Origin: an uncultured Chthonomonadaceae bacterium
Lineage (GTDB): Bacteria > Armatimonadota > Chthonomonadetes > Chthonomonadales > Chthonomonadaceae
Direction of reading: 5' to 3'
DNA: 64,000 nt
NCBI GenBank assembly: GCA_963817895.1
Contig: CAWFQB010000004.1
Location: 64,001-128,000 of the forward strand
A program made the position numbers and the translations under genes. Of the stretch, positions 1 through 64,000 are shown piece after piece; positions within the stretch are counted from its first letter, which is position 1, and each line of letters starts with the position of its first letter. The notes beneath the pieces are model-generated. The model was not told where the DNA came from. It searched no databases and saw only the letters and a list, made by a program, of their open reading frames with translations.

Positions 1-917
1 TCCTCGCCACGCCGCATACGCTGTGCAATCGTGCTCCGCGCCTCCTCCGGCCTGCCAGTCTCTCGAAATAAGGCTTCTACACGCACGCTCATTCCACCAT
101 GCTTCACACCCTGCAAGGCCGCCAGTCCTGCACTCACAACGGCATACGGCGGCGAACCTGCCGACGCCACACAGCGAGCCGTAAACGAGGAGACATTGAG
201 TTCATGGTCAGCGCACAAAATCAGGGCTGCATCGAATAGCGCTGTGGCCTGTGGTTGGTCTGGAACCCAGGCGCGCTGCAACGTGGCAGCAATACCTTCC
301 TCTGCCGATACATTCTTCTGATTGGCAGCCAGCAAAGTCATGCGCCGCAGAATACGCGCACCCGTGAGCGCTACCTGTGCAGGACGGAAATCGTAGGCCG
401 CCAGATCATCTGTCGCCGCAAGAGGCAGGAGTGTCTGATAACGCTCCATTGGCGCGACATCGCGCAACAAAGGCATCATGGCTTCAACATGCGGCGACAT
501 TGGAGTAAGCGGCTGTGAAAAGAGGATATTCGCCTGCTTTGCGTCTCCTGTCCACAACAATGCTGCCACTTGCTCGACCGTGTTGTTTATCGCCAAGCCA
601 AGCGCATCCTGTCCCCGATAGTAGAAGCGCCCGTCCTCTATTAACGTCAGGGCCGAAGGCAGCATCGGCGTTCCCCAATGCAGGGCCGTATCTACCACTT
701 TTTGCGGATCACGCCGCATCTCCTGACGCTCTTTGAGCCGCTGCACATCTTCCGCATGATACCGGCGCGTCCGCTTGCTCGTATCCGCAAACTCCGACCG
801 CAGCAATCCACGGCTGACATACGAGTAGAGCGTGGGTAGACTGATGCCCAGTTCCTCCGCGACCTCCGACGCGCTCATGTACCCGATAACTTTCTGTTTT
901 GGCTTCTCTTTCTTCAC
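1..917 (-). CDS. HTH-citrate synthase family fusion protein (partial, runs off left edge)
   Basis: Not in the ORF track; manual translation gives MSASEVAEELGISLPTLYSYVSRGLLRS (HTH) followed by citrate-synthase motifs FYYRGQDA, CADHELNVSSFTARCVAS and LQGVKHGG. Start is GTG 917 or 929, or ATG 878. Confidence 0.85.
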   Translation of the reverse strand, partial: MKKEKPKQKVIGYMSASEVAEELGISLPTLYSYVSRGLLRSEFADTSKRTRRYHAEDVQRLKERQEMRRDPQKVVDTALHWGTPMLPSALTLIEDGRFYYRGQDALGLAINNTVEQVAALLWTGDAKQANILFSQPLTPMSPHVEAMMPLLRDVAPMERYQTLLPLAATDDLAAYDFRPAQVALTGARILRRMTLLAANQKNVSAEEGIAATLQRAWVPDQPQATALFDAALILCADHELNVSSFTARCVASAGSPPYAVVSAGLAALQGVKHGGMSVRVEALFRETGRPEEARSTIAQRMRRGE

Positions 918-936
918 CGCTTTGCTCACACATATA

Positions 937-984
937 TTGATTGTGGAATCAAGATTGACAATGGTTCTGCTGCTGGCCTATATT
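937..984 (+). promoter_or_regulatory. Palindromic operator plus sigma70-like promoter of the citrate synthase gene
   Basis: TTGATT-gtgg-AATCAA at 937-952, directly followed by TTGACA-N18-TATATT, between divergent genes. Confidence 0.55.
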
Positions 985-1025
985 GTAGCCGGAAGTACAT
1001 TCATGGCGCAAGAGGAGGAACAAGG

Positions 1026-2168
1026 ATGACAGCAACACAGGTGAAGACAGGCTTGGACGGAGTGATTGCCGCAGAAACACGCATCAGCGGCGTGGATGGA
1101 CAAGCGGGCGAGTTGATAATCGCCGGGTTTCCCGTCGAAGAACTGGCGGGACAAGCAACATTTGAGGAGGTCGTGTATTTACTCTGGCATGATGCGCTAC
1201 CCAATGCCGCCCAGGTTTCGGAGTTCAAGCAGGCGTTGGCGGGACACAGAACTCTGCCACAAATTACGCTGGATGTGCTGCAAGCGTCGGCAGCCAAAAA
1301 GATGCTCCCGATGGATGCGCTGCGGATGGCAGCCAGCACTCTCAATCTGGAAGCGGGGGAGGTTGAACATCTCGGTTCAGAACGTGAAGCAGCAATGCTC
1401 GTGGCGCGCTTTCCCACCATTGTCGCGGCTTACTGGCGACTGCTTAACGGCAAAACACCCCTTGCGCCCCAGCCTGATTTGAGTCATGCCGCCAACTACC
1501 TGTACATGTTGACGGGCGAGGAACCAACACAGGAACAGGCCCGTGCGCTCGACACCTACCTGAACACTGTTGTAGATCATGGCCTGAATGCTTCCACCTT
1601 TGCGTCCCGCGTCATCATCTCTACGCAATCCGATTTAGTATCCGCGATTGTTGGGGCTGTCGGCGCGCTCAAAGGGCCGCTGCATGGCGGCGCTCCCGGC
1701 CCTGCGTTGGACATGGTATTCGAGATTAGAACAGAGGAGCGCGCCGAATCCTACCTGCGGGAGAAACTGGAACGAGGAGAACGGCTGATGGGGTTCGGAC
1801 ATCGCATCTACAAAGTGCGCGATCCCAGAGCCGATGTGCTGGCGCGAGCGGCGCGGCAATTGTTCAGTACGGATGGCGACAAAGCCCTGTACGCTCTTGC
1901 GCTGCATGTGGAGCAGACAGCCTTGCGACTTTTGGAAGAATATAAACCGGGACGCGATTTGCAAACGAATGTGGAGTTTTATACAGCCTTGTTGCTGCAC
2001 GGCCTCGGCCTGCCGACAGAATTGTTCACGCCTACCTTTGCCATTGGACGTGTCGCCGGATGGATTGCACATTGTTTCGAGCAACAAAGCCTCAACCGCA
2101 TCATTCGTCCACAATCCGTGTACGTCGGTGAGCATGAGAGAAAATGGATGTCAGTGTTGGCGCGTTAA
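1026..2168 (+). CDS. Citrate / 2-methylcitrate synthase
   Basis: Motifs GLDGVIAAET, DHGLNASTF, GPLHGGA, GFGHRIY..RDPR, NVEFY and IIRP. Confidence 0.93.
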   Translation: MTATQVKTGLDGVIAAETRISGVDGQAGELIIAGFPVEELAGQATFEEVVYLLWHDALPNAAQVSEFKQALAGHRTLPQITLDVLQASAAKKMLPMDALRMAASTLNLEAGEVEHLGSEREAAMLVARFPTIVAAYWRLLNGKTPLAPQPDLSHAANYLYMLTGEEPTQEQARALDTYLNTVVDHGLNASTFASRVIISTQSDLVSAIVGAVGALKGPLHGGAPGPALDMVFEIRTEERAESYLREKLERGERLMGFGHRIYKVRDPRADVLARAARQLFSTDGDKALYALALHVEQTALRLLEEYKPGRDLQTNVEFYTALLLHGLGLPTELFTPTFAIGRVAGWIAHCFEQQSLNRIIRPQSVYVGEHERKWMSVLAR

Positions 2169-2192
2169 TTTCTTAACGATGAGACAGGCTTT

Positions 2193-2229
2193 TATTGGCC
2201 TGCACGAAAATTTTTCGTGCAGGCCAATA
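2193..2229. repeat. Perfect palindrome (18-bp arms, 1-nt loop); possible terminator or binding site
   Basis: TATTGGCCTGCACGAAAA-T-TTTTCGTGCAGGCCAATA, 25 bp after the citrate synthase stop. Confidence 0.8.
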
Positions 2230-2843
2230 CCAAGTTATTGTGCCCAGTGCTATGTGCTATGCTGTCGAAGCAAACACTCCACGTCCTCTCTCGCTACCCA
2301 CACTGTTCGATCAACTTCAGATTAGAGCAAACACCGCCGTTGCCGTTCCTGGCAGCGATCCCAACCCCAATACACATTTGTAAGCCCTAACCCGGTGTAT
2401 GGATAAAGCGTTCAGTCTCCGAGCGAACTATTTCTGTGGAACCGTTGACAAAGTGCTATCGTCCGTGTCATAAGAAAGCAGAATTATGTACGCCTATTTA
2501 CATCTACATTCTGTATGGGAGGCAGCAGACTGTGATCGGATGTTTCCTGTTTGCTCACGCGGGGATTGCTGTTGAAAGAACACGTTCTGTAAATCTATGG
2601 GGTGAGGCTTTCGCATTGTGTGGCCCAGACAATACGCTTTTGGTAGTCACGGAGGAAGCGGCTCAATTCGGAGTGCGCGCTGGGCAGACATCCTCCTCGG
2701 CACGGGCACTTTGTTCGGGGCTGATTATTCTGCCTTACGACCGAGCAGCCTACGAAACGGCAATGCAAATAGCGGAATGTGTCAAGGATTTTGAGACAAA
2801 AAGCGAAAGTATTTTTATGTAGCGAGCAGTCATTCCTCGCCAC

Positions 2844-3870
2844 TCAACCGGCAACCGGTGCTGTGCCTTCGCCAACGGGCAACGCAGGCGCATTGATCCA
2901 GACGACGTTGGGTAACTGCCCCGCCTGCGGACGCTCTCGAAAGCGTTGCGGATGCGCGGCATAGGCGTTATCTAACGTGACTTGCCGCTGCGCCAATACC
3001 TGCGTTGCTTCGCCGAAATGCACCTGTTCGGGCGTAAGCAACACCAAGCCGGTATGGTGGTGGCACGTATTGTACCCGACAAAGTAGTCCTGGCAGAACG
3101 TCTGCGCGTCTTCCTGGCTGCTAAAGCGCTCCGGGAAGTAGGCGCTGTACTTCATCGTTTTGAACCCGGCTTCCGAGTACGGGTTGTCGTTGCTGACACG
3201 CGGGCGGCTGTGCGAACGGGTCACCTGCAACGAAAGTAAGAGCTGCGCTACCGACTGGCTTTTCATCGGCCCGCCGCGATCCGCATGGAGGGTGAGTTGG
3301 TTAGGCGCGATGTTGTATTTACGACAGGTTTCTTGCAGCAGCTTGTGCGCCAGGTATTGACACTCCCGGTCTGCGAGCATCCAGCCGACCACATAACGAC
3401 TGTAGATGTCCATAACCACATATAAGTAATAGAAGCGACCCCGAATGGGCGTCTTCAAGTAGGTGATGTCCCATGTCCACACCTGATTAGGGCCGGTTGC
3501 CTTAAGTTCAGGTTTGCTATACGCCGGATGCCTGCGAACCCGCCGACGCTCACAGATGGCTTGGTGTTCGTGCAGCAGGCGATACATCGTGCGATAGGAA
3601 GCGTGATACACGCCTTCTTGCAGCAATTGCGCATACACCTGCCGGGGCGAAGCGTCTACAAAGCGTTCCGACAAGAGTAGATTGAGCAACAGGGCGCGTT
3701 CCTCTTCCGACAAGCGGCGAGGAGAACCCCGTTGTGCTTTTGGGAACAAGGACGCCTTCTTGGATTGTGCCCGTACCAGCGTGTTGCTCCCGGTAGAAGC
3801 GGGCGCGGCTCAGTTGCACCGCATCACAGGCGCGGCCAATCCCGGTCGTTGCGCCCGCTTCGGCAACCAG
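2844..3870 (-). CDS. IS3-family transposase OrfB (DDE/rve), frameshift near 3760
   Basis: PNQVWTWDITY, DIYSRYVVGW, HADRG and NDNPYSEAGFKTMK. The N-terminal GIGRACDAVQLSRARFYR lies in another frame. Confidence 0.9.
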
Positions 3871-3872
3871 GC

Positions 3873-4319
3873 TTATTCGGGCGGCGTTTCTTCCAGTGTC
3901 AGGTCGAGCAAGGCCGCTACTTTTTTTTGGAGTTCCAGCAGAACGCGCAGTTTCTGGTTCTCGGTTTCCAGAGCGGCCATCCTGCGGGCATCGCGTTGGC
4001 GGGCGGCTTCTTTGTCTTTGCGCTGCTTCTGCGCCTGGGCAGAGTTCTTCTCGCCCAACTGACCCGCCTCGCGCAGTTTGCGGAAGTTGGCAAGCGTGGA
4101 GGAGTACAGCCCTTCGCGGCGAAGCAGCGCCCCCAACTCTCCCGGCTTGACGCAGGCGTCGGCTTCTTTAAGGATGCGCAGCTTGTACGCAGCGGTAAAG
4201 CGGCGGCGCGTGGGGCGCGTTTGCACCTGCGCCTCCGGGCGCAGCGCGGGGGAGGGCGCGCTGTGGTGTCCATTGTTGGTGAGGCGAGTGGTTGGGCTGT
4301 CTGTCAACGGCGTATTCAT
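3873..4319 (-). CDS. IS3-family transposase OrfA (HTH)
   Basis: RRRFTAAYKLRILKEAD..GALLRREGLYSSTL followed by a coiled coil ending LLELQKKV. Confidence 0.88.
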   Translation of the reverse strand: MNTPLTDSPTTRLTNNGHHSAPSPALRPEAQVQTRPTRRRFTAAYKLRILKEADACVKPGELGALLRREGLYSSTLANFRKLREAGQLGEKNSAQAQKQRKDKEAARQRDARRMAALETENQKLRVLLELQKKVAALLDLTLEETPPE

Positions 4320-5580
4320 CTGAGAAATCCATTCTCCGCCCTGGCGATCTACACTATTTCGTGTACGGGATTTTGTCTCAACCTATTGTGGCACACAGGG
4401 TAGTCTGGAATGCACTTGGAGTAGAGTCTTCAGTTGTTGAGCCTGTCAGCCCAGAGGTGGCTTATGTGGAGTTCACAGGCTTAAACATCTTCGAGCGCAC
4501 CCGCGATCTTGCCAACGAACTTGCCGCCCGCATTCGCATTACTGTTCAGGTTGGGTTGGCTCGCACGAAAATGGCGGCTTACAACGCTGCTCTGCAATCC
4601 CACAATAATCAAGTGGTGGTGGTTCCTGCCGGGATGGAGGCGGAACTTCTCGCCCCAGTTCCGATAGCAGAAGTGCCACAAATTGATACGAAACTCTGCA
4701 AGGCGTTACAGCGCCTCGGCGTCCACACATTAGGCGATCTCCTCAACTTGCCGTCGCGTGAACTTCAACGCCAGTTCAAGGGGAAAGGTATTTGGTTGCA
4801 GCGATTGGCAAGCGGTGAGGATGGCGACCGTGTACGTGCGCTGTGGCCTCCTCGACGTGTGAGATGCGGAGTTGACTTTGACTATGAGGTGTACAACGTA
4901 ATCGCCGTCGAGCAAACCATACGCCAATGTGCTGCAAACATCGCCGCCTCCCTCATGCGTGAGAGGGAATTTGCCCGGTCTCTAACCCTCCGTGTGCGAT
5001 TAGCGGATGATAGCCATATTCAGGATGACGCTCAACTGTATACGCCCATAGACAACGAGGCTGGCGTGTACCGAATTGCTGTCCGGCTGCTCCGCAAACT
5101 ACCTGTCAATCAACCTGTCATCGGCTTGGAAATAGAGGCCGGGAACTTAGGTACGGGTAGCGGAATTCAGATGGCTCTCTTTGATACTAACGAGAGCGGG
5201 CTTGGCTATCCACATGAAAGACGGCAGCGATTAGACGACACTCTGGGCTATATTCGTGGGCGTTTTGGGATTGCAGCCGTTGTTCCTCTGCGGCTTTTAT
5301 CGCAAGCGCGCCGCATCCATCTATGGACATATCCTTTAGGCCATCTCCTCTGTGAACCCGTGGAAGTAGCGACGACCCGCAAAGGAACGCCGGTAAGATA
5401 TTGGCGGCGCGGGCAACAGTACGAAGTTGTAGGCGTCCATGACCGCTGGCGCGAGTCCGAAGCCGTGTGGCACGAACTTATAGAGAGCATCACCTACCGT
5501 GTGGAAACTGATCCCCCGCCTGGCTTTTACGAACTGAACAAGATCGGCAAACAATGGCGGGTTGTGGGGTTGTCAGACTG

Positions 5581-8500
5581 ATGTTTATTCACCTTCATGT
5601 ACATTCTCCATACTCTTTTCTTGACGGCGCGAGTGACATTGAGAGCCTTGTCCGCCGCGCCGCCTCGTTTGGTATGCCTGCCCTTGCTCTCACCGATCAT
5701 GACAGCGTTGCCGCCGCCGTCAAGTTTGTATCCTGTTGTCAGCAGTACAGCATCCATCCGATTTTGGGCGCTGAAGTGACGATGGAGGACGAGAGCCATC
5801 TTACGCTTCTGGCCCAGAACCGCGCCGGGTACACAAACCTCTGTCGCCTTCTGACTTCTTCTTATGTGAACGGCGGAAGACTTACGCCGCGCCTGCCGTG
5901 GAAGGCCCTGCCTGATTATGCCAGCGGTTTGTTCTGTCTCTCAGGATGCCGAAGGGGATTGGTGTCGGCTCATGTTCGGGAACATCGTTATGAGCAGGCA
6001 AAGGAAGTGGCGGCGCGGCTCAAGGGATGGTTTGGGTCTGAACATTTCTTCATTGAGTTGCAGGACGATCTAACTCCTGGCAGCCATCGGGTCTGTCACG
6101 ATTTGGTTGAACTTGCCGAACATATTGGTGTCGGAGTGGTCGCCACGAACAATGTCCATCACGCAGATCGGGTAGATTACATAACTTGGGACGTTCTTCG
6201 TATCATTGCGACAGGCGGTACTTCCGAACAAGTCCATCCAGACCGCCCCTTTAATGCTGAACGCTTCTTGAAGTCGCCGCATTCCATGTCTGCTCTATTC
6301 GCGTGGTGCCCAGAGGCCGTAGCGAACACACATCGTATCGCCGAAGTATGTGAATTGGCATTGCCGATGGGAGAGGAAATCACGCCCCGGTTCAGCATTC
6401 CAGAAGCCCACAATGACTCCCATGCGTATCTTCGTCACCTCACCTATAAAGGCGCGCAAGCCCGCTATAAAACGCTTACTCCGAAGATTATCTCTCGACT
6501 AGAACATGAACTCGATGTAATCTGTACGCTTGGTTTTGCGGACTACATGCTCCTGTGCTGGGACATTGTGAGGTGGGCTAGAAAACAAGGTATCAGAGCG
6601 ACAGGCAGGGGATCGGCGGCGGATAGTTGTGTGGCGTTTTCCTTGATGCTCACCGATGTAGACGTGATCCAACGACAACTTCCCTTCGCACGCTTCTTGG
6701 TTCCCGGCAAGACGCCTGACGTTGATGTAGACTTCCCCTCTGACAGGCGCGATGACGTTTTCCGCCACATCATCGAAAAGTATGGAGAAGATCATGTTGG
6801 GATGTGCTGTACCTTCCACACATACTGGGCGCGGTCAGCAGTTCGGGACGTTGGCAAAGCAATGGGACTGCCGAAGGATGCTGTGGAAATTCTTTCCGAC
6901 CGGCTGGCAGGTTTTGTGCGAGCGGATCAGATTGAGGAAGCATTCGACTGCTACGCCGAGTTAAAGCCATTCCAAAACTACAAAGAACGGTTCCGGCTCT
7001 TGTTCTTACTGTGTTCTCGTATCGCGGGTTTTCCACGCCACATCGGAACGCACTCCTCCGGCGTTGTCATCTCGCGAGTTCCGTTGTCCACGATTGCCCC
7101 ATTACAGCCGAGTGCGCGCGGCCTCACTCAAATCTGGACGCTGGACAAAGACGACGCCGAGGCAGTCGGTGGGATCAAATTTGATGTTTTATCTCTCCGC
7201 GCGCTGTCGGCTGTTGGGGATGCGGAAAAGGACATCGCACGCGTTGATCCTGCTTTCCATTATGACCGCATACCGCTCAATGACAAGGCCACCTATCAGA
7301 TGATCCAGAGCGGAAAAGCCGTTGGAACGTTTCAGTTGGAGAGTGCCGCGCAGATGTCGCTCGCCACGACACTCCATCCCACCAATTTTGAACATCTGGT
7401 AGCCTCCGTTGCCCTCATTCGTCCTGGGCCGATCCGTGGTAATGCTGTCAGGCGGTATGTCGCTGCCCGCAATGGATGGTCGCGCATGGACGTGCTGCAT
7501 CCATGCTTGGCCCCACTACTTGCCAAAACGTATGGGGTAATAGTTTTTCAAGAGCAAGTGAATGATGTATTCGCCGCCATAACCGGGTGTAACGATGCTC
7601 AGGCGGATGCACTTCGGAAGGCCCTCACCAAGCACGCAAAGATGGGCACTATGGATCAGGCCCGTGAGGAGTTCGTGAGCCGCGCACGCACGCGCCATCC
7701 CGATCTATCACCGGAAAAAGCACATCTTCTATTCGACCAACTTGAAGGGTGGAGCGGCTTGGGATTTATTGAGGGCCATGCTGCTGCCTTTGCTTTGACA
7801 GGCTACAAGACGGCCCACCTATCTGTTCATCATGTTGCCGAGTTCTATGCTGCGCTTCTCAATCACATGCCAATGGGCTACTTCAATGCGAACTCGTATG
7901 CGGCAGAAGCAAGGCGGAGAGGTGTTCAAATATTGCCCGTGGACATCAACGCAAGCGGGGATAAATCTTATGCTGAACGTCCTGATGCGATCCGATTGGG
8001 ATTGCGGCTCGTGGCGGAGATGCGGGAACAGGACATTGCAGCCATTGTTCAGCAGCGAGCGGAAAATGGTCTTTTCCGCTCGCTGCTGGAATTCTGTGTA
8101 AGAGTGCCATTGCCCAAGAATGTTGTTGAAAACCTGGTTTTGTGTGGGGCGTTTGAAAGTCTTCACCCTCAACGCCGGGGACTGTTGTGGCGGCTGGATG
8201 AAACCCTGGCCCTGGCAAATACATTACGGGCCGGGATGAGTTCGTCAGGACAAGAAACCTTTGCCTTTGGAGATATGGAAAATGTAGTAACTCCCGCAGC
8301 GTATAACATTGAGGAGTTTTCGCCGTGGGAAGCCTACATGTGGACATGGAGGATCACAGGTGTTGCTGCGGACTGTCACCCAATGGCTCATATTCGAGAG
8401 CAGTTGCAACGATGGCGTATTCTCACCACGCAAGAAGCAGAGCAACAGAAGAACGGCGTGCTTGTAACAGTTGCAGGGATCAACATTCGGCCCCACCGCC

Positions 8501-8811
8501 CGCCGACGAGGAGTGGACGTTCTGTTTTGTTTTCTACCATTGAAGATGAATTCGGCTTCGTCCAAGTGGTATGTTTGGGTGATGCGCTCGAAGCCTGTAC
8601 CCCAGTCTTCTTATTGTCACCGGCTGTAATCGTTCGTGGAATTGTTGAGCGGCATGGGAGTGGAGTGTCGTTGCGAGTGGAGCGGGTCAAACCTTTGTAC
8701 ATGAGTCTTGGATATGAAGATCAAAGGCACCTTGTAACCGACATACTTACAGATAAAAACAAGGATAGAAGGCGTCCTGCCAACGCCCCGGCGAGCAGTA
8801 GTGTCTCGTAA
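5581..8811 (+). CDS. dnaE2: Error-prone DNA polymerase III alpha subunit
   Basis: PHP motif HLHVHSPYSFLDG, GRGSAA, catalytic PDVDVDF and KFDVL, OB-fold RPHRPPT; follows imuB. Confidence 0.92.
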   Translation: MFIHLHVHSPYSFLDGASDIESLVRRAASFGMPALALTDHDSVAAAVKFVSCCQQYSIHPILGAEVTMEDESHLTLLAQNRAGYTNLCRLLTSSYVNGGRLTPRLPWKALPDYASGLFCLSGCRRGLVSAHVREHRYEQAKEVAARLKGWFGSEHFFIELQDDLTPGSHRVCHDLVELAEHIGVGVVATNNVHHADRVDYITWDVLRIIATGGTSEQVHPDRPFNAERFLKSPHSMSALFAWCPEAVANTHRIAEVCELALPMGEEITPRFSIPEAHNDSHAYLRHLTYKGAQARYKTLTPKIISRLEHELDVICTLGFADYMLLCWDIVRWARKQGIRATGRGSAADSCVAFSLMLTDVDVIQRQLPFARFLVPGKTPDVDVDFPSDRRDDVFRHIIEKYGEDHVGMCCTFHTYWARSAVRDVGKAMGLPKDAVEILSDRLAGFVRADQIEEAFDCYAELKPFQNYKERFRLLFLLCSRIAGFPRHIGTHSSGVVISRVPLSTIAPLQPSARGLTQIWTLDKDDAEAVGGIKFDVLSLRALSAVGDAEKDIARVDPAFHYDRIPLNDKATYQMIQSGKAVGTFQLESAAQMSLATTLHPTNFEHLVASVALIRPGPIRGNAVRRYVAARNGWSRMDVLHPCLAPLLAKTYGVIVFQEQVNDVFAAITGCNDAQADALRKALTKHAKMGTMDQAREEFVSRARTRHPDLSPEKAHLLFDQLEGWSGLGFIEGHAAAFALTGYKTAHLSVHHVAEFYAALLNHMPMGYFNANSYAAEARRRGVQILPVDINASGDKSYAERPDAIRLGLRLVAEMREQDIAAIVQQRAENGLFRSLLEFCVRVPLPKNVVENLVLCGAFESLHPQRRGLLWRLDETLALANTLRAGMSSSGQETFAFGDMENVVTPAAYNIEEFSPWEAYMWTWRITGVAADCHPMAHIREQLQRWRILTTQEAEQQKNGVLVTVAGINIRPHRPPTRSGRSVLFSTIEDEFGFVQVVCLGDALEACTPVFLLSPAVIVRGIVERHGSGVSLRVERVKPLYMSLGYEDQRHLVTDILTDKNKDRRRPANAPASSSVS

Positions 8812-8926
8812 CAAGAACATAACCGACATTAACGGTAATCACCTTCTCTATTTCAAGCCCACGCCTGGAGGCGAACAGTGATGACACGCATTACCGTTGG
8901 TGGGCTTGACCTATAACATGAAAGCG

Positions 8927-8949
8927 CCACGCGGAAAATTTCCGCGTGG
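8927..8949. terminator. Palindrome between convergent genes
   Basis: CCACGCGGAAA-A-TTTCCGCGTGG followed by TTTATT. Confidence 0.65.
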
Positions 8950-8973
8950 TTTATTCGTTCATGCCCACCAGCG

Positions 8974-10056
8974 TTAGGCCAGAGGCACACTCACTTCAAT
9001 CCTCGTCCCCTGGCCCGGCGTACAGGTGAGATGGCACTCCCCACCGATCTCTCTGGCACGTTCGCGCATACTGGTTATGCCGAAGCCACCACCTTGCGCG
9101 GGAGCCTGCGGATCGAAACCGACACCATCATCGTGTATGTGCAATTGCACCTGACCGGGAGCGAAGATAAGGTACAGGGTAATCTGGCTGGCCTGGGCGT
9201 ACTTGAGGGCGTTAGTAAGGGCTTCCTGAGCAATCCGGTAAAGATGGCTTTCCACCTCCGGCAACAGGAACACGGGCGTACCGTGCCGCTCACACTGAAC
9301 AGGGATGCCGCTGTCGGCAGTCGTCTGCTCGGCGAGTTGAAATAAAGCGGAGGGCAGGTCTGCGCCTTGCAGGGCATGAGGCCGCAACGCCTGCACTGTC
9401 CGTCGCGTTTCTGCCAAACTTTCGCGGGCGATGTCACAAGCGCGGAGAATACGGGGGCGAGCCTCCTGCGGAGCCGTATCGAGCAAGTCTTCGGCTACCA
9501 TGAGTTGCAGCACTATTGCCGTTAGCCCCCCTGCCAGCGTGTCATGTAACTCGTGCGCCATACGGCTGCGTTCACGCATGAGGGTAATCTGGCGCTCGTG
9601 TTGCAGACGCAATGCCTCTGCCGCTTCTCGATGGACTTCCGCTTCATGCGTCGCGGTACGGTCGCGTAAAATCTTGATGTAGCCGCGCAGAGTGCCCGCC
9701 TCATCACGCAGGGCATGAAGGATACCGCTGGCCCAGAAGCGGCAGCCATCTTTGCGAAGATGCCAGCGCTCATCTTCGGCGCGTCCTTCCGTGCGGGCTT
9801 GGCCCATCTCCTGCCCCGGCGCACCCTGCTGTCGGTCTTCGGGCGTGAAGATAATGGCCCCGGATTGTCCCAGGGCTTCGCTGGTGGTATAGCCCAAGAT
9901 ACGCTGCGCTCCCACATTCCAACTGGTGATGCGCCCTTCATTATCGAAGGTGAAAATGGCGTAGTCCGTAACGCATTCCTCAATCAAGCGCAACCGCTCG
10001 CCATCGCTGACGCTCTGTGGCTCCTCGAAGCCGGAAACAACCTTTGTGGGAGCCAA
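8974..10056 (-). CDS. PAS-domain sensor histidine kinase (HisKA_3 type)
   Basis: PAS/PAC (WNVGAQRILGY, ERWHLRKDG), H-box ERSRMAHELHD, QEALTNALKY, DDGVGF. Confidence 0.9.
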   Translation of the reverse strand: MAPTKVVSGFEEPQSVSDGERLRLIEECVTDYAIFTFDNEGRITSWNVGAQRILGYTTSEALGQSGAIIFTPEDRQQGAPGQEMGQARTEGRAEDERWHLRKDGCRFWASGILHALRDEAGTLRGYIKILRDRTATHEAEVHREAAEALRLQHERQITLMRERSRMAHELHDTLAGGLTAIVLQLMVAEDLLDTAPQEARPRILRACDIARESLAETRRTVQALRPHALQGADLPSALFQLAEQTTADSGIPVQCERHGTPVFLLPEVESHLYRIAQEALTNALKYAQASQITLYLIFAPGQVQLHIHDDGVGFDPQAPAQGGGFGITSMRERAREIGGECHLTCTPGQGTRIEVSVPLA

Positions 10057-10349
10057 TATGATCTTCTTTCATCGGGCAAGGCGTTTGCAGGGCTGATGCC
10101 TCGCAACTATACCTAATGGTCTACTGTACCACGCTTTTCGAGTTTAATCGGCATAAAGGCAGTTTAAGAAACATGCCGAAGGGTATAGGCACACAACACC
10201 GCAGGATACGTCTTGTAGGGCATAATCATAGGGTTATCGTCAATGCCTCGTATGAAGACATACAGGAGTATCGCAGAGCGTGCGGGGCAAGAGCAAGACC
10301 GTGTGGGTGAGAATGAAAGGTGCAAGGCCCGTGGTTGGATAGGAAAGAC

Positions 10350-10739
10350 GTGATTCGTATTTTGATTGCAGACGATCATCCGGTCGTGCGCGAAGGCTTG
10401 CTCGCCTTGCTCTCCCGCGCCGAAGCCATGCAGGTAGTGGCAGAAGCCAGCAACGGTGCAGAAGCCGTGGAGTTGTTCCGTCAGCATCAACCCGATGTGG
10501 TGCTGATGGACTTGCGAATGCCTGTGATGAATGGCGTAGAGGCAACGGCAGCCATCTGCCGAGAGTTCCCCGATGCTCGTATTGTGTTGCTGACCACTTC
10601 GGAAGCCCCACTTGACATTCGAGACGCGCTGCGCGCCGGAGCGAAGCGGTATCTGGTGAAGGGTGGGGAACGTGAGGAACTGCTGGAAACGATCCGGGCC
10701 GTTTATGTGGATGCGCCAGAAGGTTCGCATGGGAAGTAA
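10350..10739 (+). CDS. NarL-type response regulator, receiver domain only
   Basis: IRILIADDHPVVREG and DVVLMDLRMP; ends without a LuxR HTH. Confidence 0.85.
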   Translation: MIRILIADDHPVVREGLLALLSRAEAMQVVAEASNGAEAVELFRQHQPDVVLMDLRMPVMNGVEATAAICREFPDARIVLLTTSEAPLDIRDALRAGAKRYLVKGGEREELLETIRAVYVDAPEGSHGK

Positions 10740-10759
10740 CAGTTTCGCCTTGACGTGGT

Positions 10760-12681
10760 TCAGGTTTCAGTTGGAGCCTCAACGGGGAAGGTGACAACAA
10801 CACGCCCGCCGCCCTGCTCTCGGTTCTCGTAATGACTTCGCCGCGCAAGTCCCAGCGCGCGGTGCTGTCAATGAGTTCCAGACCTGTATGGGCAGCCTTG
10901 CGGGGATCGAAGCCATGTGGAAAGCCGGGGCCATCGTCGCACACTTCCAGGCGTGCGGTATCGCCTTCGACATCAAGAGTAATTTCCACTTCTCCCTGCG
11001 CGTGTTTGATGGCATTGCTGACGCATTCGCTGACGAGCAGGGCCAATGCCGTGGCTTTCTGCACGGGAAGCAGTGACACGTCGGCAACATCGGCCTTGAT
11101 GTGCCTGTCGCCGGTGGTGGCCTGCAACATGGGGATCAGAGCGTTGCAGCACGTCATTAGCATTGACAACGGACGTGTTGGCATCGGCCTTTGCCTGCTG
11201 CGTCAGCAGGTCATGGATCGTGGCGAGAGAACGGACGTGCTGCTTGATGCGCTGCACCGCCGAACCGTTGCCCAACTCGTCTGCTTGCATTTCCACAAGT
11301 GCCGCGATTACTTGCAGGTTGTTCTTGACGCGGTGATGAGTCTCTTGCATGGCGCGGGCCAGGCGGACGTTCAAGCCTTCGATTTCAGACTGATGGTGCC
11401 GCAGAGCATTCTCAATCTCGCGCTGCTTGGTGATGTCGGTATTCGTGCCGCACCAAAGGGTGATGTCCCCATTCTCGTCTCGTATAGGATGAACGCGCGT
11501 GAGGAAGGGACGGAAGATGCCATCGGCTCCCTTGAGCGGGAACTCCATGTCGAAGTATTCGCCACTGGCGATGCTGGCCTTCCAGCGTCTCCAATACCTG
11601 GGGACGTAGCGGGGTGATGCACCCTCTGCCATCCCCACCCCTCCATCTGTGCAGGCGTCGTACCTGTATATTCATACCAGCGGCGGTTATACCAGAAAAT
11701 CCACCCCGTCACATCTGCCATCCATGCCAATTGCGCGATGTTGTCAGCCAGGGCGCGGAAGCGCGTCTCGCTGTCACGCAACGCTTCTTCGGCGTGTGCG
11801 CGTTCCAGACGCGGGAACAGACGGTTTGCCAGTTCGCGGAACAGTTCGATTTCATCCAGACGCCAATCGCGGGCGACGGCAGCGTTGACGGTGAGCAAGT
11901 ATTTCCATTGGTCGTCGTGATGAAACGGCACGGTAACGAAGGAACGGATGCCGAACCCGGCGTAAGCCGAGGCATCAATGCGCGGATCGGTCTGCGTGTC
12001 GCGGACGACGATGGTTTCTCCGGCCCGTGCCGCTTGCTGAAACTCCTCACTCACAAACTCGGAAAGTCGGTACGTGCCCACCAAGTCCAGCGTCGCGGTG
12101 GGTTTCCAGACATGTACGACCCTTACCCTATCCTGGGCTTCCTCTATCTCCGCGAACAGACAATGGGAGAGATGCAGATACGCGCCGAGTTTTCCCCCAA
12201 CGGCTTGCAGGATGGCGTCGGCGGAGGTGAGACAGGCAAAATCAACCTCTAGTTCGGCGAGAAAAGCAACGTTCGCCTGACGATGCTTACGCTCCGTAAG
12301 GTCTCGAAAGATTTTCACATAGCCTTGCAAGACGCCGCTTTCGTAGACGGGCTGCACCAAGCCGCTTCCAAAAAAGCGTGTGCCATTTTTGCGAAGGTGC
12401 CAACGCTCGTCTTCGGCGCGTCCGTTTTCACGCGCGTTACGCAACTCCTGTTCGGGAGCGCCTGTCGCGCGGTCTTCGGGCGTGAAGAAGATGGCGGCAG
12501 GTTGCCCCACGATTTCAGCCTCTTGCCAGCCCATCACATTTTCTGCCCCTGTATTCCAGAGGACGATGCTTCCTTGCGTGTCCATCATCACAATGGCGAA
12601 ATCCGTGGCGTTTTCTATGAGGAGTTGTAGCATTCTGTCTTGGTAGGGCATAGTGGGGTGTGGGTTCTTTTCTTTGGGCAT
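10760..12681 (-). CDS. PAS-GAF-PAS histidine kinase (HisKA_2), multiply frameshifted
   Basis: Pieces in successive frames: PAS+GAF (11371-12681), ETHHRVKNNLQ (10973-11638), ECVSNAIKHA..DDGPGF (to about 10836), and a final GGGRVVVTFP with TGA at 10760. Confidence 0.82.
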
Positions 12682-12923
12682 TGCGAACAGACAAACCTCC
12701 TTGCGTAATGTATACGCTTGGAGGTCGTTTTCATTTCCAGATGGTTCAACCCCAGTTCCGTGACGGCATTTACCTGCCTTCCAGCAGAAGATGGATCGTT
12801 GTCCCTGCGCTTCGTTGGATTATTGTCATAGATAAAATGCGGTACAAGAGTATCCTGGTCGTGCCTGTTGCAGAACGGGCCGGGAAATTTTCTCCGCCCC
12901 ATTCTGCAACGTGTAGTCACAAT

Positions 12924-13217
12924 TCAATCAGCATACTCCATCGTGCCACTCTTATCCCTCACCATGACGCTACTGGTTGCTTCGGCTGTGGTGAGGGCGA
13001 ATGTGGAACCATCCTCCATATCTAAATCAAGTGTAGTGCCAGCCTGCCGCACAGCCTTGATTGTGCCGCCGCTACTCGCGCTATTCGACGATCCTGCCGT
13101 TTTGACGGTCATGTGCGAGCCATCCGTAAAAGTGATGGTCAGTTTGCCGTCTTGGTTTTGAGTGCCAGAGATTGTCCGGCCCTTGATGACGCTCGTGAGT
13201 TTGTGATTGGCTGCCAT
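12924..13217 (-). CDS. Small hypothetical protein
   Basis: 97-aa ORF with a two-fold internal beta pattern (ITFTDGS / LDMEDGS); abuts the upstream stop. Confidence 0.7.
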   Translation of the reverse strand: MAANHKLTSVIKGRTISGTQNQDGKLTITFTDGSHMTVKTAGSSNSASSGGTIKAVRQAGTTLDLDMEDGSTFALTTAEATSSVMVRDKSGTMEYAD

Positions 13218-13942
13218 TTAGTTCGTGCCTCCGCCTGCCGCATGATACCCGGCTTTGATCGCTTCCGCTCTCCGTCATATATTTGCCTTCTTTGGTCTTG
13301 CCATAGTAGCGCGTTCCCGGACGCCAGTACGCGCCACTTTTTGTATTCACCCACACTTGCCCGTCTGTTGCGCCTGTCGGCGCAGAGGAAGAAGCTGTCT
13401 GGTTCTAGGGCGCGTTTGGCGTCCGTTGCTGCGCGCATTTGTTAACGGTGATCGGTGTGAAAGTATTTCTTGTACGCCGCGATCCAATCTCTGGCAATGT
13501 CCTGTTGCGCCGTTTTCAGTTCAATCGTGCCGTCGCAGACATCCTTATGCAGCCGGTTTTCCAGCGCATCTTTGACATGTGCGTTCCAGGGCTCGCTCTT
13601 ATACGATTCAGGCCACAGGTTTTTAATACTGTTGCTGCCGCCAAGTTCCAGCGAGATGAGGTGATCCACTTCGTATTCGCCCGGAGCATGGCTCGTAATG
13701 CCATATTCCTGATACACCTGATCCTTCACAGCCTTTGGGACATTGCGGACTTTCTTCGTGTAGCCAGGAACGCAGATGTCGGCTTTCGTGACATCCAGCA
13801 CATCGCCGGGCGTCATTTTGGGATCGGGCAGAATGGGCGGGTTGTTGCCGCGTTGGGCCAGGCCAGAAGAAGCGAGGGCAAGAACGATGCCTGCGGCGGC
13901 AAAGAGGTTGGTTCGGAGGTGCATAGAATGTCCTTTCATCAT
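13218..13942 (-). CDS. Secreted HNH-like protein with a small C-terminal domain (frameshifted)
   Basis: Signal peptide and EYEVDHLISLELGGSN..NLWP. VWVNTKSGAYWRPGTRYYGKTKEGKYMTE continues in another frame to TAA at 13218. Confidence 0.7.
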
Positions 13943-14604
13943 AGGGAGTTTAGTAAAGCCGGGTCTTCAATGGTCGGGATGTTCACGCGCTTATCCACAG
14001 CATACGCTTCCATGAGTTCGGCGGGATAGGGATGGAGCAGGCCAATCACGTCAGCGGATTTGTTCAGCGCGACATTGAGCCAGGCTTCCTCATCTTCGGG
14101 CAGGAGGATTGCAGGCATCCGGTCGTGAATTGGCTCCAACACTGCGTTGGGCGAAGTCGTGATGATGGTGCAGGTGCGGAGAGGCGTTCCGTCCGGCTGT
14201 TTCCATTCTTCCCACAATCCAGCGAAGCCAAACAACTCCCCATCTTTGCGGCGGATGTGCATGGGCTGGCGCGCGCCGTCTTCCGTTTTCCACTCATAAA
14301 AACCGTCCGCAGGAATGATGCAGCGGCGGCGTGACAGAGCGACTTTGAAGGCAGGTTTTTCGGAAAGGGTCTCGGCGCGCGCGTTGATCATCTTCCTGGC
14401 GAGGCCCGGTTCTTTGGCCCAAGAGGGAATCAACCCCCATTGCATCGTGTCCAGGAAACGTGCGCCGTCTCCCTCCACGACGATAGGAACCGGCTGCATT
14501 GGCGCAATGTTGTAGCGCTCTGTGGGAGTCGCCCGCGCCTCGGTGATGCCGAAGCGCATCTCCACCTGTTGCGGCGAATGGTGCATCGTATAGCGTCCAC
14601 ACAT
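13939..14604 (-). CDS. SOS response-associated peptidase (SRAP/YedK family)
   Basis: N-terminal MCGRY, YNIAP, WGLIP, NARAET, GFYEW and IHDRMP. Confidence 0.95.
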   Translation of the reverse strand: MCGRYTMHHSPQQVEMRFGITEARATPTERYNIAPMQPVPIVVEGDGARFLDTMQWGLIPSWAKEPGLARKMINARAETLSEKPAFKVALSRRRCIIPADGFYEWKTEDGARQPMHIRRKDGELFGFAGLWEEWKQPDGTPLRTCTIITTSPNAVLEPIHDRMPAILLPEDEEAWLNVALNKSADVIGLLHPYPAELMEAYAVDKRVNIPTIEDPALLNSL

Positions 14605-14702
14605 TTTCCTGCCTCCGTGTTTTCAGCGTTGAACTATTGATGACTACGGATACGCACCACCATCAGAAACATCGCGTGAACACTGCTGCTTACATCGACA
14701 TC

Positions 14703-15851
14703 CTAAAACCGGCTCAAATTGCGCACACTCGCCACATGCTCTATAAACTGCACGGTTGATTTTGCCACAAACGCCGCGAATTCCGATTGAGATGATGGCA
14801 CTGCCGAAAATCGGGCACTTACATCCTCGCGGATTGATTTCCCCAACGGAGCCGCTGTTTGATATGTTGTGTACGTTTCAATTAGGAACGGTTCGGCTTG
14901 GGCAAGCCGCCTTGTGGACGGCAGAAGATGCTTCTTGACATGGGAGTTATAGTGCGCGTCCGAAGGCACCAGGTTCCACATCTCGTTAATCGGCATGACC
15001 GCAATCGGGATTATGTGGTCAACGTCGTACTCGCCGGGCTTGAGTAAGCGTTCTGTCCACGGGCAATGGAAGTCATTCCCTTCCATCATTAACAGGTCGA
15101 TCTGGTTACGTTCCCAGGTAAGTGGACGACGGTTATCGGGCCGGTCTGTGAGCAAACGGTAAACTTCTCCGCGGTCAACTTGCTTTGGATCGTTGCGAGT
15201 GGTGTTTTCAGTGAACAAACACCATTCGTGGATGCACAACGCTTCGATCCACAGCGACAGGTCAGCAAAGAGGTTCCATAAGTCCTTTGTCACGACGAGG
15301 CACATATCGGAGGTGCTTGTACCGGGCAATGGAATTACGGTGCCGGGCGTATCTTTTAACCGCCTGGGCTTGTCAAACACTGTCCACTTGCCAGGCCCGG
15401 CGTAACAGATAGGCATTTCGAGGGCCTTGCTAATCTCTTTGAGGCAGGCTTCATAAGCGTTCAGTAGGCTTGCAGGATAGGTGGCCCTCTTGCGCTCTAT
15501 CCGTAGTTCATTGACAAGGAAGAAGCCATCCGCAGGGCGCGCAACACCTACCACCAACTCCCAATGCGACCGCAGTTGAGTAAGTTGTGGTCGGAAAGCA
15601 ACATCGTTTTTGGCGGACTGTTTCTGCCCCTGCCGGATCGGGCTGTCAGCATCCATGAAGGGGAAGTAGTAACTAATCCATGATGCGGCGAGCATGTTCA
15701 GCGGAATGGCAACGTCGGCTTCTTGTGCGTGCATCGTTGGAAACGAAAGGACGACATCATTGATTGCCCGCAGCAGAGCAATTTTGTACGAGGTCACTTT
15801 AGCGTCATGCTTGAGGATTGTAGAAATGATGGTTCCGGCAGGCGTTGACAT
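14703..15851 (-). CDS. HNH endonuclease domain protein
   Basis: N-terminal KVTSYKIALLRAI; C-terminal CPWT..DVDHIIP..NEMWNLVP..N..K. Confidence 0.85.
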   Translation of the reverse strand: MSTPAGTIISTILKHDAKVTSYKIALLRAINDVVLSFPTMHAQEADVAIPLNMLAASWISYYFPFMDADSPIRQGQKQSAKNDVAFRPQLTQLRSHWELVVGVARPADGFFLVNELRIERKRATYPASLLNAYEACLKEISKALEMPICYAGPGKWTVFDKPRRLKDTPGTVIPLPGTSTSDMCLVVTKDLWNLFADLSLWIEALCIHEWCLFTENTTRNDPKQVDRGEVYRLLTDRPDNRRPLTWERNQIDLLMMEGNDFHCPWTERLLKPGEYDVDHIIPIAVMPINEMWNLVPSDAHYNSHVKKHLLPSTRRLAQAEPFLIETYTTYQTAAPLGKSIREDVSARFSAVPSSQSEFAAFVAKSTVQFIEHVASVRNLSRF

Positions 15852-15932
15852 TGATACCAATACTCTCAAGCATCCTTAGAAACTGGACGCGCTCTCATCC
15901 ATTCCCGTAATTGCGGCAAACGAAGGGATAAC

Positions 15933-16313
15933 TCACTCCCTGTTTGCTCGCACTGTTTTCTGATGCTCGAAACAGTAGATACGCCCCTCGAACTGGGCTG
16001 CATGATTATGGCAGTAGGCTTCCACTTTCTCGGACACGGCTTTACCACAGAGAGCGCAATTAGCCACGGATGCAGAAGACCGTGGAACCACCGCCGTACT
16101 TGATGCGGCACTCGCAGGCGTAGGTTCTTGTTCTGAACGCGACTGCATGAATGGCCCTGGCTTACGAGAAGAACGAAGATAGTGCTTGATCCCGAACAGA
16201 ACGGCAAGCAATAGGATGTAGGGCCAAAATACCTGTATGAGCGTAGGTATTGCCATGAGCATCCCCTTGTTAATGAGGCCGCTCCAATCTATGCTGGGTG
16301 GTGCAGGTTGCAT
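15933..16313 (-). CDS. Membrane protein with C-terminal Zn ribbon
   Basis: Hydrophobic helix, then CALCGK..YC..IYCFEHQ. Confidence 0.7.
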   Translation of the reverse strand: MQPAPPSIDWSGLINKGMLMAIPTLIQVFWPYILLLAVLFGIKHYLRSSRKPGPFMQSRSEQEPTPASAASSTAVVPRSSASVANCALCGKAVSEKVEAYCHNHAAQFEGRIYCFEHQKTVRANRE

Positions 16314-16345
16314 TTTCCCTCTATGATCAATAAGACAACGACCTT

Positions 16346-16702
16346 TTAGTGCATCTTGAACGGTTCGCCATGCGGTTCGGGTGTAAGATCAGGACGGCTG
16401 GAATCCTGAATGACCTCGTGGACTTCCAGTTTGTTTGGGGCGCTGAACGCTTCCTTCGGCAAGGAGCCTGACTTCGCATGTCCCTGCATGAACGCATCAG
16501 AGTTTATCCACGCCTCAAAATCGGTACGCGCATTCCACAATGTCAGAACAATGTATGGGTCGCCAGGATTGACCGGACGCAATACTTGGTTGGAGATGAA
16601 GCCAGGCATTCCATCCACAAGGCCCGCACGCTTGCGGAAGGCTTCCTCAAACTGGTCGGCATATTCAGGGGCTACAAAAATGCGATTGGCAACAGTAATC
16701 AT
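16346..16702 (-). CDS. Antibiotic biosynthesis monooxygenase / IsdG-like heme-degrading family
   Basis: NRIFV..FEEAFRKR..MPGF..W..F..WINSDAF..GH. Confidence 0.88.
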   Translation of the reverse strand: MITVANRIFVAPEYADQFEEAFRKRAGLVDGMPGFISNQVLRPVNPGDPYIVLTLWNARTDFEAWINSDAFMQGHAKSGSLPKEAFSAPNKLEVHEVIQDSSRPDLTPEPHGEPFKMH

Positions 16703-16862
16703 TTCTATCTCCTTTGACTTCTGGTTGAGTTCAGGTCAGCGTCCTTGAGTTTACAAGTCATCAGCAAGAGGTGACGCATCCAAAATAAGGATGGAATGTG
16801 GAAAGCAGAAAGACGGATAGTGTACTCCCATGATAGAAGCCGTTTTGTGCCTTTATGTACAC

Positions 16863-17232
16863 TTACGCAGATGGTGGAACATTCCATCGTAGGCAAAGGG
16901 CCATGCCTCCCGCAACCACAGCAACGATGCCGCAAACCACACCGAGGGGGGAGGACAATCCCCAATGAATGCTGCCAGCAACTCCTGCGATGAGCGCAAT
17001 ACAAGCCGTCCGCCATACATGCCCCTGTAAAGTGCGTCCGCCAAACGTGCAGTTGAGCAGAAACATGAGCACACCGAGCCAAATACCGACAGAAGTGCGC
17101 GCACTCGGAAAATGGTTGAGCCAGATGACTAAAATCAAGCCCATCGCCATACCACTCAAGACATGACCCTTGTGACGCGCAAAGTAAGCCGCAGAAAGGC
17201 GTTGACGCCCAGCCTCTACACTGTTCATTCTT
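16863..17232 (-). CDS. Hypothetical membrane protein
   Basis: About four hydrophobic segments in ORF 16863-17381; start uncertain. Confidence 0.5.
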
Positions 17233-17536
17233 CGTTCGACCATTTCCGTAAACCACAATGCGGACAGGCATTCAGAAGTTGATTGACGCTCCATGCGCTT
17301 GGTTTGAAGAAGGGTTGATGGCAGCGAGGGCACGGGAACAGACTCCAACGTGACCCGGATATAAAGAACGCAAGCGCCCACAGAGGAAACGCATAAACGG
17401 TCTTATTTCCCAGAAGGCTGCTGATAATTCCCATCACGACAAAACCGCCGAGCCAGCACACGAAGAACATGATCATGCGCTGTCGTAAATCTTGCCACTG
17501 GGCCGAGTAATCTGGTGTTTGATCTTGCACCTTCAC
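17225..17536 (-). CDS. Small membrane protein with Zn ribbon
   Basis: Two TM segments, then CPRC..CPHCG. Confidence 0.7.
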   Translation of the reverse strand: MKVQDQTPDYSAQWQDLRQRMIMFFVCWLGGFVVMGIISSLLGNKTVYAFPLWALAFFISGSRWSLFPCPRCHQPFFKPSAWSVNQLLNACPHCGLRKWSNEE

Positions 17537-17609
17537 CTCTTTGACAACGTATGCCGCCGCTCATAGACACAAATTCGTCACGCTTTCCTATATTCTACCG
17601 CACGGCAAG

Positions 17610-18134
17610 TTACGAGAGAGGAGCCGCGATTGTGAGGAAAGTGGGTTCAAAGCGCTCTGTCTCATGGTGCGTGACCTTGACAATGCGATGAGTGCTGGCA
17701 AGGTCGCCGTCTTCGTTTTCAGCACAACGGGCCAGTTCGATCAAGTAGCCGACTGTTCTCACCATATACAAACCAGCCGGAATCTCGCCAATATCAACAG
17801 CCAGCCGCAGAACGTCGCCGGATTGTAGGCTTTCTGACCAAACTGTTGAAGTGTCGCCAGCCTGTTCTTTGTCTGCTTCATCCGAACATCGAATTGTAAA
17901 CCGTTCATCGCATTGGCTGCATTGGACAAACGCGGTGGCGGGATCGGAGTCGTATGCTTCCGAGGAGTGAGGTGCTACCATGCAAAACAATGTGCTGCCG
18001 CAGTTTGGGCAAGTTTCAATGGGCTTATTGTGTGCAGGATCATCTTCTTTCATATTGCTAATTATTTCCGGCATGGCTATTGCTGCTAGTCTCGATGGCA
18101 GGGAATTGCACCAAACACAACTTGACATATTCAA
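17610..18134 (-). CDS. Hypothetical protein with Zn ribbon
   Basis: CPNCG..CSQC; start uncertain. Confidence 0.55.
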   Translation of the reverse strand: MNMSSCVWCNSLPSRLAAIAMPEIISNMKEDDPAHNKPIETCPNCGSTLFCMVAPHSSEAYDSDPATAFVQCSQCDERFTIRCSDEADKEQAGDTSTVWSESLQSGDVLRLAVDIGEIPAGLYMVRTVGYLIELARCAENEDGDLASTHRIVKVTHHETERFEPTFLTIAAPLS

Positions 18135-18140
18135 ATCACA

Positions 18141-18350
18141 TCACATGTAAAAACTGTATCGTGGCTCTATATGATCGTCCTCGTCGATATATTTCAGAAT
18201 GCCGCTCACCTGATGCGCGGCCCGAAGCGTGATCGGCTCTCCACCATCATATTGTGTGTTGTTCCAATTCATCTTCGTGAGAGCAAGAATTTCTTGCGCC
18301 AGAAACTTTGGGGTTTTAACCGTCTGCGCACAACGAATGTGACGTGGCAG
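18141..18350 (-). pseudogene. Prokaryotic Argonaute PIWI C-terminal remnant
   Basis: LAQEILALTKMNWNNTQYDGGEPITLRAAHQVSGILKY..RYSFYM matches the PIWI C-terminal signature; the rest of the gene is absent. Confidence 0.8.
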
Positions 18351-18549
18351 GTAACAATAGCAGATTTTTATTTGGCAAACAAGTAGACGGCCCGAATGCT
18401 TCGCAGCCATCAGCCTTCCTGATGAAGACGAATATAGATATAGAAAAGTGTCGTATGGTTGAAGGTTTTTCCTGATGGAATGGAAAACATTTAGAGGCTG
18501 TGTGCCTGATAATCCGATTTGTGATTGCCTATCATTGAAAAGAGTATTT

Positions 18550-19215
18550 ATGCACCCACTTGAAAAATACCTCCGTAACCTGCATGAAATTCATGCTTCT
18601 GGTTCCGCCGTCAAAGAGACCTCCTATTATGGCGCGCTCTCCAACTTGCTGAATGATGTTAGAAAATCCCTCAATCCGCGTGTTCGCTGTATTATCAATA
18701 TCCAGAACCGGGGCGCAGGCATCCCGGATGGTGGATTATTTACATCGGATCAGTATGAGCGCGCCAGCGGAACGGAGTTGAAACAAGGTACGTTGCCTTC
18801 GCGGGGTGTTATCAAGGTGAAGGGAACTGGCGAGGATGCTTGGGTGGTGACCGATGGGCAGCAGGTGTCCAAGTATTGGGGCAAGTACCGCCAGGTATTA
18901 GTGACCAACTACCGCGATTTCGTGCTGGTTGGACAGGATGCCAACGGACATGCGGTGAAAATGGAGACGTACCTCTTGGCTCCCAGTGAAGCGACCTTCT
19001 GGGCGGGAACCGCCGATCTACACGCTCTGGTTCAAGAACATGGCGAACGCCTCGTTGAGTATTTGCAGCGTGTAATGCTACATGCTGCTCCGCTCGCGTC
19101 CCCCTTAGATGTGCGGATCGGCGACATCCGGGTGCGTAGCATCGAATTTGCGCTTGACGGTGAGTTGGAGAGCGTGGGGCGGACATTCCTAGCAGATTTG
19201 ATGGGGTCATTCTGA
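18550..19215 (+). pseudogene. N-terminal fragment of a fused (type ISP/IIG-like) restriction-modification enzyme
   Basis: KETSYYGALSNLL, GAGIPDGGLFT, GVIKVKG, QVSKYW..VLVTNYRDF; similarity stops near 19110, before any methylase motif. Confidence 0.7.
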
Positions 19216-19490
19216 TTTTCCGTCCATTTCCGATTTGTTGACCAAAAAGCCCTAATCCTACGAAACTTGGTAAGTCACCTTCCCTGTCTTTCTTCTGGGA
19301 TTATGCTAGGCTATTCGTAGTATAATCCTGCTATTGCTCTGAAGCACAATAGTAGTGGCTCTGTTATGGTGGTGTAAAAACAGAAAGTTCGACATATCGA
19401 GCATCCTGAGCGCCATTCTACATCCACGGGAATCAGCACTGTACTGATTGTTGAACACACGCGCTTGGAGATTTATCTCGGTGCGCTTCA

Positions 19491-20816
19491 TCAGGCTGCC
19501 ACGCGAAGCAGTTCTGCCATCACTATATGGCCTTGTGCAATGGCCCGCTCCTCTGGCGTTTTCTGATCAATGTCCTGCACATGGACATCAGCCCCGGCAC
19601 CAAGCAACAATTGCGCAATGGCTACTAAGTCCGTTTCTGCCGCGACATGCAGAGGTGTCATGTGCCAGTGGTCAATGCACATAGCGGCAGATTTGTCCTG
19701 TTGCAGTAGTGCTTTAAGCCTATCAGCATCACCATCAAGAACCGCGCGAAATACGGGTATAATACGCCGTGAGGCTCTTGTAAGCAAACGCACCTGTGGT
19801 CGTGACATGGCTTCTTCATAGGTTGTCAAGCCTCTGGGCGCAAAATCCTTGATAGCCACCTCCAATGGCGAACGTCCATGAAAATCTCGTATTGAGATGT
19901 CAGCGCCCGCCGTCAGCAAAATGTCTATAATTTGCGCCTGCCGCTTAATGCGCTCATCCTCATCCGACTTGTCGCCACCAATTGGTGACACTCCCGAATG
20001 AACGCCATACCATTTTCCATTATCCCAGCCAATGTTTGAGGCAGCCAAGTGCAACGGTGCGCGCGATAGACTATCCTGAGCATTAACCCACGCACCTGCA
20101 TCAATCAATGCCTGAACAGTTGACGGACTATAACTAAGTGCCGCATTATGCAACGGAGTTTCTTCAAAGAAGCATCTAGCCGCGAGATTGGCTCCATATC
20201 CAATCAAACATTCTACAATCTCCGAATGGCCTGTTGTTGCTGCCAGGCTAAGAGCAGTCTTGTAACCCTGCTTGGTTTGCTCAGTGCGCGCACCCATCTC
20301 AAGGAGGACGCGCACCACTTCTACTCGTTTGTTAAAAATCGCGACCAGAAGCGGTGTCGGATAAACACTATCATTGGCTACGGAATTGACCAACTCAGGT
20401 TGTTGTTGAAGCAGTTGTCTAAGGATTTCGACTTTACCCAACCCTGCGGCTTGATATACAGCCTCAATCTCTCTTTGTTGACGTGCCGCAGTCTCACGTA
20501 TAGTCCGCATCTGTGTGGATGCCACTTCTTCTGCGCCTGCTAGGACGCCCGTTATTTCTGTGTTGCCATGATACACTCTAGCCCAATACCAGGGGGCATA
20601 TCCACGTCTATCGCAGGCGTACACATCTGCTCCTCTCGATAATAGTAATCTTGCTACATCCGCGTGTCCGCCTGCCGCTGCCCAATGGAGTGCTGTCCAA
20701 CCGTCGTTTCCGGGCCGATTGAGGCATTCAGCATCTTCAATCAGCAGGCGCTCCACTTCCGCCACGTCGCCTTGCTCGGCTGCACGATAGATAGTCTTCT
20801 CGTCAAAAATACCCAT
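19491..20816 (-). CDS. Ankyrin repeat protein
   Basis: Repeated GWTALHWAA, TPLLVA, TPLHNAA, APLHLAA and TPLHVAA; RBS upstream of ATG 20816. Confidence 0.93.
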   Translation of the reverse strand: MGIFDEKTIYRAAEQGDVAEVERLLIEDAECLNRPGNDGWTALHWAAAGGHADVARLLLSRGADVYACDRRGYAPWYWARVYHGNTEITGVLAGAEEVASTQMRTIRETAARQQREIEAVYQAAGLGKVEILRQLLQQQPELVNSVANDSVYPTPLLVAIFNKRVEVVRVLLEMGARTEQTKQGYKTALSLAATTGHSEIVECLIGYGANLAARCFFEETPLHNAALSYSPSTVQALIDAGAWVNAQDSLSRAPLHLAASNIGWDNGKWYGVHSGVSPIGGDKSDEDERIKRQAQIIDILLTAGADISIRDFHGRSPLEVAIKDFAPRGLTTYEEAMSRPQVRLLTRASRRIIPVFRAVLDGDADRLKALLQQDKSAAMCIDHWHMTPLHVAAETDLVAIAQLLLGAGADVHVQDIDQKTPEERAIAQGHIVMAELLRVAA

Positions 20817-20947
20817 GCCTCTCCTCCAATACCGGTCGTCGTGAAGCAAACATTTTCACTTAAAAATATACCATGTTTTCACTTGTAAACCTATTGAGGA
20901 CTACAAACTTGCGATAATGGCACACTCCCTTTGAATGGATTGTGCTA

Positions 20948-21232
20948 ATGCCGCGTGGCGCTCCCAGATTACGTGCAGGTGATGGAAAAAAGAACCAAGT
21001 GGGTTTGCGTGTGCGGCAACGCCGGGCGGAACTGCAACTCACTCAAGACGCCGTAAGCGCACACTTGGCAACGGCAACCGATGGAGAGTGGAGCCCCACT
21101 TTGCAAGAGATACTACACATCGAAAATGGTAGCCGCATTGTATCCGATGTTGAAGTGGTTGCTCTGGCACGCGCATTAAAGTGTGATGCGTGCTGGCTCC
21201 TGGTAGGAAACGTGGATAGAACAAACGCTTGA
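20948..21232 (+). CDS. XRE-family HTH regulator
   Basis: VGLRVRQRRAELQLTQDAV..IENGSR..LARALKCDACWLL. Confidence 0.88.
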   Translation: MPRGAPRLRAGDGKKNQVGLRVRQRRAELQLTQDAVSAHLATATDGEWSPTLQEILHIENGSRIVSDVEVVALARALKCDACWLLVGNVDRTNA

Positions 21233-21274
21233 TTGCCCGTATGAAATGTTTTTCACACGGGCAATCAAGCGTTT
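21223..21274. terminator. Long near-perfect hairpin after the XRE gene
   Basis: AAACGCTTGATTGCCCGT..GAAA-tgtt-TTTC..ACGGGCAATCAAGCGTTT. Confidence 0.7.
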
Positions 21275-21537
21275 AATGAAGTATTAACCACCTCAAACTT
21301 GTCGCTCCTGCTCGAAGCAAATTATTTTCTCTATTTAATCGGTTGCAGAATCCATTATGGAAAGCGACATTCCACATTACTCCTCCATTTTCACAGGTGT
21401 ACTTGCTGGTTTCCACAGCATCCTTGCGGGATTTTGCAACGAGCAGGTAATCATACGATACGGAATGGTTTTCCAGTGACCAAAGATTGTTTTGCCGCTG
21501 TATTAGCGGCAAATCTAAATCTCGTCATCGGAAGTTT

Positions 21538-23502
21538 ATGGATACCAATCTTGAATTCGATCAGAACATTTTCACCTGTCACACCTTGCCGCTCGCGGGC
21601 TACCTTGAACCAGAAGGTTATGCGGAGATCGCTCCCAAAAAGAAGGTGGGGGCTGCTGACTACGAGCGTTTGGTGCCGAAGACAACCAACATCGCGCGTG
21701 CGATGTTTTCAGCGCTTCCTCAGCGTGATCGGTGGGGACGGCAGGTATATGGAAGGATAGGAGGGCAGTGGGTAACGGAGGTAAGGGGCAAGTGGTATCC
21801 GGCGCGCAATGGCGCGAAGCGTCCCGGTAAACCCCTGACGGCTCACAACCTGCTGCGCTCTCTTGCCCGGCCCGGCGTGTTTGCTTTCGGGCGCACAGAT
21901 GCCCATGTCGAGGAGGTTGAGTTTCCTCGGTACCGGACTGAGGAGTTTCACACTACTCGCGTGGATTGTCTTTGTCTTGATGTGGATATGGATTTCGCTT
22001 GGGAGCGGCAGGACGCTGGAATGATCCATCACGAGATTGCCCGTGAGCGCGAGATTGCCCGCGCGTTGGGTTTGTCCTTTCGTGTTTTTCGTACAGGTTG
22101 CAGAGGGCATCAGGCGGTAATACCGCTCCCGTGTGCTGTTGACCGAAGTGTTGCGACTTGGCTGTTGCACACGTTCATCGTGCTTCTCGAACCGTACCAC
22201 CTTCGTGATGCTGCGGAGAATGGCAATTGCCTGCTTGCCAAAGCCGATGTCTCCAATCTGGAAAAGATCGTCCGTCTCGCAGGTGGCAGGCATATCAGAA
22301 CGGGCAGGCTTGCTTTATGGATTGATCCCGACAGTGGACACCTCCACGACCTGGCACAACAAGGTGAATTGATGCGTCGAGGCTATCGGTATCCGGGAAA
22401 TGGGCAAGTCGTGCGCGAGGATTTCATTGCCGCCGCCGAGGAGATTGCGGCTTACCTTGAGTCCCAAATGGTGTTTCGCCACGAATGTCCTAAGATGCCT
22501 TTCCGCGCAAACATGTTCCATGTGGTAGTGAAAGCGTTACCGACGAATCTACTGGTGGAACGCTTCCTTTCGGCTCAAGACGAATGGGCATTGTCCGTGC
22601 CCTCTAAGCGTTTATCAAAGGTGAATACGCCTGGTGTTGGCACGATCCAAATGGCAGATCAGGCGAACGCTGGCGAGTGGCAGCAGGCACCGGAAGGCAT
22701 ACAGCAGTGGGCGGTTCGCGTTTGGGCCATGCAGTGGGGCGAGGGTACATTTTGGTCTTGGGTAAACGAGGGAGGCGAGCGGGCCATCACAGCCGCCAAA
22801 GTCCTGTTCGGCGATCAGGCACTCAGAAAACTGATCGAACGAACGTATAGCGCACCGCACCGAACATCAGGAGAACCGAATGAATGGCGCAGGGTGATCA
22901 ATGCTCTGTACCAGCGCCATGCGATGCTCGGATACAAAGTGCGGCTAAACCCTAACACCGTCTTCGGAAGCCTGTCGGATGACGAAGCCGCCTTGATTCC
23001 GACGATAATAGATGCGCTGAACGCACACAAGAAAATCCAGGCGCGCAACCGGGAGGACATCGAACACATCATCTACATCTTGCTGCTGGCGTTCAAGCAG
23101 TCTGTCGAAGGCTATATTGATCTTTCACAGGAGGCCATCCGAGACTCCATTCGTACCCGATGGCCTGATGCTAACATTGATGTCTCGACGATTTGGAGGC
23201 ATTTGCGCCGCCTGAAAGAAGGCGACCCTGCCTGCGGCTTTTCCCTATTACAATCAATCCAGGTGGATCGTTCGGGCCAAAATTACGCGGCTAGGTATCG
23301 TCCTGCCCCAGACCTGCGCAAAACACCGTTTGGCGCGACACTGCCTGTTGACGCTTGCGAGGATGCTCCAGAGCGTACGTCAGGCCGATTAGAGATGGAG
23401 ATCATATCGCGTGTCACAGGCAAGATCGAAACCATTGATCTCACTCCTAAACAACGAGGACGCAGGCGAAAACAACAAAGTCAAGAGGAACACACACAGT
23501 AA
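21538..23502 (+). CDS. AEP-superfamily primase-polymerase / Rep-like protein with C-terminal HTH
   Basis: AEP-like motifs LCLDVDMD, VFRTGCRGHQAVIPL and ADVSN..VRLAGGRH; C-terminal LSQEAI..DVSTIWRHLRRL. Confidence 0.62.
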   Translation: MDTNLEFDQNIFTCHTLPLAGYLEPEGYAEIAPKKKVGAADYERLVPKTTNIARAMFSALPQRDRWGRQVYGRIGGQWVTEVRGKWYPARNGAKRPGKPLTAHNLLRSLARPGVFAFGRTDAHVEEVEFPRYRTEEFHTTRVDCLCLDVDMDFAWERQDAGMIHHEIAREREIARALGLSFRVFRTGCRGHQAVIPLPCAVDRSVATWLLHTFIVLLEPYHLRDAAENGNCLLAKADVSNLEKIVRLAGGRHIRTGRLALWIDPDSGHLHDLAQQGELMRRGYRYPGNGQVVREDFIAAAEEIAAYLESQMVFRHECPKMPFRANMFHVVVKALPTNLLVERFLSAQDEWALSVPSKRLSKVNTPGVGTIQMADQANAGEWQQAPEGIQQWAVRVWAMQWGEGTFWSWVNEGGERAITAAKVLFGDQALRKLIERTYSAPHRTSGEPNEWRRVINALYQRHAMLGYKVRLNPNTVFGSLSDDEAALIPTIIDALNAHKKIQARNREDIEHIIYILLLAFKQSVEGYIDLSQEAIRDSIRTRWPDANIDVSTIWRHLRRLKEGDPACGFSLLQSIQVDRSGQNYAARYRPAPDLRKTPFGATLPVDACEDAPERTSGRLEMEIISRVTGKIETIDLTPKQRGRRRKQQSQEEHTQ

Positions 23503-23530
23503 TAAGGTAATTCACTTTTATGGGGAGGTG

Positions 23531-23720
23531 TCAATCTGTGATGGCCTTAATGAAACCATCCCGCACATCCACATAGTAGACGATAGTAATTCGTGCCGCC
23601 ATGTCATCGGAAAGATCGTTTAACTGACGGCGCGCGCTGACTGGAAACAGGATAGTTTGTGCGCCTTTTTCGACCGCCAGTTCCGTCACCGCTATGGCAT
23701 TGTGGATCGGCTCAAAGCAA
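23531..23720 (-). pseudogene. BrxL (Lon-like) C-terminal remnant
   Basis: EPIHNAIAVTELAVEKGAQTILFPVSARRQLNDLSDDMAARITIVYY resembles the extreme C-terminus of BREX BrxL-type proteins. Confidence 0.7.
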
Positions 23721-23825
23721 TAGCCCATACTCATGTGCTGACAACCACGAACACCAAAACTATCCTGATACCAAAACAATTCCATGTCTGACCTTGACAT
23801 TTTATCTGTAAGATCAACTCTTATC

Positions 23826-26800
23826 TTATTCACTAAACCGGAGTTTCGCAGTTGCTTTGGCAAGAATGGCATTCAGTTTCGTGGCAGATTCAGCGGCTTG
23901 ATCGCCTTCAGCACTAATGGAAACCTCAAAGGCAAATGTTAATGTGGGCGCTTCCGCGGTTAGTTCGCTAAGTATGTCGCTGATTTTGCTGAACTCCAGC
24001 GCACTGATCGTGGCTCCTGCGATGATCGTGTTGGAAGGAGTGGGTAGTGGAAGCGCCCCCCCTGTGCCTGTACCTGTACTTGCATTGGTTTTCAATTCAA
24101 GAGTTACCTGGCCCGCTTTATTGGGGGCGCAAGGCCACGAATTGGCGTCCACTACGGTAAATATTCCCCGCTGTCTGCCGGTATCCACCGCACCTCGCAA
24201 GAGAGACCAGGGAACTGCATAACCACGCTTCTGGTTGATGCCCTGCCAGATTTGTTCCAACGACGCCTGCTTGTCCTGCCAGACATATCCCAGTGCATCC
24301 GGCATAAGGTCTTCAGGTTTGAGGGCATCCGGGGGGGCGAGTAGTTCCAACTCGTCCACCAGTGCTTCAGCAAGCATGAGTTCCCTGTAATAGGAGCGTG
24401 ATGGAGTGCGCGCCCAAAGAATGCCCAGTTGAACGGCATTGGCAACGGCGGTCGTGAGTACATTCGGCAGTAGTTTGGGCGCACGCTTGCCATCGAAATA
24501 GGCTGCCAATTCGCCCATCAAAAGGGGTTCCGATGCAGATTTCCAGAGATTGGGCAGCCCTTCCGGTGCCAAGAGAACAGCATCCAATTCTGTCAATTCA
24601 ACATCGGCAAGTGGTAAAACTTCCAGTTCCGGGCGGGCCAGTTCCTCATTGTTGGGACGCACGCGCCAGAGGGTGCGAAATGTTTTGTCAGGGCGCAGCA
24701 GTCGCAGTACGAGCGCGCCCTCTTTGCAACCAACGGCAAGCGTGTTGCGAAATATCTGCGCGGAGAGAAATCGAGGCAGGCGTGGGAACTGTGCAAAGGC
24801 TTTAACCATGTCTTGCGCCTTTTTTGCAGTTTCTCCCGGTGCCCACAATTCGTAGTAACTGTCGGGCAGTAGCAATTCGGCGGCAAGTTCGCCTGTGATC
24901 AGACGATCCTCTCCATTCAGCATGGCTTTGATGCGCGCGAAGGGGCGCGTGTCCTCAATGCCGAGTGTATCTGCGCTTTTGAGAGATTGCGCACGTACGT
25001 TCCCGTCCTCGTCCATATCTAAGACGACGCCATACGTGGCGCGCACATAACTCGGCATATTGTCTTCCGCCGCCTTTTTGCGCTCCGCAAGCGTTTTCTT
25101 CTGCGCAGGCGTCAGGCTTTTTCCAGTCTCGCTGCTTTCCACGCGCTGCCACGCCAGATACTCCACGACACTACGGCGCAATGGGATCAGGCGCGTGGCA
25201 TCCGGGGCCAGGGCAACAAGCGCGTTTTTATAGGTACGCGGGGTTTGCGCCGCGCCGCGCGTGTCGAAAATGGCAGCAACGGCAGACGGAATGAAGGGCG
25301 GCGAGGTATCGAGGCGTACGGCGCAATCAGTGTTCAAGACAAGATAGCGCAATTCGGGCGTGTCCCCATCTACATCTTTGGGGCCTTGCGGTAATCGGTG
25401 TACTATCACGCCTACGTCTGCGCCGCCCTGTCCGCCGTCCACAGCAGACAAATCCTTAACCTTGTTAATCTGTGCGAACAGTTCGTCGTTAATGGTGTTC
25501 TGGTTCTTCTCGACCTCCTGCATCTGGTTGACGTGGATGTGGGTCAGGTTGGGCTGCGTGGTGATACGCCAGATGTTTGGCTCCTCAGTCAAAAACCAGG
25601 ATAGATTACGCCAGTCTTCAAGTCCCGTTTCCAATGCCGCCATGTCCACGCCCGGATGCACGAGCAGGGCATATAGATCGGAGTTTTCGGCTTTGTAGGT
25701 TTGGGGCTGGCAGTGCAGAAAGGTTGCTAGAACGGCCTGTTCAATCTCACGCTGCGTCAGGGCTTTGGCTTTATCCTGCGCCTCGCGTGCCCGATCCATC
25801 TCCTCATTCAGTTTCGTTGTCCACACATCCTGACCATCAGAACAGATGCGCGCCATTTCCGATATAATGGACGGCAGGAGTTTATCCGGGCCGAGGAACG
25901 CATGAATGCCTGCAACTGGCGAAGGATCGTTTCCATTGCTTTGCTGTAAGGCTTGGGCCAGCAGACGCAGCGCACCGCGCGTACGCTGAAAGCGCGGCAG
26001 TTCCGTCCATTTCGCATAAAACACTTCCAGCACATCGGGATGAAATGGATAGGATTTCAGATGGCGCTGATAGGCGGCATTGTCGGTTTGCCCTTGTCTC
26101 AACTGTTTGCAATTATTATAAGCGGCGAAAACGGCGTCAATGATCGGGCGGCGCTCGTTTTCATTCGGAACATATTCAAACAGACGACGGCGCAGCACTT
26201 CCGCCAGGTCATCACGGCCCACAGGATCGTTGGTGGTGGCGAGGCGTCCGAAGACATCTTCCAGCGCGCGCAGCACACGCGCTCCCGTTACGTCATCGGC
26301 CTCGTTTTCGGAGGCAAGCAGGGTGGCAACGATGCACGCGCGCGGCGTGGCGGCGACCGCCTGCGTTAAAACCTGAAAAAAATCTTTGAGCGTTCCCAAG
26401 TTCTTGTCGTTGGCATTGACCGCTTTGCGGCAATAGATCACGGCCTCATCCACGAGGATCAGGGTGGCTTTGCCTTCGGCTTGCGGGGCTCCCAACAGTT
26501 CTTTCAACAGCGGCTCCGCAGGCGGCTCATAGTTTTCCTCGTGCTGCTGCACTTTCGCGTAGCCTGCATCGCCTGCCAGTTGGTAGGCCAACGCGCCCCA
26601 CGGCGTTTTTACACGGCGGGGCGTTCCATCCGGGCCGATAACCTCGAAGCCTTCCAGATACCCAAAATCGTCCAGGGGGAGCAAGGCTACGCGGGCCGAG
26701 GGCATCGTGGGCAATCCGGTGCTCGCGACAAACTCCTTCACAGTCGGGTTTGCGGCTACTTCCTCGGCGCGCTCGGCAAGGTGCAATAGCGTGATCAAGG

Positions 26801-27077
26801 CATGGGTTTTGCCTCCGCCATAGGATACTTGTAAGCGCACGACCGGCTTTCCACCTTTATCCGCAAGTCTCTGAAAGACATCGCGGACGAGTTCCTTCAT
26901 CCGAAGCGTGGGGAATGTACGGGAGAAGAATTTCTCTGGGGCACGGTATACCTCTGGCGTATTGCCGCCGATGCGTACGCCGTTGAGTTTGGCGGCGAAA
27001 TCGGCCTCTTGGAGTGTGCCGGTTTTTACGTCTTCGCGGAGTTTACAAAGGGAGTGCCAGGTGGGTGCAATGGGCAT
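23826..27077 (-). CDS. DUF499 family AAA+ ATPase
   Basis: W..LREDV..ADFAA, Walker A YGGGKTH, Walker B LILVDE, SYPFHP and FQRTRGALRLLA. Confidence 0.9.
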   Translation of the reverse strand: MPIAPTWHSLCKLREDVKTGTLQEADFAAKLNGVRIGGNTPEVYRAPEKFFSRTFPTLRMKELVRDVFQRLADKGGKPVVRLQVSYGGGKTHALITLLHLAERAEEVAANPTVKEFVASTGLPTMPSARVALLPLDDFGYLEGFEVIGPDGTPRRVKTPWGALAYQLAGDAGYAKVQQHEENYEPPAEPLLKELLGAPQAEGKATLILVDEAVIYCRKAVNANDKNLGTLKDFFQVLTQAVAATPRACIVATLLASENEADDVTGARVLRALEDVFGRLATTNDPVGRDDLAEVLRRRLFEYVPNENERRPIIDAVFAAYNNCKQLRQGQTDNAAYQRHLKSYPFHPDVLEVFYAKWTELPRFQRTRGALRLLAQALQQSNGNDPSPVAGIHAFLGPDKLLPSIISEMARICSDGQDVWTTKLNEEMDRAREAQDKAKALTQREIEQAVLATFLHCQPQTYKAENSDLYALLVHPGVDMAALETGLEDWRNLSWFLTEEPNIWRITTQPNLTHIHVNQMQEVEKNQNTINDELFAQINKVKDLSAVDGGQGGADVGVIVHRLPQGPKDVDGDTPELRYLVLNTDCAVRLDTSPPFIPSAVAAIFDTRGAAQTPRTYKNALVALAPDATRLIPLRRSVVEYLAWQRVESSETGKSLTPAQKKTLAERKKAAEDNMPSYVRATYGVVLDMDEDGNVRAQSLKSADTLGIEDTRPFARIKAMLNGEDRLITGELAAELLLPDSYYELWAPGETAKKAQDMVKAFAQFPRLPRFLSAQIFRNTLAVGCKEGALVLRLLRPDKTFRTLWRVRPNNEELARPELEVLPLADVELTELDAVLLAPEGLPNLWKSASEPLLMGELAAYFDGKRAPKLLPNVLTTAVANAVQLGILWARTPSRSYYRELMLAEALVDELELLAPPDALKPEDLMPDALGYVWQDKQASLEQIWQGINQKRGYAVPWSLLRGAVDTGRQRGIFTVVDANSWPCAPNKAGQVTLELKTNASTGTGTGGALPLPTPSNTIIAGATISALEFSKISDILSELTAEAPTLTFAFEVSISAEGDQAAESATKLNAILAKATAKLRFSE

Positions 27078-27123
27078 TATTTTTCTCGATAGACTTGATT
27101 TACCGGCATAACCCGGCAGGGAG

Positions 27124-28072
27124 TTATTCTGGTGTCTGATGTCGTTCAAAGAATGGCTGCCACTCTGCCAAGTCGAAATGACCAGGCGGTGGCAATGGGG
27201 CATGACGAACGGGCGTCATCTCGGTATAGAGTTCATCGGTAGCGTACTTATATTCCGCAAACGCATAGAAAACGCCGTTTGGAGCCAACAGATCAAGCGT
27301 TCGTTCGTACCAGGCTACATAGGCCGGATCAGGGCCGTATCCAACAGCGGCAATCACAGGATAATGCCGAATGTACTGTTTTGCGAGTGCGTACGGGGAC
27401 ATGAACCATGTTTCCGGGTTCTCAAAAGCGCGTTGTTCCTTGCCACTTGTATAGAAATGCACCGAACTATCCTGTCCAAGCAGTTGTACGATACCATCGG
27501 GCAACTCAAACGCTAGTGCGTCAGATGTCTGCTCACGGCTCGCGTGTATCCATGCCGCGGGCGCAATCATACATCGCCATGTTCCCAAACCGGAAACGTA
27601 GGCACAGGCGCGCAGGCGCTCGAACCCCATACGGTGCAACTCGCGCACCATCAACAACACGTTCCTATATGGGGAAACGCACAGCGTTTCCGCTGTCGCA
27701 AGCATCGCCAGATCGCGCTGGCGTGTTGTCACGCTTGCGGAGTTCTGAATACGCGCGCGGGCCTCATTAGAAGTCATACCACCGCAGTGCTGCCGTATCG
27801 GAATGCACATCGCACGCGCAATCGCGGATCAGACCAGCAAAATACCAACTGACGCTATTCGGCGTAATCCAGACATTGCCAACAGGATAGGCGCTGACGC
27901 TTGCCTGTCCAACCTGCTCTTGCAGGCACCGAATAAGCGCGGCGGATGGCCTTTCGCCTGGTATCCTCTTGACCTTGCTGAATGTAGCGCTAACACTATA
28001 GGGATGGCCCCGTGGTTCAGCGACAAGGAATTGTCCTGCCTGGTTGACGGGAACAAAACCAATGTGTGTCAC
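27124..28072 (-). CDS. Nudix-like domain fused to an uncharacterised domain (probable frameshift near 27770)
   Basis: Degenerate Nudix box PGERPSAALIRCLQEQVG. LRWYDF/NEARARI joins after removing one base. Alternatively two overlapping genes. Confidence 0.55.
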
Positions 28073-28120
28073 GCCCGCAGGTACAATCGTATCTATGGGT
28101 TCCTGTCAGTCCCTCTGGGA

Positions 28121-29473
28121 TCATCTGTCCTCCAATGGAGGCTTCGCCGTCAGATCACAGTCGCCTTCCACGGTGATGATGGGCGGATCAACATTCTGGT
28201 ATTGCCTGTGGCGTCGCCCGCGGAACTTTACATGAAGCATATTACCATCGCGCGGCCCCAATGTGAGTTCAAGAACATGCTCAACCGTTCCGCTGGTTTT
28301 CAGATTAAATATCGCCCACAGACGCGCCAATGGTAAGAAAATTTCCTCTTGATCGCGCATTCGCTCCCATATCTCCGGGAAGATGCTGCCCACCACCTTG
28401 AGACGCCCGCTAAGTCCTCGCACTGTAGTCAGCAGCAGCAGATCATTCGGATCAGTACGGTTTTGCGTACTCTTAGAGGGTAACTCGTTTAGCAACAACA
28501 GCCGCGCGCGCAGGGTGGCTATATCGTCCGCAGAGTAACCATTGATGCCGATTTCGTTAAACATGCCGGATGACACATCTTGCGGTTTCAAGACAATAGA
28601 CCACACCTTGCCGGAGGCATTGGCTATTGAGGTTGGGGGTTGTACCGTTGCGAAACCACCATCATTTTGAATGGCAAAAAGAAGCGGTTCGCTACGCTGG
28701 TATGGCTGCGCGCGCAACGATTTGACAAACGCATCATCTTCTGCACCATTAGAGGTTGTCTCGATTACAATGCTGCCGTCATCAGCATCTTTGATGCTTT
28801 CAGCAAGAAAAACTTTTTCATTCAGCAGAACCCACATGCCGGAACTGTTGACCTGTGCAGGAGAGGAGGGCCGGCAAACCATCTTGTCTTGTTGCGACGG
28901 ATCATGGGGCGGCTGCACCGGCGCAGGCGGGCTGGGTGGCTGAACGTTACGAGATGCGAGCCATTGCTGCACCTGTCGGTTAAACTTAGCACGAAAATCG
29001 GCAGTGTCGGTAAAGTCACCAATTAAGCCACGAGAAAAGAGTTCTTCACGGAACTGCATGACCTTAAACTTTTGCTCGGCTTCCTTCGCATTGGCGGGGT
29101 TGTAAGCCTCCTGCTTGAAATAAAACATAATGTCCGGCTTTCCGTGCTGCTCAAATGCTTTCACAGCCCGCTCGAACTCCTCCACAGTGCCAGACGCAGC
29201 ACGCGGCGTCTCGTAGCCAAATCGATTCCACATGATCGCCACAAAGAGATCATACTTAGTCATGTCACCAATTTCATCGTTAAGTTTCTCTTGTCCATCG
29301 CCCCCAAATGATGGGAATGAGTCAGTGTCCCAGCCAACGACATCGAAAATGATGTTTTTATCTCGTCCAACTGTGCGGTTGAGGTCTTCAATGACGGCGC
29401 GCATCGCTTCACGCTCGGCTTGCACGTCTCCAGGAGAGGCCAGAAATACGGTCAGTTTCTCAACGCTTGCCAT
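28121..29473 (-). CDS. DUF4062 (TIR/NDT-like) domain protein
   Basis: VFLASPGDVQAER, DLFVAIMWNRFG, SGTVEEF and IMFYF; C-terminal domain unknown. Confidence 0.85.
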   Translation of the reverse strand: MASVEKLTVFLASPGDVQAEREAMRAVIEDLNRTVGRDKNIIFDVVGWDTDSFPSFGGDGQEKLNDEIGDMTKYDLFVAIMWNRFGYETPRAASGTVEEFERAVKAFEQHGKPDIMFYFKQEAYNPANAKEAEQKFKVMQFREELFSRGLIGDFTDTADFRAKFNRQVQQWLASRNVQPPSPPAPVQPPHDPSQQDKMVCRPSSPAQVNSSGMWVLLNEKVFLAESIKDADDGSIVIETTSNGAEDDAFVKSLRAQPYQRSEPLLFAIQNDGGFATVQPPTSIANASGKVWSIVLKPQDVSSGMFNEIGINGYSADDIATLRARLLLLNELPSKSTQNRTDPNDLLLLTTVRGLSGRLKVVGSIFPEIWERMRDQEEIFLPLARLWAIFNLKTSGTVEHVLELTLGPRDGNMLHVKFRGRRHRQYQNVDPPIITVEGDCDLTAKPPLEDR

Positions 29474-29479
29474 TGTTTG

Positions 29480-32400
29480 TTACTTCCCCTCATAGTCCAT
29501 CGTCATTGTTTCCGGTTTGACAGCAGGCGCGGTTACAGAGATACTACGCCCTCGGCCCCAGGCTATTACGGCTTCGAGCAGGGTGCGCTCACGGGACTGT
29601 GGTGCGTGCATTTCGGCAAACGCCTGTGCCACGCGCCAGAACAGATCGTTGTCGCCCAAGCCGTGCCGAGAGGCATATTCGGCAACGCGCGTGACATCAC
29701 CGCCAGCCCACTCGCGTACAAGTCGGTGCAGCATATCAATATAGAGCACACCATCCGTAGGATGCGGTTCTCCCAGGTCGTCACGCTTGCGCTCATCCCA
29801 ACGCAGCAGGCGCAGTTCTGATCCGCTGCCGCCACCAGTTTCATCGGCATCGGCGGGCGCGTCTGGAGCATCTTCATCTACTGCGGGTGCAGGTTTGCTT
29901 TTCGCTTTGCCCAAGATACCGCGCGGCCCGGACAACGCTCCCAAAGCGAGATTATACGCACTCGACAGCAAAATACATTCTCCAACCGGCGCACCCTCAA
30001 TACCGAAGTTGCTTTGGTGCATTAAGGCGTAGCGCGTCCACTCATCCAGACCTTCCGTGCCTCCCTCTACAATTTGCCCCAGCGCAAAATCAGTGGTGAT
30101 GCGGCGCACTTCCTTCAAAAACTCACTGACAGAAAATGGCTTGGCATCGTTGCGACGCACTTCATCATACGCGGAAAATGCTTCAAGGCCGGGGCCGACG
30201 GCGGCCCATAAGAAGTCAGGCCCGCGTACACCGATGTCCCAAAAATAGCGCAGGCGTTCTGTGATGCGCTCCTTCATGCGCGGCTGGACTTGTTTGTACC
30301 AGCCTTTGCCTGCATCAGCAGGACGCTTGCGGCAGACCAGCCACACGGAGGAGGACAATGCGGCAGAATTCTGTGCGCGCGTCCGGTTGCCCATTTCGGT
30401 ATCGATGGGCCATGACGCCGTAACAACAAACCCTGCGCGTATCATGGCAGCCGTAAGTGTTTCCCAGGCATCCGGCTGTTTATGCGCGAATACAACCACC
30501 ATGCGTCCATCTGTTTTCAGGGCGCGACAAGCAGCGCAAAATGCCTCCGCCATGCCGTCCTCATAAAACTGCTTCGCAGCCTCCTTATTCGCATGTCGGT
30601 CTGCGTGCTGCACCAATTCGCCGCGTTTGGGTGTGAGTGGTTCCGCAAAGGTCGCTCCGTAAGCATCCCCAACCGTGCGCCGCAACCATACATAGAAGAA
30701 GTCCGACAAGTCAGCATACGGAATGGCATCATAATACGGTGGGTCTGTCACAACAGCGTCGAAAATGTTACTGCCAGCCACTTCGGTTGCAGACCCATTT
30801 ATCATGTCAACTGCATTGCCGGACACTGCTTCGCACGCATGTTTCACGACAAGTTCAATCCACTCGATGCCACCCCAATAACCTCCTGTTGTATCACTTG
30901 TTGTCTTGACTTCTGTGAAATCCCAGTTCATCGAGAAGCGCAAAACGCGAGAAGGTGTTGGACATTTTTTCGCCGCTGACATGCCAATGTGTGAATACTG
31001 CTGCCATAATCTGCAAGACGGTCAATGGCAATGGCAAGATAAGCCGTCACTCCTTCAGGCAGGATAGTGCGATCCGCAGTGGTAATGAAAGCATACGCAA
31101 TTTGCATTGCGGCACGGGCAACCCGCGTGTGCTTGACGAATGTTCCTAGCGCGAACAATTGACGTGGTGTGAACAGTTTGCCCCATTGGTCTAATCCATA
31201 CTGCGCCACGTTAAAGGCTGAACCGCCGCCTGTTCGACTGGCACCAACAGGAGTTGGCTCGCATGGCAACCCATACGGCAGTTGAGCGGCAAGAGTGTCC
31301 ACCGCATCCAGCGCACTTTCTGCGGCCTCATCCTCATACGGTGTTGGCGGGCGATACTCCTTGCCAGGCTTGATGCCCGCCTGCAAACGAGCCGTGCGCA
31401 CTTGGGGCAAATTTTTGGGAGCCTGTGGCACGTCCACGACAACGGCTGTGCAAATTGCCCCCATCTGCCCATTTTTGCCGCACGATTGCAGATAATCGCT
31501 TCGCAGGAAAACGCCCGTTTTGCCATCGCCAGTAGGTGGGACACTGCACGCCCGTTCGTAGACATTGTGCCTGATACCTACCTCGCTGTCATGCGCAGGC
31601 GTGAACACCTCGAAATCGAAGCGGTTGTGGCGCGCATTGTACTCCATGCGGAGGGCGCGTTTTTTGCCCGCCTTTTTGCACAGCCACATGGTTTTCAACA
31701 GCGGCACACGCAGGCCATTCAATCGTGGATCGGGGTGCGGCACGGTGCGTGCCCATAGATAGGCCACGGTCGGGCAAAGAGGATTTATGTCGCTTTCCGG
31801 CGCGTCAGGGTTGAGCGGCAGCGTAGGATAATACGCGGCTAGATCGCGGCGGGCGCGTTCCAGCACCCAGTTGCCCCACCAGCGCACATGCGCGGCAAGA
31901 TCGCCGGTCTGCACGGGAACATCCTCGCCCAGGGCGCGCTGTGTACCGTCGAGAGCCAGTGCGCCCTGCTTGGGCATCAGGCCCGGCTCCGATTCTGCCG
32001 ATTGTGCGGGCAGAGGCCAGGTCTTGCCAGCGAGTTTTTGGGGGTATTCCAGCGTACATTTCAGTAAAAACCAAGCGACCGGGTTGTAATCTATCGCCGT
32101 CACATCGCAGCCCAGGCGCATGGCTTCCAGTGGGATCGCGCCGCCCCCGCGAACATGTCCAGAACGCGGGGCGCGCGTCCGCCATACGCCGCGCGGATTT
32201 CCTCGCGGAATCGGGCCATTTCTGCGTCCGTGCGCGCTTTCTCCTGCTGCCGTTTCTTGTCGGCCTTCGGATCGCCTTCCCAATGCAGGATGCCGCCCAC
32301 CGTCTCCTCAACCGTTTTTGCTTCCGACTGACTGGTGGCCTCCTTGTGAACGGTGACGACCTCGCCCCCGATACGGCTGACCAGTTCAGCGCGCGCCTGT

Positions 32401-32582
32401 GCGGTGCCGGGGTCGGGCAGCAGCGCGGCAATCAAGGCGGCGCGGCAGGCAGCAAGCGGACGGCGGGCAGGCCAGATGTGCAGGGTGCTGATGTGCCCGT
32501 GCCGGACGTTTTTCTCATGCACACAGTTCAGACTGGCTTGCTTTAGGGGAAAGGCTTCTTCAATGAGGCGTTTATCGGTCAT
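29480..32582 (-). CDS. DUF1156 adenine DNA methyltransferase (frameshifted in this sequence)
   Basis: RLIEEAFP..STLHIWPARRPLAACRA, motif I DMFAG/GGAIPLEA, motif IV TDPPYYD; frame changes near 32145 and 30950-30990. Confidence 0.9.
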
Positions 32583-33490
32583 TGTGTGTTCTGGTCGTTG
32601 CTTTCTGAGATACTTTGCTGAAGGTAGGCTAATGGAACAGAATCCTTTTGAACGCCATAGGAAAGTTTCGGCTGCTCCTCCTTATACTCGAAAACCAATT
32701 TTACTGGTTCTTTCGCTTCCAGTTCTTCTGGTATGGATTGCAGCATTGCGTCGAGTTTGTGAAAGCCAGATTCAAAGAGGCTATTGATCTGCTCCTGAGT
32801 CGGGTTTGATAAAAGAAGATGAACCTCCATTTTCCTCTCCGCTTTTTCTACGGCGAACCGGAAATCAAGTATGTTCTCTTGGGCTTGCGGATTTGTAGGT
32901 TGCACATTTTTGCCGTGGTAAAAGCGGCCTAATCTCCTTTTCAAACTATCGTATCCATCCGCACCTACCTTTTGCAGAAAGCCAACAGCAACATTCCCGG
33001 CTAGGAAAATACCTGCTGTAATGAGAAGCACAGACACAGGTTCCATTGAAAACTTGAGCATTTCACTCATGTTTTCATCCGACCCAGAAAGACGAGTAAT
33101 CTCCTCAATAAAATCTTTGTCTTCCGGTGTCACGAACGACGCATCATACTCCACCTTGAACGTTTCTATCTCGTCAGTACACACAACGATGGTTCTGCCA
33201 TCTCCGCGAAAATTTTCAAGTGCGCTGTCCTCATCGTCTGACGCAAACAGTTCGGTTGTGCCCATCAATGCGTACTCACCATCTTCAAGTTGCACAACGC
33301 TAACGTCAATCACTCTGCCAACAGGGGGAATGCGTATATCGTGTTCAATGTTGACGGGAATATAGTATTCTCTGGCAGAATCCACCTGCCTTTCTAAATC
33401 TTCGCGGGTAAACCGTGTCCCATCAGGCAATAGGTGGGTCGTGACCAAAATACCCTGCAAACGTTTCATGTTGACTTCCTTATGAGACAA
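32579..33490 (-). CDS. Hypothetical protein, N-terminus resembling prohead protease/assemblin, with a hydrophobic helix
   Basis: DGTRFTREDLE..IPVNIEHDIRIPPVGRV..DGEYAL; translationally coupled to the methylase (ATGA). Confidence 0.6.
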   Translation of the reverse strand: MSHKEVNMKRLQGILVTTHLLPDGTRFTREDLERQVDSAREYYIPVNIEHDIRIPPVGRVIDVSVVQLEDGEYALMGTTELFASDDEDSALENFRGDGRTIVVCTDEIETFKVEYDASFVTPEDKDFIEEITRLSGSDENMSEMLKFSMEPVSVLLITAGIFLAGNVAVGFLQKVGADGYDSLKRRLGRFYHGKNVQPTNPQAQENILDFRFAVEKAERKMEVHLLLSNPTQEQINSLFESGFHKLDAMLQSIPEELEAKEPVKLVFEYKEEQPKLSYGVQKDSVPLAYLQQSISESNDQNTQ

Positions 33491-33570
33491 CTCACACTGA
33501 ATATATTGTGAGTGCGGTGTGCTGGATAACGCGGGGCTGAGGCGCTACGCTTCTGCGCCATCCATGCCGT

Positions 33571-36500
33571 TTACGGCAGCGCGATTTCCACATAGTCAAT
33601 GCCTAGCAGCAAACATTTGGAGCGCACGTCATCGGGAACAGACGGCGCTACAAGAATGCTGCGGATTTGCGCGCATGGTACGCCCTGCTCGACGGCAAGC
33701 AGATGTTTGTATTTCACCGCCTGCCATACGCCCCCATATTCACCAGGCTGGATACCCGGCTTGACTTCGACAGACACGGGAGAACCTGTGGCATTTTGCA
33801 GCAGCACGTCCACTTTATCGCCGGACGGGAACTGGTACTCCGGCTGCACCAGGGTCAGCCCCGGCCCGCATAAATGGGGATTGTTGGCGATTTTGGCTTT
33901 CAGCGCTTGATGGATTTCTCCCTCACCGCCACCGCCGCCAGAACCGGAGCCGCCGCTGCCAGTCGTGTTCCCCGTCCTGCCATGCGAAGTGCCACCGGAA
34001 TAGTGACCGGCTCCTGATGGGGGCAGTGCAAGGTTCTCATTTCGGTTCGGGGGCGGTTGCCGCGTATCTGATCCGGGGCTGTTCTGGGTGTCGTCAGGAC
34101 GGTTCCCAGGTGGAGAGTTGAAATTACTGGCGTTGTTGCCGGTATTGCCTGTCCCACGCGGCGCACCGGAATTATTCGCCTGTGAACTGCCATTTTCCTC
34201 TGTCGCGGCCCCGTCTGTTTCGTCTTGTTCGGCGTTGTCGGGCGCGGAATGGCCCGCCTCCGGTTCCCGTTCGGTTTCCGGCTGTTCTTCATCGTGGGAT
34301 GGCTCTGATTCGGGCGGCTGCTGATAGCGCAGCCCGCGCTTTTTCCAGCGGGCCAACACACGCTCCCACTCACGTTCCGTGTTGGCTTTCAGCAGACTGG
34401 AAACAAACTCGCGCAATTGCGCAACGCCGAAGTAGGTTTGCAAGGCATCGCCAATCGAATCGGGGTATTCGGCATCATCGGCTTTCAGCGTAATCCATAG
34501 GGTTGCTGTCGCTTCGTCGGCTTGCAAGTGACTTAATAGCGGCTCTGGGTCGGCAACCTCTGCGCCGCCCAAGTGGTAGATAACTTGAGCGTCTTCTACC
34601 AGAGCAACAGTTAAATCGCGGAGTATTTCGGTAGTTGCATTTTCATTTAGCCCTTGATTTAAGTGTGGGGATGCTAGAAAATTGGCAACCGGGGTTTGAA
34701 GACGCTGTGTTTTTCGCATCCAATTTTCAAGATCAGAGCGTGCCCCCAATGGAATAAATTCGGTTTGCGCGTGAGAACAACGGGTCACTTCCAAGTAGTG
34801 GGCAAGCGATTCAACATCTACATAGGGCCAGAACGGTAGTACGCCGCTAAAAAGATCGGCATGATAGTCGTGGTCGTTCCACACCAACTCGGAGCGATGA
34901 TAGAATCCCCACTGATCACCGCGACGCCCCAGCCAACAGTGCGCGCCCCACAAGTCCTGCCAGAGCGCCAGCCGCTCGGCCTCCTGGGGAGCCGTTGCTG
35001 CCATTTCGGGCGCTGCATTGGGCAGTTCCGCAAAAAAGCGTTTGTATAGTGTGTGCAGCCGTGTGCGGGCGTGGTCAGACACGTCAATTCGGGCTGCCAT
35101 TTCCAGAGCAGCCTCGACATAATCCGCAAATTTGGCGCTGGGTTCCACCCCCTGCGCGACAAAAAACGCTTGTAGCGTAGGTGCATAATGCACTTTTAGG
35201 TAGCCACGTTCATCGCCGAAGATAGTGTTTTCATCATCCCAGAACGCTTTGTTTGCTCTCCACCATCGGGGAGTCGGGGCTGGCGTGTACAGCAGAGGCT
35301 CCAAAGCAAAAAGGGGCTGTCGTGCGCCGATGCTCTGGTCTTGCAAAAACCGGTAGATGCGCTCTACGTCCTTCACGTCAACGCTTTGCTCGCTCAAATC
35401 CTGTAGCCGCCGAAGCGCCTGCTCCGTCTTCACCGCTAGGTTCACACCAAGCGCTCTGGCAAGCGATTCAGCAGGTCGTTCCTTCACTCCCAAGTCAGAG
35501 TGCAGGTAGTGTACACTGTCGCCAAGCACCGCTCGTGTTTCTGCAATGTCGGCAAAAAGTGTCTCTGGCGTGTAAAACTCGGCATTCGTATCTGGTATCC
35601 ATGCCGTGGTCATCAATTTTTCTGCAAAGGTCGCGTAGAAATTTTTTGGCTGATATTCTGTGTTGCGATTCTTCCATCGGTATATGCCGAAGAAATACCG
35701 ATCCTGTTCCATTTTATCTGTTGGAATACCCCGAACAAGTAGTCGCCAGAGGGCATACGCTGTTGGCAAAGCGGTTTCGCCTCGCATAGCGATGCGTTCG
35801 AGCGCTTTGTCTAAGCCATCCAATTCCCAGTTGATAATATCAATGTCGGAAGTATACGCAGCCCCAGAGCGGATATGTGCCTTTCGCTCTGGGGATAGTT
35901 CATTTGTACTCTTACGCCGTGGAACCACTTCGACGCCGAGGCGCTTGAACAGGGTACACCACCGTTCCACATCTCCATCCTCGTTCAAGTAACTCTCATC
36001 CACAAACCGCTTGTTGGCATCGGCAAAGTAGGTTTCCAAGTCGCTCGACCCAGTGTAAGCCTGGGGCAGATAGGCTCGTTTCGGACTGACATAGCACTGT
36101 GTCTCGCCCATTTCCCTGCGGGCAAGCAGGAAGGGCTGCTCATTGATACTTTCTGATAATGCTTTTGACTTGTCTGACGGAAGCGATTCCAATGTTTTGG
36201 CGAGAAAAGCAACATGAAACCGGTTTTCGGCCTCCGTAAAATTATGCTTTCTCTTGTACTTGGGCAGCAACCATCCACTTAAGAAGCGCTCCGGGTTCAG
36301 CGGTTCAACCCCTATATTCTTGAGGAAAAGTCTGACTTCTTCAACCGCATCCCCTTCGAGCAATGCCATTCTAAAGAAGGGCAGGTTACTAAGAAACGGA
36401 CGGAACGTGGTCTGCTGTGCCTCATCATCCGGGGTGAAAAAGCACCATTCCTGATCAGCGATGACGTGTTCACCATTCTCTAGTCTGGCTAATGGGGCGA

Positions 36501-37999
36501 CTTTCAATCCCTCGTGTTCCACTTTCTGCTGCGCCAAATAGACATATAATGTGTGCAGCCAATCATCGTCTTTCGCCGCATACCAATCAGCCTCTTTGGT
36601 ACATAACCACGTTGCGATCTGCGTCGCAGTGACCTCACGAACCCGTACATCACGTACTATCTGTAATGCTCGCTCATTAGCCTGCACATCAGGATGAAGC
36701 CACGCGGCTCCCTCTGTTTTAGTAATTTCTGCCAAGTCCGAGGCCGAAAATAGTGCGCGCACATTCCGCGTGCGCGGGAAGAACACGCGACTGGCGTGTA
36801 GGCAACTTCCATCTTCGGTAGGGATCAGTTCGCCATCAAGCAGGGCGTTGCGGGCTGCCACTTGTACAGGCTTGAAGAATAGTGGAAATTGGTCACTAGG
36901 GGCTGGCAACGCTTCTAAAAGGTTTACGGTGAGCAGTCCGGCAGTCTTCAAACGTTCCAGAGCGGCTGGAAGCAGTTCCGCTGTTTCTTCCATTAGCCAA
37001 TGGTTCCAAAGAACATCCGTGTTTATGTCGTTGCGAGAGGGAATTGTCTGGTAGCGCGCCTGGATAATAAAACGCAAATGGGTTTCGATGCTTGTAGGTA
37101 GGTAGGCAAAGAGGACGGAGTTTTGTATGGAAGCCACCAAGTCATTCTGCGTAGCGAAAGCGATTTCGACCGGCTGCAAACTCTCCGCCGAGCGCTTAAT
37201 GCGTTCGCGCTCATCATCGTATTCCGCCCGTTCCAATAAATCAGCAATCACTTCTTGGGGCGGGGAAACATCGCACCGGAAAACTACAAACGATTCCAGA
37301 ACTGGTTTGCCCCCTCCGGCATCGCTCATCAATTCAACATGCTGTGCGTCCATTACGCGGGCGTGTGGCTGCCGAGAAGAACAGTATGTGCCTTGTAGGT
37401 TCTGGCGCTCGTCTCTCCATTCGATGGCTTCCAGATTCCGCAAAAACAGAAGCGCCCATTTGTCTAACTCCTGCAATTGAGTTCCAATTCGTTCAATTTC
37501 TCCGTCGCGTAGTCGCTCTTTGAAGGGCAGGCGAAACACCGTTCTGCCAGATGTGACGAGTTGCTGAAATCTCTGTAGACGGAATGGGGATTGGTTCGGG
37601 TTGGATACCTCCAATGATGCGGAATTGACGCTCCCCAGAGTAGATTTCCGGTTGGTCGGTGCAGGTGTAAACTGCCTTGAACCCTATACCATGTGTCCCA
37701 ATCTGGGTGAGGTCTTTGGTACTCTCGCCTATGGAGCATATCGCATGAACACCGGCTTCATCGAAACGCCGCCCGTTGTTCGACACCAGCATTTCACCGG
37801 CACGCAGGACGATGGCAATGCCTTTGCTATTTCCATCAGCGGTTGCAGCAACGCCTGCAAGGGCATCATTGGCGTTCTGAATTAATTCGTATACAAAATG
37901 CGATCCGTTCGGGTAAAGGCGCGTGATAATTCCGATGGCGCGGGAGAGAACGTGGCGAAGTCGTTCATAATCCATTGGGGGAAGGGTGTTTGTCTGCAT
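33571..37999 (-). CDS. Sacsin/NO VEIN-like GHKL ATPase with C-terminal PD-(D/E)XK nuclease (frameshift near 37580)
   Basis: YELIQNANDA, NNGRRF, IGTHGIGFKAVY, TVFRLPF, LFAYLPT; C-terminal EGEIHQALK..EYQFPSGDKVDVL..VEVK..Q..KY. Confidence 0.85.
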
Positions 38000-38040
38000 A
38001 GGATACGTTTCAAAACCTTTCTGATGCCTGCTGGAATGGA

Positions 38041-38924
38041 CTACAATTTGAACTCTTTTTGTTCACGCCTGGCTTCTGCGCGTGCCATGCGCGCAAACCG
38101 CAATACGTCATTCGAGGCGACACTCTCCGCGTTTGGCGGTACGCCCGTAAAGACCAGTGCAGGCAAGCGTAATGCTCCACCATCGATTCTCAATTCGAGC
38201 GTTCCCTGGGCTGGAGCATAGCGCAGTATCAAAGGCTTTTCATCGGGGAGGGCATCTTTCTCGCCGCAATAGCACAGAAAGCGGAAGGCGGCGAAGATGC
38301 CGAGGCGAACAGGTTCCTGCCATGTCCCCGGATCATCCACAGCAATATCGAATTCCATACCCCGCCCTAACTGGAAGGTGTGAATGGGCGTGATCGTCAA
38401 CTTGGCGTTACCAAATTCGGAAGATACGGAAAGAAGAATTTCCTGATCCATGCCTAAACCATCGCGCGTCAGGAAGCGCGCAATTTCTTTTATGGCGCGG
38501 GTGTCGATCCGCAAGCATTGGCTGCCATCCGGCAGCGGAAGGCGTGTGTCCGGGCGCGCATACCCTTCGCAAGCAAGAAAACGATGTAGCACGCCTCCAA
38601 ATCAGCGTCAAGCCAAACGGGAGAAATGTACAATTCATTCAGAAGGCAATATCCCAGCAGACAAGCCCCTCGATCCGGCATCATCTCTGCGGAGGCTCCT
38701 ATTTGCGCATGGTTGCTGTAAAGAACATGCCTTACGTCTTCATCCGCGAGCAATTCACCAAGCATCCCCAGATTTTGGACTCCTCGCAGATACAATGTCA
38801 AATCCTTACCGTTGACGAGAATACCACGTCCATCCTTGTCCATTTCATGTAGACTGACAGAGGGCGCGCATTTGGTAGGGTCGTATTGAATTCCGATTGG
38901 GATTGGATGGCTCATTGGTATCAC
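38041..38924 (-). CDS. Hypothetical protein (frameshift near 38590)
   Basis: ORFs 38490-38924 and 38041-38592 overlap and fill the gap in the operon exactly; no recognisable motif. Confidence 0.6.
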
Positions 38925-41900
38925 ATAATGTTCGGTATTGCGGCTCCCAGCACGCTGGCAGCAGGGATGACAACGCCTCCGCCTTTTGCCAGCAGATTGC
39001 CAAAGGGGTCAGCAACGCGATGAAGTTGCGGCGTGTCCGTGTCACAGTGATACACTGTATACAACCAGTATTTGTCCCGATGATTGGCAGCCTGCCGCCA
39101 TTCGTTTTCCGTCAGTTGCACAGGCGCAAGCCCCGCCCGCCCTTTAACCTCGATGTAAAGCACGAAGCCATCAGGCCGATGTGAGCGTAGGTCGTAGCCC
39201 GTGGCGAGGTTGGGATTGGAAACATCCTCTATCCATGCGCCCTGTTCTTCCTCATGCTGGCGTACTACCTTAAGCGCGACCACTTCGGCCTGCACATCAC
39301 GACGGCGTACAGCCTCCTCTGGCGGCAAGGGCAGGACAAGCGCCCGCGCATAGATCGTGACCGGCCCAAAATTCAGCAAATCAATTTCCTGATACAGTGT
39401 GCTGATTGCCATATCGCGGGCATCATCCAACCCGGTGAGTTCCTTTTCCAGCCTGTCTAATTTGCTTTTTGCCGCAGGCACACCCTTTGTTACATCGTCC
39501 TTCAGACGGCGGCGCTGCGTCATCCCTTCGGCGGCGCGCAAGTTGTACGCCTGTACGAGTTGGTTTTTGCGCTGCGGCAGACGGGCCTGTAATTCTGAAC
39601 GCAGGCGTTCCACCAGGGGAATGCCCTTTTCCTCCATGATATAGCCCTCTATGGGAGCCGGATTGTCCACAATATCACAAAGCACTTGAGGAATAGTAGG
39701 AGGCGCGCTTTCTGCACTCGCAGGCGTCGCATCCATGTCTAGTGTCAGCAGCAGATGCGCGGGGACAGTTTGCATAGCGCCATTGGGCCGCAACACTACA
39801 CCGATCATTTCCTCGCCCAGGGTTTCACGCGCATCGGTCGGCTGCCCCTCACCGTCCAGAACCGGGCGCACAACGGCAATCTTTGCCAGCGCGAATACAT
39901 ACGCTTCCGTCGTGTTCGGGTCGTAAAAAGTCGCACCGCGCTCCGTGCCGTCCTCAAACCTGCCCAGAAACAAATCCATGATACTCTCGAATACCGCCTC
40001 ACCCGGATGCAGGTAAATTGCTTCCGGGCGCATGGCATTCGTGGGCAGGGCGAGGTAGCGGTCGAATGTCAGCCGCGAATGGAGTTCGGGCGGATACGTT
40101 TCGATGGCACGCCGCACGGTTTCCGGGGAGTCCGCCAGCGTGAAAATGCCGTCCAAATCTCCTGCGAAACGAAGCCCCAGCAACGGGGCAGCATCGCGGA
40201 AAAAGCCACGCACATAGGCGGGCATCATACGACGCTCCTCCGCGGTTTCCTGTCCCCGGCGCAGAGTTTGCAGCAGTGCCCGTACTTCGCTGACCTCCAC
40301 GCGGCTTTCCTGAGCCTTCAATTTTTCCGCGAATGTCGCGGGATCGAACGCTTGCGCCACCACTGCCGCCGCCGCAGTTGCTTCCCCCTGTACTGCGGCT
40401 TGGAACAGTAAGTCGGCGAGTGAGATGCCTCCCAACTGCTCGCCGATAACGTCGAAAACCTTGTCGTTCCCCAACCGCTGACGAATAATCTCAATTTTAT
40501 CCAGCAGAGTTTGCAGAACCGCGCCTTCGCGTGTCTTTTCCGCCACTAGCGAAAGTAGCAGTACATCGTGGGTTTGCTTGTACCGATGCACACGCCCCAT
40601 ACGCTGCTCCAGGCGGGCAGGATTCCACGGGATGTCATAATTGATTAACAGCCAGCAAAATTGTAGATTGATACCTTCACCTGCCGCATCCGTTGCGATC
40701 ATATAGGGGCACTCAGGGGATCGAAAGCGTGCCGTCTGCCGCTCACGCTCACGGTAATCCATGCCGCCATGAACGGTCGCGATGCGGTCGGTGTAGCCCA
40801 TACCCTCCATACGCGCCACGAGGAAATTCAGCGTGTCCTTGTGTTCGGTGAAAATGAGTATCTTCGTATCGGGGTGTTCTTTAAGAAGTTCCTGCAACCG
40901 AAGAAATTTGCTCTCCTGCTGTGCATCGTACACAGCGCGTGCCAGTGCCGCAAGCGCCTGCACTTCCAGAAGTTCTTTGGCAAGTTCTTCCGGGCTGCGC
41001 GCAGGCGTCGCGCGGCTCACCACGTCATCGAACCGTTCGCCTTCCTCGGTGCCGTCTTCGCTTTCTTCCTCGTCCCCTGTTTTTTCCTCACGCAAATCCT
41101 GCGTGGGCAATTTGCCCTGTTCGAGGGCAAATTCGTCCGCGGTCAGCATTGCGTCCTGCAAACGTTTCAAATTTTCGGCGAGGATCGCAGCCCGACGTTC
41201 CAGGGAGCGCAGCAACGCCCAGGCGGAGGACGCCAGGCGGCGCTGAATCACCGATAGGGCAAGCCCAACCGAGGAGCGGTTCCCTGCTGTGGTCTTGCGG
41301 TAGTATTCCTCCACGTATTGCGACACGGCTTCGTAGAGCGTACGCTCATCCGCGTTGAGAGGATAAGACACCGTTTTGCTTTCGCGCGGTGGGTACAGAG
41401 GCGTGCCATCGAAGCGTACCATCTCCTCTTTCATGCGCCGCAGCAAATGGCGTCGCCGCACTTCGGGCCGGGTACGATAAAGCGCGTCGGGCGTGGAAAA
41501 CTGCTGCGGATCAAGCAGACGCCAGAGGAAAAAGTAGGGGTCATCCTTGCCCATGTGGGGCGTCGCCGACAATAGGAGAAGGTGCTGGCAGCGCGCCGCA
41601 ATTTCCTCAACCGTTTCATAGCGTTTGGATTTATCCGCGCTCAAGTCAGGATTGCGCCGGGCAGAGAGTTTATGCGCTTCGTCGCAGATTACCAGGTCAT
41701 ACGCAGGCGCATCGTTCAGGGCGGCGCGCACACGATCCTGTCGCGCGGTGTCAATGGATAAGATGGCATGGTCGAAGCGGGCGTCCGCAAAAGGATTATC
41801 GTCGGGACGCACATCCCGGGAGTTTACAATCCGAAACCGCAGGCGAAACAAGTTGCGGAGTTCCTGTTCCCAGTTGCCCACCAGTCCGGCTGGCGGGATG

Positions 41901-42409
41901 ACCAGAATCCGGCGAACCATCCGGCGCAGCATCATTTCACGGACATACAGACCAGCCATAATCGTCTTGCCCGCCCCGGCATCGTCAGCGAGGAGAAAGC
42001 GCAGGCGCGGGTGTGATACAAGCCCTTCAAGGCCATCAGGATGGTCAGCATCGGGTGGTATACCGTACACCGCGACCAATTGGTGCGGGAGCGGATCAAT
42101 CAGGCTGGTTTCCGTAGCGAAAACAGGATTAAACAGATAAGCATGGTTCAGGCGATGCGCTTCCGCCACCAGGCGCACCAGACACGCATCGGCGCGATAT
42201 ACGGCACTATCGCCTTCCAGCAGTTCAAAGCGCTTGGACAACTCGGCTATGACGTAGGGCCTGCGCTCAACCTCCCCGGTCTTAGCATCGCGCAATGTGA
42301 GAAACACCACGCTTGCCTGCGTTTCAACGGATTGCACAAGCCGCTCTTTTGCGCGTTGCCGATCATACAACCGTGTATTCGGTTTGATACTATTCAAAAA
42401 ATCGCTCAT
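38921..42409 (-). CDS. SNF2-family helicase with C-terminal DUF3883 nuclease
   Basis: PLPHQ, LADDAGAGKT, DEAH, LSATPH, EGINLQ, EQRMGRVHR; C-terminal GYDLRS..YIEVKG. Confidence 0.93.
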   Translation of the reverse strand: MSDFLNSIKPNTRLYDRQRAKERLVQSVETQASVVFLTLRDAKTGEVERRPYVIAELSKRFELLEGDSAVYRADACLVRLVAEAHRLNHAYLFNPVFATETSLIDPLPHQLVAVYGIPPDADHPDGLEGLVSHPRLRFLLADDAGAGKTIMAGLYVREMMLRRMVRRILVIPPAGLVGNWEQELRNLFRLRFRIVNSRDVRPDDNPFADARFDHAILSIDTARQDRVRAALNDAPAYDLVICDEAHKLSARRNPDLSADKSKRYETVEEIAARCQHLLLLSATPHMGKDDPYFFLWRLLDPQQFSTPDALYRTRPEVRRRHLLRRMKEEMVRFDGTPLYPPRESKTVSYPLNADERTLYEAVSQYVEEYYRKTTAGNRSSVGLALSVIQRRLASSAWALLRSLERRAAILAENLKRLQDAMLTADEFALEQGKLPTQDLREEKTGDEEESEDGTEEGERFDDVVSRATPARSPEELAKELLEVQALAALARAVYDAQQESKFLRLQELLKEHPDTKILIFTEHKDTLNFLVARMEGMGYTDRIATVHGGMDYRERERQTARFRSPECPYMIATDAAGEGINLQFCWLLINYDIPWNPARLEQRMGRVHRYKQTHDVLLLSLVAEKTREGAVLQTLLDKIEIIRQRLGNDKVFDVIGEQLGGISLADLLFQAAVQGEATAAAAVVAQAFDPATFAEKLKAQESRVEVSEVRALLQTLRRGQETAEERRMMPAYVRGFFRDAAPLLGLRFAGDLDGIFTLADSPETVRRAIETYPPELHSRLTFDRYLALPTNAMRPEAIYLHPGEAVFESIMDLFLGRFEDGTERGATFYDPNTTEAYVFALAKIAVVRPVLDGEGQPTDARETLGEEMIGVVLRPNGAMQTVPAHLLLTLDMDATPASAESAPPTIPQVLCDIVDNPAPIEGYIMEEKGIPLVERLRSELQARLPQRKNQLVQAYNLRAAEGMTQRRRLKDDVTKGVPAAKSKLDRLEKELTGLDDARDMAISTLYQEIDLLNFGPVTIYARALVLPLPPEEAVRRRDVQAEVVALKVVRQHEEEQGAWIEDVSNPNLATGYDLRSHRPDGFVLYIEVKGRAGLAPVQLTENEWRQAANHRDKYWLYTVYHCDTDTPQLHRVADPFGNLLAKGGGVVIPAASVLGAAIPNIM

Positions 42410-42854
42410 GCGGTCTCCCATACATTCACACAGCAAACGTATTGACGTTATTGTGACTGCATGGTTGGGAAGGAAAACGGAAGTGATAAATAGATTCAAC
42501 ACGCTGCTAAGTGCCACCAGCGTTTCTATTATGCAATAGGATCAGGCATAGTGGCAAGGGAAAAGGCTGCCGGTACGTGTTATAGATTTGCCTCGCGGAT
42601 TCCTCCTGATGGACTCTCTTTAACGTGTATTCTCGTTTCTGTACTTGTAAGACTCTTATATGCCTATACATTGGGGTTCAAAAATCAGAAAATGTTGGGA
42701 CGGTTTTGCCCGGTATGTGAGCAGATTTTGGGTGTAACCCTTCGAGGGGAACATGAGCAATTTCTGTAAACGGCGAGCCGCTGGGTGTGCTAAAAGGCAA
42801 GCGAAGGCACGACAATAACTTCCAATCACAAAAAAGCAAGCGGAGACGGACGTA

Positions 42855-42949
42855 CAGTATCTTTGCACTTTTTCAACTTTTGAGATGTGAGCAAGCGAAC
42901 CGGCAAAATCATCTTCCTATCTCATTTTCCGAAAAGTGCAAAGATACTG
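42855..42949. repeat. Inverted repeat with 18-bp perfect arms, inside a larger imperfect stem-loop
   Basis: CAGTATCTTTGCACTTTT (42855-42872) pairs with AAAAGTGCAAAGATACTG (42932-42949); inner TGAGAT/ATCTCA. Confidence 0.8.
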
Positions 42950-43097
42950 GGACGTATTCGCCCCGCTACATGCAGATTTCTGCTCCTTTTTGTTTGTTGG
43001 GCTAATAATGTGCAGACCCGGCGAGAAGAATAATGTCTTCGCGCCGGGCCCGCACATATAAGCAACCAATTGCCAAGTCTGCCAACCTGGGTGCGTA

Positions 43098-44349
43098 TCA
43101 GGGGTAAAGCACATTCTGCTTCGTGTTGGCTCTATGGCAATGGTCGAAACCCTCTTTATTACGGCAGTTGGGATTGCTCCTCATTTCCTGCTCAAAGAGG
43201 GCTTCCATCTCCGCCGAACTCATCGTCTCTGGGTTTAGAACATGGTAGTGCTTGCTGTACGCCAAGAGCAGGGCGGCTGTCTCGTAGTTGCGGCAGCCGA
43301 TAGCCACATGGATCGGTGTGATCCCCGAAACATCCGGCGCATCGGGATCAGCCCCCGCTTCCAAAAGCAGGCGAGTAATGTTTATCGTGCGCTGCATCCT
43401 AGCAACGGCATCGGTATAGCGCTTTTCTAAAACAGCACCAGGGCGCGGTTTCAGAACAAAACTGCTGACGTGCTGCATCGCTATTCGGTATAAGGCCGTT
43501 ACGCCTCGGCAGTTCGCGGCTTGAACATCGGCTCCATGAGAAAGAAGAAGGCGCACCATTTCTTCCTTGTTGTACTGGGCCGCAAGGTTCAAGGCAGTTT
43601 CGCCGAGAGCATTGCGCGCGTTGACATTGGCGTTGCATTCCAGCAACACCCTCACCAGCACTGTCCCATCATAAACGATGGCGTTGTGTAGGCAGGTGTC
43701 ACCGGTCTCATCGTCTTGTCTGTTGACATCTGCCCCGGCTTCGATTAAGGCGCGAGCAATGTTGGGGTACCATCGTATCTGATCTGGGACGTGCATCAGG
43801 TAAGCCTGCTCAGGATCGGCTCCGCACTCACACAGCGCACGGATGGACGCTTCTTCTCCACGATCAAGAGCCAGATCGAAGGGCGTCATATCTTTGTAGC
43901 ACACCTTATCGAGACGGTCAGGGTGGCGGGAGAATATCAGGCGGATCGAGATCAGCATCGCCGCGTATGATGGCACAGCGCACCGCCGACATCCCCGACT
44001 TGGGCGTGGCAAACACATCTGCGCCATGTTCAATGAGAAGGCGAACAACCTGATGTATTTGCGAAGTGTCGCCCGTGAGGTGCATCGCTAGGTCGAATGC
44101 TGTATTATAGGCGCTCCTTCGGAGTTGTTGGCTGGCTCCGCGCGCCAGCAGGAAACCCACCATCTTGGGATTAACCTGCTCGATTGCTTTGTGCAGCAGC
44201 GTGTAGTTGGAGGGATCGTGTTTATCGATCAGTTCCGGGCTGTCATCTAACAGTACCGTGAGACTGTCATAATCGTGCGCTTCGAGAGCGTGGAATAACT
44301 CCCGTTTCTGCTCTGCCAATATGTTTCTGTTCTTCTGAATAGTGGTCAT
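43098..44349 (-). CDS. Ankyrin repeat protein (frameshift near 43945)
   Basis: YTLLHKAI, GDTCLHNA, GETALNLAA and GITPIHVA across two frames. Confidence 0.85.
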
Positions 44350-44811
44350 TTCTTTAGTCTCCAATCAGGAAGTGCCAGGGGCACGCCCGCCAGTACAGTA
44401 TAGATGTCCACCTAAATAGTCATTTCCTACATGCCCTCAACGTCACGACGATGAGTTGGCGGGCGGGTTGCCTGCAGGGGCAGAGTGCCTTTGGAGTATG
44501 TCTCGTTGGAGGACACACTTTGAACATGCCAAAGGCACTTTGCTGGTGGTTACTTTTCACGGCAACGAGGCAGAAGAAAATTTGCTTCTGCCTCGTCGCC
44601 GCGCTTACGGAAAATTGTGCGTGAGGTTTCCATATCAACTTGCCACGTAAGTCACCAACCCAATCCACCGCAACTGCCGTACCTTCCGCCTACGCTCACG
44701 TTCGACCTTATCGGCGAGGCAATAGCGCGTCGGATTCATCACACCTGTTTCATCTCTCAGTCCATCCAGCAGGCAATTGATACGCTTCATTTTGTTTTCC
44801 TTTCTCTGGTA

Positions 44812-45603
44812 TTAGCCCAGAAGATAGTCCTGATAGTTGACAGTGTGCGAGTCTAGGGCGGCTCCGGCCTGCACTAAAACATGCGCCGTGTCTGATGTGC
44901 CATACCGCAGCGCATAGTAGAGCGCGTTCTTGCCATTCTTGTCGCAGGCGTGGACATCGGCATGGCGCGCGAGCAGACAAGACACGAGTTCGGAGTTGCC
45001 TCGCGACGCGGCATACATCAGCGCAGTGCAGCCTCTCTCATCGCGCGCTTCGATGTCGCTTCCTCCATCGAGTAATGCTTGCACGACCGCCTCCTTGTTG
45101 CACCATGCCGCGTACTGCAAGGCCGTAAGTCCAAGTTCATTTCGCGCCTCCAGATCGCGGGCCGCCGCCACAACCAGGCGATTGATGCGAGGCGAGAACC
45201 CCATTAGCGAGTGCAATTCAGTGTTTCCGTCCGCCTGTTTTGCGCTTGGATCAATTCCCAATTGGCATAGGGCTTCCACCACCTCCACCCTGTCGCATAT
45301 TTCTGCCAGTCGGAGAACCGTCATCGACTTATGCACAGGATGGTAAATGTCCACGCCCTGTTCGATCAAACAGCGCACTTGATCCACGTTGCCAGTCAGT
45401 ACCGCGTTGCCCATCCTTGTGTAGCCCCCGTCTCCAATAGCGTTCAAGTTACCGTTGTCGGGAGTCCAGCCTCGTTGGGTTGCTTGGCTCTGCGGAGGTA
45501 AGCCGCTCTCGCCAGCGCTGTGTTGCCGCTCCTCTGCAATTGGATGTTGCTGTCGAGGCGCGTGTGTTGTTTCTGTTTCGTAGCCATTTTGTATCTCCTT
45601 CAT
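44812..45603 (-). CDS. Ankyrin repeat protein
   Basis: GNTELH, GLTALQYAA, GCTALMYAA and GKNALYYA. Confidence 0.9.
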   Translation of the reverse strand: MKEIQNGYETETTHAPRQQHPIAEERQHSAGESGLPPQSQATQRGWTPDNGNLNAIGDGGYTRMGNAVLTGNVDQVRCLIEQGVDIYHPVHKSMTVLRLAEICDRVEVVEALCQLGIDPSAKQADGNTELHSLMGFSPRINRLVVAAARDLEARNELGLTALQYAAWCNKEAVVQALLDGGSDIEARDERGCTALMYAASRGNSELVSCLLARHADVHACDKNGKNALYYALRYGTSDTAHVLVQAGAALDSHTVNYQDYLLG

Positions 45604-45740
45604 TGTGTGGGCTCGCCTTGTAGTGCGATAGTGGCGATAAGAGCGTAGTACAACCGAGTTGAGAATTGGCAGCATCCTTGCTTGAATGAAACGTGTAGAG
45701 CCGCCGCAGGGCTAACCGCACATCAGCCCTTGCAGCGGGC

Positions 45741-45996
45741 GTGGGAGGGCGGGCAATCCCGCACAGAAACACCCGCAATTATTTCCCACAAACTACATAG
45801 GCAACCCCAAAATCGATATTTCTGAATCCGTGCCATTTTTAGCCCCTTTCAGGTGTCCGCTGAAAAAAGTTTTTCAGCGGACACCTGAACCATGACAAAC
45901 CCCGGCGAAAAATCTTCGTCGGGGTTTGTCATACGCCAGTTTATATGGGTGTGCAGAGGATAGAACCTATAGTGTTAGCAGTCGAGTTTCTGACGC
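45741..45996. repeat. Structured intergenic direct repeat, copy 1
   Basis: Aligns with 47153-47410; core 45870-45943 equals 47286-47359 with one mismatch; hairpins at 45848-45889 and 45892-45932. Confidence 0.9.
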
Positions 45997-47113
45997 TCAA
46001 TTCTCATCACACAGCATGATCGTGGTGGTGCTCCTATCGGCCTCGGTGATGATGTATACCTGCTTCTCGCCAACATGATGCACCGACAGGAGCCGCCCTT
46101 CTTCCATCAGCGCCCGCTCGTTCCGCTGCCAATCTTCCTGGCTCACGTCTCCCCATTCTCCTCGATGATGCCTTTCGAGCAGGGATTGGGGCGTCAATTC
46201 CGGTTTCGTCAAGCATCGCCACGACTGCACCTGTCGCCTCGGTATGCCCCAGTACAAACATGCCCGCCAATGCTTCCTGCTGTCGTCTTTCCAGTGCCTC
46301 CCAGTCTTCACGCCACACCTTGTCATCCCAGTCATAGGTAATCACCTTTTCCGCCCATTCTGCCAAATCCTGGGTCGAACAACCGCGATGACGGAAAACC
46401 TCAAAATCGGGATTAACCGCATCGTAGACACATTGAGGCTGGTAGGGAGCGTAAACGCAACAAATACCCTCTCCTGAGATTGATCTGTGGACTTCCAGAA
46501 CGATGCGATACTCGTGATGGTCACGCCGTACAATCATGCCTGCTTTAATGTCGGCGGACGTGAGGGGTTGAGCAGGTGTGATGCCTAGTTCCATGATTTC
46601 GTCATCATCCAGATAGAAGATGTGTGACATTTCTGCTGTGCGCTGGGTAGGTGACATGCGCCTGATGCGTTCGCGCCTCGCGCCAGAGTGCAGGCGCAGT
46701 AGGCTGAGTTCGTATGCCGTGAATTGGTAACTGGCGCGTCTGGTACGTTTAGCCGTTGGAAACCGCGCCAACTTGGGAAGATCAGGGAGATACCCTGTCT
46801 TGGAGCCAGCAAGAACGTGTTCGTCTTCCAAGCCCAGCAATTCCCAACCAACGCGATGTATGTCATTTTGCTCAGGACTGGTTTCTATCCACAGGCGCAT
46901 CCGAAGGACACCATACTCTGTGCGCGCTTGGTCAGCGTAGGCCACGTCGAGTTGGCACGGCGCTTCTCCCTTTGCGAGCAAATCTGCGTCGGGCGTGTAG
47001 GCATAACCTTCAATGACGCCCTTCTTATCTGCCCCCAACGTAAAATCAAGCAACGCACTCGTGTGCTTGCTCAACTGGCAAAGGCGCGCGAGTTGTTCCG
47101 GCATTCCGTTCAT
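45997..47113 (-). CDS. Hypothetical protein with C-terminal 'plasmid-related protein' domain (frameshift near 46195)
   Basis: C-terminal FVLGHTEATGAV..LLERHHRGEWGDV..RLLSVH..YIITEADRSTTTIML is paralogous to 47411-47680. Confidence 0.75.
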
Positions 47114-47152
47114 TGGTTTATCTCCTTTATGCGGTAAAGAAATGGGTTGGTA

Positions 47153-47410
47153 GTGTGGGCGGGCAGGCGATCCCGCACAGAAGCGCCCGCCGCATTATTT
47201 CCCACAATATATCTAGTCAAGGCGACATTTGATATTTCTGAATCCGAGCCGCTTTTGGCCCCATTCTGGGTTCCTCCGAAAAAACTTTTTCAGCGGACAC
47301 CGGAACCATGACAAACCCCGGCGAAAAATCTTCGTCGGGGTTTGTCATACGCCAGTTTAATGAACTCGCGGAAGATAGAACCTACAGGTTAGCAGTCGGG
47401 TTTCTGACGC
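47153..47410. repeat. Structured intergenic direct repeat, copy 2
   Basis: See copy 1; identical ATGACAAACCCCG..CGGGGTTTGTCAT hairpin at 47308-47348. Confidence 0.9.
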
Positions 47411-47680
47411 TCAATACTCGTCTGCCAGCATGATTGTTGTCGCACTCCGGTCGGCTTCGGTGATAACGTACACCTTCTGCTCTCCCACCTTGTACACCGA
47501 AAACAGCCGATCCCCTTCCACTAGCGCCCTCTCATTTGCTTGCCAGTCGTCCTCGTCAACATTGCCCCAAAAGCCCATGTGATGCCTCTCAAACAGGGAT
47601 TGGGCTGTCACACCAGCCTCCTCAAGCATAGCCATAACCCCTGGAGTGCCCGATGTTCTCCCCATCTCGAACAAGCCCAT
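47411..47680 (-). CDS. Small conserved mobile-element ('plasmid-related') protein
   Basis: F..GR..TPG..RH..G.WG.V..ED..N..AL..G.RLFSVY..YVITEADRS.TTIMLADEY; RBS AGGAGA. Confidence 0.8.
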   Translation of the reverse strand: MGLFEMGRTSGTPGVMAMLEEAGVTAQSLFERHHMGFWGNVDEDDWQANERALVEGDRLFSVYKVGEQKVYVITEADRSATTIMLADEY

Positions 47681-47847
47681 TTTCTCTCCTTTCAAAACAT
47701 CCGGGACACTTAACTGCTTGTTTGCGCTGGACTCTTGTTCTATCGAAAATACGGGCGCAAGCCAGTTCCCGTGAGTAACGCAGGAGCCGAAATATCTGTT
47801 CGGCTCCTGCGACCAAGATTAAACGGGCCAAATGCCAAGCCAATGAA

Positions 47848-49147
47848 TTAGGCTGATGCAGATACTTGGGTCATCTTATCCTGCGCGTAGTTAAATCGCA
47901 CGATAGAAAGATATTCTATGAGATTATAACCCTGCTGCCGTTCCAAATAATGCCAGTAATCCTTCCTCTCCTTGCGAATACAATCTGACAAGTAATCCCA
48001 TCCTCGTTGGGCGAGTTGGCGCAGTTCGTGGCGGCTGCTCCTGGCTGTGAGCAAGACACTGGCTTGTCTATTGAAGGATTTCACAGCCACCTCAATCGGC
48101 GTGATGCCAACATGGTTGGAAACATCAGGATCGGCACCGGCGTCCAGCAGCATAGTCAAAACGTCTACACTCCCGTTCATGGCGGCGCGATGCAGGGCTG
48201 TATTGCCATTCTCATCGCTGACATGAACATTCGCCCTTCTTTCGAGGAGCAGGCGCACGGGCGTGTTGTGACCGACACGCGCAGCAAACATGAGTGGAGT
48301 GTCGCAAGGAGTGCCTTGTGCCTCGATGTCGGCCCCCGCATCCAGCAAGAAGGCGACGTACTTTCCATCCGCCTGGAGAGTGGCAATATGTAGGGGCATA
48401 AAATAGGCGTGCGAATAGGAGTTCAATCGCGGCTCCGGCATCAAGCAACAAACGAGCCACGTCCAGACTACCATCTTTTTCGACGACCATGTGCAGTGGC
48501 GTCTCACCGTTCGCGTCTGTGGCATTCACATTTGCGCCGGATTCTAGCAGGACGCGCACAAGGTCTAAAGGCGTATCCTTTTGGATGTAATGTAAGGCAG
48601 TTATGTCATGTTCGCCCCGGATGTCAGGGTCAGCGCCACATTCCTGGCACAGCACACGCACGGTTTCGGTGTGCCCGCACTTGACAGCGAGATGGAGAGG
48701 GTATTGGTTGTTGCAGGAGGTACAGTTTACCTGATCAGGGTTGTTGGTAAAGATGGTGCGCACCAGAGCGGCGTCGTTCTGTTGTATGGCAAGACAGGCA
48801 AGGCATCCAAACTGTCTTGCAGGCAAAAAGGCGTTCGCTCCATGTGCGGCGATTAGACGCAGCAATTGCTGTCCATGCGCATTTTTGCTGGGTACATCCC
48901 ATGCTATGTTGATGGCAGTATATCCACTCGCATTGGGGATGTCGGCGCGCGCACCATGCTCAAGCAGCAAGGCGACCAGATCAGCCTCGCCCCACCATAC
49001 CGCGCGGTGCAAGAGTGTGCGCCCGCCTGCGTCTACCGCGTCTACAAGGGTGGGTGTTTCAGTGAGCATGGCCTGGATAACGTCCATTTGCCGGTAGTGA
49101 AACGCTTGGTGAATGTCTCGTACCTGTCGTGTGATTGAAGCCATCAT
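47848..49147 (-). CDS. Ankyrin repeat protein (frameshift near 48420)
   Basis: GRTLLHRA, YPLHLA, GETPLH, DTPLMFAA and GNTALHRAA. Confidence 0.87.
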
Positions 49148-49190
49148 TTTATCCTTTGTTGTCTAGCGATAGTAGCAATGCAGTTGTCAA

Positions 49191-50000
49191 TCAGTTTTCG
49201 TCGTCAAAGCCCAAATCTTCGATGTTTTGTGCTACTTGGATTGGACAGCGCCCAGTCAATTTGAGATTGCAATATAAACATGCCTCGCAAGCGGTGGCAA
49301 CGATTTCATCGTGGTCTTGCGCATCTTGAAATGCCGCCGCCAGCGCGCCCACTTCGAGGTTGATCCCTTTCAAATCTGCTCCTCGCCAGGTTGTTACTTG
49401 CACTTCATCGCTGGTGACGGAGTGGATTTCCAGCCGATAGCGTTTGTACCCTTCGTGTTTGTAGCGAAACTTCGCCACGGCTAAATCCATCCATGCCTGG
49501 TGAATGTGCAGCGGCTTGTCCCCACACGCCAGATCAACGACAACGAGAGTTTCACCATCCTCGTCCACCTCAACTCGGTCAAGGCGGGCAGAAACTTGGG
49601 CAACATGACGACCCTGGTAATGTAGTGGGAAGTCTGCGCTTTGCTCCACTGCCAACACTTGTCGTCCAGGCTCATGGAAATCTAAATAGGTAGTTACTAG
49701 GCTCGAAATCCAGCCACTCGCCATCTGTTTAGCAATCTCGTCAGGATAAGCCTCTGATGCAACTGCGCGCCGCAAAGCCACTTCGAGGCGGTCAGTATGT
49801 GGTGGGTTCAATCCATATTTGGGATCAAACAACTCGCGGAATACTGCGTGAGCGGCACGACCATTCAGCAAAAATGTGGACTGCGTGCGTTGTTTAGGCC
49901 AGCGTCTCAAAATGCGAAGTTCTCGATATTTGAATCCACATCCGAGATCACGGATACTGGTTGGGGATATTGGTATAGGGTCGGTCACAATGTCCTCCAT
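49191..50000 (-). CDS. Cas4/AddB-like PD-(D/E)XK nuclease-fold protein, possibly inactive
   Basis: SPTSI..C..Y, G.AAH, ARLDRV, VVDLACG and C-terminal CLYC..CP (Fe-S staple pattern). Confidence 0.8.
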   Translation of the reverse strand: MEDIVTDPIPISPTSIRDLGCGFKYRELRILRRWPKQRTQSTFLLNGRAAHAVFRELFDPKYGLNPPHTDRLEVALRRAVASEAYPDEIAKQMASGWISSLVTTYLDFHEPGRQVLAVEQSADFPLHYQGRHVAQVSARLDRVEVDEDGETLVVVDLACGDKPLHIHQAWMDLAVAKFRYKHEGYKRYRLEIHSVTSDEVQVTTWRGADLKGINLEVGALAAAFQDAQDHDEIVATACEACLYCNLKLTGRCPIQVAQNIEDLGFDDEN

Positions 50001-50027
50001 AGGTTAAAACGTTGCATGTAGTTACTG

Positions 50028-50113
50028 TGTCGCTACAATTATAGCGCATCTGTCGCTACGTGTCAAGGGGTTTGACAAAATAGCGGTTTCGTCGCTACGT
50101 TGAAGGGTATAAT
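50028..50113. promoter_or_regulatory. Divergent promoters with three GTCGCTAC operator boxes
   Basis: Minus-strand TTGACA(50066)-N17-TATAAT(50043); plus-strand TATAAT at 50108; boxes at about 50029, 50052 and 50091. Confidence 0.8.
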
Positions 50114-50130
50114 GTTGATGGAGGAGATTT

Positions 50131-50322
50131 ATGACAGACCAAAAGAAACCTAGTAGAGAAACGCTACCTACGAGCGTTAGGCTGTCACCTACTGCAATGC
50201 GGCTATGGCAACAATTAGCCAAAGAGATGCACCTTAGTAAAACGGGCGTATTGGAAAGTGCGATTCGAGAACTCGCTCGGCGCGAAGGGGTTAAAGACAC
50301 AGAGGTGGATACAGGGTTGTAA
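50131..50322 (+). CDS. Ribbon-helix-helix regulator
   Basis: PTSVRLSPTAMRLWQQLAKEMHLSKTGVLESAIRELA; RBS GGAGGAG. Confidence 0.85.
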   Translation: MTDQKKPSRETLPTSVRLSPTAMRLWQQLAKEMHLSKTGVLESAIRELARREGVKDTEVDTGL

Positions 50323-50329
50323 CATGGCA

Positions 50330-50891
50330 CCGCTGACATAACGTATTGATATAGTTATATTTGCACCTTCAAGATGGTGTAGGTGCGACTTCGTAGGAAA
50401 GGGCGCGTAACTTCCATAACAGCGGTGCAGCGCCATTGATTAAGTCAACCGGAGCCACTGAATAGCAACACGCGCCTTGCACAGTCCCAGTATAGAATTT
50501 CCCAATCTATGCGAGGGGTAGTGTGGCCCAAGTATTACGCCAGCGAGCGGGCATTTCAATATCAAAATTAGTGTACTGCATCAAGTTTTTGTTGGCTAAA
50601 ACGATACGCTGGCGAAGTTGCGAGGAAGTGTTGGAGGGCGGCTGAACGCTGAGTTCTACCGATTGTGCTTGCAGGAAGGAAGATGGTGAGGTGTTCGCGA
50701 TGAGGAAGCGGGCCAGGGAGTTGTGGATCGTACAAGCGTTTGAAAACTTCGTGGCAGGCAGTCCAGAAGGACAGTATGCTGCTGCATTGAGATTTAACAG
50801 CATGATACTGGCGCTTGACGGCGAGGCGGTCGAAGCGCTTGGTGCATTGGGATAGCCAGAGGGCGTTGCTGGGCGTCAGAGTCAAGGTCAT
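50330..50891 (-). pseudogene. Degraded paralog of the PD-(D/E)XK gene
   Basis: LTPSNA..QCTKRF..ACHEVFKRLYDPQLPGPLPHREHL aligns with ISPTSI..GCGFKY..AAHAVFRELFDPKYGLNPPHTDRL; the frame then breaks. Confidence 0.65.
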
Positions 50892-51063
50892 AACCTTCTC
50901 CTTTGGTTGCCCTGCAAACGCGGTGTGCGGCACGCGATGCAGGTGGTGTATAGTTATTATGGCACAGCCCAAATTTGGCTGTCAAGAAGGAGATTATGGT
51001 ATCATCAGGTATCACAGAAACACAGTCGTCATATTCCCGAAATTCCCCATACTCGGAGGCAAA

Positions 51064-51255
51064 ATGGCAGCAGAAGAACGATACGCAATGACGATGCGAC
51101 TTCCAATATCCCTGGCAAACGAAATCAAAAAAATCGCAGCGGAAGACAGACGCAAAATAACAGCAACAATAGAAATGGCGTTGGAAGACTTTGTACGCCA
51201 GCGCACAGAGGCAAATGAACGCACAACGAAGCAAAAGGAACCAGAGGAGGCTTGA
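51064..51255 (+). CDS. Ribbon-helix-helix / Arc-like regulator
   Basis: YAMTMRLPISLANEIKKIAAEDRRKITATIEMALEDFV; RBS GGAGG. Confidence 0.82.
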   Translation: MAAEERYAMTMRLPISLANEIKKIAAEDRRKITATIEMALEDFVRQRTEANERTTKQKEPEEA

Positions 51256-51305
51256 CATTGTTGGTTTGTTTTGGTATCATGTGGTATCAAATTGAACAAA
51301 CGTTC
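51252..51305 (+). promoter_or_regulatory. Sigma70 promoter with a LexA-type box
   Basis: TTGACA-N17-TATCAT, then GAAC-AAAC-GTTC at 51294-51305. Confidence 0.7.
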
Positions 51306-51330
51306 TTTCGAGCGTTTTGAAGGTACTACC

Positions 51331-51870
51331 ATGACCACACAAACTGATGAAAAAGAGTATTCAATCAACCACGACGCAGACGCTCTCACCATCACCATCA
51401 CTGCGACAAACGCAAGGGTGTATTCGATACTGCTGGATGAGGTGCAGAGATCAGCAAGTCGCCTTGATGACACAGCCAGAAACGAGATGGAAGATCGCAA
51501 AAGGCAACAAACATTATCAACAAAAAACGCGATTTCCGATTCGATTTACGATTTCTTTGAGCGTGACGACATTATGCTCAAAGTGTGGCTCAAAAACGGC
51601 GACAAACGTATCTATCTGAACAACAACAACGAACAGTTTCAGGTGACGTATTATCATACAGGTAATCGCTGGCATTGCCCATCTGAAGTCGCGTTTGCCA
51701 ACGCGCCTGCGTACGCAGTCAACAACAAAGAGGCATTGGTCAAATTGTTTGAAACAATTTGCAAACAGTACAACGCATTTAACTTGCTGTGTGACTATGC
51801 GACTGATGAAACCCGCGCAAATGTTAAAGCGCGTATAGCAGAGCGCCAGGCGAAGCCAAAATCTGTTTGA
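51331..51870 (+). CDS. Hypothetical protein
   Basis: ORF bounded by a promoter and a terminator; contains KVWLKNGDKRIYLN. Confidence 0.75.
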   Translation: MTTQTDEKEYSINHDADALTITITATNARVYSILLDEVQRSASRLDDTARNEMEDRKRQQTLSTKNAISDSIYDFFERDDIMLKVWLKNGDKRIYLNNNNEQFQVTYYHTGNRWHCPSEVAFANAPAYAVNNKEALVKLFETICKQYNAFNLLCDYATDETRANVKARIAERQAKPKSV

Positions 51871-51879
51871 TGGCTGCTT

Positions 51880-51924
51880 AAAAGGGCAAGTCGCAGACTA
51901 GCACTTTCTGCGACTTGCCCTTTT
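51880..51924. terminator. Bidirectional intrinsic terminator
   Basis: AAAAGGGCAAGTCGCAGA-loop-TCTGCGACTTGCCCTTTT between convergent genes. Confidence 0.85.
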
Positions 51925-51996
51925 ATTTTCCCTCGCCTATAAACCCAAATGGAGTGTAGATATGCCTGCTAACATTATCAGAGAGTGATTGAGTGG

Positions 51997-52398
51997 CTAA
52001 CAAGTGTTTTTGAGCACGGTGAGCAGTGACTTATCGCGCTCAAATTCGTCTTTCGTGCTATACGTCGCAGACACTTTCTGCTGCTTGCCATGCACGTTCA
52101 GTGTCCGCTGAATTCGACCAAACGCCGTAACGACTAATTTTTCGTGTCGCGCGATTTCGGCATCAGTTGTGTAATATGCGTATGCAAAGATAAAATCTTT
52201 GAAGTTGATGCGTTGCGTATCTTGGCTCTCGTCGCGTGTCCATGCCGTCAACTTTGAATCGTCGAAAGGCGTAGTTCGCGCCAGCATGTCGTTTTTGTAC
52301 TCTGTCATCCAAGTGTAAAAGCGAACTGGCTCAAACTCCTCAATTTCGAGGCGACTCACGCCAGTCGCATTTGCAATTATGCTATCCGTCTCCATCAT
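51997..52398 (-). CDS. Hypothetical protein
   Basis: ATGA-coupled to the upstream gene. Confidence 0.65.
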   Translation of the reverse strand: MMETDSIIANATGVSRLEIEEFEPVRFYTWMTEYKNDMLARTTPFDDSKLTAWTRDESQDTQRINFKDFIFAYAYYTTDAEIARHEKLVVTAFGRIQRTLNVHGKQQKVSATYSTKDEFERDKSLLTVLKNTC

Positions 52399-53153
52399 TT
52401 TCTCCCTTTTCCTTGCGCCCGTCGTTGTTCGGCTGCCGCGCGGCGCGCGGCAAGCCATTCCTGAATATGCTGGTGAGATACGTGCCCGGTTGTCAAGGCT
52501 GGTATGTGCTTGTTCACTCCCGACTCCGACAGGCCCATCAGCCGGGCGGCCTCGGCTTTGGGTACAGCGCGATCCGGGGTTTGGACGCTTGCGGCCTGCG
52601 CTTCGAGGGCAGTGGCGATGCGTTCCACCAGGGGCATTAGGGCCCTGGTGGTGTTTTCGCCAGATTGCCGAATTGCCGCGCCCACGACCTCCGCTATCAG
52701 TGAAAGTGCGGACGTTGAACTTTCGACCCCCAAGTCGAAAGGTGAACTTCCGGTCGTTTTGGTAAGGGCGGCGGACTTGGGCGCAATATCGAGTGTCCGC
52801 AGGTATTCGTCGGCATTGGCAGCGCTCACCAGGGGGTTGGTGACGAGGTAGTGCATTTTGTCAACGGCGCTCTCCGGGTAACGAAAGCCTTTGCCACCAG
52901 CCCGTTGCGCGTAAAGAAGTTCGCGTACGGACTCATGGGCGACGAGGCGCTTGATTTTGGCGAGAACGGCGGCGTGCTTGTTTTCGTCCGTCTCGATGCG
53001 CCGGGCGATCTCTACCAGCGTCAGCAGTCCATCCGGGGCATCGTCGTTGTTGAGCGAAAGTGCGAGAGTTGAACTTTCGTCCTGGTGGTTGAAAAATGAA
53101 CTTTCGGTTTTTCCGTTTTGCCCATTTTGTGCGGGCATTGTCGTAGATGTCAT
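52395..53153 (-). CDS. Putative DNA-binding protein with two HTH-like segments (excisionase-like)
   Basis: LLTLVEIARRI..FRYPESAV and KAEAARLMGLSESGVNKHI. Confidence 0.6.
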   Translation of the reverse strand: MTSTTMPAQNGQNGKTESSFFNHQDESSTLALSLNNDDAPDGLLTLVEIARRIETDENKHAAVLAKIKRLVAHESVRELLYAQRAGGKGFRYPESAVDKMHYLVTNPLVSAANADEYLRTLDIAPKSAALTKTTGSSPFDLGVESSTSALSLIAEVVGAAIRQSGENTTRALMPLVERIATALEAQAASVQTPDRAVPKAEAARLMGLSESGVNKHIPALTTGHVSHQHIQEWLAARRAAAEQRRAQGKGRK

Positions 53154-53177
53154 CGTGTTAATCTCTCTTCTAGGCCA

Positions 53178-54553
53178 TTACGCGGCCTTATCCATCGTGC
53201 TTTTGTTGTCTCGCATCAACGCATCCAGGCAACGCAAGTGCAACTCCTGTTGTCCCATCAGTGAAGCAAGCCACTTTTTGCCTGAGTTTACCTGCTTGCC
53301 GTACCGCTGCAAGATTACTGCGCTTTCGCGGCCCTTGATCTCCTCTTGCTTTGCCAGCGTCAACGACTCCCAACGCCTATCTGCCTCCTCACGCTCACGT
53401 CGCACTGTTTCTGCCGCCTGGAAACGGTGTTGTGCCTTTCGTTTTTGTTTTGCTCCCTGTTCGATTTGCTCTGCTCCTTTTTCACGGGCGGCAATGTAGG
53501 CGAGCGGCAAATCGCGATGTGTGTCAAGGGCGGCTATGAGATAGCCAGCGGCATTCTCGAAATTGCAAAACGGCAGGGCGTCAATCCAGCCGAGGCAGCG
53601 TTCCTCTCCATGCTCCTTCACCAAGCGCGTTGCAGTGGACATAGGCTTTATGCCCTGCTCCATGAGTGACGCCACAGCCGCGCGGCCTGCCTGGAGCCTC
53701 ACCAGTTCTCCTGGCGTGTCCCCAGGCGCGATAATCTCCCCTACTGCCGTCATGTCCGACGCAGGGCGTGTGGAGGGACAGGCTCTCCCTTCGGTTGGAC
53801 GCCCAGTAGGGCGCTCAACCGTCTTGGTGGAACAGGTATTCCGAATCTCATTTTCAGAAACAACAACAACAAGCGCTTCCGCTTGCGACTGCGCTTTTGG
53901 TGGCGCGGGTGTCTTTGTTGTTGTCTTTGCTGTATTCTTTGTCGTAGTCTCTGCTGTAATCTCTGTTACAAGTTGTCCCGATTCGGTGACAACCAACTCA
54001 CCGTTTGGCATAATGTTCTCACCAAACGGTGAGAACCATTTTGCGCAGGCGGTGAGAACGTTGTCACCGTTTGGTGAGAACCACTTCCTCTCTCATCCGA
54101 TTCCGGTGATATGGTTCTCACGGTTTGGTGAGAACGCTTTTTGGAGTCGGACTGGTAGGGGTTTGTGGGCGGATTGGTGACGATCTCATCAAGCAGAGGC
54201 AACAGCACATCCCACACAATCCTAATGTGCGTGGTGGGGCTGCCATCAAACTTCCAGGTGCGAGTTTCGATAATGCCCTTGCTTTCCAGGAGGGGCAGCA
54301 GGCGGTCGGACTGGCGTGGAGAGATACGACACTCCTCCCACCAATCCTCACGCGCCTTCGCCAGCCACATGCACCCTTCGCGCTCGATCCTTAGTTTGCT
54401 GTGACCATGCTCATCCGGCAAGTACCAGTAAACAATCTGCGACAACAGTACGCCTGCGCTCAGATCACCCGCCACGTCAATATACATGCGCTTGACATCA
54501 ATGGCGTTGTGGGAGGCCCGCTCCCAGGCTAGGAATTCCCGGAGCGTTTTCAT
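53178..54553 (-). CDS. Phage-type replication initiator (O-like wHTH), frameshift near 54000
   Basis: AGVLLSQIVYWY..WLAKAREDWWEECRIS..LESKGIIE, a TEITAETTTK linker and C-terminal ENAAGYLIAAL; internal iterons. Confidence 0.78.
53972..54135. repeat. Iteron array / putative replication origin
   Basis: 22-bp quasi-palindromes GTT(C/G)TCACCGTTTGGTGAGAAC at 53972, 54015, 54060 and 54114, with degenerate copies between. Confidence 0.8.
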
Positions 54554-54831
54554 TTCACCGCCTCGCTTTCTAACCCGGCAAGCAACGCGATTGCAGTTGT
54601 CGTTTCGACAGCGGGCATGGTGGAAACGGCGAGGCGCAAATAGTGGATCATCGTGCGCGGAGACAGAAAGAGGGCGTGGGCAATCTCCTTGATGAAATGC
54701 CCCTGATCGGCAAAATGAAGAATTGTTGCCGCGCGCTTGCGCACGGAGTAAGGTTCAGGTAAAATAAAACACACGGCGAAAACCTCCTCGAAAGGTTTGT
54801 AGTCCAGGGCGTGATAGGTGCCGCACAACAC
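54550..54831 (-). CDS. Small LuxR-like HTH protein
   Basis: ADQGHFIKEIAHALFLSPRTMIHYL. Confidence 0.65.
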   Translation of the reverse strand: MLCGTYHALDYKPFEEVFAVCFILPEPYSVRKRAATILHFADQGHFIKEIAHALFLSPRTMIHYLRLAVSTMPAVETTTAIALLAGLESEAVK

Positions 54832-54852
54832 CTGTCACGCCCGATTTTATTT

Positions 54853-55971
54853 TTAGATGATGCGCGGCTTGCGCTGGCGCACCACCGCCTGCTTGCCCAA
54901 GATGCCCGCGAGAGGCGCAGCGGCCTCATGGACTTCTCGGTTGTGTTCCCGGTCGCTCTCGGCATAAATCTGCGTTGTTTTGAGCGACTCGTGCCCCAGT
55001 ATGTCCTTTGCCGCCAGAGTGCTACGCTTGGCAAGTTTAGTGCCGGTGAAGTGGCGCAGCGCGTGCGGCGTAAACCTCTTGGTGCCCGCGTATTTGACAA
55101 ACTTTTGAAAATGTTTGCCATAGTACGACACCGACAGCGGCTCTCCATTATGTGAGAAAAAGAGCAGGTCGGTTTTTAAGCCCAGTTTCGCGCGCACCTT
55201 GAGCCAGGCTTGCAGTAGCGTGGCCCATTCCGCTGAAATAGGTATGGTGCGCGGCTGTCCGGTTTTGCTCTTGCGTACAGTCGCTTCCTTAGCGTCGAAA
55301 TTAAGATCGTTAAGGGTGAGCGCCAGCAATTCGCCTTCGCGCACCCCCGTGTCCACCAAACCGGCAATGATACAATAATCGCGAGCGGCGTAGAAGCGGC
55401 GCTGCGGAGGCGTCAGGTAGCGCACATCCTCGTTTTTGCGTGGGTCGTAGCGCTCTTGGATTGCAGCCATTATAGCCGTCAACTCCGCCTGCGTGGGCAC
55501 GGGAATACTCACCTTATCAGGCTTGTCGATCTTGTATCCCGCAAGCGGGTTCCGGGCAATCAAACCGCGCAGTGAACAAAACTTGAAAAGCGCTGTCGCA
55601 GCGATCTTGTCGTGGTAGAGGGTGCCGTCCGCAACCGGCTTGCCCCTGCGCCCGCCGTTGGTTTTGCGCCACACAAGATATTCGTCCATCTGCTTCAAGC
55701 CAAACTGATGGAGCGTGACGCCCTGCTCCTCGCACCAGCGCACCAGAACGGTGAGTTGTGTGCGGTAGTAATGCAAAGTTTTTTCACGGGTTTCTGCGTG
55801 TTTGTGGACAATGAAATTGTCCACTGCCGTTTCCCAGGTCGCGTCCAGATTGCCTTTGTGCCTGCGTATTTGCCGCAGGGCTTTTTCCAGGACGAGGGCA
55901 AGTTCTTCGTTGCCCTCATTCTGCTCATTTGTCGTCTCGATCAGGTCAGCGAGACGGGTGGGGGTTGTCAT
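54853..55971 (-). CDS. Tyrosine recombinase / integrase
   Basis: TGVREGEL, KSKT, HALRH, LGH..TTQIY; RBS AGGAGG; adjacent to a tRNA 3' end. Confidence 0.95.
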   Translation of the reverse strand: MTTPTRLADLIETTNEQNEGNEELALVLEKALRQIRRHKGNLDATWETAVDNFIVHKHAETREKTLHYYRTQLTVLVRWCEEQGVTLHQFGLKQMDEYLVWRKTNGGRRGKPVADGTLYHDKIAATALFKFCSLRGLIARNPLAGYKIDKPDKVSIPVPTQAELTAIMAAIQERYDPRKNEDVRYLTPPQRRFYAARDYCIIAGLVDTGVREGELLALTLNDLNFDAKEATVRKSKTGQPRTIPISAEWATLLQAWLKVRAKLGLKTDLLFFSHNGEPLSVSYYGKHFQKFVKYAGTKRFTPHALRHFTGTKLAKRSTLAAKDILGHESLKTTQIYAESDREHNREVHEAAAPLAGILGKQAVVRQRKPRII

Positions 55972-56044
55972 ACCGAGTATCCTCCTAAAATGGTGTTTTT
56001 CACTCACAAGCAATGTGATTAACGGTCACAACTGGTAAAAACTT

Positions 56045-56078
56045 GAGGGGTAGAGAAAAATATTTTTCTCTACCCCTC
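56045..56078. repeat. Perfect 34-bp palindrome between tRNA and integrase
   Basis: GAGGGGTAGAGAAAAAT|ATTTTTCTCTACCCCTC, no loop. Confidence 0.85.
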
Positions 56079-56104
56079 CAAAAACTACGGTATTTAGTTT
56101 GAGA

Positions 56105-56177
56105 TGCGCCCGGAAAGATTCGAACTTTCGGCCTGCTGATCCGAAGTCAGCTGCTCTATCCACTGGGCTACGGGCGC
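56105..56177 (-). tRNA. tRNA-Arg (TCG)
   Basis: GCGCCCG acceptor stem, D loop AGTGGATA, anticodon loop CTTCGGA, T loop TTCGAAT; CCA not encoded. Confidence 0.95.
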
Positions 56178-56303
56178 AAACGAGAGCGTGTTATTACTCG
56201 TATCTTATTGTGACGGCTGGAAAGAGAATTGTCAAGGGCGAATTGGGAAAACCTGCGCGGGATTGTTTTAATACGGGGCAAAGCAGGCAAGGAACGGTTG
56301 GGT

Positions 56304-58482
56304 ATGGATAAAGCGAAATGGAAGAAACGGCTGGCAAAAACAATGCTTGTCGGTATGGGTACGGCAGGAGTAATCGGCGGTTGGGGCGCGTGGACGGTTT
56401 ACAGCGTGGCGCAGCATCTTCCAGTCATTACCAGTCTGACCGCGACACAGGCGAATCAAGCCACAACAATTGTTTCCAGCGACGGAATTCTCCTTGCCGC
56501 CCTCCGCACTCGTGATCAGCGCCCCGTTCGTTTGGACGCCATTGCGCCCCTGCTCGTCAGCGCCACTGTTGCCACCGAGGACAGCCGTTTTTACGACCAT
56601 AGCGGCGTGGACGGGCGCGGCGTGCTTCGCGCCCTGTTCGCCAATCTGCGCAGCGGGAACGGGCGCGGACAGGGCGGCAGCACCTTGACGCAGCAACTTG
56701 TTCGCAACCTCACGCTTTCCCGCGAGAAAACCTATCGCCGCAAAATCGCGGAAATGCTGCTCGCCCGCCGCATCGAAGCGCAGTTTTCCAAAAACGACAT
56801 ACTGGAAGCCTATCTCAATACCGTTTATTACGGCAGCGGCAATTATGGCGTGGAAGCCGCGGCGCGGGGTTACTTCGGCAAGTCGGTAAAAGATTTGACA
56901 TTGGGCGAGGCCGCGCTGCTTGCCGGGATTCCGCAACGGCCCTCCGCGTTTACGCCCACCACGCATCTGCGGGCGGCATTGGAGCGGCGGCAGGACGTGC
57001 TTGCCCGTCTCGCGGCCACCGGGCAAATCACGCCTGAACAGCGAACCCGCGCCGAAGCCGAACAGCCTCACATTCTGCGCCCCAACGTGGAGGGGCTGAA
57101 ATCGTGGAAAGCGCCGTACCTTGTGGCCGATGTCATCGCGAAATTGCGCGAACAGTACGGGCAGGAGTTCCTTTATTCTGGCGCGACCATAGAAACCACG
57201 ATTAACTGGCAGATGCAGCAGCAGGCGGAACAAACCCTGCGCGAAGCCGTTCAAAGCGGCAAAAAGTCCGGCGCGAACCCCAATACCGGCGCCATTGTCA
57301 GCCTTGACCCGCATACCGGCTATGTTCGCGCCCTCGTCGGCGGGCCGGACTTTCTGCGGGATCAGTTCGATGCCGTCACGCGGGGCATACGGCAGCCGGG
57401 TTCCGCCTTCAAGCCCCTGCTGTACGCGACCGCGTTCGATGCCGGACTGTGCAGCCTTGTCTCCACCTACAAAGACGCGCCCCTGATCTATCCGAGCGGC
57501 GGCAAAGATTACGTCGTACACAATTTCGACTCCGGCTATCGCGGCGAAGTCACCGTTCTGGACGCCCTGCGCCACTCGCTCAATACTGTTGCCGTCAAAA
57601 TCGGCGAAGATGTTGGCCCCGCGAATGTTGTCACCTGCGCCGAAAAATTAGGGATTCATACGCCGCTGGAGCCAACATTGCCTCTCGCGTTGGGAGCAAG
57701 CGGCGTACATCCGCTTGACCTGTGTTCCGCGTACACCGCTTTCGCCAATGGCGGCGACCGTTACGAGCCGACCCTGATTTCCAAAATAACGAGCGCGCGT
57801 GGCAAAATCGTATGGCAGGACGACCCTGTCACACGCCTCACCCCCCATTTTCTCAAGCCCCGTACCCTCGACCAGATCAACGTAGCCCTGCGCGAAGTGG
57901 TGACAAGCGGCACGGCGCAAACCGCCAATGTCATTCCCGACGCGCATGGCAAAACCGGAACCACCAACAGCCACCGCGACGCCTGGTTCGTGGGCTATAC
58001 GAGGGAACTGGCAACCGCTATCTGGGTCGCCCATTCCCGCAAAGAGACGCATCTTGAAAACGGCGTCACAACCGTTGTTACCCTGTACGCGCCGATGGAG
58101 GGCGCGACGGGCGGGCGTTTGTGCGCGCCAATGTGGGTAAAGTACATGCAGGCCGCGCTTCCCATTCAGCAAAAGGTAAATCAATCGCGCGGGATTACGC
58201 CCTGCATCGTGACGGCCCCGACAACGGAAGTTTTAGTCGCGGATTTACGCGCCGACGCCAAACGCCTTGCGGCGGAAAAAAGGGCGAAACACGCGGAAGG
58301 AATCGCTTCCAGTCGAACCCGGAGCCGTCATCCCCGACAACTACGAGCCGGCGGAAAACGGCAGCGCGCCGATTACAGTTACGGCTCCCAACGATGCGGA
58401 GGAAAAAACAACGGAAACCACGGGGAACACGGGGAGTACGGAAAAAGGGGAGGGGCAGAGGGAACCACAGGATAAACCGTAG
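56304..58482 (+). CDS. Class A penicillin-binding protein (PBP1A family), tail frameshift near 58310
   Basis: EDSRFYDH.GVD, QGGSTLTQQ, RK..E, QPGSAFKP, SLN and KTGT. Confidence 0.93.
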
Positions 58483-58555
58483 GGGCAAACCCCCGTGTTT
58501 GCCCCAATCTCGTGTTTGTCCGCGCCCGTGTTTGCCCCGCCTCTCATGTTTGCGC
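58479..58555. repeat. REP-like element with degenerate tandem half-copies
   Basis: GTAG-GGGCAAAC-ccccgt-GTTTGCCC followed by three CGTGTTTG(C/T)C-like copies. Confidence 0.65.
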
Positions 58556-58602
58556 GCGCCGCCGAAAGTTATTGTTTATAAACCGTAGCGCAAATCACTG
58601 AT

Positions 58603-59049
58603 TTAGAATTTTGGCGTGGTTCCCTGCATCATTCGTAATTGCGTGATCCTGCCCAGGTGGTAGGCGTCGTGAATCAGGTGGTAGCGAACGCGGTCAATAT
58701 CTTGATGCTCGTCCTGAATTGCGAACCCGATAGCTTCCTGTGTGTGCTTCAGCGCGGCAACGGTTTCGTTCCACGCGGCTTCGGTGACAAGAGCGGGCGC
58801 GGCAAATTCAAATTGTTCGATGGTTTGTTCGTCGGGCGCGTTCCCGCCAGCCATGCGCGTCAGGGTCACGGTTCGCCAGAAAGTGACGTGAACCACCTCC
58901 TGCCAGATGGAGTGACAACCGGGGTTGGGCGACCATGCGGCGTCCGTGGCGCTCAACTCCGCAAGGCTGTCCGGCCACGAAGGAATCCAGTTGCCCTCTT
59001 TCCACATGTCGTTCCAGAGTTCGAGCAGTTCTTTACGATCCAAAGCCAT
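58603..59049 (-). CDS. DinB/YfiT-family protein
   Basis: HSIWQEVVHVTFW..HDAYHLGRI. Confidence 0.85.
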   Translation of the reverse strand: MALDRKELLELWNDMWKEGNWIPSWPDSLAELSATDAAWSPNPGCHSIWQEVVHVTFWRTVTLTRMAGGNAPDEQTIEQFEFAAPALVTEAAWNETVAALKHTQEAIGFAIQDEHQDIDRVRYHLIHDAYHLGRITQLRMMQGTTPKF

Positions 59050-59203
59050 GTCCTCCCCTGATAATTATGGAGGCTACGCGCATGTACGCTGAACATGCCC
59101 GACGCATCCAATGCTGACAAATTCCTTGCAGTCAAAGTAGATGAACATAGATTATCGAGCGGAAAGCCAATTTCCTGCTTATTCAAGAAAATGGAGTGTC
59201 CAG

Positions 59204-59518
59204 ATGGGTTTTGACCAGTACCACGAGCCGCCGGGGGAACTGCCCGAAGAGACGCGCACGTTTGCGCGTATGATGCTGTCGCTGATCGAGGAGGCGCAGG
59301 CGATTGATTGGTATGAGCAGCGAATGGCGGTGGAAAAAGACCGGCAAGCCAAAGCCATCATGCAGAACGCCCAGCAGGAGGAGTTCAAGCACTTCGGAAT
59401 GGATTTAGAGTTTCTGCTGCGCAAAAAGCCGAAGTGGCAGGCCATTCTCCGCGAAATTCTCTTCACCGAAGGCGATATCGTCGAACATGGCGAAAAGGCG
59501 GAAGACGAGGCAAGCTGA
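59204..59518 (+). CDS. Encapsulin-associated-type ferritin-like protein
   Basis: YHEP..L, SLIEEAQAIDWYEQR, EEFKHF..LEFL and LFTEGDI. Confidence 0.85.
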   Translation: MGFDQYHEPPGELPEETRTFARMMLSLIEEAQAIDWYEQRMAVEKDRQAKAIMQNAQQEEFKHFGMDLEFLLRKKPKWQAILREILFTEGDIVEHGEKAEDEAS

Positions 59519-59549
59519 TACGCGACAAAGAGCCTAATTTCGATAGGTT

Positions 59550-59591
59550 CCCCTTCTCCCAAGTTTGGGAGAAGGGGTTAGGGGTTGAGGG
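59550..59591. repeat. REP-like palindrome with G-rich tail
   Basis: CCCCTTCTCCCAA..TTGGGAGAAGGGG-TTAGGGGTTGAGGG; related to 63794-63843. Confidence 0.7.
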
Positions 59592-59639
59592 CCATTTGGA
59601 ATACAATCGGCAATTTTCCCAAATCAAGGAGAGCAGTTT

Positions 59640-60443
59640 ATGAACCGAATGTTGATTTTGTTGGCAATCTTTCTACTGGCGCGGGTTCCCGCCTCGGCGC
59701 AGGATTGGGCCAAAGCGCGGCTGGAAAAATCGCCGCGCCATCAGGAGTGGGTGAAGATCAAGCAGGGCAAGCGGGAAGTGCAGAGTTTCGTGGTCTACCC
59801 GGAAGTGAAAGACAAAGCAATGGCGGTTGTCATCGTCCATGAGATTTTCGGCCTGAGCGATTGGGTGCGGGGCGTGGCCGATCAGCTTGCCGAAGCCGGA
59901 TACATCGCTATCGCGCCCGACCTGCTTTCCGGCCTGGGGCCGAAGGGCGGCGGAACGGCGGAGTTAGGCGGCCCGGATGCGGCGGTAAAATACATCTCCA
60001 TGCTGCCGCCCGAACAGGTGACAGCCGACCTGAACGCGGTCACAAAGTACGTGACGAAACTGCCCGCCTGCAACGGCAAGGTAGCGGTGGCGGGGTTCTG
60101 TTGGGGCGGCGGGCAGGCGTTCCGATTCGCCACCAACAACAAGAGCGTAAAAGCCGCCTTCGTATTCTACGGGCCGGGGCCAACGGCGGAAGCGGACATG
60201 GCCCGTATCATGTGTCCGGTCTACGGTTTTTATGCAGGCAACGACGCCCGCATCGGCGCGACCCTTCCCACTACCACCGAACTGGCGAAGAAACTGAACA
60301 AGACCTACGAGCCGGTGACGTATGACGGCGCGGGACACGGCTTTATGCGCGCCGGGGAAGCCCCCGATGCCAACGCCGCCAACAAAAAAGCCCGCGACGA
60401 CGCCTGGGAACGCTGGAAAACCCTGCTAAAGGGCGTTGGATAA
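59640..60443 (+). CDS. Dienelactone hydrolase family protein (exported)
   Basis: Signal peptide, HEIFG, GFCWGG and GAGHGF. Confidence 0.93.
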   Translation: MNRMLILLAIFLLARVPASAQDWAKARLEKSPRHQEWVKIKQGKREVQSFVVYPEVKDKAMAVVIVHEIFGLSDWVRGVADQLAEAGYIAIAPDLLSGLGPKGGGTAELGGPDAAVKYISMLPPEQVTADLNAVTKYVTKLPACNGKVAVAGFCWGGGQAFRFATNNKSVKAAFVFYGPGPTAEADMARIMCPVYGFYAGNDARIGATLPTTTELAKKLNKTYEPVTYDGAGHGFMRAGEAPDANAANKKARDDAWERWKTLLKGVG

Positions 60444-61463
60444 CTTTACATTCACAACTTGTAGTTCAAACGCCTGCGCAACCAACTCGTAGGAGCGCAG
60501 GCGTTCCTGCTGTCCGTAGGTAAAGGTTGTCACCATCACCTCATCGGCCATCGTTCGCGTAACTAAATTCTCAATGCGCTGCTTGACTGTTGCGGGCGAA
60601 CCCACGATGTGCAGGGGGCGAATGGATTCCACAACGGCGCGTTCCTGCGGCGTAAAGGGATAGGCCAGCGCATCGTCGGGACGGAGCAGGATAGATTTTT
60701 GCCCTGTGCGCAGGCGGACAAACGCGACAAGCAGACTGGACGCCAAACGTTCGGCCTCCGCATCTGTATCGGCGCACACGACGGAAACGGTCAGAATGGC
60801 GTGGGGCTGCCGCAACGCGCCGGGAGTGAACTGTTCGCGATACGCGCGCAGGGAGGCTTCCGGGGGAAAGTCGCTGAAGTGCGCGGCGAACGCATAACCC
60901 ATACCGAGCATGGCCGCAAGCTGCGCGCTGAAATCGCTTGACCCGAGCAGCCACAGCGGGGGCAGGGGAACATCCGGGGGCATGGCGGCAACCGTCGCCG
61001 TAGAATTGCGAACCGAAAGGCTGCCCCTTCCGAACGCCACCAACTCGGCAAGCCGGTCAGGAAAATCATCGGCGTGAAGCGACTCGCGGGAACCCCGCAA
61101 CGCCAATGCCGTCGCGGGATCGGTTCCGGGCGCGCGTCCGAGTCCCAGATCAATGCGCCCCGGATGCAGCGACTCCAGCATCTTGAAACTCTCGGCAACC
61201 TTGAGCGGGGCGTGGTTGGGCAGCATCACGCCGCCCGACCCGACCCGGATATGCCGCGTCTGCTCTGCCGTCAGCGCGATCATGATTTCCGGCGTCGTGC
61301 TGACTACAGTGGGCATGTTGTGGTGTTCGGCAAACCAGTAGCGCGTGTAGCCAAGCTGATCGGCAAAACGCGCAAGTTCAAGGCTGTTGCGCAAGGCCTG
61401 ATGACTGGTGGAATCATCGGCAAGCGGAATTAAATCTAAAACGGAGAGTGGCAGGTTCATCAT
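60426..61463 (-). CDS. LLM-class flavin-dependent oxidoreductase (luciferase-like)
   Basis: LSVLDL, WFAEHH, GSGGVMLPNH, GRIDLGLGRAPG and LWLLGSS. Confidence 0.93.
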   Translation of the reverse strand: MMNLPLSVLDLIPLADDSTSHQALRNSLELARFADQLGYTRYWFAEHHNMPTVVSTTPEIMIALTAEQTRHIRVGSGGVMLPNHAPLKVAESFKMLESLHPGRIDLGLGRAPGTDPATALALRGSRESLHADDFPDRLAELVAFGRGSLSVRNSTATVAAMPPDVPLPPLWLLGSSDFSAQLAAMLGMGYAFAAHFSDFPPEASLRAYREQFTPGALRQPHAILTVSVVCADTDAEAERLASSLLVAFVRLRTGQKSILLRPDDALAYPFTPQERAVVESIRPLHIVGSPATVKQRIENLVTRTMADEVMVTTFTYGQQERLRSYELVAQAFELQVVNVKLSNAL

Positions 61464-61591
61464 AGCGTTTTCTACGAATCGCCGCGCCCGAATGTGGCAG
61501 GCGCAACAACAATGCCCCGCTCTGTTATCAGGCAGAGCGGGGCGTCGTAATCTCACAGCGGCATCCGGGTTTATCGCGCCGCGTTTTCAGG

Positions 61592-62146
61592 TTACGCCGA
61601 GGTTTCTTCCGGCTGCGCAGACGCGGTTATCTCCTGCGGCGCATTTTGGGACGCGGGCTGTACAGTTTGCGGCACATTCGCGCTGTTGTTGACGGCGATG
61701 CGAACGGGCCGATGCTTCTGCGCTTTGAGGAAGCGCATGCACAGCAGGCCGTTCTCATATTTCGCCTGCGACTGCTCCGCCTGTACCCCGCAGGGAAGCC
61801 CGAACGTGAACGAGAAACGTCCGAAGCGCGGAATACCTTGCAGATGCCGCGTCATGTTCTCTTCAGGTTCAAAGCACAGGAACGAGTTCTGCTCGCCCGT
61901 AAGCGTGAGTTGGTCTTCCAGTATTTGAATGTCCAGTTTGTCGGCATCAAGGCCGGGCAGACTGGCGGCAATAATCACTTCCTCGTTCGTTTCGTAAATG
62001 TCTACCGGGGGAACGTAGGAGTTGACCTCGCCGAAAAGTTTGCTGATGGGCGTGTGTCCCATCGGAGTCATAAACCAGTCCCACATGCGGGATTGCACAG
62101 GGTCAATTGCGCCGAACGGGTTGCGACGCATCAGAGAAGTAGTCAT
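61592..62146 (-). CDS. Hsp20 / alpha-crystallin small heat-shock protein
   Basis: PPVDIYET..LPG..G.F..LP..A.YENGLL. Confidence 0.9.
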   Translation of the reverse strand: MTTSLMRRNPFGAIDPVQSRMWDWFMTPMGHTPISKLFGEVNSYVPPVDIYETNEEVIIAASLPGLDADKLDIQILEDQLTLTGEQNSFLCFEPEENMTRHLQGIPRFGRFSFTFGLPCGVQAEQSQAKYENGLLCMRFLKAQKHRPVRIAVNNSANVPQTVQPASQNAPQEITASAQPEETSA

Positions 62147-62459
62147 TGCTGTTACCTCCTTAACACATTCTCAACAGGTTAGACGATAGGATAAGCGGCT
62201 TTGCGCCTGCTTTCATCTAATATTACGGAACACCAATACCGTTGTGTTCCCAAATTTTCAGACTTTTCAAAATTTTACACGGAATTTGTGCCGAGCAGAC
62301 GCGAGGAAATTAGAGCGGCAAATGGCGCGGCGAAGGTTAAATTTTGCTGTATCTCCCGTTTCCTCATCTTTTGGTGTACCATAACGGATGGGAGCGGAGG
62401 CTTCAATGACGAACATACTCCTGCCGCTCACTACGGAAAGTTGAATAGTACCCTTTCGC

Positions 62460-63758
62460 ATGTCTTCAGATTTCAATGGGGAACCGCAATCCCCGCTTGT
62501 ACGCTGGAATTTTCTCGCTCTGCTGCTGGATGTCACCTTTTTTTCGGTGGGCATGGCCTTTACGGACAGCAACGCCGTACTGCCCCTGCTGATGGAGCGA
62601 TTGGGCGCGTCCAGTCCGCTCATCGGCGCGTTCGCGGCGGTTCGGTTTCTCGCCTTCAGCTTTTTTCAGGTATTCGTATCGCAGCTGACGCACGGACGAA
62701 CCCGCCAGAAACCCCCGCTGATATGGATAGCCACGCTGACCCGCCTGCCCCTGTTGCTGCTGCCGTTTCTGCTGTGGAATGCGGATACCGGGGAAACAGC
62801 GCGGCTTGTCGGGCTATGGGCCACCATTATCATCCTTTCCATTTGGGCGTTGGGCGACGGATTGGGCTACATCCCCTGGATGGAGATTGTGGCGCGGACT
62901 TTTTCGGACAAAACGCGGGGGCGGTTTTTCGCCACCACGCAACTGCTGTCCGGCCTGAGCAGTATCGCCATTGCCGCGCTTGTGGTGCGGGGTGTGCTGG
63001 CCTCGTCGCGCCTGCCGTTTCCGCACAACTACGCGCTGCTGACCGGCATTGCCGCGCTGATGTTTCAAATCTCGCTTGCCGGGGTTCTGCTGATTCGGGA
63101 ACCCCCGCCCCCGGCAACGCCGCCGATTCCGCATCCGCCGCTGCGGGCATATTTTCGCCGTTTGCCGCAACTGCTGCGCGACAATCCCGTTTTCGCGCGT
63201 CTCGCGGTTGTGCAATTGTTTGTCGGTTTCGGAGCCACTGCCGCGCCGTTTTATGTGCTGTACGCGGCTTCCCACTTCGGATTGGGCGATCAGTGGGGCG
63301 GCACGTATCAGGTGATGCAGGCGATTGGCGTGGTCGCGCTGATGCCCGCGTGGGCCTGGCTCAGTGAAAAGCGGGGACCGGCAGCCTCCATTCGGGGCGT
63401 TGCGATTGCCTGCCTGCTGACACCCCTGCTCGCCATGACAATCGGCAATATCAACCCCTGGCTGTTCGGATTGGTGTTTCTGCTCATGGGCGGCAGTCTG
63501 GGGTGGGGACTCTGGATTACCTTCAACCACTATCTGCTGGCGCATGTGCGGGAAGCCGAGCGTTCCATTTTCGTCGCCCTGTTCAATCTGCTGTTCGCGC
63601 CCTCCGCCATCTATCCCTATCTCGGCGGCCTGTTGGTGCAGAACAGGCATTTCGTTTCCCTGGGTGGCCTGCCCGCGCTGTTCGTCCTGACGGCGGGCGT
63701 GATTCTGATTGGTCTGTTGCTTGCGCTGCGCCTCCCACCCCCTGTAGAAGAGCTTTAG
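62460..63758 (+). CDS. MFS transporter
   Basis: About 12 hydrophobic segments, RGRFF and WAWLSEKRG. Confidence 0.85.
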   Translation: MSSDFNGEPQSPLVRWNFLALLLDVTFFSVGMAFTDSNAVLPLLMERLGASSPLIGAFAAVRFLAFSFFQVFVSQLTHGRTRQKPPLIWIATLTRLPLLLLPFLLWNADTGETARLVGLWATIIILSIWALGDGLGYIPWMEIVARTFSDKTRGRFFATTQLLSGLSSIAIAALVVRGVLASSRLPFPHNYALLTGIAALMFQISLAGVLLIREPPPPATPPIPHPPLRAYFRRLPQLLRDNPVFARLAVVQLFVGFGATAAPFYVLYAASHFGLGDQWGGTYQVMQAIGVVALMPAWAWLSEKRGPAASIRGVAIACLLTPLLAMTIGNINPWLFGLVFLLMGGSLGWGLWITFNHYLLAHVREAERSIFVALFNLLFAPSAIYPYLGGLLVQNRHFVSLGGLPALFVLTAGVILIGLLLALRLPPPVEEL

Positions 63759-63793
63759 CCTGTTCAAGAGATTTGTTTATTAGAGCATGAAAA

Positions 63794-63843
63794 GTCCCTC
63801 TCTTAGCGACGAAGGAGCGGCCAGGAGAGAGGTTGGGGTGAGG
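63794..63843. repeat. REP-like palindrome with G-rich tail
   Basis: CCTCTCTT..GGAGAGAGG-TTGGGGTGAGG. Confidence 0.55.
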
Positions 63844-64000
63844 TACTCCAGGAAATTTCTTGACACGCGAACGGTAAATGCTGTATGCTGATTTGTGCGC
63901 AACCAACGATGGGGTTTGAACTGCCGCATGACCGATGACAACCCGACACAACGCCCCGGCACACTCCCCGACCTTGCCACGGACGCCGCCACTGCTGCGA

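Follow-up and report, generated by a model that had tools for sequence, protein, structure and literature searches.

The eight genes located between positions 42409 and 23826 of the window (the whole stretch of 64,000 nucleotides analysed here) constitute a known defence system with unusual cargo, and not a new layered system. On sequence grounds, the core is Hma, alias Type-1 BR, restricted to the three genes hmaA, hmaB and hmaC. The five other genes are probably passengers that share the promoter and the mobility of the Hma locus while defending independently of the core and of each other. As the first-pass annotation had stated, all eight genes are co-oriented, on the minus strand with hmaA first and hmaC last, and extra defence-type genes are indeed interleaved with the core, three between hmaA and hmaB and two between hmaB and hmaC. 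The intergenic gaps are, in order, -4, 41, 101, -4, 6, -4 and 46 bases. The claim that all overlaps or gaps were under 100 bp holds for six of them, but the gap before gene 4 measures 101 bases, or 80 if the TTG at 33490 is the start of that gene. Genes packed so closely, some overlapping by 4 bases, may be translated in a coupled fashion, which was counted against independence. The GC content of passenger 3 is 45.5%, versus 56–58% in the core genes, a difference that was counted for independence. A promoter-like site at 42557-42528 (10/12) was rejected as evidence, being one of 21 such sites in comparison with 12.6 expected.

The domains initially recognised (SNF2-DUF3883, sacsin-like GHKL ATPase-nuclease, DUF1156, DUF4062 and DUF499) were all upheld by Pfam, DUF4062 slightly below threshold, and the proposed defence core of DUF499, DUF1156 and SNF2 is borne out by PADLOC matches to HmaA, HmaB and HmaC. 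The intact hmaA gene (38921..42409) encodes a Swi2/Snf2 helicase of 1162 aa with a C-terminal NOV_C (DUF3883) PD-(D/E)xK nuclease. Its product matches the HmaA model over residues 31-1136 (E 8.5e-178) and the Pfam families SNF2, Helicase_C and NOV_C. The motifs GAGKT, DEAH, SAT, QRMGR and GYD...EVK are present, with what we take to be their usual roles. The hmaB gene (29480..32582), encoding a DUF1156 (Pfam) N6-adenine methyltransferase with a DPPY motif, is split into three ORFs that match the HmaB model with E-values of 8.6e-19, 1.6e-38 and 2.7e-61. The intact hmaC gene (23826..27077) encodes a DUF499 AAA+ ATPase of 1083 aa with YGGGKT and LVDE motifs (HmaC model, E 9.7e-104), which scores 346 bits with the HmaC model versus 74 bits with the DUF499 model PDLC02192. 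In many Type-1 systems HmaC carries an N-terminal HEPN extension, whereas the window protein has no N-terminal extension. A search of the genome contigs found no close HmaC relative.

Hma is the system of Payne 2021 (PMC8565338) and Liu 2024 (PMC11232893) and corresponds to the Type-1 BR system of Rakesh and Krishnan 2026 (PMC12839542). The window locus shares with it the HmaA helicase-nuclease, the DUF1156 N6-methylase HmaB, the DUF499 ATPase HmaC, the gene order A-B-C and the presence of inserted genes between core genes. It differs by its five passengers and by a divergent HmaC (35% to the closest relatives in the phylum). The first-pass annotation had noted that DUF3780 was not recognised. 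No match to it was found among the locus ORFs with Pfam, nor in the genome (81% complete, in a search that recovered none of its controls). In the BR scheme DUF3780 is classed, in a heading, as Type-2-specific, so that its absence would be expected at a Type-1 locus. Another Type-2 trait, an N-terminal HKD/PLD nuclease on the helicase, is also absent, as Pfam detects no PLD domain and the match of the PLD_Helicase model to the hmaA product is confined to residues 554-639 of the helicase. PglZ, a Type-3 trait, was found neither in the locus nor in the genome by a search that detected 3 of 14 controls, and the Type-3 helicase is nuclease-less whereas that of the window carries a nuclease domain.

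The core would work like a restriction-modification system. HmaC would scaffold a scanning complex, the Snf2 motor of HmaA, together with the nuclease fused to it, would introduce nicks into invading DNA, and HmaB would methylate adenines of the host DNA, a role in self-marking being proposed. Defence by HmaA has been demonstrated for a Halomonas homologue. The methyl-mark step is weakened by the report of Liu et al. (PMC11232893) that HmaB had no effect on T4.

Passenger collecting is common in such systems. In Payne 2024 (bioRxiv 10.1101/2024.01.29.577857), 931 of 1,485 Hma systems (62.7%) contain embedded genes, in 376 different cassettes, and seven of nine shortlisted embedded families were active when tested; a second published figure for Hma loci with embedded genes is about 66.5%. 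Among 11 sampled loci of the phylum with all three core genes, six have embedded ORFs, every set being different, and some of these ORFs match known candidates, e.g. HEC-02A and PDC-M48B. The window passengers would resemble HEC-01 to HEC-09 and the PDC candidates (Payne 2024) in being independent defence genes nested in Hma, but none of them matches any HEC model in PADLOC. The locus had been put forward as an undescribed layered variant and the best candidate for a new system, which does not stand: Hma already has a name and most Hma loci contain embedded genes.

Recurrence of the inserted genes with the core, an issue raised by the same annotation, was assessed in 126 non-self loci, a biased sample in which each locus was retrieved through a single gene and which includes numerous short loci and some duplicates. 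Core genes are present in 39 of these loci, passenger 3 in 31, the Nudix gene or its C-terminal domain in 24, DUF4062 in four, a Tiamat-like gene in one and the orphan in none, the passenger family sizes being lower bounds. Passengers are mostly found apart from the core and never with each other, which goes halfway towards refuting the layered variant on the terms set by that annotation. On this co-occurrence, the idea of a novel system built on a constant set of genes was rejected. A looser integration, in which the passengers would be wired to the core, e.g. as backups set free once it is blocked by a phage, is unlikely. PrrC, which is released when a phage inhibits its host restriction system, offers an analogy. 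Such wiring would fit the only two loci of 126 that combine a passenger with the core: in a planctomycete (L066) the Nudix fusion is embedded in Hma between hmaA and hmaB, which places it in Hma in two phyla, and in genome G009 (L036) a distantly related Tiamat-like gene directly follows hmaA, so that a Tiamat-like gene after hmaA is seen in two genomes. Tiamat genes are moreover described as often adjoining Swi/Snf helicase-nucleases and adenine methylases, and backup roles of embedded genes are considered by Payne et al. However, two passengers occur together in none of the 126 loci, core genes accompany neither passenger 3 (0/31 loci) nor the DUF4062 gene (0/4), and the L036 Tiamat-like protein matches that of the window over 77 residues only (34%). 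We therefore retain independent passengers as the preferred reading. Besides the recurrence of the Nudix fusion and of a Tiamat-like gene inside Hma elsewhere, it has against it that on a contig of run X2 hmaA is still accompanied by the orphan and the first part of the Tiamat-like gene (about 96% identity).

Two of the passengers are of known kinds, the Tiamat-like ATPase-nuclease and the DUF4062 NADase-type protein. Passenger 2 (33571..37999, about 1475 aa, with a break at 37567) is a GHKL ATPase with a C-terminal NucS-like nuclease. Its two pieces match TmtA in PADLOC (E 1e-29 and 1.1e-53), and Pfam recognises SACS (sacsin-type GHKL) and NucS_C. The motifs ELIQNANDA, NNG and GTHGIGFK are those of the GHKL ATPase, and VDVL...EVK...QAVKY those of the nuclease. 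With Tiamat (TmtA; bioRxiv 10.64898/2026.09.30.754977) it shares an N-terminal GHKL ATPase, a long core, a disordered linker and a C-terminal PD-(D/E)xK nuclease, as well as a Snf2 helicase-nuclease and an adenine methylase as neighbours. We call it Tiamat-like because its nuclease is scored as NucS_C and not as DUF3883, and DUF3684 is not matched: Pfam detects neither DUF3684 nor DUF3883, while within the long piece the TmtA models span residues 23-1195. We predict that it acts as a second ATP-driven DNase. Of 300 other genomes, 13 contain TmtA, and two of these also have HmaC, on other contigs. The gene upstream, passenger 1 (38041..38924, about 295 aa, with a single break near 38585), which has a 4-base overlap with the hmaA stop, is an orphan with no PDB sequence match and no relative found for its C-terminal piece, including in the 41 genomes of the family. 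A sliding-clamp fold (atlas lead 0.90, low recognition) is unsupported, a genome search with PF02768 not picking up the orphan at E≤10.

Passenger 4 (28121..29473, 450 aa, intact) combines a DUF4062 domain (TIR-like, predicted NADase) with an auxiliary domain of 260 aa. The Pfam score for DUF4062 (E 4.8e-5, 23.9 bits) is just below the 24.7 cut-off, and in PADLOC only the first positions (5-167 of 906) of the PDC-S60 model are matched. Residues F10 and E99-F100 correspond to the published F11 and E87-Y88 pattern, and the SGTVEEF motif with E99-F100 is kept in three of five aligned proteins, i.e. in all three that have the DUF4062 domain. The described DUF4062/NIR proteins Swarozyc, Evangelion, Vulcan and Vesta (bioRxiv 10.64898/2026.05.01.722283, 2026.06.25.731849 and 2026.09.04.749371) are NADase defences whose product is ADP-ribose. 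Passenger 4 shares with them the single-gene format, the aromatic residue and catalytic glutamate, and a C-terminal auxiliary domain, the likeness being one of architecture. This auxiliary domain, for which no Pfam or PDB sequence match was found, also occurs fused behind TIR. The protein would deplete NAD+ and abort infection upon recognition of a phage product by the auxiliary domain. In a genome of the same genus that has no HmaC match (G261), the orthologue (55%) adjoins a DruE-like helicase and PDC-S68.

Passenger 5 (27124..28124, about 333 aa, breaks near 28107 and 27770) couples a degenerate Nudix domain to an unnamed C-terminal domain, its intact homologues having 303-346 aa. The initial description as a Nudix-like fusion was confirmed on the intact homologue P0007, whose residues 16 to 150 or so adopt the Nudix fold (Z 15.6, rmsd 2.2–2.3, 119–126 residues aligned), and Pfam NUDIX matches 16 of 22 homologues at E≤1 (best 2.4e-5). 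The Nudix box has the consensus GX5EX7REUXEEXGU. In the 22 homologues it is not intact, two canonical glutamates being missing: the first G is found in none, E57 in 21 and R65 in all, the E following R65 is replaced by C in 21, E69 is kept in 20, the last E in none and the final G in 21. This passenger would bind, and not hydrolyse, a nucleotide or an ADP-ribose-type ligand and would in this way control the C-terminal domain, as suggested by fold and context. Half of the eight full-length loci are in or near defence loci. Passengers 4 and 5 might instead be joined in a two-gene module in which ADP-ribose made by the NADase, or a derivative, switches on the Nudix C-terminal domain. The two genes overlap by 4 bases, ADP-ribose is the DUF4062 product, the Nudix box lacks the two glutamates, locus L069 fuses the C-terminal domain to an ADP-ribosylglycohydrolase, and on a Nostoc plasmid the DUF4062 orthologue follows a ThsA Macro gene. 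Nevertheless, no DUF4062 relative occurs in the 24 loci with the Nudix gene or C-domain, no Nudix gene in the four DUF4062 loci, and no other NADase among the subset of neighbours scanned, which makes this module improbable.

Passenger 3 (32579..33469, 296 aa) belongs to an unnamed family of proteins of 270-296 aa (alignment A4, 26 sequences). The suspected likeness to prohead proteases is only partly upheld: the N-terminal 80–90 residues weakly resemble the His-bearing half of these enzymes, but the fold likeness is weak (Z 4.3 over residues 1-89, tied with unrelated rows; model pLDDT 85.5) and Foldseek found nothing at E≤0.001. The top two fold rows are T4 gp21 and the VZV protease (rmsd 7.1 over 83 residues and 3.6 over 74), and many of the BFVD rows are prohead proteases, none at E≤0.001. 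Peptidase_S78_2 matches three of the 26 members (best E 0.0032). Like the clan SH prohead proteases (T4 gp21, herpesvirus assemblin, XkdF), with which residues 1-89 align weakly, the family keeps an invariant His-Asp pair, His43-Asp44 (His43 in 26/26). It differs from them in that the match ends at about residue 90-110, the C-terminal half is unrelated, the Ser nucleophiles are candidates only (position 105, the guessed one, is Ser in 3/26, and Ser146 is present in 21/24), and the gene is cellular, no relatives being found in viral contigs, plasmids or phage records. None of the 31 loci with relatives has Hma next to them. From its fold and context, passenger 3 would recognise phage head-assembly proteins. 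PDB sequence searches with alignments A2, A4 and A5 gave chance rows or none. For the C-terminal domains of passenger 3 and the Nudix fusion, folded as parts of longer chains, no clear fold match was obtained, which says nothing on fold novelty.

Taken as a whole the operon contributes little, Hma and its passenger collecting having already been published. Its interest lies in the candidates that it supplies, given the success of embedded genes among the shortlisted families of Payne et al. The passenger 3 family and the Nudix fusion may be undescribed families and are predicted anti-phage candidates: we found no library model and no literature for either, and the supplementary tables of Payne 2024 and PMC12839542 may list them. 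That at least one of the two is a real single-gene anti-phage defence acting as follows is a tentative proposal, somewhat short of an even chance. Passenger 3, a host half prohead protease (His43-Asp44) followed by a hydrophobic segment and a second domain, would serve as a decoy or sensor of head maturation. The Nudix fusion, a hydrolase-dead Nudix with a new effector domain, would read a nucleotide or ADP-ribose signal, and would have been recruited twice into Hma, as well as to the edges of BREX and Druantia-like loci. If true, the use of a borrowed protease fold to block or sense capsid maturation would be a novel means of attacking head assembly, and the degenerate Nudix fusion a new receptor class.

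In this assembly seven frame breaks, not mentioned in the first-pass annotation, split four of the eight genes: one in gene 2, one in the Tiamat-like gene, three in hmaB (near 32140, 30990 and 30935, as mapped from intact homologues) and two in the Nudix fusion. These are most likely assembly errors. Comparison with orthologues revealed 45 frame changes in 149 kb (34 of 121 genes), i.e. 0.30 per kb, a rate at which 5.6 breaks are expected in the locus versus the seven seen (P=0.33). Three of the seven are missing from related contigs: near 38585 contigs of runs X1 and X2 carry one extra base, at 37567 both are one base shorter, and at 28107 a contig of run X1 is one base shorter. The first hmaB break lies inside a run of G. 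Genuine decay may be conceivable at the three hmaB breaks and the second Nudix break, because no near-identical contig was found to span them. A decaying locus as a whole, with several real breaks, an hmaB pseudogene and an accumulation of dead defence genes on an ancient mobile element, is slightly less probable even than the two-gene module, as the break count, the related contigs, the run of G and the intact catalytic motifs of the locus genes speak against it, despite the triple break in hmaB, the brxL, Argonaute and type IIG remnants nearby and a tRNA-Arg end without att duplication (the 27 matching bases at C4:228025-228051 belong to another tRNA-like gene). With about 0.3 false frameshifts per kb, split genes elsewhere in this assembly should not be taken for biology. 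Neither programmed frameshifting nor decay is needed for the split genes of the locus, the genome-wide indel rate being sufficient.

The eight co-oriented genes proposed by the first-pass annotation were borne out by ORF listing and family scans. They occupy minus-strand positions 42409 to 23826, separated by gaps of -4, 41, 101, -4, 6, -4 and 46 bases, in the order hmaA, passengers 1 (an orphan), 2 (sacsin-like, here Tiamat-like) and 3 (prohead-protease-like), hmaB, passengers 4 (DUF4062) and 5 (a Nudix fusion), and hmaC. The window is C4:64001-128000 of G000 (7.5 Mb, 14 contigs, 81% complete). The Nudix gene has its closest named relatives in Chthonomonadaceae/Chthonomonadales, to which the host therefore probably belongs. 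PADLOC confirmed the annotated DUF499, DUF1156 and SNF2 defence core, specifically as Hma: the HmaA model matched hmaA (E 8.5e-178), the HmaB model the three hmaB ORFs (E 8.6e-19, 1.6e-38 and 2.7e-61) and the HmaC model hmaC (E 9.7e-104), with far lower scores for the DUF499, DUF1156_MTase and PLD_Helicase models. The core genes carry helicase, nuclease, DPPY and Walker motifs, for which we assume the roles assigned to them. Within the phylum, 55 of 300 other genomes carry HmaC-like genes, and none was found in G261, a same-genus genome. The accessible text of Rakesh and Krishnan (PMC12839542) equates Hma with DUF499-centred BR systems; Type-1 comprises only an ATPase, an N6-methylase and a helicase-nuclease (2446 taxa), DUF3780 stands under a Type-2-specific heading, and Type-3 is defined by PglZ. 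Neither PglZ nor DUF3780, the latter searched without a positive control, was found in the locus or in the 81% complete G000. From the portions available, Hma was first named in Payne 2021 (PMC8565338), and HmaA defends on its own and HmaB is without effect on T4 (Liu et al. 2024, PMC11232893). By analogy with published homologues, HmaA would act as a defence nuclease; methylation by HmaB would be the self-mark.

Genes embedded in Hma are already published. In the accessible part of Payne 2024 (bioRxiv 10.1101/2024.01.29.577857), 931 of 1,485 systems hold embedded genes (376 cassettes) and 7/9 shortlisted candidates were validated; its main text, as available, makes no mention of Tiamat, Nudix or DUF4062. 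Liu et al. 2024 (PMC11232893, in part) give insertions in ~66.5% of Hma loci. Among 19 stretches around HmaC matches in the phylum, 11 held all three core genes, and embedded ORFs were present in six of these (leaving out the ambiguous locus L025), every set being different. We also collected 126 non-self loci, a biased sample with many short and some duplicate loci. Core genes are present in 39, and two passengers together in none: the passengers travel separately. Recurrence of inserted genes with the core was seen in L036 and L066 only and not in the other 124. Since the core is Hma and embedding is published, the annotation's suggestion that the arrangement is undescribed does not stand. 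The locus is probably an Hma system with independent passengers, which would be transcribed together with the core. That all eight genes, packed as they are, form one wired layered system is unlikely given the same counts; a functional pair of the adjacent DUF4062 and Nudix genes, which occur together in none of the 126 loci, is very unlikely.

Seven frame breaks affect four operon genes in the present assembly, all on the minus strand: near 38585 in the orphan, at 37567 in the Tiamat-like gene, near 32140, 30990 and 30935 in hmaB (mapped via intact homologues), and near 28107 and 27770 in the Nudix gene. Of 230 ORFs sampled across twenty G261 stretches of 20 kb each, 121 have a G000 orthologue; 34 of these orthologues are frame-changed (45 changes in 149 kb, or 0.30 per kb). 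This rate predicts 5.6 breaks in the 18.6 kb operon versus 7 observed (P=0.33), so the number is ordinary. Near-identical contigs from two public runs of related strains, X1 and X2, cover three of the seven breaks: those of both runs have one base fewer at 37567 and one extra at 38585, and an X1 contig has one fewer at 28107. Errors of assembly are the most likely cause of the breaks, split genes across G000 being mostly artefacts, and decay of the locus is the least probable reading. One X2 contig covers 37931-41681 (158 differences over 3749 bases) and shows that hmaA, the orphan and the start of the Tiamat-like gene stand in this order in another strain.

Both pieces of the Tiamat-like gene match PADLOC TmtA models, and published homologues suggest ATPase/DNase activity. 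TmtA was matched in 13 of 300 other genomes, an undercount since the model missed G009, where a distant Tiamat-like gene lies directly downstream of hmaA; two of the 13 also have HmaC, on different contigs. At L135:10418-16632 (C1), G000 has a helicase-domain ORF of 1035 aa whose end is overlapped by a second Tiamat-like gene (1036 aa). For the orphan's C-terminal piece no relative was found, including in 41 family genomes; the N-terminal piece was compared with family libraries and fetched loci. DUF4062 joined to an auxiliary domain is described as NADase abortive defence in the accessible parts of three preprints (10.64898/2026.05.01.722283, 2026.09.04.749371 and 2026.06.25.731849), and our protein, which has F10 and E99-F100, may likewise deplete NAD+. 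Its C-domain occurs in 3/400 other phylum genomes and seven plasmid records, of which two bear a TIR-protein annotation. The G261 orthologue adjoins a DruE-like helicase and PDC-S68. On a Nostoc plasmid (L132:4145-6705) a ThsA-type Macro gene precedes a full-length orthologue, possibly a Thoeris-like pair. A second, frame-changed DUF4062-like sequence lies at C2:632493-632995 of G000.

The passenger 3 and Nudix-fusion families are undescribed, and roles for both, as for the orphan, are putative. Relatives of passenger 3 include one in 400 genomes and 29 metagenome loci; the atlas gives unnamed clusters at 0.95-0.96, and no work on such proteins was among the papers listed by literature searches. 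The model (pLDDT 85.5) bears a weak resemblance to prohead and herpesvirus proteases that is confined to residues 1-89. These proteases top the fold list at Z 4.3, tied with unrelated folds, and recur in Foldseek, none at E<=0.001; Peptidase_S78_2 matches 3/26 family members. The prohead-protease label holds as a lead because these signals converge, each being weak. His43 is invariant and Ser146, a possible nucleophile, is kept in 21/24. Hma is absent from all 31 passenger 3 loci. Among neighbouring ORFs chosen by hand (33 run through PADLOC, 44 through Pfam), those of defence type were a patatin, a CBASS cyclase and an Mrr nuclease (L103-105, one locus), HEC-09 (L107), and caspase, NYN and TniQ (L117). 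Other homologues lie among housekeeping genes, as in L114 between two genes that we take to be for tryptophan synthesis, so the defence link is only moderate.

Nudix-fusion homologues number 21 of 303-346 aa plus a 179-aa piece, with 67-70% identity for P0005-P0009. The model of the intact P0007 (pLDDT 85.3) clearly shows a Nudix fold across residues ~16-150. The box has lost its first Gly and two Glu and retains E57, R65, E69 and G72, which suggests binding without normal hydrolysis. Of eight full-length loci, four lie within or close to defence loci: in a planctomycete the gene sits between hmaA and hmaB (L066), and the others are just downstream of BREX (L062), 7 kb downstream of BrxL (L061) and downstream of a DruE-like helicase (L067). 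No defence neighbour was found in L060, L063, L064 and L065, PADLOC covering L060 and L064. In L068:9071-10453, L069:8876-10477, L071, L073 and L096 the unnamed C-terminal domain of the fusion is found by itself, in one case (L073) close to BREX, or joined to a metallo-beta-lactamase-fold or ADP-ribosylglycohydrolase domain. That one or other family, or both, represents a new anti-phage gene acting by the proposed kind of mechanism is possible, at somewhat less than even odds.

Near the operon lie remnants of BrxL (C-terminus, 23531-23734, minus strand, E 1.5e-13), Argonaute (C-terminus, 18141-18410, minus strand, E 1.3e-24) and a type IIG restriction enzyme (N-terminus, 18475-19215, plus strand, E 0.0038), all by PADLOC, which suggests repeated turnover at the site. 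A 671-aa protein (21487-23502, plus strand) had no match in Pfam, PHROGs or PDB sequences; it carries DxD and RTGxRGHQ motifs, presumably resembling primase-polymerases, and in L036 of G009 a homologue with 26% identity is likewise placed facing hmaC. Ankyrin-repeat ORFs flank the operon (19491-20849 and 43098-49147; two called by Pfam, the rest judged by sequence). An integrative-element module at 49191-56178 comprises PD-(D/E)xK nuclease, Arc-like, excisionase-like and replication-initiator-like genes and a tyrosine integrase (54853-56013) adjoining tRNA-Arg (56103-56178); no att duplicate was found for it. The nuclease gene has a counterpart of 88% identity in G261, located next to that genome's DUF4062 orthologue, DruE-like helicase and PDC-S68. 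The stretch 2844-8811 begins with a pair of transposase genes, of which G261 has three close copies, and continues with ORFs that we take to be an ImuB-DnaE2 mutagenesis cassette.
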